Below, one piece after another: positions 1 through 64,000 of a stretch of 64,000 nt of DNA. Both the position numbers and the translations under genes were made by a program. A model generated the notes under the pieces. It had not been told where the DNA came from. It saw nothing but the letters and a program-made list of their open reading frames with translations, and did no database searches. How positions within the stretch are numbered: position 1 is the first letter of the stretch; every line of letters begins with the position of its first letter. This DNA is from Candidatus Sericytochromatia bacterium (GTDB lineage Bacteria > Cyanobacteriota > Sericytochromatia > S15B-MN24 > UBA4093): the NCBI GenBank assembly GCA_036676985.1, contig JAKFBU010000004.1, positions 64,001 to 128,000 of the forward strand, written 5' to 3'.

Positions 1-714
1 CAGTCCATCCTGGACCTGAACCTGCGCACGGTCATGTGCGTGCCCCTGATGGTCAAGCAGGAAGCCCTGGGCGTCCTGTACGTCGACTCACAGGCGGTGG
101 TCAACGCCTTCACGGACCGCGATCTGGACCTGTTGCGCTCGATCGCGAGCCAGGCCTCGGTGGCCATCCAGAACGCGAAGCTGTACGAGCGCGCGACGGT
201 GGACGGACTCACGCGCCTCTACGTCCGCTCGTACTTCGAGCAGCGGCTCTCGTCCGAACTGCGGCGGGTGCTCCGCTACGGCGGCGAGGTCTCGCTCTGC
301 ATGATGGACATCGACCACTTCAAGAAGTTCAACGACACCTACGGTCACGCGACGGGCGACGAGGTGCTCAAGCTGGTGGCCCGGGTCATCAAGGAGCAGA
401 TCCGGGTGGACGTGGACATCCCGGGCCGCTTTGGCGGCGAGGAGATGCTCGTCCTGATGCCCGAGACGGGCATCGAGGGGGCGATGAACCTCGCGGAGCG
501 CCTGCGCCACGCGATCGAGACGACGGATCTGCCGGGCCCGAACGGCGAGACGCTGCACGTGACGGTGTCGATGGGCGTGGCGACCGTGCCCCTGCATGCG
601 CAGACGATGGTCGAGCTCGTGGAGTTCGCGGACCAGGCGCTGTACCGGTCGAAGCGCGGCGGGCGTAACCAGGTGACGCTGTACGATCCGGCGGCGAGCG
701 AGGCGGCGCACTAG
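1..714 (+). CDS. GAF-GGDEF diguanylate cyclase (5' partial)
   Basis: Frame open from base 1; GAF-like LGVLYVDS...AIQNAKLYE, then DGLT, DIDHFKKFNDTYGH and GRFGGEE. Confidence 0.92.
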   Translation, partial: QSILDLNLRTVMCVPLMVKQEALGVLYVDSQAVVNAFTDRDLDLLRSIASQASVAIQNAKLYERATVDGLTRLYVRSYFEQRLSSELRRVLRYGGEVSLCMMDIDHFKKFNDTYGHATGDEVLKLVARVIKEQIRVDVDIPGRFGGEEMLVLMPETGIEGAMNLAERLRHAIETTDLPGPNGETLHVTVSMGVATVPLHAQTMVELVEFADQALYRSKRGGRNQVTLYDPAASEAAH

Positions 715-734
715 TTCCTGACCAAGCTCAGTTG

Positions 735-922
735 ACCCCCCCTTCCCCCCCTGCTTCGCAAGGGGGGCATAAAGAGTCCTGCTGTGCAGGATTGCAGAAT
801 GGGGGCCTCGCAGGGAGGCCGGCTGCGTAGGAAAGACGCCGAAGCCTTACAACAAATCAGCCCCGGCGAAGCCGGGGCCAATCCTTATGCCCCCCTTGCG
901 AAGCAGGGGGGGAAGGGGGGGT
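735..922. repeat. MITE-like element with perfect 38-bp terminal inverted repeats and internal hairpins
   Basis: 735-772 ACCCCCCCTTCCCCCCCTGCTTCGCAAGGGGGGCATAA is the exact reverse complement of 885-922. Confidence 0.85.
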
Positions 923-930
923 AAGAGTCG

Positions 931-1875
931 CTACTTCCCGAACAACCCCTTCAGCTTGCCCAGTAACCCACCCGGCTCAGGGCCGAGGCCCTGGGGAGCG
1001 ACGGGCTGGATGGAGGGCTGCACGGCGGGCTGGATCACCGGCTGCACCAGCGGACCCGTCTTGCCGCCGCTCAGGTTGCCCGTCATCCCCTTGTTCTGCT
1101 GGTTCGGAGCCGGGAAGAGACGGCAGATGACCGGATCGTTCTTGTAGTTGTCGTAGAAACCGCAGATCGCGTAGGCCTTGCCTTTGAGACGCTCGATGGC
1201 AAGCTCGTTGAGCCGCTCCCAGGCCTCCTCGTACTGGCAGTTGTAGATCTGCTCCATCTGGGCCGAGGCTTCCTGGTGCCCGCGCAAGGTCTCGTCGTAC
1301 TGGAACAGCGAGACCTGGGCCCGCTGCTTCAGCTTGGGGTTGGTTGCAAGGACGTCGGCGATCGCCTGCGCCATCTCGCGCTGGCCGGGGTTCAGGGCGC
1401 GGAAGGGCGCCGGCACGGGGTCATAGGGTTCGGGCTCCGGCTCCACGGCCTCGACCGTCTCGGTCTCGCTCGCCTCGGACGCGAGCGACTCGTCGCCCTC
1501 CTCGGCCGGTGGCGGCTCGATGAAGGCCGCGGGCGCCTCTTCCGTAGCGTACTCGATGAAGGCCTCGGGCTCGGGTTCCGGCTCGGGAGGCAATGGGTTG
1601 TCCACCAGGTGCAAGGCGAAGCGCAGCACGGTGATGGGCCCGCCGAACAGCGTCGTCAGGTGACGGACGTAGTTGAGCTCCTTGCGGACCTCCTCGAGGC
1701 GCTGCGGCACGGCGATCTTGAGCGAGGCCAACGGCGGCGTCTGGAGCTGCCGCGTGCTGCGCGAGGGCGCAGCGGCCTGCTGCGAGCCGCTCGAGACGAA
1801 GGCGTCCGAGAAGTGCTTGGTCGATTGCCGCCCGAGCGGCTGCGTTCCCCGCTTATCGTTCGGAGGGTGCTGCAT
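931..1875 (-). CDS. Hypothetical protein, paralogue of 41638-42345
   Basis: 314 aa ORF; acidic/Pro-rich linker; C-terminal LKGKAYAICGFY...LFPAPNQQ block shared with the other gene. Confidence 0.75.
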   Translation of the reverse strand: MQHPPNDKRGTQPLGRQSTKHFSDAFVSSGSQQAAAPSRSTRQLQTPPLASLKIAVPQRLEEVRKELNYVRHLTTLFGGPITVLRFALHLVDNPLPPEPEPEPEAFIEYATEEAPAAFIEPPPAEEGDESLASEASETETVEAVEPEPEPYDPVPAPFRALNPGQREMAQAIADVLATNPKLKQRAQVSLFQYDETLRGHQEASAQMEQIYNCQYEEAWERLNELAIERLKGKAYAICGFYDNYKNDPVICRLFPAPNQQNKGMTGNLSGGKTGPLVQPVIQPAVQPSIQPVAPQGLGPEPGGLLGKLKGLFGK

Positions 1876-1942
1876 GCGAAAGATCCCCCAGCTGAGTGCC
1901 AGGGGATCTTGTTCCCACGTCGCTTGGTTTATAACCGGCGAA

Positions 1943-2188
1943 CTAGCGGCCGAAGCCCACCCGCGGGCGCTCCTTGCTCTCTTCCAGCTTGGGACGACGG
2001 AAGATGAACGGGTTGGCCGTCACGAGGGACCACCCCTCCTTGCCCAGGTCGTTGAGACGGGCCTTGGGATCCGTTCCCAGATCCTCGAGGTACTCGTACT
2101 CCCACTCCTGGTGCTTCTTGTCATCGGCTGCGATAGAGGGAACCAACGGGGTGCCGGCCTCGCGACCGGCGGCTCGAACTCGATCCAT
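1943..2188 (-). CDS. Small DUF4177-like protein
   Basis: WEYEY...RLNDLGKEGWSLV...FRRP pattern; AAGGAG upstream. Confidence 0.65.
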   Translation of the reverse strand: MDRVRAAGREAGTPLVPSIAADDKKHQEWEYEYLEDLGTDPKARLNDLGKEGWSLVTANPFIFRRPKLEESKERPRVGFGR

Positions 2189-2274
2189 GGAAGGGCTCCT
2201 TTCAAAGTCGGGGGCAATTTTACCATGGATGAACCCGCCCCGGGCCCTCGACGGGACCGGGGCGGTACCAAGGC

Positions 2275-3363
2275 CTAGAAGGCCAGGCGGGTGTGGAGCG
2301 CCACCTGGTTGTTGTTCACGCCGCTGGCGTAGTTGACGTTCTGGTTGTCCAGCACGAAGGCCAGGTTACCGCCGAGGGGGCGGTAGGCGATGCCCGCGAT
2401 GGTCTCCAGCCGGTCGTCTCCCGTGGCATCCACGTTGGGGTCCACAGTGTCGGCCCGGAGCACGAGCTCCAGGGGCTGGCCGGTGAACGCCAGGGGCACG
2501 GTGCCGAAGGCCGAGAGGATCTGGCCGTTGGTGACGGCCCCGCCGAGCGGAGCATCCATCATGCGTGAGCCCTGCACGGCCACCCGGAAGCCGGGCGTGC
2601 TGTAACCGAGGATCACCGAGGCGCGATCGGCCTGGTCGGCCGTCGAGAGGTTGCCGCGGCGCCCCAGGAGGCTGAGATCCAGGCCGGCGAGCGGGCTCAG
2701 GGTGACGCTGCCCTCGAGCGACTTGCGGCCGTCGGTCTCCGTGGCGCGGAAGCCCTCGCCGTTGGCGAATGCCAGGTTGTAGCGCAGCCAGCCGTGGTTG
2801 CCCTTCCACTTGAGGGCCTTGTCCCAGATCTGGATGTAGGAGGGGTTGGTCCCGCCGAAGGAGTAACGGGCCACGCCGCCCTCCATGGGCACGACCGAGA
2901 GCATGCGGTAGTCCCAGTAGCTGTACTCGGTCTCGGACCACGGCATCCAGACCATGCCGAGCTGCATCATGCTGCCCTGGTACAGGAGGTTGTCGCCCTG
3001 GATGTAGGCCATCTGCAGGAGCTCGGTGTGCGGTTCGGTCTGGGTCGTGCTCGTGACGCTGGTGACGGCCGTGCCGCCGACGCCGGGGGGCACCAGGACG
3101 GGGCCCGTGGTGCTGGAAACGGTGCGCACCCAGGTGTCCGAGTAGGCGTTGACCGTCACCTGGCCGGCCCAGGTCGCATCGAGGCGGGCCTTGCCCGTCA
3201 GGTAGGCGCGCATGAGGTTGAAGGACCCGGCGCCCGACGGGGTGGGCATCCGGTAGTCGGCGAAGATGAGCCCGGAGACGCTCGTCGACGGGGTCTGCGC
3301 GAGGGCGGGCGTCGCCGTTCCGACGGCGATCGCGGCGGCAAGCAAGAGGCTGGATTTGGTCAT
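2275..3363 (-). CDS. Outer-membrane beta-barrel/porin-like protein
   Basis: Signal peptide ending ALA-Q, amphipathic beta strands, terminal Phe; divergent from the ABC transporter. Confidence 0.7.
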   Translation of the reverse strand: MTKSSLLLAAAIAVGTATPALAQTPSTSVSGLIFADYRMPTPSGAGSFNLMRAYLTGKARLDATWAGQVTVNAYSDTWVRTVSSTTGPVLVPPGVGGTAVTSVTSTTQTEPHTELLQMAYIQGDNLLYQGSMMQLGMVWMPWSETEYSYWDYRMLSVVPMEGGVARYSFGGTNPSYIQIWDKALKWKGNHGWLRYNLAFANGEGFRATETDGRKSLEGSVTLSPLAGLDLSLLGRRGNLSTADQADRASVILGYSTPGFRVAVQGSRMMDAPLGGAVTNGQILSAFGTVPLAFTGQPLELVLRADTVDPNVDATGDDRLETIAGIAYRPLGGNLAFVLDNQNVNYASGVNNNQVALHTRLAF

Positions 3364-3513
3364 CGGTACCTGCTTTGGGTCGAGACGAGGCGGCGGTCGT
3401 TGGCGATCGCCTGGAAGCTAGCAGGGATTGAAGCATAAATACTATGAATGCCTCAATGATTTTTGGTAATATGGCCCGAGGTTCCCGCGCCTTCTAGATC
3501 TGGAGTGCCTGCC

Positions 3514-4368
3514 TTGAAATCGACTGCTGCTACGCTCCTGGCGTCCGTGCTGCTCCTGGCCCTCGCTGCCCCGTCTCCGGCCGAGCAGCCGGTGCTGCGC
3601 GTCGGCATGATCCCCGACGTGAACCCGACCAAGCTCATCCGGGACTCCCGGCCGCTCGTGAGCTACCTCGAGAAGAGGACCGGCGCCAAGGTCGAGCTGA
3701 CGGTCCCCACCAACTACGCGGCCGTCGTCGAGGCGCTCGCCAACGACCAGCTGGATTTCGCGTACCTGGGCGGCTTCACCTTCGTGCAGGCCCACAACCG
3801 CTCGGGTGTCGTGCCGCTGGTTCAGCGCGACACCGACCAGCACTTCCACTCGCTGTTCATCACGCAGACGGCCTCGGAGCTCAAGCGGCTGCAGGACGTC
3901 AAGGGAAAGACGTTCGCGTTCGGCGACGTCAACTCCACCTCGGGCCACCTCATGCCGTCCTACTTCATGCGCAAGCACGGCATCGATCCCAAGAAGGACC
4001 TCAAGGAGGTCGTCTACACGGGCGGCCATGACGCCACGGCCCTGGCCGTCGCCAACGGCAAGGTCGCGGCCGGCGCCATGGACGAGACGGTCTACAAGAA
4101 GCTCATGGACAAGGGGACCCTCACCAAGGACCAGATCCGCGTCTTCTACACCACCCCTGACTTCTTCGACTACGTCTGGGTGGCGCGCAAGGGGCTCGAC
4201 CCCAAGCTCCAGCAGAAGCTCGCGAACGCCTACCTGAGTCTGTCCGAGACGCGCGCCGAGGACAAGGTCCTCCTGGAGCTCCTGCGCGGCAAGAAGTTCG
4301 TCAAGGCCAACGCCAAGGACTATGACCGCCTGGAGCAGGCGGCCCGGGACGCCGGCCTCCTGAAGTGA
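3514..4368 (+). CDS. phnD: Phosphate/phosphite/phosphonate-family ABC substrate-binding protein (PhnD-like)
   Basis: Signal peptide; FAFGDVNSTSGHLMP and YTGGHDATALAV motifs; TTG start inferred from upstream GGAG. Confidence 0.8.
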   Translation: MKSTAATLLASVLLLALAAPSPAEQPVLRVGMIPDVNPTKLIRDSRPLVSYLEKRTGAKVELTVPTNYAAVVEALANDQLDFAYLGGFTFVQAHNRSGVVPLVQRDTDQHFHSLFITQTASELKRLQDVKGKTFAFGDVNSTSGHLMPSYFMRKHGIDPKKDLKEVVYTGGHDATALAVANGKVAAGAMDETVYKKLMDKGTLTKDQIRVFYTTPDFFDYVWVARKGLDPKLQQKLANAYLSLSETRAEDKVLLELLRGKKFVKANAKDYDRLEQAARDAGLLK

Positions 4369-5177
4369 TCCGCTACGACCTCCGGAACGTCGAACGACGC
4401 TATCGAGGGCCCGCCGGCGAGCCGGTGTCAGCCCTCGACGGCGTATCCCTGAGCATCCGGGCGGGCGATCGCGTGGCCCTCGTCGGGCCGAGCGGCTCGG
4501 GCAAGAGCACGTTCCTGCGCCTGTTGAACGGCACGCTCTTCGCAACGGCCGGGACGGTCTCGTACGACGGCTGGGAGGTCTCGGCCCAGGACGCGCGCCG
4601 GCTCAAGGCCATGCGCCGGGAGATCGGGGCGGTCCACCAGCACCTGGGCCTGGTACCGCCCCTGCCCGCCTACGAGAACGTGCTCGCGGGCCGGCTCGGT
4701 GAATGGCCGGTCTGGAAGGCCCTCCTCACGCGCCTCGTGCCCCCACGCGCGGACGTCGCGCGCGCCCGCGCGATCCTCGCGGAGGTGGGGCTCGGGGACA
4801 AGTGGCAGACGGTGACCCGGGCGCTGAGCGGCGGCGAGCAGCAGCGGGTGGCGATCGCCCGCCTCCTGATGCAGGATCCGGCGATCATGCTCCTGGACGA
4901 GCCGGTCTCGGCCCTGGACCCGGGGCTCTCCGAGGAGATCGTGCGCCGCCTCGTCGAGGTGCAGGCGCGGACCGGCAAGACGCTCGTGGCCTCCATGCAC
5001 GACGTGGTGCTCGCCCGCAAGCACTTCTCGCGCCTGGTGGGCCTCAAGCAGGGTCGCCTGCTCTTCGACCTCCCGACCGAGGAGGTCACCGAGGCCATGC
5101 TGCGTCAGCTCTACGAGGGAGCGGACCCGGAAGAGGCCGCGGGGGCCCTCGCGGGGATCGGCCATGGCCAACGCTAG
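4365..5177 (+). CDS. phnC: ABC ATPase (PhnC-like)
   Basis: Walker A GPSGSGKS, signature LSGGEQQRVAIAR, LLDEP; GTGA overlap with the upstream gene. Confidence 0.85.
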   Translation: MIRYDLRNVERRYRGPAGEPVSALDGVSLSIRAGDRVALVGPSGSGKSTFLRLLNGTLFATAGTVSYDGWEVSAQDARRLKAMRREIGAVHQHLGLVPPLPAYENVLAGRLGEWPVWKALLTRLVPPRADVARARAILAEVGLGDKWQTVTRALSGGEQQRVAIARLLMQDPAIMLLDEPVSALDPGLSEEIVRRLVEVQARTGKTLVASMHDVVLARKHFSRLVGLKQGRLLFDLPTEEVTEAMLRQLYEGADPEEAAGALAGIGHGQR

Positions 5178-6780
5178 GCGCTGGCTCTGGCTGGTGGCGC
5201 TCGTCACCCTGGGCTGGGCCTTCCACACGGTCGGGGCCACGGGCGAGGCCCTCGTCACGGGCATTCCGGCCATGGGGCGCCTCGTGGGCCAGCTCTTCCC
5301 GCCGGACGTCTCGCCCGAGTTCCTCTCCATGCTCGGTAGGCCGGTGTTCGAGACGCTCATGCTCTCGGTGCTCGGCATGGGGCTCGCGACGATCGTCGGC
5401 GTCCCGCTCGCCCTCATGGGCACCCAGACACTGTGGGGCGGCACCCGGGCGCTGGAGGAGGCGCGATCGCCCCTCGGCGCCTTCCTGTACCATGCCGCCC
5501 GCCGGACGCTGGACGTGTTCAGGGCGGTGCCCGATCTGGCCTGGGCGCTCCTGTTCGTGGCGGCGGTGGGGCTCGGCTCCCTGCCGGCCCTGATCGCCCT
5601 CGGCATCTCCTACGCGGGCATGCTCGGCAAGGGCGTCTCCGAGATCCTGGAGGGCGTCGACCCGACGCCTGCCGCGGCCCTGCGGGGCTCGGGCGCCGGA
5701 CGCCTCGGCGCCATGGTCTGGGCGGTGGTGCCCCAGGCATGGTCCCAGATCGTGGCCTACACCTTCTACTGCTGGGAGTGCAGCATGCGGGCCTCGGCCC
5801 TGATGGGCTTCGTGGGCGCGGGCGGCATCGGCTACCAGATCGACCTGTCCATGCGCATGTTCGAGTTCCGGCAGGTCTCGACGCTCATCGCCGCGCTCCT
5901 CCTCTTGATCGGCCTGGTGGACCTCACGAGCCACCTCGTCCGCCGCAGCCTGCTCGGCGAGCCGAGCGTGGGCCGTCGCCGCTTCGGACGCGCCCTGACA
6001 GCCGGGCTCGCGCTCCTCTTCGTGGGGGGGATGGCGAGCATGCAGGGGGCCTGGGGCCAGCTCTTCACGGGCCAGGCCGCCCGGAACCTCGGGCGCTTCA
6101 CGGGGGGCTTCTGGCCCATGGCGACGGGCTCCGAGTACGTCCAGCTCGTCGTCTCGAAGCTCGCCGAGACGCTCGCCATCTCGGTGGCGGCCACCGCCAT
6201 CGGCGCGCTCCTGGCCTTCCTGTTCTGCGTGCCCGCGGCCCGCGCGGAGACGTTCCTGCTCTCGCCCCCGTCCGGCCCCATCGCCGGGCTCCTGCGCACG
6301 GGCTTCGTCGCGAGCCGGGCGGTATTGAACCTCCTGCGCTCGGTGCCCGAGGTCCTGTGGGCACTCCTGCTCATCGTGGCCGTGGGACTCGGTCCCTTCG
6401 CGGGGGCGCTCGCCCTCAGCCTGCACACGGGCGGGGTGCTCGGCAAGCTCTATGCCGAGGCCCTCGAGGAGGCCGACTACACCCCCGTGCATGCCCTGCT
6501 CGGCATGGGCGCGCCCGTGGCGAGCGCCATCGCCTACGCGGCCCTGCCGGTCGCCCTGCCCACCCTGCTCGCCTTCACGCTCCTGCGCTGGGAGGTCAAC
6601 CTCCGGGTGGCCACCATCCTCGGCTTCGTGGGCGGCGGCGGCCTCGGCCAGGAGCTCTGGAACCAGATCCAGCTCGGCTTCTACGACCGGGTGGCTACCA
6701 TCCTCGTGGTCATCTTCGCCGTCGTGCTGCTCGTCGATCAATTGAGCGCCGGGTTGCGGCGATCGCTCGCGCGCGTCTAG
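5164..6780 (+). CDS. phnE: ABC permease with two fused PhnE/PtxC domains
   Basis: Two repeats: RAVPDLAWALLF/RSVPEVLWALLL and GFVGAGGIG/GFVGGGGLG. Confidence 0.85.
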   Translation: MANARRWLWLVALVTLGWAFHTVGATGEALVTGIPAMGRLVGQLFPPDVSPEFLSMLGRPVFETLMLSVLGMGLATIVGVPLALMGTQTLWGGTRALEEARSPLGAFLYHAARRTLDVFRAVPDLAWALLFVAAVGLGSLPALIALGISYAGMLGKGVSEILEGVDPTPAAALRGSGAGRLGAMVWAVVPQAWSQIVAYTFYCWECSMRASALMGFVGAGGIGYQIDLSMRMFEFRQVSTLIAALLLLIGLVDLTSHLVRRSLLGEPSVGRRRFGRALTAGLALLFVGGMASMQGAWGQLFTGQAARNLGRFTGGFWPMATGSEYVQLVVSKLAETLAISVAATAIGALLAFLFCVPAARAETFLLSPPSGPIAGLLRTGFVASRAVLNLLRSVPEVLWALLLIVAVGLGPFAGALALSLHTGGVLGKLYAEALEEADYTPVHALLGMGAPVASAIAYAALPVALPTLLAFTLLRWEVNLRVATILGFVGGGGLGQELWNQIQLGFYDRVATILVVIFAVVLLVDQLSAGLRRSLARV

Positions 6781-6962
6781 CCGACCGCTGGCACCTCTCA
6801 ACTTCCACTAGCCCGACACCCAGGCCAACGCCGGGAGCCCGGATCGGCGCTCGGGGCGCATGCCCTGGAGCCCGGCTTGCGCCGAGGTGACGGCCGGCAC
6901 GCCCCCTGAAGCCCGACCCTACCTCCTCCGGCTCCCGCGTCCCGTGTATGACATTCAGCCGA

Positions 6963-6991
6963 GTGACACGTAAACGTTTGTGTGCTAATGT
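6963..6991 (+). promoter_or_regulatory. Putative sigma70 promoter of preA overlapped by a LacI/PurR-like palindrome
   Basis: GTGACA-17bp-TAATGT with extended TG; ACGTAAACGTTTGTGT at 6968-6983. Confidence 0.45.
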
Positions 6992-7033
6992 GAACTCTTC
7001 CTAAGCAAGCATCCCTTGAGTGAGGAGGATCGG

Positions 7034-8323
7034 ATGTCCCTAGCCATCGAGTTCGCCGGCGTCAAGTTCCAGAACCCGTTCACGCTCGCCTCTGCCCCTC
7101 CCACGACCACCGGGGAGATGATCATGCGGGCCTACGAGGCCGGCTGGGGCGGGGCCATCATCAAGACGGCCGGTCCGGCGCACGAGCGGATCGACAACGT
7201 CAGCCCGCGCTTCGCGGCGCTCAACGTCGGCAACCGCCGCATGTTCGGCTTCGAGAACATCGAGCTCATCAGCGATCGCCCGCTCGAGGTCTGGCTGGAG
7301 GAGTGCCGCCGGATCAAGGACCAGTACCCCGAGCACGTCCTCATCGGCTCCATCATGGCCGCGGGCGGCTCCGAGGCCGACTGGAAGGAGCTCACGCGCC
7401 TCTTCCAGGACGCGGGCTGCGACATGATCGAGTGCAACCTCGGCTGTCCGCACGGCATGCCCGAACGCGGCATGGGCTCGGTCTGCAGTCAGAACCCCGA
7501 GGTCACGGGCAACATCACCCGCTGGGTGACCGAGGTCGCCCGGGTGCCCATGATCATCAAGCTCTCGCCCAACGTCACCGACATCACGGTGCCCGCCCGG
7601 GCGGCCGTCACCAACGGCGCGCACGCCGTCTCGGCCATCAACACCCTCAACGTGCTCATGGGCGTCGACATCGAGGACTTCAGCGTCAGCCCCTCGGTCA
7701 AGGGCCGCACCACCTACGGCGGCTACTCGGGCGTGGCGGTCAAGCCCATCGCCCTCAAGGCCGTCTCGGACATCGCCCGCAAGTTCCCCGGCTTCCCCGT
7801 CTCGGCCACCGGCGGCATCGCCACCTGGAAGGACGCCGTCGAGTTCCTCGCGGTGGGCGCCACCAACCTCCAGGTCTGCACCGAGGTCATGCTGCGCGGC
7901 TTCGGCATCGTCAAGGAGCTCAACAAGGGCCTTGAGGAGTACATGGAGCGCAAGGGCTTCAACTCCCTGCAGGAGATCGTGGGCCTGGCGCTTCCGAACG
8001 TCACGGACCACTCCAAGCTCGACTTCCAGTACCGCCCCAAGGCCGTCATCGACCAGGCCCGCTGCATCAAGTGCGACAAGTGCTACACCGCCTGCAACGA
8101 TGCGGCTTATCAGGCGATCGCCCTGCCGCATGCCTTCGGCACCCCCATCAAGGAGCGCGGCGTGCCCGAGGTCCACCTGGACCTCTGCACCGGCTGCTCG
8201 CTCTGCTCGCACGTCTGCCCGGTGGACTGCATCGACATCGTCGAGGTGGCCGGCGCCCCGCGCGAGGTCTCGCACTACAAGGAAATGACCGTCCCCGCGT
8301 CCAACCCCTCGGTTCGCGTCTAG
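7034..8323 (+). CDS. preA: Dihydropyrimidine dehydrogenase subunit PreA
   Basis: NPFTLASAPPT, NIELISDRP, NLGCPHGM, C-terminal 2x[4Fe-4S] (CIKCDKC, CTGCSLCSHVCP); GAGGAGG RBS. Confidence 0.92.
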   Translation: MSLAIEFAGVKFQNPFTLASAPPTTTGEMIMRAYEAGWGGAIIKTAGPAHERIDNVSPRFAALNVGNRRMFGFENIELISDRPLEVWLEECRRIKDQYPEHVLIGSIMAAGGSEADWKELTRLFQDAGCDMIECNLGCPHGMPERGMGSVCSQNPEVTGNITRWVTEVARVPMIIKLSPNVTDITVPARAAVTNGAHAVSAINTLNVLMGVDIEDFSVSPSVKGRTTYGGYSGVAVKPIALKAVSDIARKFPGFPVSATGGIATWKDAVEFLAVGATNLQVCTEVMLRGFGIVKELNKGLEEYMERKGFNSLQEIVGLALPNVTDHSKLDFQYRPKAVIDQARCIKCDKCYTACNDAAYQAIALPHAFGTPIKERGVPEVHLDLCTGCSLCSHVCPVDCIDIVEVAGAPREVSHYKEMTVPASNPSVRV

Positions 8324-8332
8324 GAGAGCCCC

Positions 8333-9649
8333 ATGAAGAAACTCATGACCTCGCAGGAAGTCCTCGCCAAGCGCTCGCAGTACATGGCCCCCACGGCCAA
8401 GCACTGGTACACCAACCCCCCGCACTTCGTCTCGGGCAACATGCAGCACCTCTTCGACGAGACGGGCAAGGAGTACCTGGATCTCTTCGCCGGCATCTGC
8501 ACCGTCAGCGTCGGCCACAGCAACCCCTCGGTCACCGAGCGCGTGGTGCAGCAGGCCCAAACGCTCCAGCACACCTCGACGGTCTTCCTGAGCCAGGGCA
8601 TCGTCGAGCTCGCCGAGCGGCTCGCCAAGATCACCCCGGGCCGCCTCCAGAAGAGCTTCCTCACCAACTCGGGCACCGAGGCCAACGAGGCCGCCATCCT
8701 CATGGCCAAGAACCACACGGGCCGCACCGAGATCATCGCGCTGCGCCATTCCTACCACGGCCGCAGCTACCTGGCGGGCTCCCTGACGGCTCAGAGCGCC
8801 TACCGGGTGGACCTCACGCCGGTGCCGGGCATCTCCTTCGCGCCCAACCCCTACTGCTACCGCTGCCCCTTCGGCAAGGAGCCGGGTTCGTGCGCGATGG
8901 AGTGCACCAAGGCCCTGGAGGACGTCATCCAGACCCAGACCTCGGGCGCTCCGGCGGTCATGATCGCCGAGCCCATCCAGGGCGTGGGCGGCATCATCAC
9001 GCCTCCCAAGGACTACTTCCCCGAGGTCAAGCGGATTCTCGAGAAGTACGGCATCCTGTTCATCGCCGACGAGGTCCAGACGGGCTTCGGCCGCACGGGC
9101 GGCAAGTGGTTCGGCATCGAGCAGTGGGGCGTCGAGCCGGATCTCATGACCATGGCCAAGGGCATCGCCAACGGCTATCCGGCGGGTGCGGCGATCGCCC
9201 GGGCCGAGGTCGCCGACAGCCTGCAGCGCGGCACGATCAACACCTTCGGCGGCAACCCCATCTCCAGCGAGGCGGCCTTGGCCACCATCGACTACCTGGA
9301 GGAGCACCGGCTCCTGGACAACGCCACCCAGGTCGGCGGCTACTTCAAGGACCGCCTGATGGAGCTGGCCGAGACCTACCCGGTGATCGGCGAGGTGCGC
9401 GGCATGGGCCTCATGCTCGGCGTGGAGCTCGTCAAGGACAAGAAGACCAAGGAGCCCGCGCCCGACTTCGCCAACCAGGTGATGGACATGACCCAGGAGG
9501 CGGGTGTCGTCATCGGCAAGGGCGGCATCCACGGCAACACGCTGCGGATCCAGCCGCCGATGGTCGTCACCAAGCAGGACGTGGACCGCGGGATCACGGC
9601 CCTCAAGGGCGCCCTCGAGGGGATCTCGAAGACCGTCGCTCGGGCATAG
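8333..9649 (+). CDS. Class III PLP aminotransferase (probable beta-alanine/aminoisobutyrate transaminase)
   Basis: [30 protein letters not shown]; follows preA; substrate inferred from context. Confidence 0.85.
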
Positions 9650-9662
9650 GCGACTTAAACTC

Positions 9663-9694
9663 AAGCGGCGGGAGGGCGACCTCCCGCCGCTTTT
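9663..9694 (+). terminator. Rho-independent terminator
   Basis: AAGCGGCGGGAGG-gcga-CCTCCCGCCGCTTTT. Confidence 0.8.
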
Positions 9695-9740
9695 GTATGG
9701 CTGTCAGATTGGTAGCCTGCCCTGGACATGACGTCTGCGC

Positions 9741-9834
9741 TCCCGTCATTCTCGCGAAAGCGGGGTCACCCTCGCGAAGGCGGGGGCCACCGTATACGCA
9801 GCTTTGGACCCCCGCTTTCGCGAGGGTGACGGGA
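9741..9834. repeat. REP-like palindromic element (copy 1)
   Basis: GTCACCCTCGCGAAGGCGGGGG...CCCCCGCTTTCGCGAGGGTGAC; related copy at 41498-41598. Confidence 0.8.
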
Positions 9835-9864
9835 TCGCTGGTTCAGGTTGAGTGTCTGGTGCTC

Positions 9865-10356
9865 TTACAGGCAGACCAGGCCCGTCAGGGCGAAGGAGCG
9901 GCGGTAGTCGCCGTGCTGCTCGACCCACTTGGCCAGGCCGATCTCCCATGCGTACCACTCGACGAGGAAGAGGCCCTCGTCATGGCGGTGCTCGACCCGG
10001 TAGCAGTCGCGCAACCGGCCCGCGGGCGTATCGATCTCCTCGGGGCCCTTGACGTCGCAGGTCACCGTGCCGAGGTCCGAGTCCTCGTAGGTCCAGTGGG
10101 CGCCGTTGCGCAGGGGGAACTTCAACAGGGGAGACTCGAGGCACTCCGAGCGGAAGAGCGCCTTGCGGCTGACGACGAAGCTCTCCTCGCCGGCGCCGCT
10201 CGCGAAGCTCACCACGCCCCCGACGGGCGTCAGCCGGATCCGGTCGATCGCATAGACCACCGTCTCGCCGGTCAGCTGATCGGCGTACAGCCATTCGTAG
10301 CCCGCCACGAGCGGGTAGTAGGGATCCAGCGGGATCCGCTTGATGGCTTGCTTCAT
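9865..10356 (-). CDS. Hypothetical beta-rich protein
   Basis: ATG at 10356 after GAGGA; IDTPAG...EWYAWEIGLAK pattern seen in many uncharacterised proteins. Confidence 0.65.
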   Translation of the reverse strand: MKQAIKRIPLDPYYPLVAGYEWLYADQLTGETVVYAIDRIRLTPVGGVVSFASGAGEESFVVSRKALFRSECLESPLLKFPLRNGAHWTYEDSDLGTVTCDVKGPEEIDTPAGRLRDCYRVEHRHDEGLFLVEWYAWEIGLAKWVEQHGDYRRSFALTGLVCL

Positions 10357-10559
10357 GGGCCACCGTCCTCGGCGCGAGGGGCTCACCAAGCCCTACATAC
10401 CCATGAGTCGCAAGGCCTGAAACCCAGGCGATCACACGCCCTCGGGGCGTTCGCCGCGTCAGGCGAGCAAGGTCTTGATTTAGGAAGCTTAATGAAGCAA
10501 TATGATGGCTTGCTTGCAGGAGGCCGGAGGCGAGTCCGGCCCGGAAGAGGAGGCCCGGG

Positions 10560-11090
10560 GTGCGCCTGATCCCGCGAACCACCACCGCCGTCATCGTGCT
10601 GGGCATCGTCATCGGCCTGGCAGTCGGCCTGGGCACCCACACCTTCCTCTACGCCAAGGGATGGGCCTACCTCACCAACAACCCCCAGGCCTGCGCCGAG
10701 TGCCACATCATGGGCGACCACTACAACGCCTGGCTCAAGTCCAGCCATCATGCCGTGGCCACTTGCAACGACTGCCACACCCCGCACGGCCTCATCCCCA
10801 AGTACGCCTCCAAGGCCTACAACGGCTTCTTCCACAGCCTGGCCTTCACCACCGGCGACTTTCCGGACCCCCTGCAGATCAAGCCCATCAACCGCAAGCT
10901 CACCGAGCATGCCTGCGTCGAGTGCCACGAAGGCCTCGTCGAGAGCATCGGCGGCCATCCGGAGGGCCTGATCGCGACCGTCACGGGCCCGACTCCCGGG
11001 GCCTCCAAGGACAAAGTCTCGTGTATCCGCTGCCACTTCGACGTCGGACACCCCATGCTGGAGTCCGCCGCCGGCTATGACGTGAGGTGA
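10560..11090 (+). CDS. nrfH: Cytochrome c nitrite reductase small subunit NrfH
   Basis: N-terminal TM helix; four CxxCH (CAECH, CNDCH, CVECH, CIRCH). Confidence 0.92.
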   Translation: MRLIPRTTTAVIVLGIVIGLAVGLGTHTFLYAKGWAYLTNNPQACAECHIMGDHYNAWLKSSHHAVATCNDCHTPHGLIPKYASKAYNGFFHSLAFTTGDFPDPLQIKPINRKLTEHACVECHEGLVESIGGHPEGLIATVTGPTPGASKDKVSCIRCHFDVGHPMLESAAGYDVR

Positions 11091-11092
11091 CC

Positions 11093-12529
11093 ATGAACCA
11101 ACCCTCTCCTCCTCCGGGCGATCGCCCCCGCCGCTCCCGTCGCTTCGTGCTGTCGGTCATGGGCCTCACCCTCCTCACGGCGGTGGTGACAGCAGGCGTC
11201 ATGGCGCTCCTGTTCAACATCTTCGAGCGGCGCCAGGAGGCGCGCGCGCCCTTTCAGCGGGTCGTGGAGATCACCAGCGAGACCGAGGACCCGGCGATCT
11301 GGGGGAAGAACTTCCCGCACCAGTACGACGACTATCTCAAGACCGTGGACCAGGTGCGCACGCGCTACGGCGGCAGCGAGGGCGTGCCGCACTCGCCCAC
11401 CAAGGCCGATCCCCGGACGGTCGTGGCCCAGTCGCGCCTCGAGGAGGACCCGCGCCTCAAGACCATGTGGGCAGGCTATGCCTTCGCCGAGGACTTCCGC
11501 GAGGAGCGCGGCCATGCCCACATGCTGAGCGATCAGGTCTTCACGAAGCGCCAGGTCGTCGCCAAGCAGCCGGGCACCTGTATCCACTGCCACGCCTCCA
11601 TCGTCGTGCCCTACACCAAGGCCGGCGACGGTGACCTCTTGAAGGGCTTCGAGAAGGTCAACCAGATGCCCTACGCGGACGCCCGCAAGCTCGTGAAGCA
11701 CCCGGTCTCGTGCATCGATTGCCACGATCCAGGCACCATGCAGCTGCGCGTCACGCGGCCGGGCTTCATGGAAGGCATCAAGGTCCTCAAGGCCTCGCAG
11801 GGCGTCCAGAACTACGACGTGAACAAGATGGCCACCCGCCAGGAGATGCGCACGTTCGTCTGCGGCCAGTGCCACGTGGAGTACTACTTCCGCAAGTCCG
11901 ACAAGCGCCTCATCTACCCCTGGGAGAAGGGGGTCAAGGTCGATCAGATCATGGCCTACTACGACGAGAAGAAGCACTACGACTGGAAGCACGCCAAGAC
12001 CGGCGCAGAGGTGCTCAAGGCCCAGCACCCCGAGTTCGAGATGTACAACCAGGGCGTGCACGCCCGGGCCGGGGTCGCGTGCGCGGACTGTCACATGCCC
12101 TACAAGCGCGAGGGCGCCATGAAGATCAGCGACCACCACGTCAGCAGCCCGCTCCTGAAGATCAACCGCTCGTGCCAGACCTGCCACCACTGGCCCGAAG
12201 AGGAGCTGAAGGAGCGGGTCGAGACGCTGCAGAACCGTACCTTCGAGATGCGCAACCGGGCGATGGACTCCCTGGTGGCGCTCATCGGGGACATCGAGAC
12301 GGCGAGCGCCTCGGGAGCGACGGACACGCAGCTCGCGGGTGCGCGCGAGATGCAGCGCAAGGGCCAGTTCTACCTGGACTTCGTGGAGGCCGAGAACTCC
12401 ATGGGCTTCCACGCGCCGGAGGAGGCCCTGCGCATCCTGGGCGAGTCGATCGACTACACCCGCCAGGGGCAGCTGAAGCTGCGGGATGCCGGTGTGAAGG
12501 TGCAGAAGACGGCGGCCACGGTTCCCTAG
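11093..12529 (+). CDS. nrfA: Ammonia-forming cytochrome c nitrite reductase NrfA (CxxCH heme-1 variant)
   Basis: Five CxxCH, CGQCHVEYYF, KAQHPEFE, AENSMGFHAP. Confidence 0.92.
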   Translation: MNQPSPPPGDRPRRSRRFVLSVMGLTLLTAVVTAGVMALLFNIFERRQEARAPFQRVVEITSETEDPAIWGKNFPHQYDDYLKTVDQVRTRYGGSEGVPHSPTKADPRTVVAQSRLEEDPRLKTMWAGYAFAEDFREERGHAHMLSDQVFTKRQVVAKQPGTCIHCHASIVVPYTKAGDGDLLKGFEKVNQMPYADARKLVKHPVSCIDCHDPGTMQLRVTRPGFMEGIKVLKASQGVQNYDVNKMATRQEMRTFVCGQCHVEYYFRKSDKRLIYPWEKGVKVDQIMAYYDEKKHYDWKHAKTGAEVLKAQHPEFEMYNQGVHARAGVACADCHMPYKREGAMKISDHHVSSPLLKINRSCQTCHHWPEEELKERVETLQNRTFEMRNRAMDSLVALIGDIETASASGATDTQLAGAREMQRKGQFYLDFVEAENSMGFHAPEEALRILGESIDYTRQGQLKLRDAGVKVQKTAATVP

Positions 12530-12552
12530 CCGTCGGACTCCAGCCAAGACGA

Positions 12553-12584
12553 AAGCGGGCGGTCGCCGAAGCGACCGCCCGCTT
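12553..12584. terminator. Hairpin/bidirectional terminator between convergent nrfA and hydA
   Basis: AAGCGGGCGGTCGC-cgaa-GCGACCGCCCGCTT. Confidence 0.75.
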
Positions 12585-12596
12585 GTGATGCCAGGC

Positions 12597-14009
12597 TTAC
12601 CGCGCGGTCAGGGCCGCGTGCCTCTGCGGCATGCTGAGCGGGCTGCGGGAAAGGTAGCGGCCCTTGCCGCGATCGCCCACGTACTTGCCGCCCTCGACCG
12701 CCACCCGGCCGTTGACGAGCACGTAGGTCGGTACCCCGATGGTCTCGAAGCCCTCGAAGGGGTTGTAGTCCACCCGGTGGTGATGCGTCTTGGCCGAGAT
12801 GACGCCCTTGACCGTGGGGTCGAAGACCACGATGTCGGCGTCCGCCCCCACCGCGAGGGTGCCCTTGCGCGGGTGCAGGCCGAAGATCTTGGCCGGGTTG
12901 GTGGAGAAGATCTCGACGAAGCGGTTGAGGCTGATCCGCCCCGGCACCACGCCGTAGGTGTAGAGCAGGGCGAGCCGGTTCTCGATGCCCGGGGCCCCGT
13001 TCGGGATCTTGGCGAAGTTGTCCCGGCCCATCTGCTTTTCCTGGCCGAAGTTGAACGGGCAGTGGTCGGTGGCGACCGTCTGCACGTAGCCGTTCGCGAG
13101 GGCCTGCCACAGGGCCTCGTTGTCCTTGGCCTTGCGCAGGGGCGGGCTCATGACGTACTTGGCGCCGCCGAAGTCCGCCTCCTCGTAGCGGCTGTCGTCC
13201 AAGAGCAGGTACTGGGGGCAGGTCTCGGCCATGACGTGCTGGCCGTTGCACTGGGCGTGCTGCACGTGCCGCAGGGCCTCCTCGCAGGTCAGGTGCACGA
13301 CGTAGAGCGAGCGATCGGCCATGCCGGCCAGGGCGATCGCCCGGTGGGTCGCCTCGCCCTCGGCCTCCGCGGGCCGGCTCAGGGCGTGGTAGCGCGGGTG
13401 AACCTTGCCCTCGGCGACGAACTCCTTGACGAGCGCGTCGACCACCTCGGCGTTCTCGGCGTGCACCGTGACCAAGGCACCCAGGTCCCGGGTGCGGCGC
13501 ATGACCTGGAAGAGCCCCTCGTCGTCGATGCCGATGGAGCCCTTGTAGGCCATGAAGGTCTTGAAGCTCGTGATGCCCTCGGCGACGACCCTGGGCAGCT
13601 CGGCGGCGACCTTGTCGCTGTAGTGGGTGACGGCCATGTGGAAGGCGTAGTCGAAGACGGCCTTGTTGCGGGCCTTCTGGTGCCAGACCTCCAGGGCGTC
13701 CAGGAGGGGCTGGCCGCGCTCGGGCATGACGAAGTCGATGACGCTCGTGGTGCCGCCGACCGAGGCTGCGATGGAGCCCGTCTCGAAGTCGTCGGTCGAG
13801 AAGGAGCCCATGAAGGGCATGTCGAGGTGGGTGTGCACGTCGACGCCGCCCGGGAAGACGAGCTGGCCCGAGGCGTCGATGACCGTGTCGCCCGGATGGG
13901 CGTCCAGCTTGTGGCCGATCGCCACGATCGTGCCGTCCTGGATGTACAGGTCGGCGCGCATGCGCTCGGACGAGGTGACGAGCTCGCCATTCTGGATCAA
14001 GACGCCCAT
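12597..14009 (-). CDS. hydA: Dihydropyrimidinase / D-hydantoinase
   Basis: PGGVDVHTH, SFKTFMAY, VHAEN, ETCPQYL, MSPPLR, ATDHCPF. Confidence 0.93.
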   Translation of the reverse strand: MGVLIQNGELVTSSERMRADLYIQDGTIVAIGHKLDAHPGDTVIDASGQLVFPGGVDVHTHLDMPFMGSFSTDDFETGSIAASVGGTTSVIDFVMPERGQPLLDALEVWHQKARNKAVFDYAFHMAVTHYSDKVAAELPRVVAEGITSFKTFMAYKGSIGIDDEGLFQVMRRTRDLGALVTVHAENAEVVDALVKEFVAEGKVHPRYHALSRPAEAEGEATHRAIALAGMADRSLYVVHLTCEEALRHVQHAQCNGQHVMAETCPQYLLLDDSRYEEADFGGAKYVMSPPLRKAKDNEALWQALANGYVQTVATDHCPFNFGQEKQMGRDNFAKIPNGAPGIENRLALLYTYGVVPGRISLNRFVEIFSTNPAKIFGLHPRKGTLAVGADADIVVFDPTVKGVISAKTHHHRVDYNPFEGFETIGVPTYVLVNGRVAVEGGKYVGDRGKGRYLSRSPLSMPQRHAALTAR

Positions 14010-14157
14010 GGGACCTCCTTTGCACGAAAGCGGGCAACCGAAAGTCCCAGCCTACCATAAGGGACGCTATGTCGTCAGTATGACAACTCAGGAGCCGGAG
14101 TTAAGGCCCGTTTCAGCGAATCGAGACGCTGACGCGGGCCTAGGGGGGCGGTTTTGC

Positions 14158-14397
14158 TTAGACTTTCTGGCCGTACTTCTGCTCGAGGTAAGGCAGGATC
14201 TTCTCTTCGTCGTCCAGAACCGTGTCGCCATCCACCAGGACGGGGACCGAGGGCTGGCCCGAGACCTGGATGACTTCCTGGCGCTGGCTGCGATCGCGCG
14301 GCACGTTGATGTTGATGTAGGTGATCTGGAGCTCGCTGAGCTTCTCCCGCACCATCTTGCAGTAGGGGCAGCTCTCGAACTGGTAAAGCTTCATCAT
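14158..14397 (-). CDS. Glutaredoxin-like protein
   Basis: CPYC motif and SVPVLVDG. Confidence 0.85.
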   Translation of the reverse strand: MMKLYQFESCPYCKMVREKLSELQITYININVPRDRSQRQEVIQVSGQPSVPVLVDGDTVLDDEEKILPYLEQKYGQKV

Positions 14398-14538
14398 GGG
14401 CTACGTCTCCTTGTAGGGGGGTGGCTCCATTATAACGGACTTCTGGCGGAGGGGTTGCAAACCGTGCTAAGATAAGGCGTTGGGGCGGGTCTTGCTTTCC
14501 CGCGCCGACGGAAACCTGATCTGAGAAGGAGACGGCGC

Positions 14539-14922
14539 ATGAGTGACGGACCCCGCAAGGAACGATTGGGCCAGGTCTTGCTGTCGCAAGGCATCATCAC
14601 CGACGAGCAGCTCGAGCATGCCCTCGGCGAGCAGGCCAAGAAACCCTACATGCGCCTGGGTGAGCTGCTCTTCAGCCTCGGCTACCTCACCTTCAACCAG
14701 CTCGAGCAGCAACTGGAGCAGCAGTACCGGGACATGCGCCTCGGCCAGATGCTCGTGCGCAAGAGCCTCATCACCGTCGACCAGCTCGAAGAGGCGATCA
14801 TCGAGCACGAGAACACGGGCCTGCTCCTGGGGCACCTGGTGATCCGGCTCGGCTTCTGCACCCTGGAGCAGGTGTCCAAGGTGCTCGAAGAACAGCGCAC
14901 GCTGGCCGCCCAGTACCACTAG
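14539..14922 (+). CDS. Stand-alone MshEN-repeat protein (putative c-di-GMP binder)
   Basis: Four RLGxxLLxxGxITxxQLxxxLxxQ-type repeats make up almost the whole protein. Confidence 0.8.
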   Translation: MSDGPRKERLGQVLLSQGIITDEQLEHALGEQAKKPYMRLGELLFSLGYLTFNQLEQQLEQQYRDMRLGQMLVRKSLITVDQLEEAIIEHENTGLLLGHLVIRLGFCTLEQVSKVLEEQRTLAAQYH

Positions 14923-14931
14923 ACGATCTTC

Positions 14932-14959
14932 CTGGCCGCTTCGGCGGCCAGTTTCTTTT
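14932..14959 (+). terminator. Rho-independent terminator
   Basis: CTGGCCGC-ttcg-GCGGCCAG followed by TTTCTTTT. Confidence 0.75.
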
Positions 14960-15199
14960 GGACGCCGCCCCGTCCCTGCGAGGAACGCTCCTGGAGCCGC
15001 GGCGGCGACCGAAGCGCCCCAAATTGTTCGGCCGATCAAGCGGGTCGTTTTGGGTTGTCATCCATGCTCCGAGGGTGTATGTTGGCGGCAGGCCCCCGGT
15101 TCGCGCGAACCCTTGCAACGTCGACGGCGACGTCTGTGGGCGGGGCCGTGCCACTCTTCCCCGGCATGGCGCCGGGTATGACAATGGAGTCATCAGAAG

Positions 15200-17891
<2,692 letters not shown>

Positions 17892-17897
17892 AACGAG

Positions 17898-17925
17898 AAG
17901 CGGGGGGCCATTGGCCCCCCGCTTT
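17898..17925. terminator. Bidirectional terminator
   Basis: AAGCGGGGGGCCA-t-TGGCCCCCCGCTTT between convergent genes. Confidence 0.7.
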
Positions 17926-17940
17926 CCGATGCATGCGGGT

Positions 17941-18147
17941 CTAGCGCCGGCGGGTGGTCTGCTGCTCCGCCATCTTGCCGCGCTCGATCAGCTCCTTGAC
18001 CTTCTGGCCGCCCTTCTGGCCGATCTCGGAGTAGAACTCGACGCCCCGCTCTTGGAGGACCTTCTCGCCGCCGAGTCTACCGGCTTCGCGCACCGTCAGG
18101 TTTCCTTTTTCGAGGCTCTGACGCCCCATTGGCCGTTTCGCCGCCAT
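17941..18147 (-). CDS. KGG-repeat general stress protein
   Basis: TVREAGRLGG...EFYSEIGQKGG; AGGAGG RBS. Confidence 0.8.
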   Translation of the reverse strand: MAAKRPMGRQSLEKGNLTVREAGRLGGEKVLQERGVEFYSEIGQKGGQKVKELIERGKMAEQQTTRRR

Positions 18148-18202
18148 GGTGAACCCTCCTTGACCCATCCCGGGGGGAGCTTTCCCCCCACCTCACGAAT
18201 GG

Positions 18203-18454
18203 TTATTCGCCCAGCGAACGCTTGCCGGCGTCGATGAGCTCGCGAACCTTGTTGCCGCCCTTCTTCCCGATCTCCGAGTAGAACTGCGGGCCATACTTTT
18301 GCTTGGTGGTGTTGCCGCCCTTGCGGCCACCGATCTGACCACCCTTGTGGCCGATTTCCGAGTAGAACTCGGGTCCGTATTCTTCCTTGACCTTGTTCCC
18401 GCCCAGGCGTCCCGCCTCGCGGGTGGTCATATCTCCGCGGCCCTTTCCTGGCAT
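18203..18454 (-). CDS. KGG-repeat general stress protein (GsiB/Em-like)
   Basis: Two FYSEIGxKGG repeats; AAGGAGG RBS. Confidence 0.85.
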   Translation of the reverse strand: MPGKGRGDMTTREAGRLGGNKVKEEYGPEFYSEIGHKGGQIGGRKGGNTTKQKYGPQFYSEIGKKGGNKVRELIDAGKRSLGE

Positions 18455-18750
18455 GCTGATCCTCCTTTGCATCGGGTGGGGGCCTAACCCAGAGGCCCTT
18501 GGAATCGCCCTACGGAATGAACCCCACCTCTTTAAGAAACTTTACGAAGAAGTCTAAAAAGGCCTACGACCTCTGTCAATCTTTGCTAGGTTCCTGAAAC
18601 CCCCGAACGTCGACCCTCCTACTTGCCCGCTCAGGGGTGGGAAGCCGATGGCTCAAGGCTGGATCGCCCAAGGGTCTTGGGCCGCATTGGCATGGGCGCA
18701 CCGGAGGGCATGTCGGTACGCTCGCAGAGGGATTTGCGCGAGGTGAGGAC

Positions 18751-19827
<1,077 letters not shown>

Positions 19828-19941
19828 CCATCGCTCGAGCGATCGCCGTTGCCCGGCCTCCGCTCCGCGCCTCCTCCTAAGGAGCGCGGGCGGGGCGATC
19901 CCCGCCATCCGCGCTGGGCATGCGACGGCGAGACCCGACAC

Positions 19942-19970
19942 TTGACGCTTAATGTTTTGTTACATATGAT
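19942..19970 (+). promoter_or_regulatory. sigma70-type promoter of ftsH
   Basis: TTGACG-17bp-TATGAT in an AT-rich patch. Confidence 0.7.
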
Positions 19971-20047
19971 CGGGCTCCTGGAAGACGGCCGCCGCTTGGC
20001 CGTCTTCGGGCTGGATGAGCGCGGCATGGGCTAGGAAGGGGCGTCCG

Positions 20048-21883
20048 ATGGAAGACAACGGCGGCAAGCTCTGGTGGTACCTGGCCTTCCTGGTCGTGGT
20101 GTGGGTCGGCTTCATGGTGTTCTTTCCCGCGGGCTCCTCGCGGGCGGATCTCTCTTACAGCGCGTTCCGGGAGCAGGTCGCGGCCGGCAACGTCAGCCAG
20201 GTCACGCTCCAGGGCCATCGTGCGGAGGGGCAGTTCGAGCGGCCGGTGCCCATCGCGAAGGACGGCAAGCAGGTTCCCTACTCCTCGTTCGCGACCACGC
20301 TGCCGCCGGTGGACGATCCGCGGCTCCTGCCGTTGCTGGAGTCCAAGGGGGTCGAGGTCTCGGCCAAGCCAGAGGCGAGCCGCTGGTGGCTCGATCTGCT
20401 GCTCCTGGGCGCGCCCATCGTGCTCCTGTTCGTGCTCCTGAGCCGCATGGGCGGTGGCGGGGCGGGCCAGCAGAGTGCGTTCACCTTCGGGCAGTCCAAG
20501 GCCAAGCTCTACACCACCGAGCGCCCCAAGGTCACGTTCTCGGACGTGGCGGGCGAGGACGAGGCCAAGCAGGAGCTGGTGGAGGTCGTGCAGTTCCTCA
20601 AAGAGCCGGGCAAGTTCCGCAAGCTGGGCGCCAAGATCCCCAAGGGCGTGCTCCTGGTGGGTCCGCCGGGGACGGGCAAGACCCTCTTGGCCCGGGCCGT
20701 CGCGGGTGAGGCCGGCGTCCCCTTCTTCTCCATCTCGGGCACGGAGTTCGTCGAGATGTTCGTGGGCGTCGGCGCGAGCCGCGTGCGCGACCTGTTCGAG
20801 AAGGCCAAGTCCCGGGCTCCGGCCATCATCTTCGTGGACGAGATCGACTCGGTGGGCCGCCGCCGGGGCGTGGGCATGGGCAACGTCAACGACGAGCGCG
20901 AGCAGACGCTCAACCAGCTCCTGTCCGAGCTGGACGGCTTCGAGCCGCACCAGGAGGTCATCGTCATCGCGGCGACCAACCGGCCCGACGTGCTGGACCC
21001 GGCCCTCTTGCGGCCGGGGCGCTTCGACCGGCGCGTGACGGTGGGACTGCCGGATCGGGCGGGCCGCGAGGCCATCCTCAAGATCCACACGGCCAAGGTG
21101 CCCCTGGCTCCAGACGTGGACATGGTGAGTCTCGCCTGGGAGACTCCCGGCTTCTCGGGGGCGGACCTGGCGAACCTCGTGAACGAGGCGGCCCTGCTCG
21201 CTGCCACCAAGAACGAGAGCCAGGTGACGGCCAAGGACTTCGACGAGGCCAAGGACAAGATCATCCTCGGCGTGCGGCGCAACACGATGCTGGATCCCAA
21301 GGAGCGGAAGCTGGTGGCCTACCACGAAGCGGGTCATGCCCTCGTCGCGCACCTGTTGCCGAACGCGGATCCGCTGCGCAAGGTGACGATCATTCCCCAC
21401 GGCCATGCCCTGGGCGTGACGCAGATGCTGCCGCAGGACGAGAAGTACTCGTTCCCGCGGGGCTACCTGCTGGACAAGATGGCCGTGCAGCTGGGCGGCC
21501 GGGCGGCCGAGGAGCTGGTGTTCGGTGAAGTGACGACGGGCGCCGAGAACGACCTGCTGGAGATGACGAAGCTCGCCCGGCGGATGGTGCTGCGCTGGGG
21601 CATGGGCGAGAACCTGGGGCCCCAGGCCTTCGACCTCGACATGGACTCGGGGTACCTGGGCATGGAGATGCCGAACCTCGAGAAGTCCTACTCCGAGGAG
21701 ACGGCCTCTATGATCGACCAGGAGGTGCGGCGGCTGACGTCGGAGGCCTACGACCGGGCGAGGCTCATCCTCACGGAGCACCGGGACAAGCTCAACAGCC
21801 TGGCCGAGACGCTCCTGGCCGAGGAGTCGCTCGATGCGCACCAGATCGAGGGGTTGGTCGGGGCGAAGATCCGGGCGAGCTAG
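20048..21883 (+). CDS. ftsH: ATP-dependent zinc metalloprotease FtsH
   Basis: Two TM helices, [28 protein letters not shown]. Confidence 0.96.
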
Positions 21884-21907
21884 CAGCGAGGCCCTTGACG
21901 GCGCTCC

Positions 21908-22102
21908 CTAGCGGGGGCGTCGTTTGGCCATGAAGGAGTAGCCCACCCCGCCCAGGGAGACGAGACCCAGGACGAAGTTCAGGGCGATCGCGGGCAGGTC
22001 GGCCGAGCCTTCCTGCAGCCCCGCGAGCCCGGCCACGAGGCACAGGGCGCCCACGAAGGCGATCATGACGACGATCAGCACGCACCCCTCCTCCTGTGTC
22101 AT
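21908..22102 (-). CDS. Small two-TM membrane protein
   Basis: Two hydrophobic segments and a basic C-terminus. Confidence 0.5.
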   Translation of the reverse strand: MTQEEGCVLIVVMIAFVGALCLVAGLAGLQEGSADLPAIALNFVLGLVSLGGVGYSFMAKRRPR

Positions 22103-22125
22103 GCCGCCGACGGCACGTAAGGGGA

Positions 22126-23778
22126 TTATGCCCGGTCCGAGCCGATTCTAATGGGGAGGCGCTTGAGGGCCGCGGGGTAGACGTTCAGGCCGCTGCCGAG
22201 AAGCGTGTCGAAGACGTGGCGCGTCTCGGGGGACTGCAGGGCCCGCAGGATGGTCTCGAGCGGATAGGAGCGCGAGAGCTCCACATCCGCGGGATCCAGC
22301 GCGAGGCGGTGGCGCCGGGCGACGGTGGGATCCAGGTCCGCCAGCTGGTACTTGGGCTGGAGGCAGATGAGGCTGTCGTCGGTGTAGTAACCGTCCCGGT
22401 CGATGGCGGCCTCTAGCCCGCGCGCGCCCGTCACCTTGGCGACCACGATCTTGGGACGCTCGAAGAGCTCAGGAAAGAGGGGGCGGTACAGGTCCGCCGG
22501 CCGGTAACGCAGGTACTTGCCGCGCCATGTGAGGCGGCCGTCGCGCAGGCAGTCGCCTTTGAGGAGCGGTCGGTCGTCCGGCCCCTCTTGAGCCTCCAGG
22601 TGGAAGCGGGAGATGGGCACGCCACGCACGCCCCAGGTGGCGATCGCCACCCGCCCCAGCGGCATCCCGTCGGCGAAGAGCCGCAGGGCCTCTTCGAGCT
22701 CCTGGGCCGAGCGGTCCGTACGCAGGACGAGGCCGGGCATGCGCTCGAAGAGGGCCTGGGGGACTGACGCGGCGGGCTGGAGCCGGACGACATGGTCCCT
22801 GGGCGCCGCGCCCGCGCGGGCCAGGAGCGAGATGGTCGGGATGGGGCAGAAGGCGGGATTCTCGCGCACTTCGAGGACTTGAGCCTCATGCAGGAGGCGG
22901 GCCCGCGTCCCCTCGGCATACTCCTCGCTCAGGAAGGCCCGGGGCAGCACCAGGCCCAGGCGACCGCCGGGCGGCAGCCGGTCGAGTGCCTGCTCGACGA
23001 AACAGACGAAGAGGTCGAAGCGGCCCCGCAACCCCGGGAAGCGGGAGCGCAACGCGGCGCGCTCCGCGGCGTCCAGGCGCTCGACGTTGAGAAAGGGCGG
23101 GTTTCCGAGCACGACCTCGATGCCCTCCGGCCAGTCCAGCAGGCCGTCCGCCACGCGCAGGTTTCGTTGCAACTCGCGCGGAGCCAGCGTGGGGTCGCCG
23201 ATCTCGAGCCAGATCCCCAGGAGCGCGAGGCCCACGGCGACGGGATCCCGGTCGGTGCCGTGGAGGCAGTTAAGGGCGAGCCGGGCGCGCTCCGCGGGGG
23301 CGGCGTCGGCGGCCAGGCGGCGCAGGGCAGAGACGAGGAAGGCCCCGCAGCCCATGGCCGGGTCGTGGATCCTCGGAGTGCCGTGGGAGAGGGCCTCGGC
23401 GACGAGGCGGTCGGCGATCGCCTCCGGCGTGAAGTAGCTGCCCTGCTGCTTGCGGACCGCCCGTGCGGCGAGCCCGGCCTCGTGCCGGGCCCCCACGGCA
23501 TGCAGGTCCCACCCCCGGGTGGTGCGCAGGGTCTCGTCGAGGGTCGTGATGGGCAGCGGCGAGAACGGACCGCCGACCGCGGGGTCCAGGAGGGTGCCCC
23601 GGAAGCTCGGCAGGCCCATGGCCGGGTCACCGCCCGTCAGCAAGCCTTGCAGGGCCTGAAGGTGGGCAGGACCGTGGCGGGACAGGGCGATCGCGGCATA
23701 GCCCGGCTGATCGAGCGGCAGCAATCCGCGCCGCTCGGCCTCGAGGATAAAGGAGAGGCGAAGGCTCTCTAGTGCCAC
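22126..23778 (-). CDS. Amino (probably N6-adenine) DNA methyltransferase, Eco57I/TaqI-like, apparently orphan
   Basis: GSYFTP, DPAMGCGAFL (motif I), GNPPF (motif IV); GTG start at 23778 inferred from overlap with the upstream stop. Confidence 0.8.
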   Translation of the reverse strand: MALESLRLSFILEAERRGLLPLDQPGYAAIALSRHGPAHLQALQGLLTGGDPAMGLPSFRGTLLDPAVGGPFSPLPITTLDETLRTTRGWDLHAVGARHEAGLAARAVRKQQGSYFTPEAIADRLVAEALSHGTPRIHDPAMGCGAFLVSALRRLAADAAPAERARLALNCLHGTDRDPVAVGLALLGIWLEIGDPTLAPRELQRNLRVADGLLDWPEGIEVVLGNPPFLNVERLDAAERAALRSRFPGLRGRFDLFVCFVEQALDRLPPGGRLGLVLPRAFLSEEYAEGTRARLLHEAQVLEVRENPAFCPIPTISLLARAGAAPRDHVVRLQPAASVPQALFERMPGLVLRTDRSAQELEEALRLFADGMPLGRVAIATWGVRGVPISRFHLEAQEGPDDRPLLKGDCLRDGRLTWRGKYLRYRPADLYRPLFPELFERPKIVVAKVTGARGLEAAIDRDGYYTDDSLICLQPKYQLADLDPTVARRHRLALDPADVELSRSYPLETILRALQSPETRHVFDTLLGSGLNVYPAALKRLPIRIGSDRA

Positions 23779-25202
23779 CCGAACGAATTGCCCGAGAACG
23801 GGCGACGCTGGGTCTCCTGGAACCACATGGACGGGATGGGGGTCGAGAAGTCGGTCCACTGGCGCGGGCTCTCGGCCGACGGCGCGAGGCCATTGACCGT
23901 CTGGCGCCAGACCTGGGCCTGGGCCTTGGCCAGGTTGGTGCTGAAGCTCTTCAGGTACGCGATCTGGGTGCCCGTCTGGCTCCAGGTGGGGCTGCTCTCG
24001 AAGATGCCGAAGGAGGTCTCCGACCGGTTGAGGAGCTGGCCCGAGCCGGCGTTCTTCGTCACGTCCTGGACGTAGACGCGCTGGTAGCGCTGCGAGTCCG
24101 ATTGGGCGTCCATGACGGGGCCATGCCGGGTGTAGGCGATGGCAAGGCCGTCCGCCCGCCAGTGGGGCTCGAAGGCGTAGTCGCGCGCGTCCGAGAGGTC
24201 CGTGAGCTGCTTGAGGTAGCGCCCGTCGGGGATGTTGAACAGGAAGAGGTTCCAGGCGGCGAGGTTGCTGCCGCTGTTCGTGTCCCCGATGTTGTTCATC
24301 TGGGCGCTGACGACCATGGTCGAGACCCGGTCCTGCTGGAGGCTGGGGTTCCAGGCCGGGAAGCGCTCGTTGACGGCCGTGTTGGTCACGCGGGTGGGCG
24401 TGTTGCCCTCACCCGTCGAGACGCGGTAGATGTCGAAGTTGCCGGCTCGATCCGAGACGAAGGCGAGCTCCTGGGAGCCGGGGCTCCAGCTGGGATCGAG
24501 GTTGAAGCCGGTGTTGTCGCTCGGGTTGACGACGGTCTGGACGCGGCCCCGGGCATCGACCGTGCGGATGGCCGAGACGGGCGAGGTCGGCGAATAGTCC
24601 ACGTAGGCGATCATGCGGCCGTCCGGCGAGACGGTGGGCTGGGCGCCCTTGACTGTGACGCCGTTCTCGTTCTTGAGGGGGCGCGAGTTGGCCACCTGGA
24701 AGCCGTTGTCGTCGGTCGAGACGAGCATGATGTCGCCGTAGCCGTTGTCGTCCGCGTTCTGGACGTAGCTGATGGTGGTGCCGCCCAGGTTGACCGTCAG
24801 GACCTCGCGCTTGGTGTTGGTGCCATCATCGACCATGATGGTGATGCGATCGCCCATGACCAGGTCGCCGCCGCTGTTGGGGGACTTGGAGGTGAAGGGC
24901 GCGTAGTAGGTGAGGGTCTTGGACTCGGTGTAGCGATCCGGGTAGACGCGGCCCCGCTCGGCGACCGCCAGGTAGCGGAGGGTGCGACCCGGCATGGTGC
25001 TGGCCTCGATGGTCAGGCGCGTCGATTGGCCCACGGCCAGGGACGGGTTGTCGAGGTTCGCGGTGACCAGGAAGTCAGTCGGCCAAGGGCAACCGGCAAC
25101 CAGCGAGGCCGTGGCCGCTAGAGCGACGGCGAGGCCCAGTTTGAGTGGCGAACGCTTCGTAACCACCTGGTTGCTCCTTTTCAAGTCCCGATCCCCGATC
25201 AA
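23769..25202 (-). CDS. Lipoprotein with TolB/PD40 beta-propeller repeats
   Basis: Lipobox LVAGC; repeats PTVSPDG, PSWSPGS, PAWNP, PHWRADG, PTWSQTG; start uncertain. Confidence 0.8.
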   Translation of the reverse strand: MIGDRDLKRSNQVVTKRSPLKLGLAVALAATASLVAGCPWPTDFLVTANLDNPSLAVGQSTRLTIEASTMPGRTLRYLAVAERGRVYPDRYTESKTLTYYAPFTSKSPNSGGDLVMGDRITIMVDDGTNTKREVLTVNLGGTTISYVQNADDNGYGDIMLVSTDDNGFQVANSRPLKNENGVTVKGAQPTVSPDGRMIAYVDYSPTSPVSAIRTVDARGRVQTVVNPSDNTGFNLDPSWSPGSQELAFVSDRAGNFDIYRVSTGEGNTPTRVTNTAVNERFPAWNPSLQQDRVSTMVVSAQMNNIGDTNSGSNLAAWNLFLFNIPDGRYLKQLTDLSDARDYAFEPHWRADGLAIAYTRHGPVMDAQSDSQRYQRVYVQDVTKNAGSGQLLNRSETSFGIFESSPTWSQTGTQIAYLKSFSTNLAKAQAQVWRQTVNGLAPSAESPRQWTDFSTPIPSMWFQETQRRPFSGNSFGWH

Positions 25203-25909
25203 CGCGTGGCCGGTATCGTTTTCATACCCACCGGGGGCTGGCCGGAAACCCCACCGATCGGCACTTCGCGCAGCCCCAGGGCTTTTCGGATGCCCTGCAG
25301 GGGGCCGATCTGCTGCGGGGTGAGGGGGTGCGCTCCGCCGAGCTGATGTGCGATCAGCGCCACCTTCGCCGTCTGCTCGACCGTCTCCATGCGGTAGTAG
25401 GCCTCGAAGAGGTCGCGGCCCACGGTGACGACGCCGTGGTGGTCGAGGATGCAGCAGTCGTAAGTGGCGATCAGCGAGCGGATCGAGTCGGCGACCTCGG
25501 GGGTGCCGGGCGTGGCGTAGGCGGCCGTGGGGATGGAGCCCACCGTGAGCACCACCTCGGTGAGGATGGGCTGGGCCAGGGAGACGCCCGCCACCGAGAA
25601 GGCCGTGGCCGTGGGTGGGTGGGCGTGGACGATGGCCATGGCATCCGGGCGCACGGCGTAGACCGCCGCATGCATGCCGAACTCGCTGGAGGGCTTGAGG
25701 GTGCCCGCGAGCTTCTTGCCGTCGAGATCGACCACCACGAGCTGGTCGGGCGTGAGGTAGCCCTTGCAGACGCCCGACGGAGTGGTCAGGAAGCGGTTGG
25801 GACCGACGCGGCAGCTGACGTTGCCGTCCATGGCCACGATGAGCTCGCGCTCGTAGAGGCGGCGGCAGACTTCGATGAGCTGTTTGCGGAGTTCGAATTC
25901 GTTAGGCAT
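25199..25909 (-). CDS. Class II aldolase/adducin family (fuculose-phosphate aldolase-like)
   Basis: DGNVS, TPSG, PSSEFGMH, VHAHP, HHG zinc motifs; ATG 25909 after GGAGG. Confidence 0.9.
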   Translation of the reverse strand: MPNEFELRKQLIEVCRRLYERELIVAMDGNVSCRVGPNRFLTTPSGVCKGYLTPDQLVVVDLDGKKLAGTLKPSSEFGMHAAVYAVRPDAMAIVHAHPPTATAFSVAGVSLAQPILTEVVLTVGSIPTAAYATPGTPEVADSIRSLIATYDCCILDHHGVVTVGRDLFEAYYRMETVEQTAKVALIAHQLGGAHPLTPQQIGPLQGIRKALGLREVPIGGVSGQPPVGMKTIPATR

Positions 25910-26044
25910 GCCTCCATTGTAGGCGACGAGGCGCTTCATAGCTAGATCGGAAGCCTCGGGGCCGGGATCCGGCCGTCTGGTGAGACGGGGGCGTGGATGC
26001 GTGGACCCTCGCGCCGGGTATAGCACCCCTTGGCAGGAGGTTTC

Positions 26045-26965
26045 GTGCTGCAGACGGACATCGTGGCGCGGCTGGCCGAAGAGGCCGATTACCCGCGTCT
26101 TCTCGACATCTTGCGCCAGGGCTGGCCCGGCTCCAACGGCTACCACTCGTCGGTGGCCGACCGGTGGGCCAAGGATTGGCCGGCCATGCTCAAGGACTTC
26201 GACGCCCACGTGCTGGTGGAGGCCGATGGGGTGCTCGTGGGCTTCGCGGGCGTCCAGTTTCACGAGATCTCCTATACGGGCGGGCTCAAACGCGCCCTGG
26301 CGGATCACTTCCTGTCGCAGGCCTGGCCGATGCCGGAGGCGCTGGCCCTGCTCGTGCGGGGCCTCGCACCGTGGGCCCGGGAGCAGGGGGCGGCGCGCCT
26401 GACGTTCAACATGGAGCCCGGCGAGTATCCGGAGCTCGAGGCCTTGCGGGCAGAGGGCATGTTCGCCGAGCGGGCGGCCATGTTCACCTTCGACTTTCCG
26501 GACGAGCCTTTGGATGCGCGGGTGCGGCTCATGCGCCCCGAGGAGCGGCCGCAGGTGGCCGAGATGGGAGCGCGCATCGCGGAGTTCCTGTCGGGGTTCC
26601 GTGGGTCGCTGTGCGCGCTCTCGTTCGAGGAGCTGGTTCGGCTGACGGACAAGGCGTACCAGGACTACGGGGCCACGCGGGAGCATCGGTTCTTCGTGGC
26701 TGAGCGGGACGGGCGGATCGTGGGGTTCTGCTTCACCGTGCGCGAGGCCCCGGACGGGGGGCTGATCTACGACCTCTACGTGGATCCCGCGTACCGGCGG
26801 CAGGGGATCTCGCGGCAGCTGTACGTTCAGGCGTGTTCCTGGCTTCGGCAGGAGGGGGCGCAGTGGCTCACGCTGTCCGTGTTCGTGGATAACGAGCCGG
26901 CGTACAAGGCGTACGAGCAGTGGGGGTTCTTTCCATACTTCGTGGCCTGGGAACTAAACCTTTAA
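26045..26965 (+). CDS. Tandem GNAT acetyltransferase
   Basis: LYVDPAYRRQGIS, NEPAYKAYEQWGF; AGGAGG before GTG. Confidence 0.8.
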   Translation: MLQTDIVARLAEEADYPRLLDILRQGWPGSNGYHSSVADRWAKDWPAMLKDFDAHVLVEADGVLVGFAGVQFHEISYTGGLKRALADHFLSQAWPMPEALALLVRGLAPWAREQGAARLTFNMEPGEYPELEALRAEGMFAERAAMFTFDFPDEPLDARVRLMRPEERPQVAEMGARIAEFLSGFRGSLCALSFEELVRLTDKAYQDYGATREHRFFVAERDGRIVGFCFTVREAPDGGLIYDLYVDPAYRRQGISRQLYVQACSWLRQEGAQWLTLSVFVDNEPAYKAYEQWGFFPYFVAWELNL

Positions 26966-26968
26966 TTC

Positions 26969-27055
26969 GGACAGGCACAGAGGCCTGTCCCACCCATGTG
27001 TCCCATCTACCCATTAGATTCGAAGGGTGCAGTGGGACAGGCCTCCGTGCCTGTC
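26969..27055. repeat. Inverted pair of REP-like palindromes (REPIN-like)
   Basis: GACAGGCACAGAGGCCTGTCCCAC and its reverse complement at 27032-27055 (one mismatch). Confidence 0.7.
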
Positions 27056-27062
27056 AGGTGAC

Positions 27063-27725
27063 CTAGAAGGTCAGCCGCATGCCCGCGATGCTGTTGCCGA
27101 AGAGCGTGGCCTCCAGCCCCCAGAACTTGAAGGCCGCCTCGGGCAAGAGCTGCATCACCGGCAGGTAGATGGTGTGATCCGGCGTCTCGATGGTGAGCGT
27201 CCGGCCGTCATTCGGCGCCCAGCTGGACGAGCCGAACATCCAGGGCAGGCCGCCGTTGCGATCCGCGCCCACGAAGTAGGTGAGGCCGATGGGATAGCGC
27301 AGGATGAACCAGTTGGTGAGCGGCAGGGACAGCAACAGGTAGCCCGTGGCGGCGGCTTGCGAGCCCACCGTGCTCGGGAGGTCGCCCACCCGGGAGTCGG
27401 CCAGCCCATCCACGTGGGAGTTGGGCACGCTCAGACGGCCGCCGATCGCCAGGTTCCAGCCGTCGTGCTTGCCGATCAGGCGCTGGGTGGCGTGGACGCC
27501 AAAGCCGCTCCAGGCGGTGCCGGGGTAGTAGTCGCGGGCGTCGACGCCGATGGTCAGGTGGTCGGTGAGCCCCAGATCGACCGAGAAGGCGCCCGGATCG
27601 ACGCCGATGCCGAGGTGGCCGGCGGTGATGTCGCTGCGAGGGCCGCTGCCGGCGAGGGCCGGCAACGCGCTGCCCAGGAAAAGGGTGGCGGAGAGCAGGG
27701 CTCCGAGGGCGAACTGGCGGCTCAT
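27063..27725 (-). CDS. Exported, probable outer-membrane hypothetical protein
   Basis: Signal peptide (ALPALA), beta-strand pattern, terminal Phe; AAGGAG RBS. Confidence 0.65.
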   Translation of the reverse strand: MSRQFALGALLSATLFLGSALPALAGSGPRSDITAGHLGIGVDPGAFSVDLGLTDHLTIGVDARDYYPGTAWSGFGVHATQRLIGKHDGWNLAIGGRLSVPNSHVDGLADSRVGDLPSTVGSQAAATGYLLLSLPLTNWFILRYPIGLTYFVGADRNGGLPWMFGSSSWAPNDGRTLTIETPDHTIYLPVMQLLPEAAFKFWGLEATLFGNSIAGMRLTF

Positions 27726-27821
27726 CGTGATGCTCCTTTCGATCGAGCGGGGCTGAGTATCACGATAAGAGGGAGCGATCACATGATCGCTCACATGGGA
27801 GGACTAACGGGAAAATGGCTG

Positions 27822-27965
27822 AGGAGGACCCCCCCCAGCCCCCCCTCTAGAGGGGGGGAAGCTCTTGGGAAGGGAAGTTACACCCAAGATCCTAAGGAGT
27901 AGCCTTGCTTTCCACCCTCCCATGATCCTTACCCCCCTCTAGAGGGGGGCTGGGGGGGGTCTCCT
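27822..27965. repeat. MITE-like element with about 35-40 bp near-perfect terminal inverted repeats
   Basis: GACCCCCCCCAGCCCCCCCTCTAGAGGGGGGGAAG versus CTTACCCCCCTCTAGAGGGGGGCTGGGGGGGGTC; same architecture as 735-922. Confidence 0.8.
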
Positions 27966-27981
27966 TATTCCAAAAAGGAAT

Positions 27982-28260
27982 CTACGGAACGATCGTCTCG
28001 CCGACCATGTCGACGATGCCGAGCACGGCCGCATGCACGGGGGCCTTGCTGTCCCCGTAAGCCATGAGCGCCGAGCCGCCCTCCTTGACCGCGAGCACCG
28101 TCGCGCCCACGCCCGCCTGGAGCTTGTCCACTGCGAGGAACGGCGCACCCTTCGGCGTCAGATCGTCACCCAGGGGCTGCAACATGAGGACCTTGGCGCC
28201 CTCCAGCCGCTCGTGCTTGAGCGTCGAGTTCATGGTCCCGATGACCTTGGCGAGCAGCAT
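27982..28260 (-). CDS. BMC vertex pentamer (BMC-P, EutN/CcmL family)
   Basis: MLLAKVIGT..STLKHERLEG, AVDKLQAGVG, VLGIVD. Confidence 0.9.
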   Translation of the reverse strand: MLLAKVIGTMNSTLKHERLEGAKVLMLQPLGDDLTPKGAPFLAVDKLQAGVGATVLAVKEGGSALMAYGDSKAPVHAAVLGIVDMVGETIVP

Positions 28261-28263
28261 GGC

Positions 28264-28581
28264 CTAGCCCTCCTTCGCGGCGGTCTGGACGCCGTGCAAC
28301 TCGGCGAGGACCTCCAGGTCCACGTCGTAGCGATCGACGATGCCCACGATGCCCGCATCCACCGGAGCGAAGGCGACGGGCAGGGCCAGGGTCGCCTCGC
28401 GGCCCATCACGCAGAAGCCCAGCTCCCCCACGCCGATGCCGATGGAGTCCGTGGCCACCACCGGGTCGCCCTTGCCCTCACCCTTCTCGTCGAGGGGCTG
28501 GACGATCATGAGCTTGACCCCGTGCAGCGAGGGATCCTTCTCCGTGGCGACCAGGGTGCCGATGACCTTGCCGATGAACAC
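28264..28581 (-). CDS. BMC vertex pentamer (BMC-P, EutN/CcmL family)
   Basis: GKVIGTLVATEK, ATDSIGIGVGE, PVDAGIVGIVD. Confidence 0.92.
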   Translation of the reverse strand: MFIGKVIGTLVATEKDPSLHGVKLMIVQPLDEKGEGKGDPVVATDSIGIGVGELGFCVMGREATLALPVAFAPVDAGIVGIVDRYDVDLEVLAELHGVQTAAKEG

Positions 28582-28594
28582 TGGAGCGCTCCTT

Positions 28595-29149
28595 TTAGAA
28601 CACGAAGTGGTTGAGGTCCTCGTGGGGGTTCGCGATGAGGGCCGTCCGGCACAGCATGGCGCCCGGGATGACGTCGCAGGCGTCCTCCAAGGCAGCCTCC
28701 ATGTCCTCGAGGACCCCGGTGAAGGTGAGGAAGGACTTGCCCCCCAGCCCGAAAGGCGCCCGGATCTCGATCAGCTGGACCGGGGCCGTCTTGACCGCCT
28801 TGTCCGCCGCCGCGATCGCACTCGGCAACGAGAAGGTCTCGATGATGCCCAGGCTGTCGAAGGCCGACACGTCCGCCACGCCGTTCAGCGCGGGGGCGAT
28901 CTGCGGGTCGAGGTTGGGGATGAGGATCTGGTCGAGCAGGGTGTCGGCCGCAAGCTCCACGGCGACCTCGAAGGACTCCTGGACCGAGGCCACGTCTCCC
29001 GAGAAGAGCAATAGGAACTTGCCGGGGCTCGTCGTCTGGGCGCGAACGATGCGAATGGGCGCCTTCTTGGCGATCGCATCGGCCACCACGTAGCCCATGG
29101 CGATGGAGCTGAGTTCGAGCAGGCCTATCGCCGGGTGCTGCATCTCCAT
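28595..29149 (-). CDS. BMC-T shell protein, PduT-like
   Basis: AIGLLELSSIAMG..ADAIAK, SPGKF, second domain LGIIET..AADKAVK, GLGGK. Confidence 0.9.
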   Translation of the reverse strand: MEMQHPAIGLLELSSIAMGYVVADAIAKKAPIRIVRAQTTSPGKFLLLFSGDVASVQESFEVAVELAADTLLDQILIPNLDPQIAPALNGVADVSAFDSLGIIETFSLPSAIAAADKAVKTAPVQLIEIRAPFGLGGKSFLTFTGVLEDMEAALEDACDVIPGAMLCRTALIANPHEDLNHFVF

Positions 29150-30463
29150 TTAGCCGATCTCCTCGATGACGATCGCCTCGCCAAGCGATTTTACCACGCC
29201 CGCGATGCCCGCATATACGGGTGCGGCCTGAGAATCGGGCGCCGGCCGCGCGACCAGGTGGCCCACCGAGACGCGATCGCCCAGTCGAACCGCCGGGACC
29301 AAGGCCAGTTCAGGCCCTTGAGGCAACGAAAGCTCGATCCGGCGCACCCGCACCTCGCTCGTGTCCAAGGGAGCGACATAGTCGACGCCGTAGAGCCCCA
29401 ACCGCTTCGCCAGCCGGCCGAGGGGCACGCGCCATGCCGTCCGCGGGCCGGCTACTTGCCGGCGCGGCAGGACGGCGTGCCCGAGCGAGGCCTGGACCGC
29501 CTTCACTTCCTGGATGAGCGTGCCGGGCGCAAGCTCCGAGGGGCAGGCGTAGTAGGTGCAGAGTTGGCAGCCCGTGCAGTCGAGCGTGCTCGCGAGCACC
29601 GCCACGGGCGCGTCGAACGGCACGTGCAGGGCGCGCATGACCCGGTGCGGCTCCAGGGAGCCGCCCGCCTGATATACGGGGCAGAGGTCCGTGCAGCGCC
29701 GGCAGGAGTGGCAGGCGCTCTGCGCCCGCCGCAGCTCAACGCGCCGGGGCACGGAGCGCCGCCGGACCAGGAGGTGGTCGGTGGGCAGCACGGCGATGGT
29801 TCCCGTCTGGTGCGTCACATGGCCCTCGAAGCCGGTCGCGAGGTGGCCGCGCAGGGGCCCGCCCACCAACAAGGAGGCCGGGCCCTCGAAGGCAGGACCG
29901 CCCGCCGCCTCGACGAGGCTCTCGAAGGGGGTGCCGACCGGAGCCCAGAGGGTCTTCGGCGCGCGCACCGCACCTGTCACGGTGACCAGGCGCCGCGTCA
30001 CCTTCTGGCCGCGGTGGGCGCCCGCCACCTGGTAGAGGCTCATGGCGTTCAGGAGCACGGTGCTCTCGGGGTCGGCCTCGAGCATGCCGAGAAGCGTCAG
30101 GGCGTCGCCCGCCGGATAGAGGGAGGGCAGCTCGTGCACCTGCACGTGGAACTTGGCGAAGCCGTCCGACCCGATGGCCTTTTCGAGGGCCTGCATGGCC
30201 TCGCGGTCCGCGCGCTTGACGGCCACGACGCCGCGCTTGGCGCCGGTCGCCTGCATGGCGAGCTTGAGGCCGAGGACGACCTCGTCGGCATGATGGATCA
30301 GGAGCTGGGTCTCGACCCGCACCAGGGGCTCGGCGGCCGCTGCGTTCACCACGACCAGGTCCGCGGTGCGGGCGAGCATGCGGTGGACGGGCTCCGCGGC
30401 GTCGCCGTCCACGAGGCCCGCCTCGCGAATCTTGTCCAGCAGCGCCTGCGTCAGGGCCGTCAT
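29150..30463 (-). CDS. PduS/RnfC-like Fe-S protein (divergent)
   Basis: YPAGD, SLBB TVTGAV..P.GTP, VGGPLRG, CHSCRRCTDLCP, CTGCQLCTYYACP, C-terminal sandwich domain. Confidence 0.82.
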   Translation of the reverse strand: MTALTQALLDKIREAGLVDGDAAEPVHRMLARTADLVVVNAAAAEPLVRVETQLLIHHADEVVLGLKLAMQATGAKRGVVAVKRADREAMQALEKAIGSDGFAKFHVQVHELPSLYPAGDALTLLGMLEADPESTVLLNAMSLYQVAGAHRGQKVTRRLVTVTGAVRAPKTLWAPVGTPFESLVEAAGGPAFEGPASLLVGGPLRGHLATGFEGHVTHQTGTIAVLPTDHLLVRRRSVPRRVELRRAQSACHSCRRCTDLCPVYQAGGSLEPHRVMRALHVPFDAPVAVLASTLDCTGCQLCTYYACPSELAPGTLIQEVKAVQASLGHAVLPRRQVAGPRTAWRVPLGRLAKRLGLYGVDYVAPLDTSEVRVRRIELSLPQGPELALVPAVRLGDRVSVGHLVARPAPDSQAAPVYAGIAGVVKSLGEAIVIEEIG

Positions 30464-31245
30464 AGGCCGAGTCTCGCCCAGACCGGGCCGAGGGGCTCGG
30501 AGGCCATGCCTACCGACTCGTAGATGCGGCGCGAGGGCGTGTTGCTCACCTGGGTCGTGAGGCCGAGGCTCGTCGCCCCCGCCTGACCGGCCGCGAAGAC
30601 GGCCTCCTGGAAGAGGATCCGGCCCCAGCCCTGCCGCTGGCGGTCGGGGTGCACGCCCACCGCGCCCAGGTGATAGCAGGGGCCCAGGGGCTGCAGGATG
30701 CTGAAGCCGAAGATCCCGTCCGCGTCCTCGGCCACCTTGACGATGGAGAGGCCGTCGAGGTGGACCGTCATCTCGTTGCGGCCGCGCTGGTAGGGGATTG
30801 GAAAGGAGGCATGATCGAGCGCCAGGAGGGCATCGAGATCGCCCATGGTGGCCCGGCGGATGGCCGGATGGTCCGAACCCGCCTGCAGGGGGTCCATGAG
30901 GTAGTAGAGGAGCTCGTCGACGCGCCCGAAGCCGTAGGGCTCGAGCATGTGGCCCTCGGAGCCCTTGACCACGATGGCGGGTCGGGGGCCGACGACGGCC
31001 AGGAGGCGGGGCAGCTCGCGGTCGAGGGCCTCGGCGAGGGCGCTCTTATCCCGGCCTGCCATGTAGAGGTCCACCAGGTGCTCGTGCACCGGCAGCGCCA
31101 CCAGCATGGCGTCGTCGCCGACGTAGGCATGGCCCGGGTGCTCGCGGGCCGTGGCCTCCATCCAGCCGACCGTACGCGGACCGGCCGTCCCCCCCGCATG
31201 CGGGAGCGACTGCCAGCGCTCGGCAAAGGTCACTTGGTTCGCCAT
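30460..31245 (-). CDS. GNAT acetyltransferase inside the BMC operon
   Basis: VGVHPDRQRQGWG, NTPSRRIYESVG; overlaps both neighbours. Confidence 0.8.
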   Translation of the reverse strand: MANQVTFAERWQSLPHAGGTAGPRTVGWMEATAREHPGHAYVGDDAMLVALPVHEHLVDLYMAGRDKSALAEALDRELPRLLAVVGPRPAIVVKGSEGHMLEPYGFGRVDELLYYLMDPLQAGSDHPAIRRATMGDLDALLALDHASFPIPYQRGRNEMTVHLDGLSIVKVAEDADGIFGFSILQPLGPCYHLGAVGVHPDRQRQGWGRILFQEAVFAAGQAGATSLGLTTQVSNTPSRRIYESVGMASEPLGPVWARLGL

Positions 31246-31664
31246 CCGGACGTCACCACGAACTCGATCGTCTCCAGCACCCAGCGGATGAAACCCTTAC
31301 CCTTGGTCTGGGAGACGAGTACCCGCTGCATCTCGACTCCGTCCAACCACGTGCCCCCGCACCGCGGACACACGTCCACCGCCGCCTCGCCCAGCTGCTT
31401 GGGGCGCGCCCGGCGGAGCGCGACGTCACAGGAGGGGCACTGGGCGGCCCGGCTGACCTGGACAGCCGGGATGCGCAGCTGGGTGTAGTGGTTGGCCACG
31501 TACTCCAGCGTGGGCGATTTGAGGAATTCCGCGAGCTCCCCCCGCTGGAACCAATGCCCCATGCACGCGGGGCAACGGTCCACGGCCGTGGCCCCGAGGT
31601 AGGTTCCTTCCAGGTAGGCGTCCTCGCAGCGGGGGCAACGCCCGTGGCTTTCCAGCAAAGGCAT
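31230..31664 (-). CDS. Double zinc-ribbon protein (zf-TFIIB-like)
   Basis: CPRC..VDRCPACMGHWFQRGEL and CPSC..VDVCPRCGGTWLDGVEM. Confidence 0.82.
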   Translation of the reverse strand: MPLLESHGRCPRCEDAYLEGTYLGATAVDRCPACMGHWFQRGELAEFLKSPTLEYVANHYTQLRIPAVQVSRAAQCPSCDVALRRARPKQLGEAAVDVCPRCGGTWLDGVEMQRVLVSQTKGKGFIRWVLETIEFVVTSGWRTK

Positions 31665-31667
31665 CGC

Positions 31668-33137
31668 CTAGACGATCCGGAAGTTGTCCTTCAAGACGCA
31701 GCGACGCAGGCGGGTGAAGTGCCGAGCCGTCGTCAGCCCCTCGCCCGTGGGGTGGGCGATGGTGAAGGAGGTGGGTCCTTCGCCGCCGAGGCCCAGCCCC
31801 GCAAAGGTCGGTCCGTTCTTGATGAAGATCGCCGTGTCCATCTCACGCGCCATCTTGTGCATGTGATCGACGTTCTTGGAGTGGATGGTGGCCGTGTGGC
31901 CGTAGCCGTGCTCGACCTCCTTGGCCAGCTCGATCGCCTCTTCGATGTCGCGCACCCGCACCAGGGGGATGACGGGCATGAGCTGCTCGGTCCACACCAG
32001 GGGATGGTTGCGGTTGACCTCGCAGAGCACCATCCGGCAGGTCGACGGCGCGTCCACGCCGATCTCCTTGAGGATGACGTGCGCGTCCTTGCCGACCCAG
32101 TCCTTGTTGATGTCGCTCTCGACGCCCGGGCCGTTCTGCTTGACGAGGATGACCTTCATCAGGCGCTCGGTCTGGGTTGAGGTGAGCTCGTAGGCGCCGC
32201 AGCGCTTGAGCTCTTCCTTGAGGCGATCGGCGATCGAGGCGACCGCGATGATCTCCTTCTCGGCGATGCAGACGATGTTGTTGTCGAGGGTCGAGCCCAG
32301 GTAGATGTTCTTGGCGGCCTGCGGGATGTCGGCCGTCTCGTCGACGACCGCCGGCGGGTTGCCGGGGCCGGCGCAGATGGCCTTCTTGCCCGAGTTCATG
32401 GCGGCCTTGACCACGCCGGGGCCGCCCGTGACCACCAGGAGCTTGATGTCCTTGTGCTTCATCAGGGCCGACGAGACCTCGATGGAGGGCTCGGCCACCG
32501 AGCAGACCAGGTTCTTGGGGCCGCCGACCGACTGGATGGCCTGGTTGAACAGGCTGATGGCGAAGTTCGTGACGCCCTTGGCCTTGGGGTGCGGCCCGAA
32601 GACCACCGAGTTGCCCGCGGCGATCATGCCGATCGAGTTGCAGATGATGGTCTCCGAGGGGTTGGTCGTGGGGGCGATCGCCCCGATGACGCCCCAAGGG
32701 GCCCGCTCGACGAGCGTCATGCCGTCGTCGCCCGTCCAGACGATGGGGTCGAGGTCCTCGACGCCCGGGGTCTTGGTGGCGACCAGGCGGTTCTTGTTGA
32801 GCTTGTCCTCGTAGCGGCCGAGGCCCGTCTCGTCGACGGCCATGCGCGCGAGGGTCTCGAGGTTGGCGAGCACCGCCGCCCGCATGGCGGCGATCATCTG
32901 CTTGCGCTTCTCGAGCGACATCTCGACCAGCTGGCGCTGGGCGACCTTGGCGGCCGCGACGGCGGCGTCGAGATCCGGGAAGATGCCGTCGCCCGAGGGC
33001 GCGTAGGCCACGGGGCGGGCGCCCTCGAGGCGCGCGAGGGGCTGGGGGACGCTCGGCTTGACGACGCCCTCAGCGTGCAGCCGGCCCATGACCTGGCTGA
33101 CGAGGGAGTTGATCTGGTCCTGATCGATGGCCATCAC
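31668..33137 (-). CDS. eutE: CoA-acylating aldehyde dehydrogenase (EutE/PduP family) with N-terminal encapsulation peptide
   Basis: IDQDQINSLVSQVM, PTTNPSET, VTGGPGVV, DNNIVCIAEKE, EQLMP, GEGLTTAR. Confidence 0.93.
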   Translation of the reverse strand: MMAIDQDQINSLVSQVMGRLHAEGVVKPSVPQPLARLEGARPVAYAPSGDGIFPDLDAAVAAAKVAQRQLVEMSLEKRKQMIAAMRAAVLANLETLARMAVDETGLGRYEDKLNKNRLVATKTPGVEDLDPIVWTGDDGMTLVERAPWGVIGAIAPTTNPSETIICNSIGMIAAGNSVVFGPHPKAKGVTNFAISLFNQAIQSVGGPKNLVCSVAEPSIEVSSALMKHKDIKLLVVTGGPGVVKAAMNSGKKAICAGPGNPPAVVDETADIPQAAKNIYLGSTLDNNIVCIAEKEIIAVASIADRLKEELKRCGAYELTSTQTERLMKVILVKQNGPGVESDINKDWVGKDAHVILKEIGVDAPSTCRMVLCEVNRNHPLVWTEQLMPVIPLVRVRDIEEAIELAKEVEHGYGHTATIHSKNVDHMHKMAREMDTAIFIKNGPTFAGLGLGGEGPTSFTIAHPTGEGLTTARHFTRLRRCVLKDNFRIV

Positions 33138-33141
33138 TCAC

Positions 33142-33456
33142 CTACCATTCGCCAACGGCAATGGGCGTGTCCTTGGTGTACTTGGTCACTCCCTCGACGT
33201 CCCAGGTGTCGACGATGGCCATGATGGTCGCGTCGATGGGCTTGCCCTCGGTGGCGTAGGTCTGGCGAGCCGAGCTTCCCGAGGCGTACAGGACGACCTC
33301 GCCGATGCCCGCTCCGACCGAGTCGGCCGCGATGACGTAGCCGCCGGATTCCTTGCCTTCGACGTTCAGCTGGCGGACCACCATGAGCTTGGTACCGATG
33401 AGCTTCTCGTCCTTCTGGTCGGCGACGACGGTGCCGACGATCTTGCCAATGAGCAT
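33142..33456 (-). CDS. BMC vertex pentamer (BMC-P, EutN/CcmL family)
   Basis: GKIVGTVVADQK, AADSVGAGIGE, GSSAR, PIDATIMAIVD. Confidence 0.93.
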   Translation of the reverse strand: MLIGKIVGTVVADQKDEKLIGTKLMVVRQLNVEGKESGGYVIAADSVGAGIGEVVLYASGSSARQTYATEGKPIDATIMAIVDTWDVEGVTKYTKDTPIAVGEW

Positions 33457-33555
33457 GCGACGCTCCTTCGCGACGGAAATGGGATCAGGCCACCCCCGCC
33501 CCGCCCGTCCCCGTGTGGGAAGGGCTTGCGGGGGTGACCTGCCTCAGGCTCCGGC

Positions 33556-33870
33556 TTAGTAGTTGACCTGGGCGACGGGGTCCACGGTGGAGACGCGGCG
33601 GCCCAGGGGCAGCACGGTGTCGACGTTGGCGTGCGGACGGGCGATGACGTGGACGGCGACCACCTCGCCGACCTTCTCGGCGGCACGGGCGCCCGCGTCG
33701 GTGGCGGCCTTCACGGCGGCCACGTCGCCACGGACAATCGCGGTCACAAAGCCGCCGCCGGTCTGGACCATCTGGACCAGCTCGACCTTGGCGGCCTTGA
33801 CCATCGCGTCAGCGGCCTCGACCATCGCCGCGAAGCTCTTGCACTCGATCATTCCCAACGCTTCAGCCAT
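33556..33870 (-). CDS. BMC-H hexameric shell protein (EutM/PduA-like)
   Basis: [39 protein letters not shown]. Confidence 0.95.
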
Positions 33871-33935
33871 GGGTGATTACTCTCCTCTTAAGACGGACCG
33901 GAACGCCCGGCCCTGCTTGTGCCTACTGGGTGTCC

Positions 33936-34574
33936 CTACTTCTTGGCCAGCTCTTCGACGCCGGCGAGGCCTTCGAGGGCCTTGGTGGCCGCCTCGGCGG
34001 CGACCATGACGTCGGCCTCTTCGCCCGCGAGGTACACGCGGCCGAAGGCGCCGGCGGCCCGGATGATGACGATGTTGATGTTGGCGGCCTTCTCGGCCTC
34101 ATTGGCGACGAGCGTCGCGTAGGCGGCCGGGTAGCACTCCATGATGAAGAGCGTCTGTCCGCCGATGAGCATCATGCCCTTGCGGCCCGAGCGGTTGATG
34201 AGCATGGCCTGGTGATCGTCCACGTGGCGGATGACCTGGCTGCTGATGATCTTGGGCTTGAGGCGATCGTGCTCGGTCTTGCCGATGGCGTTGAGGATGG
34301 CCTCACCGGCGGCGCGCACGTCGGCCTGCGAGTCGCTGTGCAGCTCGAGCATGCCGTACTGGCGCTCGACGATCTGCTCGGCGGGCGTCACGTGCGTGGC
34401 CTTGAGAGCAACGTCCATCAGGCGGTTGATCTCCATGCCGGGGGCGATCTCGACGTAGAGGGCGGCCTGGCCCGCGACGGGCAGGTAGCCAGCGGCCGTG
34501 GACGCCGAGTAGGCGGCGAACTGCGGCTGCAGATTGTCGAGGAAGACGTAGGTGCGAAGCTGGACGTTCTCCAT
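33936..34574 (-). CDS. BMC-T shell protein, permuted stacking type (CcmP/CsoS1D-like)
   Basis: LRTYVFLDNLQPQ, EIAPG, VERQYGMLE, ANEAEKAA, GAFGRVYLAG. Confidence 0.88.
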   Translation of the reverse strand: MENVQLRTYVFLDNLQPQFAAYSASTAAGYLPVAGQAALYVEIAPGMEINRLMDVALKATHVTPAEQIVERQYGMLELHSDSQADVRAAGEAILNAIGKTEHDRLKPKIISSQVIRHVDDHQAMLINRSGRKGMMLIGGQTLFIMECYPAAYATLVANEAEKAANINIVIIRAAGAFGRVYLAGEEADVMVAAEAATKALEGLAGVEELAKK

Positions 34575-34604
34575 CGTTACTCCTTATGGCCCCGCGGGAC
34601 CGTG

Positions 34605-35777
34605 CTAGTAGCCCGAGGTGCTGGACTTGCCGCCGCCGACGATGCTCACCGAGGCCGAGGCCCCGATGCGGGTCGCCCCGGCCTTGATCATCTCCAGGGC
34701 GCCCTTGCGATCGCGCACGCCGCCCGACGCCTTGACGCCGAGCTCGGGGCCGACCGTCGCGCGCATGAGGGCGATGTCGTAGGCGGTGGCGCCGCCCTTC
34801 GAGAAGCCCGTGGACGTCTTGACGAAGGTCGCACCCGCCGACTTGGAGAGCGCGCAGGCCGTGACCTTCTCTTCGTCGGTCAGGAGGCAGGTCTCGAGGA
34901 TGACCTTGCTGACGAGCCCGCCGCAGGCCTGGACGACCGCGCGGATGTCGGCCTCGACGAGGTCGTAGCGCTTGCTCTTGAGAGCACCGATGTTGAGGAC
35001 CATGTCGATCTCGGTGGCGCCGTCGGCGATCGCCTGCTTGGTCTCGAAGGCCTTGACCTCGGACGGCGTGGCGCCGAGCGGGAAGCCCACGACGGTGCAG
35101 ACCTTGACGTCCGTGCCCTTGAGCAGCTTGGCGGCGAGCGCCACGTTCGAGGGGTTGACGCAGACGGACATGAAGTGGTGCTTGGCGGCCTCCTGGCAGA
35201 GCTTGGTGATCTCGGCCTCGGTGGCGTCCGCCTTGAGCAGCGTGTGGTCGATCATGCGGGCGAGGGCGTGGTTCTCGGCGGCAACGCCGGCCGAGCCGCC
35301 CGTCAGCTCGCCGAGGGAGCCCTGGCGCAGGCCGAGGGCCGTGAGCTTGTCGCTCAACTCGTCGAAGGAGAGGACCCGCTTGCCCTTGGCGAGCGCGGCC
35401 TTGACCACGCGGGCGGCAAAAGCGTCCGAGTCCTTGGCGAGGAGCTGGTTGGCCAGGGAACGTGGCAGGCTCGGCAGGACCACCACGTCGGCCGCACCCA
35501 CCTCGGCCTCCAGGGATCCCTTGAGGGAGGCCTCGCTGACGATGCGGGCGCCCTGGGAGGCGATGTTGCCCGTGGCGAGCACGGCCTCGGCCCAGCGGGG
35601 CACGGCCACGACCACCTCGTTGCCGCGGCTGGTCAGGGCGCTGACGGCGTCCGAGAAGGCGCGGGTGTCTTCGGTGTAGACGAGCCAGACGAGGCGAGGG
35701 GAGAGCGACGGGGTTGCGGCCCCCGTGGCGGCCGTAACCTGGCGGGTGACTTGATCGACGAGAGCCGTAAGGTCCAT
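34605..35777 (-). CDS. deoC: Deoxyribose-phosphate aldolase with N-terminal encapsulation-like peptide and extra domain
   Basis: [44 protein letters not shown] after about 165 extra residues. Confidence 0.93.
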
Positions 35778-35789
35778 CCGTTCCTCTTC

Positions 35790-36245
35790 TTAGGAGTTCA
35801 GCCGATAGAGCTGGGATTCGAGGTCCTGGATCTTCGAGATCCGGCGGGCATGACGCGGGCAGGGCTGGGTGTCGAGCCAGGTCTTGACGATTTCCTTGGC
35901 GAGCCCGATCCCGATGATGCGGGAGCCCAGGGTCAGGACGTTGGCGTGGTTGTGCTCGCGGGCATTCCGGGCGGCGAAGAGATCGTTGCAGAGGCTGGCC
36001 CGGATGCCGGGCACCTTGTTGGCGACGATCGACGAGCCGATCCCGGCGCCGTCCACGATGATGCCGACCGGCGCCTCCCCTTTGGCGACGGTCGCGGCGA
36101 CGAGGAAGGCGAAATCCGGGTAGTCGACGGATTCGGTGGAATGAGTCCCGAGATCAACGGGCGTGTGGCCAAGCTCCGAGAGATAGGCGAGGAGCTGCTG
36201 CTTGAGCTCGTAACCGCCGTGGTCGCTGCCGATGACGATCTTCAT
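35790..36245 (-). CDS. rpiB: Ribose-5-phosphate isomerase B family
   Basis: IGSDHGG, VDYPD, DGAGIGS, ANKVPGIRA, AREHNHANVL, RHARRI. Confidence 0.93.
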   Translation of the reverse strand: MKIVIGSDHGGYELKQQLLAYLSELGHTPVDLGTHSTESVDYPDFAFLVAATVAKGEAPVGIIVDGAGIGSSIVANKVPGIRASLCNDLFAARNAREHNHANVLTLGSRIIGIGLAKEIVKTWLDTQPCPRHARRISKIQDLESQLYRLNS

Positions 36246-36509
36246 CTCGTATTCGTACCTTGCCTTGTAGGAAGGGGGGCTTGGCCAGGACTGGCCTATC
36301 GTAGCATATGCTTGCGCGCTTGTGTATCACTCCCGACGCCCGTGTTGGCGGTACGTCAGAGAAGTGACCCAACGAGGATTTAATACCCGCTTGCGGAACC
36401 TTTCACGCTCTTGACGAACATTTGACGACACTTCCCCGCTTGGCGGCCGGATAAAGGTGGTGGCGATCGCCGTGCCGCATCGCCTGGCCCCAACCTAAGG
36501 AGTGACGCC

Positions 36510-37616
36510 ATGTTCAATCCGTGCGATCTGGCTTTCACGCGGAGTCCGCAGCCTCCTAGCCTGCGCGAGGGCGGAGAGCTCGTCGTCGAGACGGCGCCGG
36601 TCGCACCGCCGCTCGACGTGCCCGGGGCGGGGACCCTGCCGCGGCCGCCTTTGCCGGGCCCGGCGGACGTGGTCCTGCCCATGGCCAACCCGCTCGCGGC
36701 GGCGGCCGGCAACCTCGACCACATGCGCGGCGAGCCGGATGCCGCTGCGGAGCTGGAGCGGGCGCTGCCGGCCATGGCCCAGCGGGTGCTCGACCTCATC
36801 GCCAAGAGCGGTCCGGCGCTCGACGGGGCGCTGTCGGCCATGGCGGGCAAGCCTCTTGAAGAAGGCCGTTATGAGGCTCAGGGCGGGCGCTCGGGCCGCG
36901 CGTCCTTGGGGGACGACCTTGCCGGGGCGCAGCGCCTCGCGCGCTCTAGGCCCTTGCCGCCGCCGTTGCCGCCCCAGGCGCTCGCCCCCATGCAGCCCGT
37001 CCTGGATCTGGTGCCGCCCCTCGAGCATGTGACCATCGACCTGGACAAAGTCGCTCAGCTGCCGGCGCCGTCGGCCCCGAAGGCCCTCGTGGCGGCCCGG
37101 GCGGAGGCCCTCGCGATCCCCTGGACGTCCCGGGAAGGTGAGCGCCTGCGCCAGGAGGCGCCGACGACCGTGACGCCCGCCCAGGTCCAGGTGGCCTTGC
37201 TCCAGATCCCGGAGCTCGAGAAGTTCGTGGGCGGCGCCCTGCAGTTGGCGAGCGATGGTGCCTTCAAGGGCTTCCCGGCCGCCAGCCGGGAGGGCTTTCA
37301 GCGCCTGGCGGCCATGACGCAGGTCGGCAAGCCGACCCCGGTGGGAACCTACCTCGTCGCGCTGCGCGACGTCTATCAGTCCTACAAGGTGGACTTCTAC
37401 AGCCTGCTGCGGGCGCGGCGCGCGCTCCTCGACCGGCGGGATCCGGCATCGCTCATCCCCTTGCTCACCGAAGAGGAGCTGGAGGACTACCTGTGGCGCA
37501 AGTACGGCGAGGCCCTGAGGATCCGCCTGTGGCGCCTGCTGCGGACCTCCGTCCGAGAGGAGGACGTGCCCTCGTTCGACGAGGAGCAGGAGTCGGTTCG
37601 GGGTAAAGAGAACTAG
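36510..37616 (+). CDS. Hypothetical Pro/Ala-rich protein
   Basis: 368 aa ORF after AAGGAG; helical C-terminal region; no family recognised. Confidence 0.65.
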   Translation: MFNPCDLAFTRSPQPPSLREGGELVVETAPVAPPLDVPGAGTLPRPPLPGPADVVLPMANPLAAAAGNLDHMRGEPDAAAELERALPAMAQRVLDLIAKSGPALDGALSAMAGKPLEEGRYEAQGGRSGRASLGDDLAGAQRLARSRPLPPPLPPQALAPMQPVLDLVPPLEHVTIDLDKVAQLPAPSAPKALVAARAEALAIPWTSREGERLRQEAPTTVTPAQVQVALLQIPELEKFVGGALQLASDGAFKGFPAASREGFQRLAAMTQVGKPTPVGTYLVALRDVYQSYKVDFYSLLRARRALLDRRDPASLIPLLTEEELEDYLWRKYGEALRIRLWRLLRTSVREEDVPSFDEEQESVRGKEN

Positions 37617-37682
37617 GCCTCGCCTCGGGGCACGCGTGGCCGGTTCCACCATCGCACGGGCAGCGGCATGCCAGGAGGACGA

Positions 37683-39044
37683 ATGGCAGGACCCATCGGC
37701 AATCAATCGAGTATCCGGCCGGTCGCGCCGCGTCCCTCGCTGCCTTCCGCCGTGCCACAGATGCCGCCCCAGGGGCCTGAGCCGGCACTTGGGCGCGATC
37801 AGAACCAGGTGAAGGCCGTACCGTCGCCCCAGGCCTTGCCGGATCTGCGGGATAGTGTCGGCCAGGTCTCGGCGGACGACTTCCTCGCCATGGATCTCGG
37901 GCCCGCTGAGCCGACGCCGGCGGACGTGCGCCGAGAGTTCGACAGCTTCCGACATGACGCGGATCCGATCAACGTCAACAAGTTCACGCGGATCGAGCGG
38001 GACGCCGTTCCCCTCGACGAGTTGAACGGCGAGTGGGACGAGGTGGCCACGGACCTCATCCGGACCAACGAGGGTCTGGCGCAGGCGGCTTACGAGAAGC
38101 TCTCGCCGAAGCAGCAGGATCAGTACAAGGGTCTGGACAGCTTCTTGAGCGGCGATCCCTCGGCTCGGCTGTCTCTCCAGGTCATGCTCATCGAGGGAAC
38201 GCTGACGGGCGGTTCCCGTTCGACGAGCGGCGGGACCCTGCTCGACTCGCTGCATGACGTCTCCACCAGGCCCACGCTGGAAGGCCTGGATGCCAAAGGG
38301 CTCGTGAGCGACCTCGTCCAGGAGGTCTCCCTGCCGGCCTCCATTGCCCAGGAAAGCTACGGGACCTGCACCGTCACGACCGTCCAGGTCAAGCTGGCCA
38401 GGGAGAACCCGGCGGAATACGCCCGTTTGGTCGGCGGCCTCGCGTCTCCGGAGGGGAAGGTCAACCTGGCCAACGGCGACGCCGTCGTGCGGGATCCCGG
38501 CTCCGAGGAGCCTCAGTACGACAAGGCCAAGCGCATGATGCCCGACGGCAAGATCGTCGAGGTCGATGTCCTGGATGAGCGGACGGCCTCCTCGCGCCTC
38601 TTCCAGGCCGCTTTCATGGAGTATGGCCTGGGCGAGGGCGTGGACTACGATCCGGTGAAGGACGAGGCGACCGATCCGACGCAGATGGGGGCCGGCCTCG
38701 TCCACCGGACCATGGCGGGCCTGTCGGGCGCCAAGGTCGACACCCTGCTCGCCCCGAGCTACCGGGGCTATGCCGACGACGGGGCCAAGCAGGTGGACAC
38801 GGGTGCCCTCGTGAACCGTCTTGCCGACGAGACCGGCAAGGGCAACTCGGTGCCGGTGGGGATTGCCTGGGGCGAGGCCGACGAGAGCGGGCGCTTCCAT
38901 GGCTTCCATGCCGTCGACGTCTCGAAGGTCGACGGGGATCGCGTCTACTTCAACAACCCGTGGGGCAAGGAAGAGAGCATGACGCGCGAGGAGTTCGCCC
39001 AGCGCGTGCGGTTCGCCCAGGTCGGCTCGTTCGACGCCAAGTAG
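37683..39044 (+). CDS. Putative papain-fold cysteine peptidase
   Basis: QESYGTC (Cys), GFHAV (His), FNNPWG (Asn); AGGAGG RBS; low-complexity N-terminus. Confidence 0.65.
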   Translation: MAGPIGNQSSIRPVAPRPSLPSAVPQMPPQGPEPALGRDQNQVKAVPSPQALPDLRDSVGQVSADDFLAMDLGPAEPTPADVRREFDSFRHDADPINVNKFTRIERDAVPLDELNGEWDEVATDLIRTNEGLAQAAYEKLSPKQQDQYKGLDSFLSGDPSARLSLQVMLIEGTLTGGSRSTSGGTLLDSLHDVSTRPTLEGLDAKGLVSDLVQEVSLPASIAQESYGTCTVTTVQVKLARENPAEYARLVGGLASPEGKVNLANGDAVVRDPGSEEPQYDKAKRMMPDGKIVEVDVLDERTASSRLFQAAFMEYGLGEGVDYDPVKDEATDPTQMGAGLVHRTMAGLSGAKVDTLLAPSYRGYADDGAKQVDTGALVNRLADETGKGNSVPVGIAWGEADESGRFHGFHAVDVSKVDGDRVYFNNPWGKEESMTREEFAQRVRFAQVGSFDAK

Positions 39045-39076
39045 CGACAGGAGGCGGTCGTTTCGTCGGGAAGGGG

Positions 39077-39961
39077 TCAGCCCTGGGCGCGACGCCGAGC
39101 GGCGCCGTAGACGTCCTTCATGCGGCGCTTGGAGACGTGCGTGTAGAGCTGGGTGGTCGAGATGTCGGCATGGCCGAGCATCTCCTGCACCGAGCGCAAA
39201 TCCGCGCCGTTCTCGATCAGGTGCGTCGCGAAGCTGTGGCGTAGCGTGTGCGGCGTGATGTCCTTGGTGATGCCCGCCTCCTTGGCGGCCTCCTTGACGA
39301 CCTTCCAGATGCCCTGGCGCGTCAGGCGGCGCCCGGCGTAGTTCAGGAACAACGCGCGCTCGCTGGGCCGGACCTTGGTCTTGGGGCGGACCTGCGTGAG
39401 GTAGGCCTCCAGCGCCGTGATGGCCGCGCGGTTGATGGGCACCAGGCGCTCCTTGGAGCCCTTGCCGAAGCAGCGGACGTAGCCGGTGGTGAGGTTCAGG
39501 TCCTGCAGGTTGATGCGGGTCAGCTCGCTCACGCGCAGGCCGCCGGCGTAGAGCAGCTCGAGAATGGCGCGATCGCGCAGGTCCGCGGGCTGCTCGACCA
39601 GGCGGGTCACCTCGCTCTGGTTGAGGACCTTGGGCAGGTAGCGAGCGGTCTTGGGGCGCTCGACCTCGGCCGAAGGATCGCGATCGATCAGCTTCTCGCG
39701 GAGCAGGTACTGGTAGAAGGTCTTGATGGCCGCGATCTTGCGGGCGATCGAGGTGGCGGCGAGGCCGCGCTCGCGGAGCTCCTTGGTGAAGCCCGTGATG
39801 GTCATGCGGGTGGTCTGGCCCCAGCTCTGGATCTCATGGGCGTGCAGGAACTCGATGAACTGCCTGAGGTCGTTGTTGTACGCCGCCAGCGTGTGCTCGG
39901 ACAGGGCGCGTTCCACCATCAGGTAATCGATGAACTCCGAGAGGTTCTGCTGCAGGGTCAT
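39077..39961 (-). CDS. xerD: Tyrosine recombinase XerD
   Basis: RDRAILELLYAGGLRVSEL, GKGSKER, HTLRHSFATHL, LGHADISTTQLY. Confidence 0.92.
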   Translation of the reverse strand: MTLQQNLSEFIDYLMVERALSEHTLAAYNNDLRQFIEFLHAHEIQSWGQTTRMTITGFTKELRERGLAATSIARKIAAIKTFYQYLLREKLIDRDPSAEVERPKTARYLPKVLNQSEVTRLVEQPADLRDRAILELLYAGGLRVSELTRINLQDLNLTTGYVRCFGKGSKERLVPINRAAITALEAYLTQVRPKTKVRPSERALFLNYAGRRLTRQGIWKVVKEAAKEAGITKDITPHTLRHSFATHLIENGADLRSVQEMLGHADISTTQLYTHVSKRRMKDVYGAARRRAQG

Positions 39962-40263
39962 CCTTGATCTCCATAGCGGGTCGAACGCGCACGGCAACGG
40001 CGCCCCCGTCCTCGACGGGGAGCAGATCGGTGCGTGACAGCGATCGATGGGGGCCTGACCGCGCTCCGTTCCGTCGGCGCGGCCTTCCGGCGTTATGTGG
40101 GGTATAGTAAGACGGACCGCCTGGAAGATCCGTGTTATGGGTCACCAGGCCGCTTGGTGTCTTTGTCACAAACTCCCGCGGGGCTCGTCAGCCGCCTGGG
40201 ATCTTGCCGATGGACCGGAAGCGCCGGCGGCTAAAACGGACAGCGAAGGGAGGTGGTGGCAGG

Positions 40264-41469
40264 GTGTCCGACGAAAAAACAGAACCCGCAACAGACCATA
40301 AACGCCAGGAAGCGCGTAAATCGGGTAACGTCCTCAAGAGCCAGGACGTGACGGTCACATTCCTGCTCTTCGGCCTGGCCTACAGCATCAACGCCTTCGG
40401 CCAGCTCGCCTTCAAGTACCTGTACGGGTTCTTCGTCGAGACCTACGAGCAGCTCTACCTCTTCACCGACTACGATCTGAAGGGCGTCACGGGCATCCTG
40501 CTCAAGGCCTGCCTGATCATCCTGATCTGCAGCGTCCCCATCGCCGCCCTCGCCTTTCTGCTCACATGGATCGGCAACCTCCTGCAGGTGGGCGTGATGA
40601 TCACGCTCAAGCCGCTCAACCCCGCCGAGGGCTTCAAGAAGATCAACCCCATCAACGGGGCCAAGCAGCTCTTCTCCCTCAAGAAGGTCATCGAGCTGGT
40701 CAAGAGCCTCATCAAGATCATCGTCATCGGCTGGATGTCCTACGGCATCGTCAAGGACGCCCTGGGACAGATCCTGCTCACCTCGGGCATGGCCGTCCCG
40801 GCCTCCATGGCGCTTTTGGGATCCTTGCTGCTCACGATCCTCCAGAAGATCGCCCTGACCATGATCGTCCTGATGATCCTGGACTACGGCCTGCAGAAGT
40901 GGCAGTACGAGAAGTCCCTCAAGATGTCCAAGCAGGAGCAGAAGGACGAGTACAAGAAGCTGGAAGGCGACCCGCACGTGAAGGGCCGCATCCGCCAGAA
41001 GCAGATGGAGATGGCCATGAACGCCGGCCGCGGCGCGGTGGCCGAGGCGGACGTGGTCATCACGAACCCGACCCACTACGCCGTGGCGCTGGAGTACAAG
41101 CCGAAGAAGGGCCAGAAGGCCCCGGTCGTCATCGCCAAGGGCAAGAACGCGTACGCGCTGGAGATCCGGCGCATCGCCGAGGAGAACTTCATCCTCATCG
41201 TGGAGGATCCCCCCACCGCGCGGATGCTCTACAGCCAGGTCGAGGTGGATCAGGCGGTGCCGCCCGAGCTGTTCCAGGCGGTCGCGAAGATCATCGCGCT
41301 CCTGTACAAGGGGCGGCGGCGGGCGCAGGCGCAGCCGCAGCAGCCGGTGCTCACGGAGATCCCGAGCATGCCGGTGCCGGCCGAGGTGCAGCTGGCCCTG
41401 GAGGCCGCGCTGCCGGAGGCGACCCCGCAGTCCGCGGAGCCCAAGGCGGATCAGCCGCCGTCCGTGTAG
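40264..41469 (+). CDS. flhB: Flagellar/type III export protein FlhB
   Basis: EKTEPAT..K..EARKSG, KMSKQEQKDEYK..EGDP, NPTH autocleavage site. Confidence 0.92.
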   Translation: MSDEKTEPATDHKRQEARKSGNVLKSQDVTVTFLLFGLAYSINAFGQLAFKYLYGFFVETYEQLYLFTDYDLKGVTGILLKACLIILICSVPIAALAFLLTWIGNLLQVGVMITLKPLNPAEGFKKINPINGAKQLFSLKKVIELVKSLIKIIVIGWMSYGIVKDALGQILLTSGMAVPASMALLGSLLLTILQKIALTMIVLMILDYGLQKWQYEKSLKMSKQEQKDEYKKLEGDPHVKGRIRQKQMEMAMNAGRGAVAEADVVITNPTHYAVALEYKPKKGQKAPVVIAKGKNAYALEIRRIAEENFILIVEDPPTARMLYSQVEVDQAVPPELFQAVAKIIALLYKGRRRAQAQPQQPVLTEIPSMPVPAEVQLALEAALPEATPQSAEPKADQPPSV

Positions 41470-41497
41470 GACGCCCTTTAAAGACTATGATTGGCCC

Positions 41498-41598
41498 TCC
41501 CGTCATCCCCGCGGAAACGGCGTCACCCTCGCGAAAGCGGGGGCAGGGTTTGCTCTCGGGAGCGCATGCGCTGGACCCCCGCGTTCGCGAGGGTGACG
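41498..41598. repeat. REP-like palindromic element (copy 2)
   Basis: GTCACCCTCGCGAAAGCGGGGG...CCCCCGCGTTCGCGAGGGTGAC, as at 9741-9834. Confidence 0.8.
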
Positions 41599-41637
41599 TC
41601 GTCCTTACGCTCGGGTGGATACGTGAGCGACCGCGGG

Positions 41638-42345
41638 TTACTTGCCGCCGAAGAGCCGGCCGGTCTTGCCAGGGGCGCTCGCGCCCGGCTGCTGGTTAGG
41701 GGGCGGGAAGAGCTGCCAGAAGGACTCCTCGTCCTTGAAGACCTCGTAGAAGTTGCAGATCGGGTAGACCCGGCCCTGGAGCTTCGAGGTCTCCAGGCTC
41801 TCGAGCAACGCGTAGCCCTGCGCGGGAGCCATCATGCGCGCCTGGTTCAGCTTCGCATGCGTCTCGGCCACCGAGCGGGCCGCCTCTTCGAACTGGTGCA
41901 CGGCGATCGCCGCCCGCCGCGCCAGATCCGCGTTCTCCCCGAGGCGCTTGGTAATCTTCTCGACCAGTGCCTTGTCCTGCGGAGACATGGGGCCCGCCAT
42001 GGGGGCGGGCGCCGGCTTCTTGAGGGCGGGAGGCTTGAGGCCCTTCTTGGGCTCGGGGGCCGCAGCAGGCGCCGGAGCGGCCTTCTTGGCCTGCTCGCTC
42101 GCCGTCTTGAGCAGCTTCACGCGGGGGCCGAACCGGTCCAGGATAGTCCGGCAGAGCTGGATCTGCTCCTCGGCTGCCGCCACCTGCTGCGACAGGACCT
42201 CGGAGGTGATCTCCAAGGGACGCGTCTGGCGACGGCCCAGGGGTTGCGTCGCGCTCCGGACGAACTGGTCCGAGTAGGAGCGATCGGCGAAAGGGTTGCT
42301 GCCGGCACCCGGGCCTGAGCGTTTGAAGGCGTCCGTTCCGTCCAT
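41638..42345 (-). CDS. Hypothetical protein, paralogue of 931-1875
   Basis: TQPLGR and LQGRVYPICNFY...LFPPPNQQ shared; start at 42345 inferred. Confidence 0.75.
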   Translation of the reverse strand: MDGTDAFKRSGPGAGSNPFADRSYSDQFVRSATQPLGRRQTRPLEITSEVLSQQVAAAEEQIQLCRTILDRFGPRVKLLKTASEQAKKAAPAPAAAPEPKKGLKPPALKKPAPAPMAGPMSPQDKALVEKITKRLGENADLARRAAIAVHQFEEAARSVAETHAKLNQARMMAPAQGYALLESLETSKLQGRVYPICNFYEVFKDEESFWQLFPPPNQQPGASAPGKTGRLFGGK

Positions 42346-42652
42346 GAGGGGCCTCGTGGAACATGCTGCGGGACGCGCCGTTGCGGCCCGCCCCCGTAAC
42401 CGTTGCTTCTTGTATGCCCGCCCCATGAGGGATCCTAACCGCCGCCGAAGCAACAGTAATTTACCGATCAAACCCCCGCAAATGCCTTGCGTGGAGCGCC
42501 GATTCGTGTTATTCACGTTAAAGGACGATTAAAGCTCGCCCTCTGTCCCCCGTCAGGGGAGGAAGTCCCGCCGGAACTCCGGCGGGGTTTCGTGTACCAC
42601 CGGGTCGGTCGGTGGGTGAGCGTGATATCGTGGGCGACCCCGGAGAGGACAC

Positions 42653-42841
42653 TTGAAGGGAATTCAGCTCGGTTACAGCTTCTTGGGCGCGCTGCTCGCC
42701 GGAACGGCTCTCGGCTACTTCGCCGATCGCTGGCTCGGGACGGCCCCCTGGGGGCTCGTCATCGGCATCGTGCTGGGTTTCGCAAGCGGACTCTACGGGC
42801 TCTACGTCGCCCTACAGCGTCAGGATGGCTCGGATGGCTAG
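42653..42841 (+). CDS. AtpZ/AtpI-family small membrane protein
   Basis: GYFADRWLGTAPWGLVIG; first gene of the atp operon. Confidence 0.82.
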   Translation: MKGIQLGYSFLGALLAGTALGYFADRWLGTAPWGLVIGIVLGFASGLYGLYVALQRQDGSDG

Positions 42842-43217
42842 TGAGATGGGGCGCCTCGAAGGCGCGTTGTACAAGCACTTGGCCGTTGCCGGAGGGGGTT
42901 CCCTCGCCCTGGGAGTGATCCTGGGACAGCCGACCTGGGGGTTCTCGGCCGCACTGGGCTTTCTGGCCACCATCGCCTACTTCGGGCTCTTGGGACGCCA
43001 GGTCGAGCGCACGACGAGCCGGGGCCGCATCCCCGCGATGGGGCAGGTCGTGATCCTGATGCTGACCCGTCAAGCGGTTGGCATCTTCGCCATCTACTTG
43101 GCGCTGCGGTTCTGGCAGTCGGCGTGGTGGGCTTGCTTCCTTGCCCAGCTGATCGGTCGGAACTGGGTCATGATCGTCGCAACGCTGCAGGGCTCGCACT
43201 CGCGCGAGACTTGCTGA
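42834..43217 (+). CDS. atpI: ATP synthase protein I
   Basis: Four hydrophobic segments; position before subunit a. Confidence 0.7.
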   Translation: MASEMGRLEGALYKHLAVAGGGSLALGVILGQPTWGFSAALGFLATIAYFGLLGRQVERTTSRGRIPAMGQVVILMLTRQAVGIFAIYLALRFWQSAWWACFLAQLIGRNWVMIVATLQGSHSRETC

Positions 43218-43230
43218 GGAGGACACGGGT

Positions 43231-44133
43231 TTGTCACAGCACGCGTTCAAGCTCGCGCAGGCCGGACACGAGGCGGCCCCGGCCGCCGGTCACGGCGCCG
43301 ACGCGGCAGCAGGCCATGCGGCAGCCGCCGCGGGGCACGCCGCCGAAGCCGCCGGCCACGGGGCCGGTCACGCCGCCGAGGGCGGCATCCAGCTCGGGGT
43401 GCACTGGGCCCAGCACACCCCCTGGGGCGTCGTCCACGTCGACACGATCCTTTCGACCGTCGTCGCCATGCTCGTCGCTATCCTGGTCTTCGGCCTGCTG
43501 GGTCGCGCCGTCACCATGCGGCCCGCATCCAGCAAGGTCAAGCGCGCAACGGCCATCGAGGCGGTGGTCGAGTTCATCCAGAAGATCCTCACCGACTTCA
43601 TCGGTCACGGAGCGAGCAAGTACCTCTGGTTCATCGGCTCGCTGTTCGTCTTCATCGTGACCGCCAACTGGCTCGGCCTCCTGCCCTGGCGGGCATGGGA
43701 GCTCGCCGGGCTCGGCGAGGCCGCCGCGCACGGCCTGGGGCTCAACGCCCCGCACGGGCTGGTCTATCACGCTCCGACCGCGGACCTCAACACCACCGCC
43801 GCTCTGGCCATCCTGAGCCTGGTGATGTACTGGGTCTCCGGCATCCGGGCCAACGGCGTGGTCGGCTTCATCGGCCACCACTGGTTCGCCAAGCCGTGGG
43901 CCCTCTTTCCCCTGCGGATGCTCGAGGACATCACCCGTCCTCTCTCGCTCGCGCTTCGTCTGTTCGCCAACATCGTGGCGGGCCACGTCGTGGGCCTCAT
44001 CCTCCTGGGCATGGCCTACGTCGGGGCAGCCGCCCTGTTGCCGCTCGAGCTCTTCGTCGGCGCGATTCAAGGCTTCATCTTCGCGACCCTGTCGGCGTCC
44101 TATATCGGGGCCGCCGTGGCAGAGCACCACTAG
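43231..44133 (+). CDS. atpB: ATP synthase Fo subunit a
   Basis: NWLGLLP, PTADLNTT, RPLSLALRLFANI, IQGFIF; His/Ala-rich N-terminus. Confidence 0.95.
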   Translation: MSQHAFKLAQAGHEAAPAAGHGADAAAGHAAAAAGHAAEAAGHGAGHAAEGGIQLGVHWAQHTPWGVVHVDTILSTVVAMLVAILVFGLLGRAVTMRPASSKVKRATAIEAVVEFIQKILTDFIGHGASKYLWFIGSLFVFIVTANWLGLLPWRAWELAGLGEAAAHGLGLNAPHGLVYHAPTADLNTTAALAILSLVMYWVSGIRANGVVGFIGHHWFAKPWALFPLRMLEDITRPLSLALRLFANIVAGHVVGLILLGMAYVGAAALLPLELFVGAIQGFIFATLSASYIGAAVAEHH

Positions 44134-44147
44134 GATTTCTCGTCTAG

Positions 44148-44498
<351 letters not shown>

Positions 44499-44506
44499 TC
44501 GGGAAG

Positions 44507-44544
44507 CCGGGACGGCCGAGGGCTGTCCCGGCGCCCCTTTTTTC
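44507..44544 (+). terminator. Intra-operon hairpin after atpE
   Basis: CCGGGACGGCC-gag-GGCTGTCCCGG followed by a T run. Confidence 0.5.
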
Positions 44545-44571
44545 GGTTTTCTGGAATAGGAGAGTTCCTCG

Positions 44572-45030
44572 ATGCTGGACTTGAATCTGACCTTGCTGAT
44601 TCAGATGGCCTTGTTCCTGGTGTTCGCCGGGATCATGAACGCCATCTTCTTCAAGCCGGTCACCAAGGTCCTCGAGGAGCGCCGGGCCTACGTCGCAGGC
44701 AAGCACGCCCAGGCCAAGCAGGATCTCGACCAGATCCAGGCGCTCCAGCAGGATTACGAGACCCGCATGAAGGCCGCGCGGGTCGAGGCGCAGGAAGCCG
44801 TGTCGGCTGCCGTCGCCGAGGCCGAGAGCAAGCGTCAGGCCCTCCTGACGTCGGTCAAGGCCGAAGTCGGAGCGCAGATCGAGAGCGCCCGCCAGTCCAT
44901 CCGGACCGAGCGCGACGCCGCCCTCAACGAACTGTCGGGTGACGTCTCCGCCTTGGCCAACCTCATCGCTCGCAAGGCGGGTGCCGAGCCCGCTGCTGTT
45001 TCCGCCACCCGCGGAGGGAACGAGGCATGA
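44572..45030 (+). CDS. atpF2: ATP synthase Fo subunit b'
   Basis: LDLNLTLLIQM..FFKPVTKVLEERR, coiled coil. Confidence 0.88.
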   Translation: MLDLNLTLLIQMALFLVFAGIMNAIFFKPVTKVLEERRAYVAGKHAQAKQDLDQIQALQQDYETRMKAARVEAQEAVSAAVAEAESKRQALLTSVKAEVGAQIESARQSIRTERDAALNELSGDVSALANLIARKAGAEPAAVSATRGGNEA

Positions 45031-45527
45031 ACGCGATCGTCCTTCAGACCTTCTTTGCCGTCTTCAACTTCGTCTTAATCGCCTTCGTGCTCTACAAGTT
45101 CGCGGGCCCCATGGTCGCCAAGACCCTGCGGGAGCGCAACGAGGCGAACCGTCTGGCCCTCGAGGCCGCCGAGGCCGCCCAGGCCAAGGCCGAAACGGAG
45201 CTCGCCGAGTTCCGCACCCGCCTCGCCAACGTCGAGCAGGAGCTCGCCGCGATCGTCTCGAGCGCCAAGAACAACGCCGCCCTGGTGGCCAAGGACATCG
45301 AGTCGACGGCCGGCACCGATGCCCAGCGCCTGCGTGACCACGCCAAGCTCGAGATCGAGCGCGAGAAGAGCCTCGCCCAGCAGACCATCCGGGTCACCTT
45401 GCTGCAGCGGGCCCTCGACGAGGCCGAAGCCGAGCTGCGCCGCCAGATGGGTCCCGACCTCCAGCGTCAGCTGGTGTCGCGCTTCATCCAGAAAGTGGGA
45501 GACGGATCATGCCCAATCACTCTGTAG
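45027..45527 (+). CDS. atpF: ATP synthase Fo subunit b
   Basis: FNFVLIAFVLYKF TM helix then coiled coil. Confidence 0.88.
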   Translation: MNAIVLQTFFAVFNFVLIAFVLYKFAGPMVAKTLRERNEANRLALEAAEAAQAKAETELAEFRTRLANVEQELAAIVSSAKNNAALVAKDIESTAGTDAQRLRDHAKLEIEREKSLAQQTIRVTLLQRALDEAEAELRRQMGPDLQRQLVSRFIQKVGDGSCPITL

Positions 45528-46042
45528 CCCAACGTTACGCCGACGCCCTCTTCCAGGTCGCCGAGGCGCAGGGCAACCTCGACAAGGTGGACCAGGACCT
45601 GGCGGCGATCGCCCAGATCCTCTCCGACCACCCCGACCTCACCCGCCTGTGGGAGAGCGCGGTGGTCTCCACCGAGGACAAGAAGTCCATCGTCAAGCAG
45701 CTCTTCGAGGGCAAGATCGAGCCCATCACGTACAACACGCTGCTCTTGATGTTCGACAAGCAGCGCGGAGGCAGCATCGGTCAGGTGCAGCACGCCTTCC
45801 GCGAGCGTTACAACGCCTTCCGTAAGCGCCTCAAGGTGACCGTCCGGACCGTGCTGCCCATGGCCTCCGACGAGACCGAGGAGCTCCGCCGCGTGCTGGC
45901 CCAGGCGACCGCGCGGGAAATCGAGATGGAGGCCACCATCGACCCCGACCTGATCGGCGGCATCGTGGTCAAGGTCGGCGACAAGGTTATCGACAACAGC
46001 CTGCGGGGGCGCCTCGAAGCGCTCGCTCGCACCCTGGCTTAA
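45509..46042 (+). CDS. atpH: ATP synthase F1 delta
   Basis: VAQRYADALF, IDPDLIGG, IDNSLRGRL. Confidence 0.93.
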   Translation: MPNHSVAQRYADALFQVAEAQGNLDKVDQDLAAIAQILSDHPDLTRLWESAVVSTEDKKSIVKQLFEGKIEPITYNTLLLMFDKQRGGSIGQVQHAFRERYNAFRKRLKVTVRTVLPMASDETEELRRVLAQATAREIEMEATIDPDLIGGIVVKVGDKVIDNSLRGRLEALARTLA

Positions 46043-46063
46043 AACTAGGAAAGAGGAGCAGCC

Positions 46064-47581
<1,518 letters not shown>

Positions 47582-47593
47582 GAAAGGTTCGCC

Positions 47594-48472
47594 ATGCCGC
47601 TTAACGCAAAAGAAATCCGGCGGCGGATCAAGGGGGTTGCGAGCACTCGTCAGATCACCAAGGCGATGGAGATGGTCGCGGCGGCGAAGGTCCGCCGCGC
47701 CCTGGGTCGGGCCACCGCGGCCCGCCCCTACTCGCAGGGGATCAAGGACCTGTTCGCGACCGTGACCTCCTACTTGCCCGCCGGTGAGCTCAACAGCAAG
47801 CTGTTGGTCCGCCGCGACGTCAAGAAGGTCGCCATCGTCATCCTGACCTCGGACAAGGGTCTGGCGGGCGCCTTCAACTCCAACGTCATCCGTGCGGCGG
47901 TCAGCCGCGTCCGGGAGTGGAAGGCCAAGGGCGCCGAGCCCCAGCTCGTCATCGTGGGCACCAAGGGCGTCAACTTCTTCCGCCACTCGAACTTCGAGGT
48001 GGTCTCGCGCTACCAGAACCTGCCGGCCATCCCGACCTTCGTCGAGGCCAGCGTCGTCGCCGAAGAGGTCACCAAGCTCTACGCCGAGGGCGCGGTGGAC
48101 AAGGTGGAGCTCGTCTACACGCAGTTCCACTCCATGCTCCGCTACACCCCGGAGGTCATGGACCTGTTGCCGGCGAGCCTGCCGGAGACGGCCGCGACGA
48201 CCTCGTCCCAGCGGGAGTACCTCTTCGAGCCGTCGGCGGAAGCCATGGTCGAGGAGCTCATCCCCAAGTACCTCGAGACCGTGGTGTACCAGGGCATGCT
48301 GGAGAGCGCGAGCTCGTTCTTCGCCAGCCAGATGAACGCCATGAGCAACGCCTCGAAGAACGCGGGCGAGATGATCCAGCACCTGACGCTGGTCCTGAAC
48401 AAGGCCCGTCAGGGCGCCATCACCCAGGAGATCCTCGAGGTCGTGGGCGGTGCTGAGGCCCTCAAGGCCTAA
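47594..48472 (+). CDS. atpG: ATP synthase F1 gamma
   Basis: QITKAMEMVAAAK, TSDKGLAG, ITQEILEVVGGA. Confidence 0.97.
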   Translation: MPLNAKEIRRRIKGVASTRQITKAMEMVAAAKVRRALGRATAARPYSQGIKDLFATVTSYLPAGELNSKLLVRRDVKKVAIVILTSDKGLAGAFNSNVIRAAVSRVREWKAKGAEPQLVIVGTKGVNFFRHSNFEVVSRYQNLPAIPTFVEASVVAEEVTKLYAEGAVDKVELVYTQFHSMLRYTPEVMDLLPASLPETAATTSSQREYLFEPSAEAMVEELIPKYLETVVYQGMLESASSFFASQMNAMSNASKNAGEMIQHLTLVLNKARQGAITQEILEVVGGAEALKA

Positions 48473-48514
48473 CCGTTCGATGCCAGTAACTCGGATTTTT
48501 TAAGGAGTACATAA

Positions 48515-49942
<1,428 letters not shown>

Positions 49943-49945
49943 GCC

Positions 49946-50353
49946 ATGCCGTTCAAGCTCGAAATCATCTCACCCGACCGGGTGGTCTACTCCGAGAACG
50001 CGGACTTCATCGCGGTGCGCGGCGTCGAGGGGGAGCTGGGCATCCTGCCCGGCCACACCCCCCTCTTCACCAAGCTCGAACCCGAGGTGATGACCGTTCA
50101 TCAAGGGGGTAAACAAGAGATCGTGGCGGTCATGGGCGGCTTCCTGGATGTTCAGCCTGACAAGGTGACCATCCTGACGGACGCCGCGGAGCGCGCGAGC
50201 GAGATCGATGCGGTCCGGGCCAAGCAGGCCAAGGAGCGCGCCGAGATCCAGGCGGCCAAGGTCAAGGACACCACGACCGAGGCGGCCCTGCTCCGAGCGA
50301 TCGTCCGTCTGCGGGCCGTCGAGCTCGTCGGCGGCGCGAAGGTGATGCGCTAG
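49946..50353 (+). CDS. atpC: ATP synthase F1 epsilon
   Basis: GELGILPGH, GGFLDV. Confidence 0.95.
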   Translation: MPFKLEIISPDRVVYSENADFIAVRGVEGELGILPGHTPLFTKLEPEVMTVHQGGKQEIVAVMGGFLDVQPDKVTILTDAAERASEIDAVRAKQAKERAEIQAAKVKDTTTEAALLRAIVRLRAVELVGGAKVMR

Positions 50354-50365
50354 TCCGGATCCTCT

Positions 50366-52033
50366 TTGAAGGAGAACCACTTGAATAGTCTCAAGTTGGC
50401 GGCTTCTGTCGGCTTGGCCCTGCTCCTCACGGGGCAGGGCCTCGCCGTGCAAGCAGCCGAGTCCAATACCGTGGAGCTGACGTTGCTCAGCACCACCGAC
50501 GTGCACGGCCACGTCTGGCCCACGACCTACTACACGGACCAGGAGAAGGCGATGGGCCTCGCCAAGGTCTACACCCTGGTCAAGAAGTTCCGGGCCGAGA
50601 ACAAGCACACCTTGCTGGTGGACTCCGGGGACATGCTGCAGGGCTCGCCCCTGCCGTACGTCCAGGCCAAGGTCCAGGGCGGCAAGGGCGCCAACCCGAT
50701 GATCCAGGCCATGAACGCCATGGGCTACGACGTCTTCGGGGTGGGCAACCACGACTTCAACTTCGGCATCCCGCACCTGCGCAAGGCCGAGGCGGAGGCG
50801 AAGTTCCCGTTCGTCGTCTCCAACATCTACAAAGCAGGCACCCAGGAGCCCTTCTTCAAGCCCTTCGTCATCAAGGACCTGGGCGGGGTCAAGGTGGGCG
50901 TCATCGGCTTCGCGCCTCCGGGCATCGTGCTCTGGGACAAGGCGCACGTGGGGGGCAAGATCGAGGTGGTCAGCCTGCTGGCTGCCGCCGAGCGCTGGAT
51001 CCCCGAGCTAAAGCGCCAGGGCGCGGACGTGATCGTGGCGGTTCCGCACGCGGGCCTCGGGGGCAAGTACGGCCCCGAGTACTCGGGCTACTCGCCCGCC
51101 TCGGGCCTGCCGCCCGAGAACGTGGGCATGCGCCTCGCGTCGGCGTTCCCCGAGATCGACGTCATGTTCACGGGCCACAGCCACCAGGAGATCAAGAGCG
51201 AGAACATCAACGGCGTGGCGATCGCCCAGGCCAAGATGTGGGCCGAGCGCATGGCCATGGCCAAGGTCAAGCTCGTGAAGGAGGGCGGCAAGTGGAAGGT
51301 GGTCGCGAAGTCCACCGACGTGCTGAACCTCGAGCAGGTCGCCCCCGCACCCGAGGTGCTCAAGGCGACCCAGGCCGCGCACGACGCGACGGTGGCCTAC
51401 GTCCACTCGCCCATCGCGCGCACGGCGGTCGACTGGTCCGCCAAGGACAGCATCCTGAACGACTCGCCCATCATCGACCTGATCAACGAGGTCCAGCGCT
51501 CGGCGACCGGCGCGCAGCTCGCCTCTGCGGCGAGCTTCAACCTGGACGCCGTGCTCAAGAAGGGTGAGATCACCATCGCGGACATCGCCGCACTCTACCC
51601 CTACGAGAACGGGATGGTGGCCATCCAGGTGACGGGCAAGCAGCTCAAGGAGTACCTGGAGCACTCGGCCCGCTACTTCCTCGGCTACGAGGGGACGAGC
51701 CTCAAGCTCAACCCGGAGATCCGCGCCTACAACTACGACATGGTCTCGGGCGTCGACTACCAGATCGACGTGACGCAGCCGGTCGGCGCGCGCATCGTGG
51801 GCCTCAGCTACCAGGGCAAGCCGGTGACGGACGCCCAGACGTTCACCATGGCCATCAACTCCTACCGTCAGGGCGGAGGCGGCGGCTACGAGATGCTCAA
51901 GGACTGCCCGGTCATCTACGATCGGCAGGAGAGCATCCGGGAGCTCATCATCGAGTACCTGAAGCAGAAGCAGAAGGTGGATCCCAAGGACGTCTTCAAG
52001 AAGAACTGGGAGCTCTTGCCCGCCGGCAAGTAG
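50366..52033 (+). CDS. Exported 2',3'-cyclic-nucleotide phosphodiesterase / nucleotidase (CpdB-like)
   Basis: Signal peptide; TTDVHG, DSGD, GNHDF, GHSH, LYPYEN, YNYDM. Confidence 0.9.
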   Translation: MKENHLNSLKLAASVGLALLLTGQGLAVQAAESNTVELTLLSTTDVHGHVWPTTYYTDQEKAMGLAKVYTLVKKFRAENKHTLLVDSGDMLQGSPLPYVQAKVQGGKGANPMIQAMNAMGYDVFGVGNHDFNFGIPHLRKAEAEAKFPFVVSNIYKAGTQEPFFKPFVIKDLGGVKVGVIGFAPPGIVLWDKAHVGGKIEVVSLLAAAERWIPELKRQGADVIVAVPHAGLGGKYGPEYSGYSPASGLPPENVGMRLASAFPEIDVMFTGHSHQEIKSENINGVAIAQAKMWAERMAMAKVKLVKEGGKWKVVAKSTDVLNLEQVAPAPEVLKATQAAHDATVAYVHSPIARTAVDWSAKDSILNDSPIIDLINEVQRSATGAQLASAASFNLDAVLKKGEITIADIAALYPYENGMVAIQVTGKQLKEYLEHSARYFLGYEGTSLKLNPEIRAYNYDMVSGVDYQIDVTQPVGARIVGLSYQGKPVTDAQTFTMAINSYRQGGGGGYEMLKDCPVIYDRQESIRELIIEYLKQKQKVDPKDVFKKNWELLPAGK

Positions 52034-52210
52034 CACCCGATTCCCTCGGAGGGCTCCGCCACTGGCGGAGCCCTTCGTCCATCAAGGGTGCGCACAATCC
52101 CCACGGCTTCAACGTGCCACGCCCTCCCGGTCCGGGTATCATGCCGATGGCTCATTGGCCGTCTGCCCGCCATTTGCGTGGCGGGACGGCCCGCTCGAAA
52201 GGCTATCGAC

Positions 52211-52756
52211 ATGGGGTCTGCCACACACCGCGCCAACGGCTTCACGCTCATCGAGGTGAGCCTCGCGATCGTCATCGGGCTCGTCCTGCTCGCGGGAACC
52301 GTCGTCCTGTACCAGCAGATCAAGATCTCGGCCGGCGACTCGAAGGCCAAGGAGAAGGTCATGGCGGCCGCAGCCGTGGTCGAAGAGCTGAACGCGCAGC
52401 TCGGCGTCTACCCCGATCGCTTCCAGCTGCGTGCCCGCTGGGGCAGCGTGAGGCCGGACTGGAACCTCAGCCCCTGGGGCGGATCGGTCGGGAGCAACGT
52501 CTCGGGGGATGCCTTCAAGGGGATCGAGGGCGTGTCCCTGGCGCCCGCCAGCTTCACCGATCCCTGGTACGCCGACAACTACCGGAGCGCCAACTACGTG
52601 GGTGGCCTCGGCTATGCCGTGGGGACCGCCGCCGAGACCAAGCAGGTGATGGACCTCGTCTCCGGCCAGACCCTCACCTTCCAGGGCTACGTTCTCGCCA
52701 TCTGGAACCAGCAGGGGCGCGATCCCTGCTTTCCCACCGGCGGAGCCAGGCGCTAG
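52211..52756 (+). CDS. Type IV pilin / pseudopilin-like protein
   Basis: Prepilin site G|FTLIE followed by a hydrophobic helix. Confidence 0.85.
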   Translation: MGSATHRANGFTLIEVSLAIVIGLVLLAGTVVLYQQIKISAGDSKAKEKVMAAAAVVEELNAQLGVYPDRFQLRARWGSVRPDWNLSPWGGSVGSNVSGDAFKGIEGVSLAPASFTDPWYADNYRSANYVGGLGYAVGTAAETKQVMDLVSGQTLTFQGYVLAIWNQQGRDPCFPTGGARR

Positions 52757-53343
52757 CGCTCGGGGCGTCGGAAGCCTTTCGATTGGCCCGTCCGACGGGG
52801 ACGCCGAACGGGAGCGGCCGGGCTCGGGGCGGGTAACCTGATGCCCGCGGCCAAGAGCCCCAGGGCGCAGCCCATCAAGATGGCGAGCGTCCCAAGTAGG
52901 CGGAAGCCGCCCGAGACGATGGGCGTCGCCCAGAGCATGTTCAGGGTGCCCAGCATGTAGTTCCAGTCGTGGATGCGATCGCCCGCCCCGAACAAGGGCA
53001 GGGCCTGGGCGACGGCGTCTCCCGAGTACACCGAGCAGTAGAGCAGGCTGTTGCCCAGCCAGAGCCACATGAGCGCGCTCGAGAAGGGCTGGCCCTGCCG
53101 CAGGAACGACACGATGAAGGCCGCTGGCACGATGAGCTGGATGAGGGTGCCGCCCGCCATGCCCATGAACTCGCCGAAGATCCCGAAGAGCGGGTGCCCG
53201 GCCTCGTGGACGATGAGCGTGAAGCTATCCAGCAGGTCCCACTTGGTGGGCGTGAAGACGGCGCGCAGGAAGTAGAGGCCGGCGACGATCGTCACGCCGG
53301 CCTTGAGCCAATCGGGGCTGCTGGTGGCTTCGCGGGTCGACAT
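52753..53343 (-). CDS. Membrane protein with HExxH motif (M50-like)
   Basis: VHEAGH, AGG, HDWN, several TM segments. Confidence 0.7.
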   Translation of the reverse strand: MSTREATSSPDWLKAGVTIVAGLYFLRAVFTPTKWDLLDSFTLIVHEAGHPLFGIFGEFMGMAGGTLIQLIVPAAFIVSFLRQGQPFSSALMWLWLGNSLLYCSVYSGDAVAQALPLFGAGDRIHDWNYMLGTLNMLWATPIVSGGFRLLGTLAILMGCALGLLAAGIRLPAPSPAAPVRRPRRTGQSKGFRRPER

Positions 53344-53450
53344 GGGCTACCTCCTGAAAGCTACTTGCTGCATACCCGGGCGCTCGCCGCCTCAAGCGAG
53401 GTTCGAGCCCGGGTGGGGTATAGAACCCTTGGTCGCCTAAGGAGGTTTCC

Positions 53451-54239
53451 ATGCAGATTAGTGGCTCAGGCTCCGTCTCCTCCGTTCGGCAGAAGTCCGC
53501 CGAGACGGCCCCCATGGAAACGACCAAGCCCTCCAGTGGGGCGCCGACGGACCGCTTCGCGAGCTCCGTCCAGAAGAAGCAACTCGACGTGCCCCTGCTC
53601 TATCAGTACACGGGCAGCGACCAAAACGCCTGTGGCACGACGAGCCTCGCGATGATCATGCAATTCCTCGGCAAGAAGGTGAGTCGCCAGGAGATCGACC
53701 AGAAGATTCGCCCCGTCGACGGCCCCACGGCGCCGGACGACGTGGTCGAGTACGCCCGTGCCCAGGGCTTCAACGCCGAGATGTACAACAAGGGCTCGGT
53801 GGAGGAGATCAAGAAGTTCCTCGACCGCGGCATCCCCGTGCAGGCACTCATCGACCCGGACGTGGGCAGCGACACGACCCTCCACTACGTCGTCGTCACC
53901 GGCTACGAGACCGATCCGAAGACCGGCAAGACCAACCTCCTCATCAACAACCCCGCTCGTCTTGAGCCTCAGCGCATGGACGAGGACGAGTTCAACCAGC
54001 GCTGGGGCGATCTCAATGTCCTGGGGGTCGGCACCGGCGTCGATCGCTTCTTCATGGCGATCGCCCCCAAGTCGGAGGAGCTGCCGCCTTCGCGCCGGGA
54101 CGGCGCCCGGTTCTCCCTGGGCGTCTTCGAGGCCATCGGCGTCGGCGAAAAGGTCGTCGATACCGCCTCCGATGCCTGGAGCTCGGTCAAGAGCACCGCG
54201 TCCAGCGCATGGAACAAGGTCAAGGGCTGGTTCAGCTAG
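53451..54239 (+). CDS. C39-like cysteine peptidase
   Basis: NACGTTSLAM, LHYVVVTGY, INNP; AAGGAGG RBS. Confidence 0.82.
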   Translation: MQISGSGSVSSVRQKSAETAPMETTKPSSGAPTDRFASSVQKKQLDVPLLYQYTGSDQNACGTTSLAMIMQFLGKKVSRQEIDQKIRPVDGPTAPDDVVEYARAQGFNAEMYNKGSVEEIKKFLDRGIPVQALIDPDVGSDTTLHYVVVTGYETDPKTGKTNLLINNPARLEPQRMDEDEFNQRWGDLNVLGVGTGVDRFFMAIAPKSEELPPSRRDGARFSLGVFEAIGVGEKVVDTASDAWSSVKSTASSAWNKVKGWFS

Positions 54240-54253
54240 CTCTCCAACGCGAC

Positions 54254-54288
54254 GCGGCCCGCCCCATCGGGGCGGGCCGCTCTGTTTT
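54254..54288 (+). terminator. Rho-independent terminator
   Basis: GCGGCCCGCCCC-atc-GGGGCGGGCCGC then TCTGTTTT. Confidence 0.7.
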
Positions 54289-54295
54289 CAGGGGG

Positions 54296-55456
54296 CTAGC
54301 GGACCTGGATGTCGCCGCTCACGCTCGAGAAGGTGAGCGGCGCGGTGCCGCCCGCGAGCTTGCCCTTGGCATGCCGCTTGCCGAGGATGGCGTCCTCCAG
54401 GCCGAGGCTCAGCTGCAGGTCGCCGCTGCGGGTCGAGGCGTCCACGTAGCCCGACGAGCCCGGCTGGAGCTGGACCTTGAGGTCGCCCGAGGTGCTGTTG
54501 GCCGTGATGGCCGAGCTGGTCTCGGCGCGCAGCTCGATGTCGCCGCTGATGGTCTTGAGGCGCAGCTCGGCCGAGAGGCGGCCGCTCACCTCGATGTCGC
54601 CGCTCACCGTCGAGAGGTCGCCCGACACCACGCCCTCGCGCAGCTGCAGGTCGCCCGACACGGTCTTCATGTCGAACTTGCCCTGGGCCTCGCTGACGCT
54701 GATGTCGCCCGAGACCGTGTTGAGGACGAGGTCGCCCGAGGCACTCTGGACCCGCAGGTCGCCCGAGATGGTCTTGATCCGGCCGAAGCCCTTGAACTGC
54801 AGGCCCTCGAGGTGGACGTCACCGCTCACGTTGGAGACCAGCGGCAGCAGGTGGCGGGGCACCCGGCATTCGAAGTCGTAACGATGGCGCTGGAAGAAGC
54901 CCAGGGCCTTGTTGCCCGACAGCAGGGTGGGGGCTTCGAGGCGCAGCTGGCCGCCCTCGCGGATCAGGGTCGCCTGGTGGTTGGCGAAGTAGGTCGCCGC
55001 CGCCTCCCGGCTCTCCCCGGGGATGCTGGCCGTCACCTGGATCTGGACGTTGGAGCGGTCCTCGCCGATGAGCCGGACCGTGCCGTGGACGTTGTGGACG
55101 TCCAGGGTGGTGACGTCCGCGACGTCATCCCACGTGAGCGCTTGCTCGAAGCTGTAGGTGGGCTGCAGGTGGCTCTCGAGGAGGCCCAGGCCCTGGTTGA
55201 GGAAGCCCGAGAGGACCTCGACCGCACGGCCCACGCCCTTGCCGATCTTGGGCAAGTGCTCGCTGGCGACCTGCTCGGGGATCTGGTCGAACATCTGGCC
55301 CATCTTGTCGAGCACGGGGCCGACCTGGCTCGCCATCTCGCGGACGGGCTCGGGGCGGGCGGACTTGTTGAGGGCTTCGAGCAGGCTCGCGGCCTCGGTG
55401 GCGGTGATCTTGCCCTGCTCGAGCATGGTCAGGACCTTCATGCGTTCATCAGTCAC
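54296..55456 (-). CDS. DUF4097 (adhesin-like beta-strand repeat) protein with SHOCT-like N-terminus
   Basis: ERMKVLTMLEQGKITATEA; repeated TVSGD/TISGD. Confidence 0.85.
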   Translation of the reverse strand: MTDERMKVLTMLEQGKITATEAASLLEALNKSARPEPVREMASQVGPVLDKMGQMFDQIPEQVASEHLPKIGKGVGRAVEVLSGFLNQGLGLLESHLQPTYSFEQALTWDDVADVTTLDVHNVHGTVRLIGEDRSNVQIQVTASIPGESREAAATYFANHQATLIREGGQLRLEAPTLLSGNKALGFFQRHRYDFECRVPRHLLPLVSNVSGDVHLEGLQFKGFGRIKTISGDLRVQSASGDLVLNTVSGDISVSEAQGKFDMKTVSGDLQLREGVVSGDLSTVSGDIEVSGRLSAELRLKTISGDIELRAETSSAITANSTSGDLKVQLQPGSSGYVDASTRSGDLQLSLGLEDAILGKRHAKGKLAGGTAPLTFSSVSGDIQVR

Positions 55457-55832
55457 GGTTCAATTCCTCCAGGCGTGCGATCGCTTCGGATGCGCTGAGT
55501 TCGCCCCGCTCCAGGGCCGCGAGGACGTCCGCGCGGCTGGGGCTGGGGGCAGAGGGAAGCTGGGTGGCGCGGCCGAGGGCCTCGATGGTGGCTTCGAGCC
55601 GGTTGCGGACGGTGGGATAGCTGATGCCCATGACCTTCTCGACCTCGCGGATGTTGCCGCGGCAGGTGAGGAAGACCTGGACGAACTCCTGCATCTCGCT
55701 GGAGAGCTGCGCCAGGGGCGGGAGGCCGAACCGGCCGCGCACGTGCGTGGCGCACGCGGGACAGGCCAGCTCCACGACCTGGAGCGACTCGGGGCAGACG
55801 GGACAGCGGGACGGGTATTGGTTTAATTTCAT
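55449..55832 (-). CDS. DUF2089-family protein (Zn ribbon + HTH)
   Basis: CPVC..CPAC, RGNIREVEKVMGISYPTVRNRL. Confidence 0.88.
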   Translation of the reverse strand: MKLNQYPSRCPVCPESLQVVELACPACATHVRGRFGLPPLAQLSSEMQEFVQVFLTCRGNIREVEKVMGISYPTVRNRLEATIEALGRATQLPSAPSPSRADVLAALERGELSASEAIARLEELNRD

Positions 55833-56054
55833 ACTTGAAAATCTAAAGCATGAAATTGAAAAAGTAAATACCCGGTTTTCGGTTTCCCGCTTCCTCTGTC
55901 GTGCGACCTGGTCGTCGGGCGTGGGGCGCCCGCGAGACGCGGATTTGCGAACGAGCTTGCGTACGAAAGCCCCGTGGACGCTGCCTTCCATCTCCTTTAG
56001 ACTGGAAGTTTTTGGAGGAGACGAGTGGTTTCAAGGATTCGAGCGGGCGTCTCG

Positions 56055-56963
56055 ATGCCGATTCTGCAGCTGGTGCTCGCGACCGCCTTCTGGGGATGCC
56101 TGTTCTCAGTCGGCAAGCTGGTTTCGCCCTTTCTGCCCCCCTTCGCCCTGACGTTCGCCCGCTACGGGCTGGCGGCGCTCCTCCTCTTACCCTTCGCGTG
56201 GCGGGAGTTCGGCCGGGTCGATCGGCAGGACGTGCCTCGCCTGGTCGTCGTGGGCCTTCTGAGCAGCCTGTTCTTCAACGCCTTCTTGTTCTTCGGTCTC
56301 AAGTTCGCCCCGGCGGGCGACGCCGTCCTGGCGCCGGCGATCGTGCCCATCCTCACGACGGCCCTGGGCGCCCTCTTCCTGCGCGAGCGCCCGTCGGGCG
56401 CCAAGGTGGCCTCGCTCGCGGTCTCGGTGGTGGGCGTGGTGCTCGTCTTCTCGGCCGCCATGCAGGGGGAGGCCGGTCCGAGCCGGCTGGTGGGCGATGT
56501 CTTGAACTTCGGCGCCGCCCTGTGCTGGAGCGGGTACCTTATCCTCTGCGCTCCCCTGGGGCTTCGCTACTCGCCGCTCTTGCTCACGAGCGTGACGTGC
56601 CTTGCGGGCACCATCGGGGGCCTGCCGTTCGCCGTCTGGGAGGGTGGGCTCGGGCGCTTCCTGGCCTTGCCCGCGGTGGCGTGGCTGGAGGTCCTCTACA
56701 TCGCGGTGATGGGCAGCGTGGGGGCCTTTTTGCTCTGGAGCCGCGGCAGCCAGGCCGTGGGACCGGCGCGCGCCGCCACCTTCATGAACCTGGTGCCGAT
56801 CTTCGGGCTCTTGAGCTCGATCGTGCTCCTGAAGGAGCGCCTGGGGCTCCAGCAGTTGTTCGGCATCGCGCTCGTGCTGCTCGGCGTCTGGGGGGCGACT
56901 TTCGCCTCGCGCGCGGCCCTGAGCGGCATGCGGGTGGGGGAGCCCGCGATCGCCGGACGCTGA
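56055..56963 (+). CDS. DMT/EamA-family transporter
   Basis: About ten TM segments; two EamA halves; FMNLVPIFG..LLKE. Confidence 0.88.
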   Translation: MPILQLVLATAFWGCLFSVGKLVSPFLPPFALTFARYGLAALLLLPFAWREFGRVDRQDVPRLVVVGLLSSLFFNAFLFFGLKFAPAGDAVLAPAIVPILTTALGALFLRERPSGAKVASLAVSVVGVVLVFSAAMQGEAGPSRLVGDVLNFGAALCWSGYLILCAPLGLRYSPLLLTSVTCLAGTIGGLPFAVWEGGLGRFLALPAVAWLEVLYIAVMGSVGAFLLWSRGSQAVGPARAATFMNLVPIFGLLSSIVLLKERLGLQQLFGIALVLLGVWGATFASRAALSGMRVGEPAIAGR

Positions 56964-56984
56964 CCTCAGAACCCATTCTTGAAT

Positions 56985-57016
56985 CGCTAAAGAGGCCGTC
57001 TGCGGCCTCTTTAGCG
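56985..57016. terminator. Hairpin after the DMT gene
   Basis: CGCTAAAGAGGCCG-tctg-CGGCCTCTTTAGCG. Confidence 0.55.
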
Positions 57017-57083
57017 CTGTGTTGACGTAATAACAATTAAGCGTTTACATGACAAAGCTTTCGCTTGATTGAGGAGGACGTCA

Positions 57084-57440
57084 ATGAATCGCTTATGTAT
57101 CGTGGGGCGTGTCATCGCCGATCCGGAGCTGCGCACCGTCGGGGAGAAGCTGGTGGCCATGGTCCCCGTGTCCGTCAACCGCCCCTACAAGAAGAAGGAT
57201 GCCCAGTACCCGGAGTCGGACGTGTTTCGCGTCGAGGTCTGGGGCAACCGGGGTGAGTCGCTCTGCAACCATGTGGTCAAGGGCAGCCACATCTGGGCGA
57301 CGGGCCGCCTGGAGATGCGGAAGATCGAGGGCGGCGGCTGCTACGTGGACGTGCGCGACGGAGACTGGGGCTTTGCGGGGGCCAAGCCCGCGGATGCCAC
57401 GGCTGCCGAGGAGGAGGCGCCCGTCGCTCTACCTTTCTAA
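57084..57440 (+). CDS. ssb: Single-stranded DNA-binding protein (short)
   Basis: MNRLCIVGRVIADPELR, VEVWG, KGS..ATGRL, acidic tail ending LPF. Confidence 0.85.
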   Translation: MNRLCIVGRVIADPELRTVGEKLVAMVPVSVNRPYKKKDAQYPESDVFRVEVWGNRGESLCNHVVKGSHIWATGRLEMRKIEGGGCYVDVRDGDWGFAGAKPADATAAEEEAPVALPF

Positions 57441-58160
57441 GGAACGCTCGGGTGCCATGCCCCTCAAGTAATTGGACTTCGCCCCCTCTTGCTCGCCTGG
57501 AGTGGGGCGATCCGATGCCGAGGTGTCAGTTTGGTTCGTCCCGTAAAAGACGACGATGGCCATCGTCCCTTGTCTGCCGGTGGCTGAGAGCCGATAATGC
57601 CGACCATCGGGCAGGCGCGTGTAGCCGATGGCGCCGAAGTCCTGGATGAGGCGGGGCGGTTCGAGCTCCCCCTCGCCCAGCACCCGCCCTTGTTGTTTGA
57701 CGACGGCAGGGTCGTAGGTCGCCGGTATATCCGATTTGGTGGCCTGCTGGGTGTCCCAGGCGGTCCGCGGGTATCCGGACATGTAGGCAGGAAAGATCTC
57801 GCGCAGGGCAGCCGGATAGCGTCCGCCATGGTCCAAGGCATACTGCTCGACGGCCATCTGGAGGTTGTGAGCGTTGGCTTGGGTCGCGCTGTTACGCTCG
57901 CGACCGTGGCCTTGGTTCATGAGGCCCGGGAGCGCGGCGGTTAAGCCAAAGAGCCAGGCTGCAACGGCCAGGAACCAGATCGCTGCCGGCAGCCGAATGG
58001 GCGGTTGTGCCTGGCCAAAGCGGGCGATGGGGGCGAGGCTGCGGCATGCGAGCAGAAAGAGGTTCCAAAGCATGACGAGGGCGACGCAGCCACCGAACCC
58101 GATCACCGCGAGCGCCACGATCGCTGTCACGAGTAGTTCCAGGAGGGTGAGCCACTCCAT
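57429..58160 (-). CDS. Membrane protein with GspG/pilin-like domain
   Basis: TM helices then [21 protein letters not shown]; atypical codon usage. Confidence 0.6.
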
Positions 58161-58282
58161 TGTTTACCTCTCGCCAATCCTCGTCCCCGCAGCGGGTATC
58201 CGCGGGCCGAGGATTCCTTCCCCGGAGCCGGGCGGGTTAAACGCCGGGACAGCGTGTGGCGGTCAGGGCCTGCCGGGAGCCG

Positions 58283-58310
58283 AAAAAGCCCCCAGGCAGT
58301 GCCTGGGGGC
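58283..58310 (-). terminator. rpoD terminator
   Basis: AGCCCCCAGGCA-c-TGCCTGGGGGCTTTTT on the minus strand. Confidence 0.8.
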
Positions 58311-58324
58311 TCGATCCGAAAGGC

Positions 58325-59365
<1,041 letters not shown>

Positions 59366-59401
59366 CTCCGTTGGGCCACCCCCTCGTGAGGGTGGGTAGG
59401 G

Positions 59402-61231
59402 CTAGCCCACTTCCTTGGTTGGTAACATGCTGCCACTGCGCGATCTTACTTGTTCTTTTCGAGCAAGCGCATGTAATAGTTGACGTAAAAGTTCGTCGAT
59501 TTCGTCCTGGGGAGCTCCCGCGCGGTTGGCCTCGTCGAAGAGTTCCTTGTACGTCTCGTGCTCCTGGTTCCAGAAGCTGATCGCGACGGTGTCGATGATG
59601 GACGCCGCTGCGATCGCCACGTCATGCCACTTTTCGGGGTTCGAGCCGAAGGCGAGGCGGGAAATGAACCTCCGTTCTTGTTCCCCGGTGAACTCCGTAA
59701 GTAACGCTTCCCAATTCAATTCTTTGTCGCTCGGCCAGGCCTCGATCGCCTCTCTCAGCCATTGACAGTCCTCAGCGGCGAACGGAATGCCCGCCAATTG
59801 GTCCATCACGGCCGCTCGAGCCACGTTATGTTCCACCATCAGGATCAACAGGTCCTCTTCGGCCTGACGGAAACCGTCACGTTTCGCGGCTTGGGAGGGG
59901 CGGGTCCTGCGGGGTGCTATATTATGCCGGAACTCTCGGTCAATTTCCAGTGAAAGGGCGCTCCGGCTGACCTTGAGGCGCTTGGCCAGGGCCGAGCAGA
60001 GCTCCTCGCGCAGGACCTTGCTCGAAACCCGGGTGAGGATGACCTTGCAGGCCTTGACCGCTTCGTCCTTGCCCTCGGGCGTGTCGAGTCCGAACGCGAC
60101 CCCCTCGATGGCCCGATCCAGCTGGTACTGGATGAGGCTCTTGGCCTCGCCGACCAGGAGCTCGAAGGCCTCGGGCGGGTTGCGCTTGAGGAAGTCGTCC
60201 GGGTCCTTGCCGTCGGGGATGCGCAGGACGCGCACGTCGAGGGCGCTCGCGCCCGCGACCTCCTCGAGCGTCGCGATCCCGCGCTCGGTGGCGGCCTGGC
60301 CCGCACGGTCCGCGTCGTAGCTCACCACTACCCGCTTGGAGTAGCGCAAGAGGCTCTTGGCCTGGTGGGGCGTCAGCGCCGTGCCGAGCACGCCGACGGC
60401 CTCGGTGAAGCCGGCCCGGTGCGAGGCGATCACGTCCATGTACCCCTCCATGAGGATCACCCGGTCCTTGCGCTTGATGCCCTCCTTGGCGAGCGGCAAG
60501 GCGTAGAGGTGGCGTCCCTTGGTGTAGAGGGGCGTGTCCGGAGAGTTGAGGTACTTGGGCTCGTCGCCCTGGTGGATGGCGCGGGCGCCGAAGGCGATCA
60601 CCTGGCCGAGATCCGCCGTGATGGGGAACATGAGCCGGCCGCGGAAGTAGTCGTAGTAGCCGTTCCCCTCGCGGCGTTGGCGCACGAGACCGGCGTCGTC
60701 CTGGGCCTGGTGCGAGATCCGCTGGGCGTTGAGGTGCTTGTGCAGCGCGTCCCACTCGCGCGGGGCGTAGCCGAGCCCGAAGCGGGCGGCCAGCTCCGGC
60801 GTGACGCCGCGCGCCTCCAGGTAGGCCCGGGCCTCGGCTCCGATCGTGGGGTGGGCGAGCATGTCCTGGTAGAATTTCGCGGCGAGCTCGTAGGCATGGC
60901 GCAGGACGGCCCGCTCGTCGGCCGCCTGCCCGTCGGGCTCGGCCATGGGCACGCCGTAGCGGTCCGCGAGCTGCTTGAGCGCGTCGCGGAAGCCCAGGCC
61001 GTGCAGCTTCATGACGAAGGCGAAGACGTCGCCGCCCTCGCCGCAGCCGAAGCAGCGGAAGATCTTCTTCTCGACGTTGACGTTGAAGGAGGGCGTCTTC
61101 TCGCCGTGGAAGGGGCACAGGCCGGTGTAGTTGCGCCCCGAGCGCTTGAGCACGACCGACTCGCCGATCACCTCGAGGATGTCGGCGCGATCGCGCACCA
61201 ATTCTACCGGGTCCAGGCCGCCGAGTGTCAT
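59402..61231 (-). CDS. dnaG: DNA primase
   Basis: CPFH..CFGC Zn finger, KYLNSP, EGYMD, YDADRAG, KDPD. Confidence 0.97.
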   Translation of the reverse strand: MTLGGLDPVELVRDRADILEVIGESVVLKRSGRNYTGLCPFHGEKTPSFNVNVEKKIFRCFGCGEGGDVFAFVMKLHGLGFRDALKQLADRYGVPMAEPDGQAADERAVLRHAYELAAKFYQDMLAHPTIGAEARAYLEARGVTPELAARFGLGYAPREWDALHKHLNAQRISHQAQDDAGLVRQRREGNGYYDYFRGRLMFPITADLGQVIAFGARAIHQGDEPKYLNSPDTPLYTKGRHLYALPLAKEGIKRKDRVILMEGYMDVIASHRAGFTEAVGVLGTALTPHQAKSLLRYSKRVVVSYDADRAGQAATERGIATLEEVAGASALDVRVLRIPDGKDPDDFLKRNPPEAFELLVGEAKSLIQYQLDRAIEGVAFGLDTPEGKDEAVKACKVILTRVSSKVLREELCSALAKRLKVSRSALSLEIDREFRHNIAPRRTRPSQAAKRDGFRQAEEDLLILMVEHNVARAAVMDQLAGIPFAAEDCQWLREAIEAWPSDKELNWEALLTEFTGEQERRFISRLAFGSNPEKWHDVAIAAASIIDTVAISFWNQEHETYKELFDEANRAGAPQDEIDELLRQLLHALARKEQVRSRSGSMLPTKEVG

Positions 61232-61235
61232 AGGA

Positions 61236-62300
61236 TTAGAGGAGCGAGCCGTTGGTCTTGCCGAAGATGGTCCAGGGCTTGGGAATGAAGATGTCCTCGT
61301 AGACTCGGATGGCGTAACGGTCGGTCATGCCCGCGACGTAGTCGACCACGTGCTGGGTGTGCTGGGCGGCATCGTACTTGTCGCCCCACACCTCCTGCAT
61401 CCGGGCGGGGTGCTCCATGAAGTGGGTGAAGAGATCCGTCACCAGGCGGCGGGCCTTGCTCTCCTCGGCCTTGGCCTCGGATCCCAGGTACACCTTCTGG
61501 AACATGAAGATGCGCAGCTCGGTCTGCGTGTCCCACATGGCGGGACTCATCTGGATCGTGTCCTGGTTCCAGCTGGAGACGACCAGATCCTGGATCATGG
61601 CGCCGATCCGCTGGGCGTGGGTCGGGCCGAGGGCGCGGTAGCGCTCGGGCAGGTCGTCGAAGGTGAGGATCCCCGCCCGGATGGCGTCGTCCACGTCGTG
61701 GTTGAGGTAGGCCACGCGGTCCGCGATCTTGACGATCTGGCCCTCGAGCGTGACGGGGGTCTGGACGCCCGTGTGCCAGCGGATGCCGTCGCGCACCTCC
61801 GCGGTCAGGTTGAGGTCCATGAGGACGTCCGCGACCCGCAGGCTCTGCGCGTTGTGCTGGAAGCCGCCGGGCACGCAGCGCGCGAGGGCATGCTCGCCCG
61901 TGTGGCCGAAGGCGGGGTGGCCCAGGTCGTGGCCCATGCAGATGGCCTCGATCAGGTCCTCGTTGAGGCGCAGGGCGCGGCCGATGGAGCGCGAGACCTG
62001 GGAGACCTCGAGCGTGTGCGTCAGGCGCGTCCGGTAGTGGTCGCCGTCGGGCGAGATGAAGACCTGCGTCTTGTGCTTGAGGCGGCGGAACGCCTTGCAG
62101 TGGACGATCCGGTCGCGATCGCGCTGGAAGTTGGAACGGTACTGGCAGGGCTCTTCGGGCCGCTGCCGTCCGCGCGTCAGGGCGGACTTGGCGGCCTTGG
62201 GCGACAGGTAGGCCTCCTCGAAGGCCTCCTGCTGCTCGCGCATGAAGATGGGCGGGATCGGCGACACGGACGGTTCGATCATGGGCAGCTCTTCTAGCAT
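61236..62300 (-). CDS. dgt: dGTP triphosphohydrolase-like HD protein
   Basis: FQRDRDRI, RTRLTH, HDLGHPAFGH, DYVAGMTD. Confidence 0.93.
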   Translation of the reverse strand: MLEELPMIEPSVSPIPPIFMREQQEAFEEAYLSPKAAKSALTRGRQRPEEPCQYRSNFQRDRDRIVHCKAFRRLKHKTQVFISPDGDHYRTRLTHTLEVSQVSRSIGRALRLNEDLIEAICMGHDLGHPAFGHTGEHALARCVPGGFQHNAQSLRVADVLMDLNLTAEVRDGIRWHTGVQTPVTLEGQIVKIADRVAYLNHDVDDAIRAGILTFDDLPERYRALGPTHAQRIGAMIQDLVVSSWNQDTIQMSPAMWDTQTELRIFMFQKVYLGSEAKAEESKARRLVTDLFTHFMEHPARMQEVWGDKYDAAQHTQHVVDYVAGMTDRYAIRVYEDIFIPKPWTIFGKTNGSLL

Positions 62301-62474
62301 CGAAACGGGGCGCTCAGGCAGTCGGGAGCACCGGACGGCCCCATTGTCCCACCATGCCTGCCACAGGGCAAGTTATAGCCCCTCCGGTCCGCGATCTTGC
62401 CAAGGCCTCGTATACGCCGAACCGGGCCAGGCATGCGCCTGACCCGGTCCGGATCCAAAGGGGGTATGGCACGT

Positions 62475-63767
62475 CTAGTGCAGCGGTCCTGTTCCCTGCA
62501 GGGTGCCCGTTCCCTGCGGCAAGGGGCCGACGAGCACGCTCGAGGCGCTCTTGTCGTCGAACTGGCCCTCCGTGCGGCTGATGACGCAGGCCGCGAGGCT
62601 GTTGCCGATGACGTTGACGACGGTGCGGCCCATGTCCATGAAGCGGTCCACGCCCGCGATGAGCGCGAGGCCCTCCACCGGCAGGCCCGTCGAGGAGAGG
62701 GTCGCGGCGAGCACCACGAAGGAGACGCCGGGCACGCCCGCGATGCCCTTGGAGGTGAGCATGAGGACGAGCACGATGGAGACCTGCTGCATCAAGGAGA
62801 GCTCGACGCCGTAGACCTGGGCGATGAAGGCGACCGCCAGGCCCTGGTAGAGGCTCGAGCCGTCCAGGTTGAAGGAGTAGCCCGTGGGCACGACGAAGGA
62901 GACGATCCCCTTGGGGCAGCCGAAGCGCTCCAGCTTCTGCATGAGGCGGGGCAGCACCGTCTCGCTCGAGGCGGTGGAGAAGGCGAGCACGAGCTCGGCG
63001 GTGAGCATGCGCACGAGCTTGACGAAGGGGATGCGGGCCAGGTAGGCGATGCCGCCCAGCACCACGACGATGAAGACGGCCATGGTGAGGTAGAGCGTGC
63101 CCACGAGCTTGCCGAGGGGGACGAGGACGCCCAGGCCGTACTGGCCGATGGTGGCGGCGACCAGGCCGAACACGCCGAGGGGCGCCACCTTCATGATGAG
63201 GTTGGTGAGGCGGAACATGGCGTCCGCCACCCCGTGCAGGAAGTCCACCACCGGGCGGCCCGCCGCACCCGCGCCGGCGAGCGCCACGCCGAAGAGCACC
63301 GAGAAGAAGATGATGGGCAACAGCTCGCCCTTGGCCGCCGAGTCGAGGATGTTGGTCGGGATGATGTGCAGGAGGATCTCGACGACGTCCTGGGGAGCGC
63401 TCGTGTACTTGGAAACGTCGGTCTTGGCGAGGCCCTCGATGGCCACGCCCACGCCGGGCTTGAAGAGGTTGGCGGCGCCCACGCCCATGACGATGGCGAT
63501 GGTGGTGACGACCTCGAAGTAGAGGATCGAGATGCCGCCCAGGCGGCCGACCCGTTTGATGTCGCCGACGCCCGCCACGCCCAGGATCACCGTCGAGAGG
63601 ACGATGGGCACGACGATCATCTTGATCATGCGGATGAAGGCGTCGCCCAGGGGCTTGGCGTCGACTCCCCAGGCGGGGAAGAAGTGCCCGAAGAGGGCGC
63701 CCAGGACGAGACCGATGAGGATCTGGACCGCGAGGCCCGGCATCTTGAGTTTCATGGCGGTCGTCAT
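62475..63767 (-). CDS. Cation:dicarboxylate/amino acid symporter (GltP/DctA family)
   Basis: FSTASSE, GYSFNLDG, SKGIAGVPG, DRFMDMGRT; AAGGAG RBS. Confidence 0.92.
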   Translation of the reverse strand: MTTAMKLKMPGLAVQILIGLVLGALFGHFFPAWGVDAKPLGDAFIRMIKMIVVPIVLSTVILGVAGVGDIKRVGRLGGISILYFEVVTTIAIVMGVGAANLFKPGVGVAIEGLAKTDVSKYTSAPQDVVEILLHIIPTNILDSAAKGELLPIIFFSVLFGVALAGAGAAGRPVVDFLHGVADAMFRLTNLIMKVAPLGVFGLVAATIGQYGLGVLVPLGKLVGTLYLTMAVFIVVVLGGIAYLARIPFVKLVRMLTAELVLAFSTASSETVLPRLMQKLERFGCPKGIVSFVVPTGYSFNLDGSSLYQGLAVAFIAQVYGVELSLMQQVSIVLVLMLTSKGIAGVPGVSFVVLAATLSSTGLPVEGLALIAGVDRFMDMGRTVVNVIGNSLAACVISRTEGQFDDKSASSVLVGPLPQGTGTLQGTGPLH

Positions 63768-63860
63768 TGACTCCTTGAAAGCGGCCCGAAACGGGCTCTT
63801 AGGGGATTCTGCCACATTACGGTCCGGCCGGGTCCTTGTCAACGCGGGGCCTCTGGTATC

Positions 63861-64000
63861 ATGAGGCGCATGCAGACCAACCCCTCTCTCGGACGTCCCA
63901 CCGATCTCCCCTGTCCCGCCTGCCGCACGCCCTTGCAGGCCCGCCCCTACCTCCGCACGCAGTCGCTCCCATGGTGCGAGGCCTGCGGCTGGAACGTTCA
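63861..64000 (+). CDS. Zn-ribbon protein (3' partial)
   Basis: Open frame to the window end encoding CPAC..WCEACGW. Confidence 0.45.
   Translation, partial: MRRMQTNPSLGRPTDLPCPACRTPLQARPYLRTQSLPWCEACGWNV

Follow-up and report, generated by a model that had tools for sequence, protein, structure and literature searches.

A probable SPU3-type sugar-phosphate-utilising microcompartment operon with altered PduS and BMC-Ts sites in a non-photosynthetic cyanobacterial relative

The window (the whole stretch of DNA that was analysed, 64,000 nt) carries on its minus strand twelve co-oriented ORFs, in the order RpiB, DERA, CcmP-like BMC-Tdp, BMC-H, BMC-P, acylating aldehyde dehydrogenase (AldDH), double Zn-ribbon protein, GNAT, PduS-like protein, PduT-like BMC-Ts, BMC-P and BMC-P (27982–36245; Table 1). 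ORF coordinates put the intergenic gaps at −16 to +99 nt, with overlaps of 16 nt between the Zn-ribbon and GNAT genes and of 4 nt between the GNAT and PduS genes. ORF limits, strand and Pfam domains bear out the twelve tightly packed genes of an earlier, sequence-only reading of this DNA. Relative to a same-genus genome, all operon genes are under purifying selection (dN/dS 0.05–0.33), and dS is uneven along the operon. A promoter scan of the locus returned nothing promoter-like and terminator-like sites stood at chance level (4 found vs 4.4 expected), both scans being uninformative in DNA of 67% G+C. A class II aldolase gene is cut off from the operon by two inserted genes, encoding a 243-aa exported-looking protein and, on the other strand, a second GNAT. 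By gene order it is part of the ancestral SPU3 locus, since in 8/10 shell-bearing relatives' loci and in the published UBA8530 locus the aldolase gene comes immediately after the last BMC-P.

Table 1. Genes of the microcompartment locus and the separated downstream aldolase, with window positions and supporting matches.
Feature	Position	Strand	Evidence
BMC-linked RpiB paralogue, 151 aa	35790..36245	-	Pfam LacAB_rpiB 5e-52
DERA, 390 aa	34605..35777	-	Pfam DeoC at residues 175-373
BMC-Tdp, CcmP-like stacking trimer, 212 aa	33936..34574	-	Pfam BMC; phmmer to CcmP
BMC-H, 104 aa	33556..33870	-	Pfam BMC 3e-27
BMC-P number 1, 104 aa	33142..33456	-	Pfam EutN_CcmL 2e-29
Acylating aldehyde dehydrogenase, 489 aa	31668..33137	-	Pfam Aldedh 1e-40; NCBIfam NF011927
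Double Zn-ribbon protein, 144 aa	31230..31664	-	Pfam Zn_ribbon_TFIIB x2
GNAT acetyltransferase, 261 aa, GNAT fold 142-247	30460..31245	-	Pfam Acetyltransf_1
PduS/MNdh-like protein, 437 aa	29150..30463	-	Pfam Complex1_51K + SLBB + Fer4 + weak RnfC_N
PduT-like BMC-Ts, 184 aa	28595..29149	-	Pfam: two BMC domains; phmmer to 3nwg + PduT-type chains
BMC-P number 2, 105 aa	28264..28581	-	Pfam EutN_CcmL 1e-26
BMC-P number 3, 92 aa	27982..28260	-	Pfam EutN_CcmL 3e-22
Class II aldolase with ~45 residues of C-terminal tail, start codon uncertain	25199..25939	-	Pfam Aldolase_II 4e-54

The genome (5.09% contamination) looks like that of a non-photosynthetic relative of cyanobacteria, and was compared within a set of 41 related genomes, itself included, that are mostly MAGs and are kin rather than independent samples. 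On gene order and content—the published classes resting on an HMM set (BMC Caller) or shell-protein colour clades—the locus is very probably an SPU3-type sugar-phosphate-utilising BMC operon in this non-photosynthetic lineage. The general SPU features are present, namely an extended DeoC-type aldolase (pfam01791) with shell genes, an AldDH with a terminal extension, RpiB (pfam02502) adjoining DERA, and a BMC-P triplet; RpiB, DERA and AldDH together uphold the SPU-type metabolosome proposed earlier. So are the features specific to SPU3: a CcmP-like BMC-Tdp, a locus without PTAC, and the catalogued SPU3 gene order.

An SPU3 locus is listed for "Cyanobacteria bacterium UBA8530," of the same order, and an SPU2 locus for a Melainabacteria MAG (the portions available of Sutter 2021, PMC8217296, and 2024 PNAS Dataset S1, PMC11626177); with both catalogued, the suggestion of a possibly uncharacterised lineage falls away. 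The UBA8530 locus (tags DD435_11690–11745) reads aldolase-P-P-Ts-PduS-AldDH-P-H-Tdp-DERA, and, insertions aside, the operon follows the order of DD435_11690–11735. The two share the shell set and its order (CcmP-like Tdp, a single H, a P, and after these Ts, P, P), the placing of AldDH and PduS between P and Ts, DERA by Tdp, an aldolase after the last P, and the absence of PTAC and ADH. They differ in the Zn-ribbon and GNAT genes inserted here and in the two genes that split off the aldolase. Thus, against the exact inventory of a described SPU subtype, ten of the twelve genes plus the downstream aldolase fit SPU3, while the Zn-ribbon and GNAT genes are extra. Synteny across relatives agrees, with the UBA8530-type order found in 10/10 shell-bearing loci from the same order (L109–L116, L121 and the same-genus L012), four or five of which lack PduS. 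The label "Haliangium-like," by contrast, is unsupported because DERA and RpiB lie inside the operon, whereas some genomes with an HO locus encode their pfam01791 aldolase elsewhere in the genome (Sutter 2021, PMC8217296, in the portion available).

The shell proteins are consistent with this assignment. In phmmer searches the 212-aa BMC-T matched CcmP 4ht5 at 1e-73 and HO-5816 at 2e-67, and the CcmP match marks it as the stacking type, as had been proposed. PF00936 gave five domain matches in total genome-wide; the operon's BMC-H is the sole hexamer gene, the CcmP-like BMC-Tdp genes are the one in the locus and one satellite elsewhere, and the EutN_CcmL genes number three.

The AldDH scored 678.8 bits against NCBIfam NF011927 (PduP/EutE-type; cut-off 403), and its Pfam domain starts only at residue 55, leaving an N-terminal extension of ~50 residues that, judged by eye, looks like an encapsulation peptide. 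The absence of PduL, Pta, acetate kinase and alcohol dehydrogenase from the window was confirmed for PF06130, PF00871, PF01515 and PF00465 (this last being the one alcohol dehydrogenase family covered), all matches lying off contig C4, which holds the operon. Genome-wide, PF06130 (PduL) and PF00871 (AckA) each gave a single match, both on contig C39, PF01515 matches fell on contig C23, and PF00465 (Fe-ADH) gave four matches on contigs C61, C1, C19 and C63. On C39 the two form an ackA-pduL pair in which ackA ends 20 nt upstream of pduL; this spacing, together with an alignment to solved PduL that begins at residue 5, leaves no space for an N-terminal peptide on PduL. Of the satellites with encapsulation peptides that were sought, the PTAC, AckA and Fe-ADH genes do occur elsewhere in the genome, but no encapsulation peptide was seen on their products. 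PduL occurs in 3/41 related genomes, all shell-bearing, and the ackA-pduL pair is absent from all eight shell-less genomes of the family. This restriction of PduL to shell-bearing genomes means that the pair could be a true functional satellite, and perhaps even one that reaches the lumen in a way not yet recognised.

An inventory without PTAC and ADH had been called non-canonical; that label is not supported, as the absence of both from the locus is described for SPU2/3/5/6, while nearly every SPU1/4/7 locus has PTAC and PTAC-less SPU loci typically encode BMC-Tdp (PMC11585597, in the portion available). The SPU type and the lack of PTAC/ADH in some of its subtypes are thus already in print, and in that respect the locus is ordinary. 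Its departures from the published type are the Zn-ribbon and GNAT genes, the degraded PduS/Ts sites, the make-up of the DERA extension, and the series of shell losses among relatives.

In the operon RpiB, the divergent one of the genome's two copies, the catalytic Cys position is Asp ("iivDGaG" vs "iviCGtG" in solved RpiB 3he8) with the His retained; the other copy, on contig C41, retains Cys and is 51% identical. The same Cys-to-Asp change is also reported for SPU RPIs (Dwyer 2024, PMC11585597, in the portion available). A stop codon precedes the RpiB start with no other start codon in between, so the ORF cannot extend upstream and the protein has no N-terminal extension; here it departs from Dwyer Table S2, which in its available form gives "EP Nterm" for SPU3 RPI, a tabulated tendency and not a subtype-defining feature.

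DERA comprises an N-terminal helix (~3–17), a flavoprotein-like domain (~29–160) and the DeoC barrel (175–373), so the "deoC fusion" recorded earlier is indeed a fusion, and in detail one of a helix and a flavoprotein-like domain. Against the solved DERA 6d33 the core gives an E of 7e-85, with its catalytic motifs aligned. An AF2 model of residues 1–175 (pLDDT 74.9) returned UbiX/PPC-decarboxylase folds in Foldseek (TM 0.5–0.63), and hhalign of the first ~170 residues with BMC-type PF02441 proteins gave 99.2% probability (E 1.4e-19), helix included. At least 39 protein clusters contain this PF02441-like domain. The free BMC-associated PF02441 proteins are ~260 aa long with an N-terminal helix, whereas here the domain forms one chain with the aldolase and their "TGG.IG" and "PVLTQNT" stretches read "YTEDTRA" and "LPSLPRS"; with both conserved stretches altered, flavin binding is doubtful. 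On profile and model evidence, then, the extension is best described as a putative targeting helix followed by a PF02441 flavoprotein-like domain that has degenerated. We also considered a degenerate RpiB copy, on the pattern of the published SPU3 RPI-DERA chimera, and rejected it, given a BLASTP E of 0.52 against the operon RpiB and fold and profile searches that give PF02441. The pair resembles the Chloroflexi SPU6 DERA-RPI pair in that DERA keeps its catalytic motifs, RPI has Asp for Cys, and the genes are adjacent; yet in the available portion of that account (Dwyer et al. 2024, PMC11585597) the SPU6 DERA extension is ~70 residues with a four-Cys stretch, against ~170 residues without that stretch here, and SPU6 lacks PduS, for which a PduS-like gene is present here.

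The PduS-like protein and its neighbour also carry altered sites. Aligned with RnfC (9eri and 7zc6) and relatives, the former retains both 4Fe-4S Cys motifs (C251, C254, C257, C261, C296, C299, C302 and C307, invariant in six sequences), but the motifs that we take to bind FMN and NADH are degraded. Specifically, "GGA(G/T)FPTH" and "NGAECEP" in RnfC, UBA8530 MNdh and L109 become "GDAAEPVH" and "NAAAAEP" here, and the same stretches are degraded in L012, L111, L112 and L113. The 184-aa BMC-Ts matches PduT-type chains at ~1e-36 (phmmer), which sustains its description as PduT-like, but its pore motif is SPGK, with Ser at the PduT Fe-S Cys position. At the position of the CPGK pore Cys, this locus and 9/10 relatives' BMC-Ts have Ser, while UBA8530, with GGAGFP and NGAECEP in MNdh and CPGK in Ts, carries the motifs that are degraded in this locus.

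A PduS homologue occurs in all SPU subtypes but SPU6 (PMC11585597), all BMC-Ts paired with MNdh are reported to bear a CP(G/S)K pore cysteine motif, and MNdh and BMC-Ts genes are adjacent in 97% of published MNdh loci (PNAS 2024, PMC11626177; both as far as the sources were available). The pair here is like that MNdh/BMC-T(SE) module in setting a four-domain PduS-like protein beside a PduT-like BMC-Ts in an AldDH locus without ADH, and unlike it in having SPGK for CP(G/S)K and degraded FMN/NADH motifs. Because those motifs are degraded and the Fe-S Cys is Ser, we infer that the pair looks disabled and cannot export electrons in the published way in this genus. Continued NAD+ recycling or trans-shell electron transfer by the pair, with an altered cofactor site or another donor, seems improbable: the invariant 4Fe-4S motifs, the preserved adjacency of the genes and a dN/dS of 0.33 (the highest in the operon, though not neutral) would suit such activity, and the degraded motif stretches, seen in four other loci too, the pore Ser in nearly all relatives, and the four same-order loci that lack PduS with their other genes kept argue against it. 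Purifying selection and both retained 4Fe-4S motifs nevertheless indicate that the PduS-like protein does something. The proposal of a different handling of CoA and NAD+ thereby survives in another form, as a PduS/BMC-Ts pair that looks disabled.

AldDH and PduS flank the Zn-ribbon and GNAT genes, and the junctions there either overlap or span 3 nt. A GNAT so placed, with an acetyl-CoA-type motif region and a dN/dS of 0.24, in a locus without PTAC, could be read (perhaps together with the Zn-ribbon protein) as a luminal enzyme that regenerates free CoA by acetyl transfer in place of PTAC, and hence as a new biochemical subtype. The distribution of the genes makes this very unlikely. Zn-ribbon orthologues occur in 9/9 same-family genomes (with weak matches only outside the family) and GNAT orthologues in 6/9 (none outside), and at every locus inspected (L104–L108 and L129) they adjoin DERA, including in genomes without shell, BMC-type AldDH or PduS. 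Conversely, none of the nine shell-bearing loci outside the genus carries either gene, and only the same-genus L012 carries both. Searches of the GNAT against NCBIfam and the protein Atlas gave generic GNAT matches only; in metagenome contigs a single-protein query found nothing and an alignment query found one locus, where the neighbour is again DERA. Since T6, F7, R10 and W11 of the GNAT N-terminus are invariant across shell-bearing and shell-less genomes, this end is not a shell-specific targeting peptide. The two genes thus appear to form a family-specific insertion tied to DERA and not to the shell, and are probably not organelle-specific, as they persist beside DERA in sister genera without a shell.

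Those sister genera appear, from their gene content, to be a natural shell-loss series. PF00936 is present in 29/41 genomes and, within the family, in this genus only (1/9 relatives), 8/9 same-family genomes having lost shell, AldDH and PduS. BMC-type AldDH scores above cut-off in 28/41 genomes, none of them shell-less, and full RpiB copies number one in all eight shell-less family genomes and two in most shell-bearing genomes. DERA residues 1–160 are matched in 0/12 shell-less genomes, where DERA begins directly at the barrel, versus 21/28 shell-bearing relatives; as it persists only in genomes that retain the shell, the extension probably serves packaging. These losses, and the eroded PduS and Ts cofactor sites, might suggest that the operon is itself a decaying remnant that is heading the same way and makes no organelle. 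Such decay is hard to credit with 12/12 ORFs intact, gene order identical in the same-genus genome at 75–98% protein identity and under the purifying selection noted above, DERA catalytic motifs that match solved DERA, and the satellite Tdp also kept.

For an SPU3-type organelle that is still made, we propose a mechanism modelled on the published SPU scheme, in which what is encapsulated, the substrate and the paths of the cofactors are all predicted from sequence. Deoxyribose 5-phosphate would enter the shell (deoB is present in the genome), and the encapsulated acylating AldDH would convert acetaldehyde to acetyl-CoA and NADH. No lumen-targeted PTAC or alcohol dehydrogenase would be involved, the described state of SPU3. 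Given that PduS/BMC-Ts export is probably not working, the likeliest exchange route for acetyl-CoA/CoA and NADH/NAD+ would be the gated pores of the CcmP-like BMC-Tdp, and a cytosolic AckA-PduL pair would turn acetyl-CoA into acetate and ATP. We tentatively raise the possibility that the genus runs an "open-cofactor" metabolosome, that is, an aldehyde-trapping shell with no working internal CoA/NAD+ recycling, in which MNdh/BMC-Ts is only a structural or Fe-S piece and CcmP-like trimers carry the cofactors.

Were that so, the loci of the surrounding order would record a path from canonical module to degraded module, to PduS loss, and finally to disappearance of the organelle as a whole; along it, shell dependence would fall to the RpiB paralogue, the flavoprotein-like domain of DERA and AldDH, and independence to the core of DERA, the Zn-ribbon protein, the GNAT and the class II aldolase. 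The pair is itself an exception to the universal coupling that has been reported between MNdh and cysteine-bearing BMC-Ts, which bears on NAD+ recycling. Close genomes with and without a shell reveal which locus genes were lost together with it, and this set is in favour of the published view by which the RpiB paralogue of SPU loci and the DERA extension—the long form of which can now be assigned to a predicted helix and PF02441-like domain—work for the organelle rather than for general metabolism.

The 12 genes that the sequence-only reading had listed at 27982–36245 were matched exactly by open reading frames (ORFs) on the minus strand, which fill the interval as one packed unit (intergenic gaps, in gene order, of 12, 30, 65, 99, 4, 3, −16, −4, 0, 13 and 3 nt) and are probably co-translated as a single unit. 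The aldehyde dehydrogenase (AldDH) scored 678.8 bits against the PduP/EutE-type NCBIfam model (cut-off 403), and the core of DERA hit a DERA of known structure (7e-85), the sequence motifs flanking its catalytic Asp and Lys lining up as well. The operon's RpiB carries Asp at the position of the catalytic Cys of solved RpiB enzymes and of the genome's second copy, a substitution likewise reported for the RPIs of sugar-phosphate-utilising (SPU) BMCs (Dwyer 2024, PMC11585597).

Features of the operon, its surroundings and related loci (C, contigs of this genome, G000; L, fetched loci; Tdp, H, P and Ts, BMC shell proteins)
Feature	Location	Strand	Evidence or remark
RpiB	operon gene 1	-	Pfam 5e-52
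DERA, 390 aa	operon gene 2	-	Pfam DeoC domain at residues 175-373 only
BMC-domain protein, 212 aa	operon gene 3	-	Pfam BMC; CcmP stacking-trimer match 1e-73
BMC-H	operon gene 4	-	Pfam
EutN/CcmL protein	operon gene 5	-	Pfam
Aldehyde dehydrogenase	operon gene 6	-	Pfam; NCBIfam PduP/EutE-type model passed
Double Zn-ribbon protein (ZnR), 144 aa	operon gene 7	-	Pfam, two TFIIB-type zinc ribbons
GNAT, 261 aa	operon gene 8	-	Pfam
PduS-like, 437 aa	operon gene 9	-	Pfam Complex1_51K, SLBB, 4Fe-4S dicluster, weak RnfC_N
Tandem-BMC protein, 184 aa	operon gene 10	-	Pfam; PduT-type trimer matches ~1e-36
Two EutN/CcmL proteins	operon genes 11, 12	-	Pfam
PD40 gene	window 23769-25202		downstream of operon
Class II aldolase	window 25199-25939		downstream of operon
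Second GNAT, 311 aa	window 26030-26965	+	Pfam; retained in shell-less genomes G004, G007
243-aa protein	window 27063-27794	-	signal-peptide-like start, no Pfam match
Large ORF	window 36510-37616	+	upstream of operon, no Pfam match; homologue upstream of DERA in shell-less G005
Large ORF	window 37668-39044	+	upstream of operon, no Pfam match
ackA-pduL unit	G000 C39, L002:2702-4602	-	sole acetate kinase, single PduL-type phosphotransacylase (PTAC)
Lone CcmP-like BMC-Tdp, 208 aa	G000 C25, L011:8706-9332	-	outside window; 58% identity to the operon's
Additional BMC-H gene	genome G017, L114:9242-9520	-	in one same-order relative, between DERA and Tdp

What had been read as a non-canonical inventory, given the missing PTAC and alcohol dehydrogenase, has precedent, as Dwyer, Sutter and Kerfeld (2024; PMC11585597) already present PTAC-less SPU subtypes with a BMC-Tdp. 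They define seven SPU subtypes: nearly every SPU1, SPU4 or SPU7 locus has a PTAC; BMC-Tdp is typically encoded where an encapsulated PTAC is absent, such that acetyl-CoA could exit through it; and a PduS homologue, which could recycle NAD+, occurs in every subtype except SPU6. Their Dataset S1 assigns a locus of a Melainabacteria MAG to SPU2 and one of “Cyanobacteria bacterium UBA8530” to SPU3, the latter itemised elsewhere (Sutter 2021 Supplementary Data 1, PMC8217296; 2024 PNAS Dataset S1, PMC11626177) in the order class II aldolase, P (92 aa), P (93 aa), pduT-like Ts (182 aa), PduS, AldDH, P (100 aa), H (99 aa), ccmP-like Tdp (207 aa) and DERA. Read from the opposite end, and insertions aside, this order is identical to that of the operon. 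Judged by gene order, the operon is a genuine SPU3 type, and published work already accounts for its main oddity; it is a lineage-specific SPU3 variant on four counts: two inserted genes, a degraded PduS/BMC-Ts pair, a flavoprotein-like DERA domain and a neighbouring shell-loss series.

Matches for each of the satellite enzymes for which a genome-wide search had been proposed (pduL, pta, ackA and Fe-ADH) were found outside the operon, but the encapsulation peptides sought on them were absent from PduL and from the two best of four Fe-ADH matches, which have ordinary N-termini. PduL, 20 nt downstream of the acetate kinase gene, aligned to the solved enzyme starting at residue 5 and therefore has no N-terminal peptide. 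It occurs in 3 of 41 related genomes (this one included), all shell-bearing and always as an adjacent ackA-pduL pair, and the pair is absent from all eight shell-less family members; the pair may serve as a functional satellite in the cytosol. Contig C23 has a PTA_PTB domain, and phosphopentomutase, the deoxyribose 5-phosphate supplier, is present in the genome.

We compared the surroundings of DERA in 20 related genomes and a Stenomitos-labelled contig, mapping the window's 18 proteins by tblastn. In other families of its order or class, nine loci with shell genes (L109–L116, L121) share the arrangement RpiB-DERA-Tdp-H-P-AldDH-(PduS)-Ts-P-P, with no RpiB seen in L109, which runs up to the contig end. 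Of these, L109, L111, L112 and L113 carry PduS; L110, L114, L115 and L116 lack it, and none was seen in L121. The class II aldolase comes next after the locus in seven of the nine, and a PD40-repeat gene follows either the aldolase (L109, L112) or the last BMC-P directly (L111). In the window both genes also lie downstream, with the 243-aa protein and the second GNAT in between, and the operon is thus at its ancestral place.

Neither ZnR nor GNAT was detected by tblastn in any of these nine loci, and searches outside the family returned weak paralogue-level matches only. Within the family, clear orthologues of ZnR occur in 9/9 relatives and of GNAT in 6/9, and two scans of metagenome contigs yielded one locus, DERA(short)-ZnR-GNAT. 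Function-level libraries gave only generic matches for GNAT, and a role as a luminal CoA-recycling acetyltransferase has a low probability, its N-terminus being conserved between shell-bearing and shell-less genomes. As this N-terminus is common to both, and as shell-less relatives keep the pair beside DERA, the ZnR-GNAT pair goes with DERA rather than with the shell.

The second departure concerns PduS, renamed MNdh in a 2024 PNAS paper (PMC11626177). There the SPU3 row of an SI table reads “70, 6%, 4, 4, 4, 0” and the BMC-Ts beside MNdh is reported always to carry a CP(G/S)K Fe-S motif, whereas the operon's adjacent BMC-Ts has SPGK. The Ser recurs in 9 of 10 relatives, with Cys in L109 only. 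Similarly, RnfC, the UBA8530 MNdh and L109 carry GGA(T/G)FPTH and NGAECEP, whereas the operon's PduS-like protein has GDAAEPVH and NAAAAEP, an erosion also seen in the same-genus locus L012 and in L111, L112 and L113. We take the eroded stretches to be FMN/NADH-binding motifs; both 4Fe-4S motifs are invariant. Compared with the same-genus genome, no product of the operon is less conserved than the PduS-like protein (75% identity), and its dN/dS of 0.33 is the highest, though not neutral. From these motifs we infer that the published electron-export route would be unavailable in the operon, in which case cofactors would probably cross the shell through CcmP-like trimers, for which the genome has two genes. 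The second, a lone gene, is flanked by 4-alpha-glucanotransferase and UDP-GlcNAc 2-epimerase; many shell-bearing relatives have a second weak BMC match on a separate contig.

When 15 N-terminal DERA extensions from the class were aligned, a conserved helix emerged together with an alpha/beta domain ~130 residues long; AlphaFold2, given the same alignment, reached pLDDT 74.9. The best whole-domain Foldseek matches of this predicted structure were UbiX, PPC decarboxylase and related flavoproteins (TM 0.5–0.63). From 1.84 billion representatives, a profile search retrieved 134 proteins at E <= 0.001; among these, the 40 long matches checked against Pfam included 39 with a C-terminal DeoC and 4 with PF02441 above cut-off, and PF02441 was found in 11 of 12 checked matches of 258–283 aa. 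Profile–profile comparison joined the DERA-fused group with the free PF02441 group (99.2% probability, E 1.4e-19, 171 columns, helix included). Flavin binding by the fused domain appears doubtful, because other sequence stands where the free proteins have their conserved glycine-rich and “TQNT” stretches. In L111–L113, L117–L119, L121 and L123, four cysteines (C-x2-C-x4/5-C-x3-C) and, after them, a conserved “GA.R” helix lie between the flavoprotein-like domain and the barrel (alignment A1, columns ~235–262); the four-cysteine stretch is absent from the window's genus and family f3, and recurs in a published SPU6 DERA construct (PMC11585597). Dwyer et al. describe a helix and two strands (PMC11585597), and in the portions of the literature that our search covered we found no description of a flavoprotein-like domain on SPU DERA.

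Within the window's family, shell genes are confined to its own genus (PF00936 in 1/9 family relatives; 29/41 genomes overall), and the shell-less loci L104–L108 read DERA-ZnR-GNAT...GNAT2-aldolase-PD40 or DERA-ZnR...aldolase-PD40. BMC-type AldDH exceeds the cut-off in 28 of the 41 genomes and in 0 of the 12 shell-less ones. RpiB is present twice in most shell-bearing genomes, and all eight shell-less family genomes have one full copy, to which shell-less G009 adds a 30-residue fragment. DERA residues 1–160 have a tblastn match in 0/12 shell-less vs. 21/28 shell-bearing relatives, and alignment recognised the N-domain in four further shell-bearing relatives. In six shell-less loci inspected by eye, only a few residues lie between the start of the DERA frame and the barrel motif; G004 has a 247-aa DERA ORF with the DeoC domain from residue 31. 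Since the genomes compared are related to one another and most are MAGs, these tallies show a pattern and do not amount to a statistical test.

The host assembly (4.68 Mb, 79 contigs, 100% completeness, 5.09% contamination) gave no match to the photosynthetic reaction-centre family PF00124. Among named public records the closest is a MAG labelled Stenomitos sp., whose 8.9-kb contig carries these genes in unchanged order, with proteins 75–98% identical. Relative to L012, dS is uneven along window 27982–35777 (0.11–0.27 from DERA to AldDH; 0.30–0.59 from ZnR to the last BMC-P), which might reflect recombination between strains.
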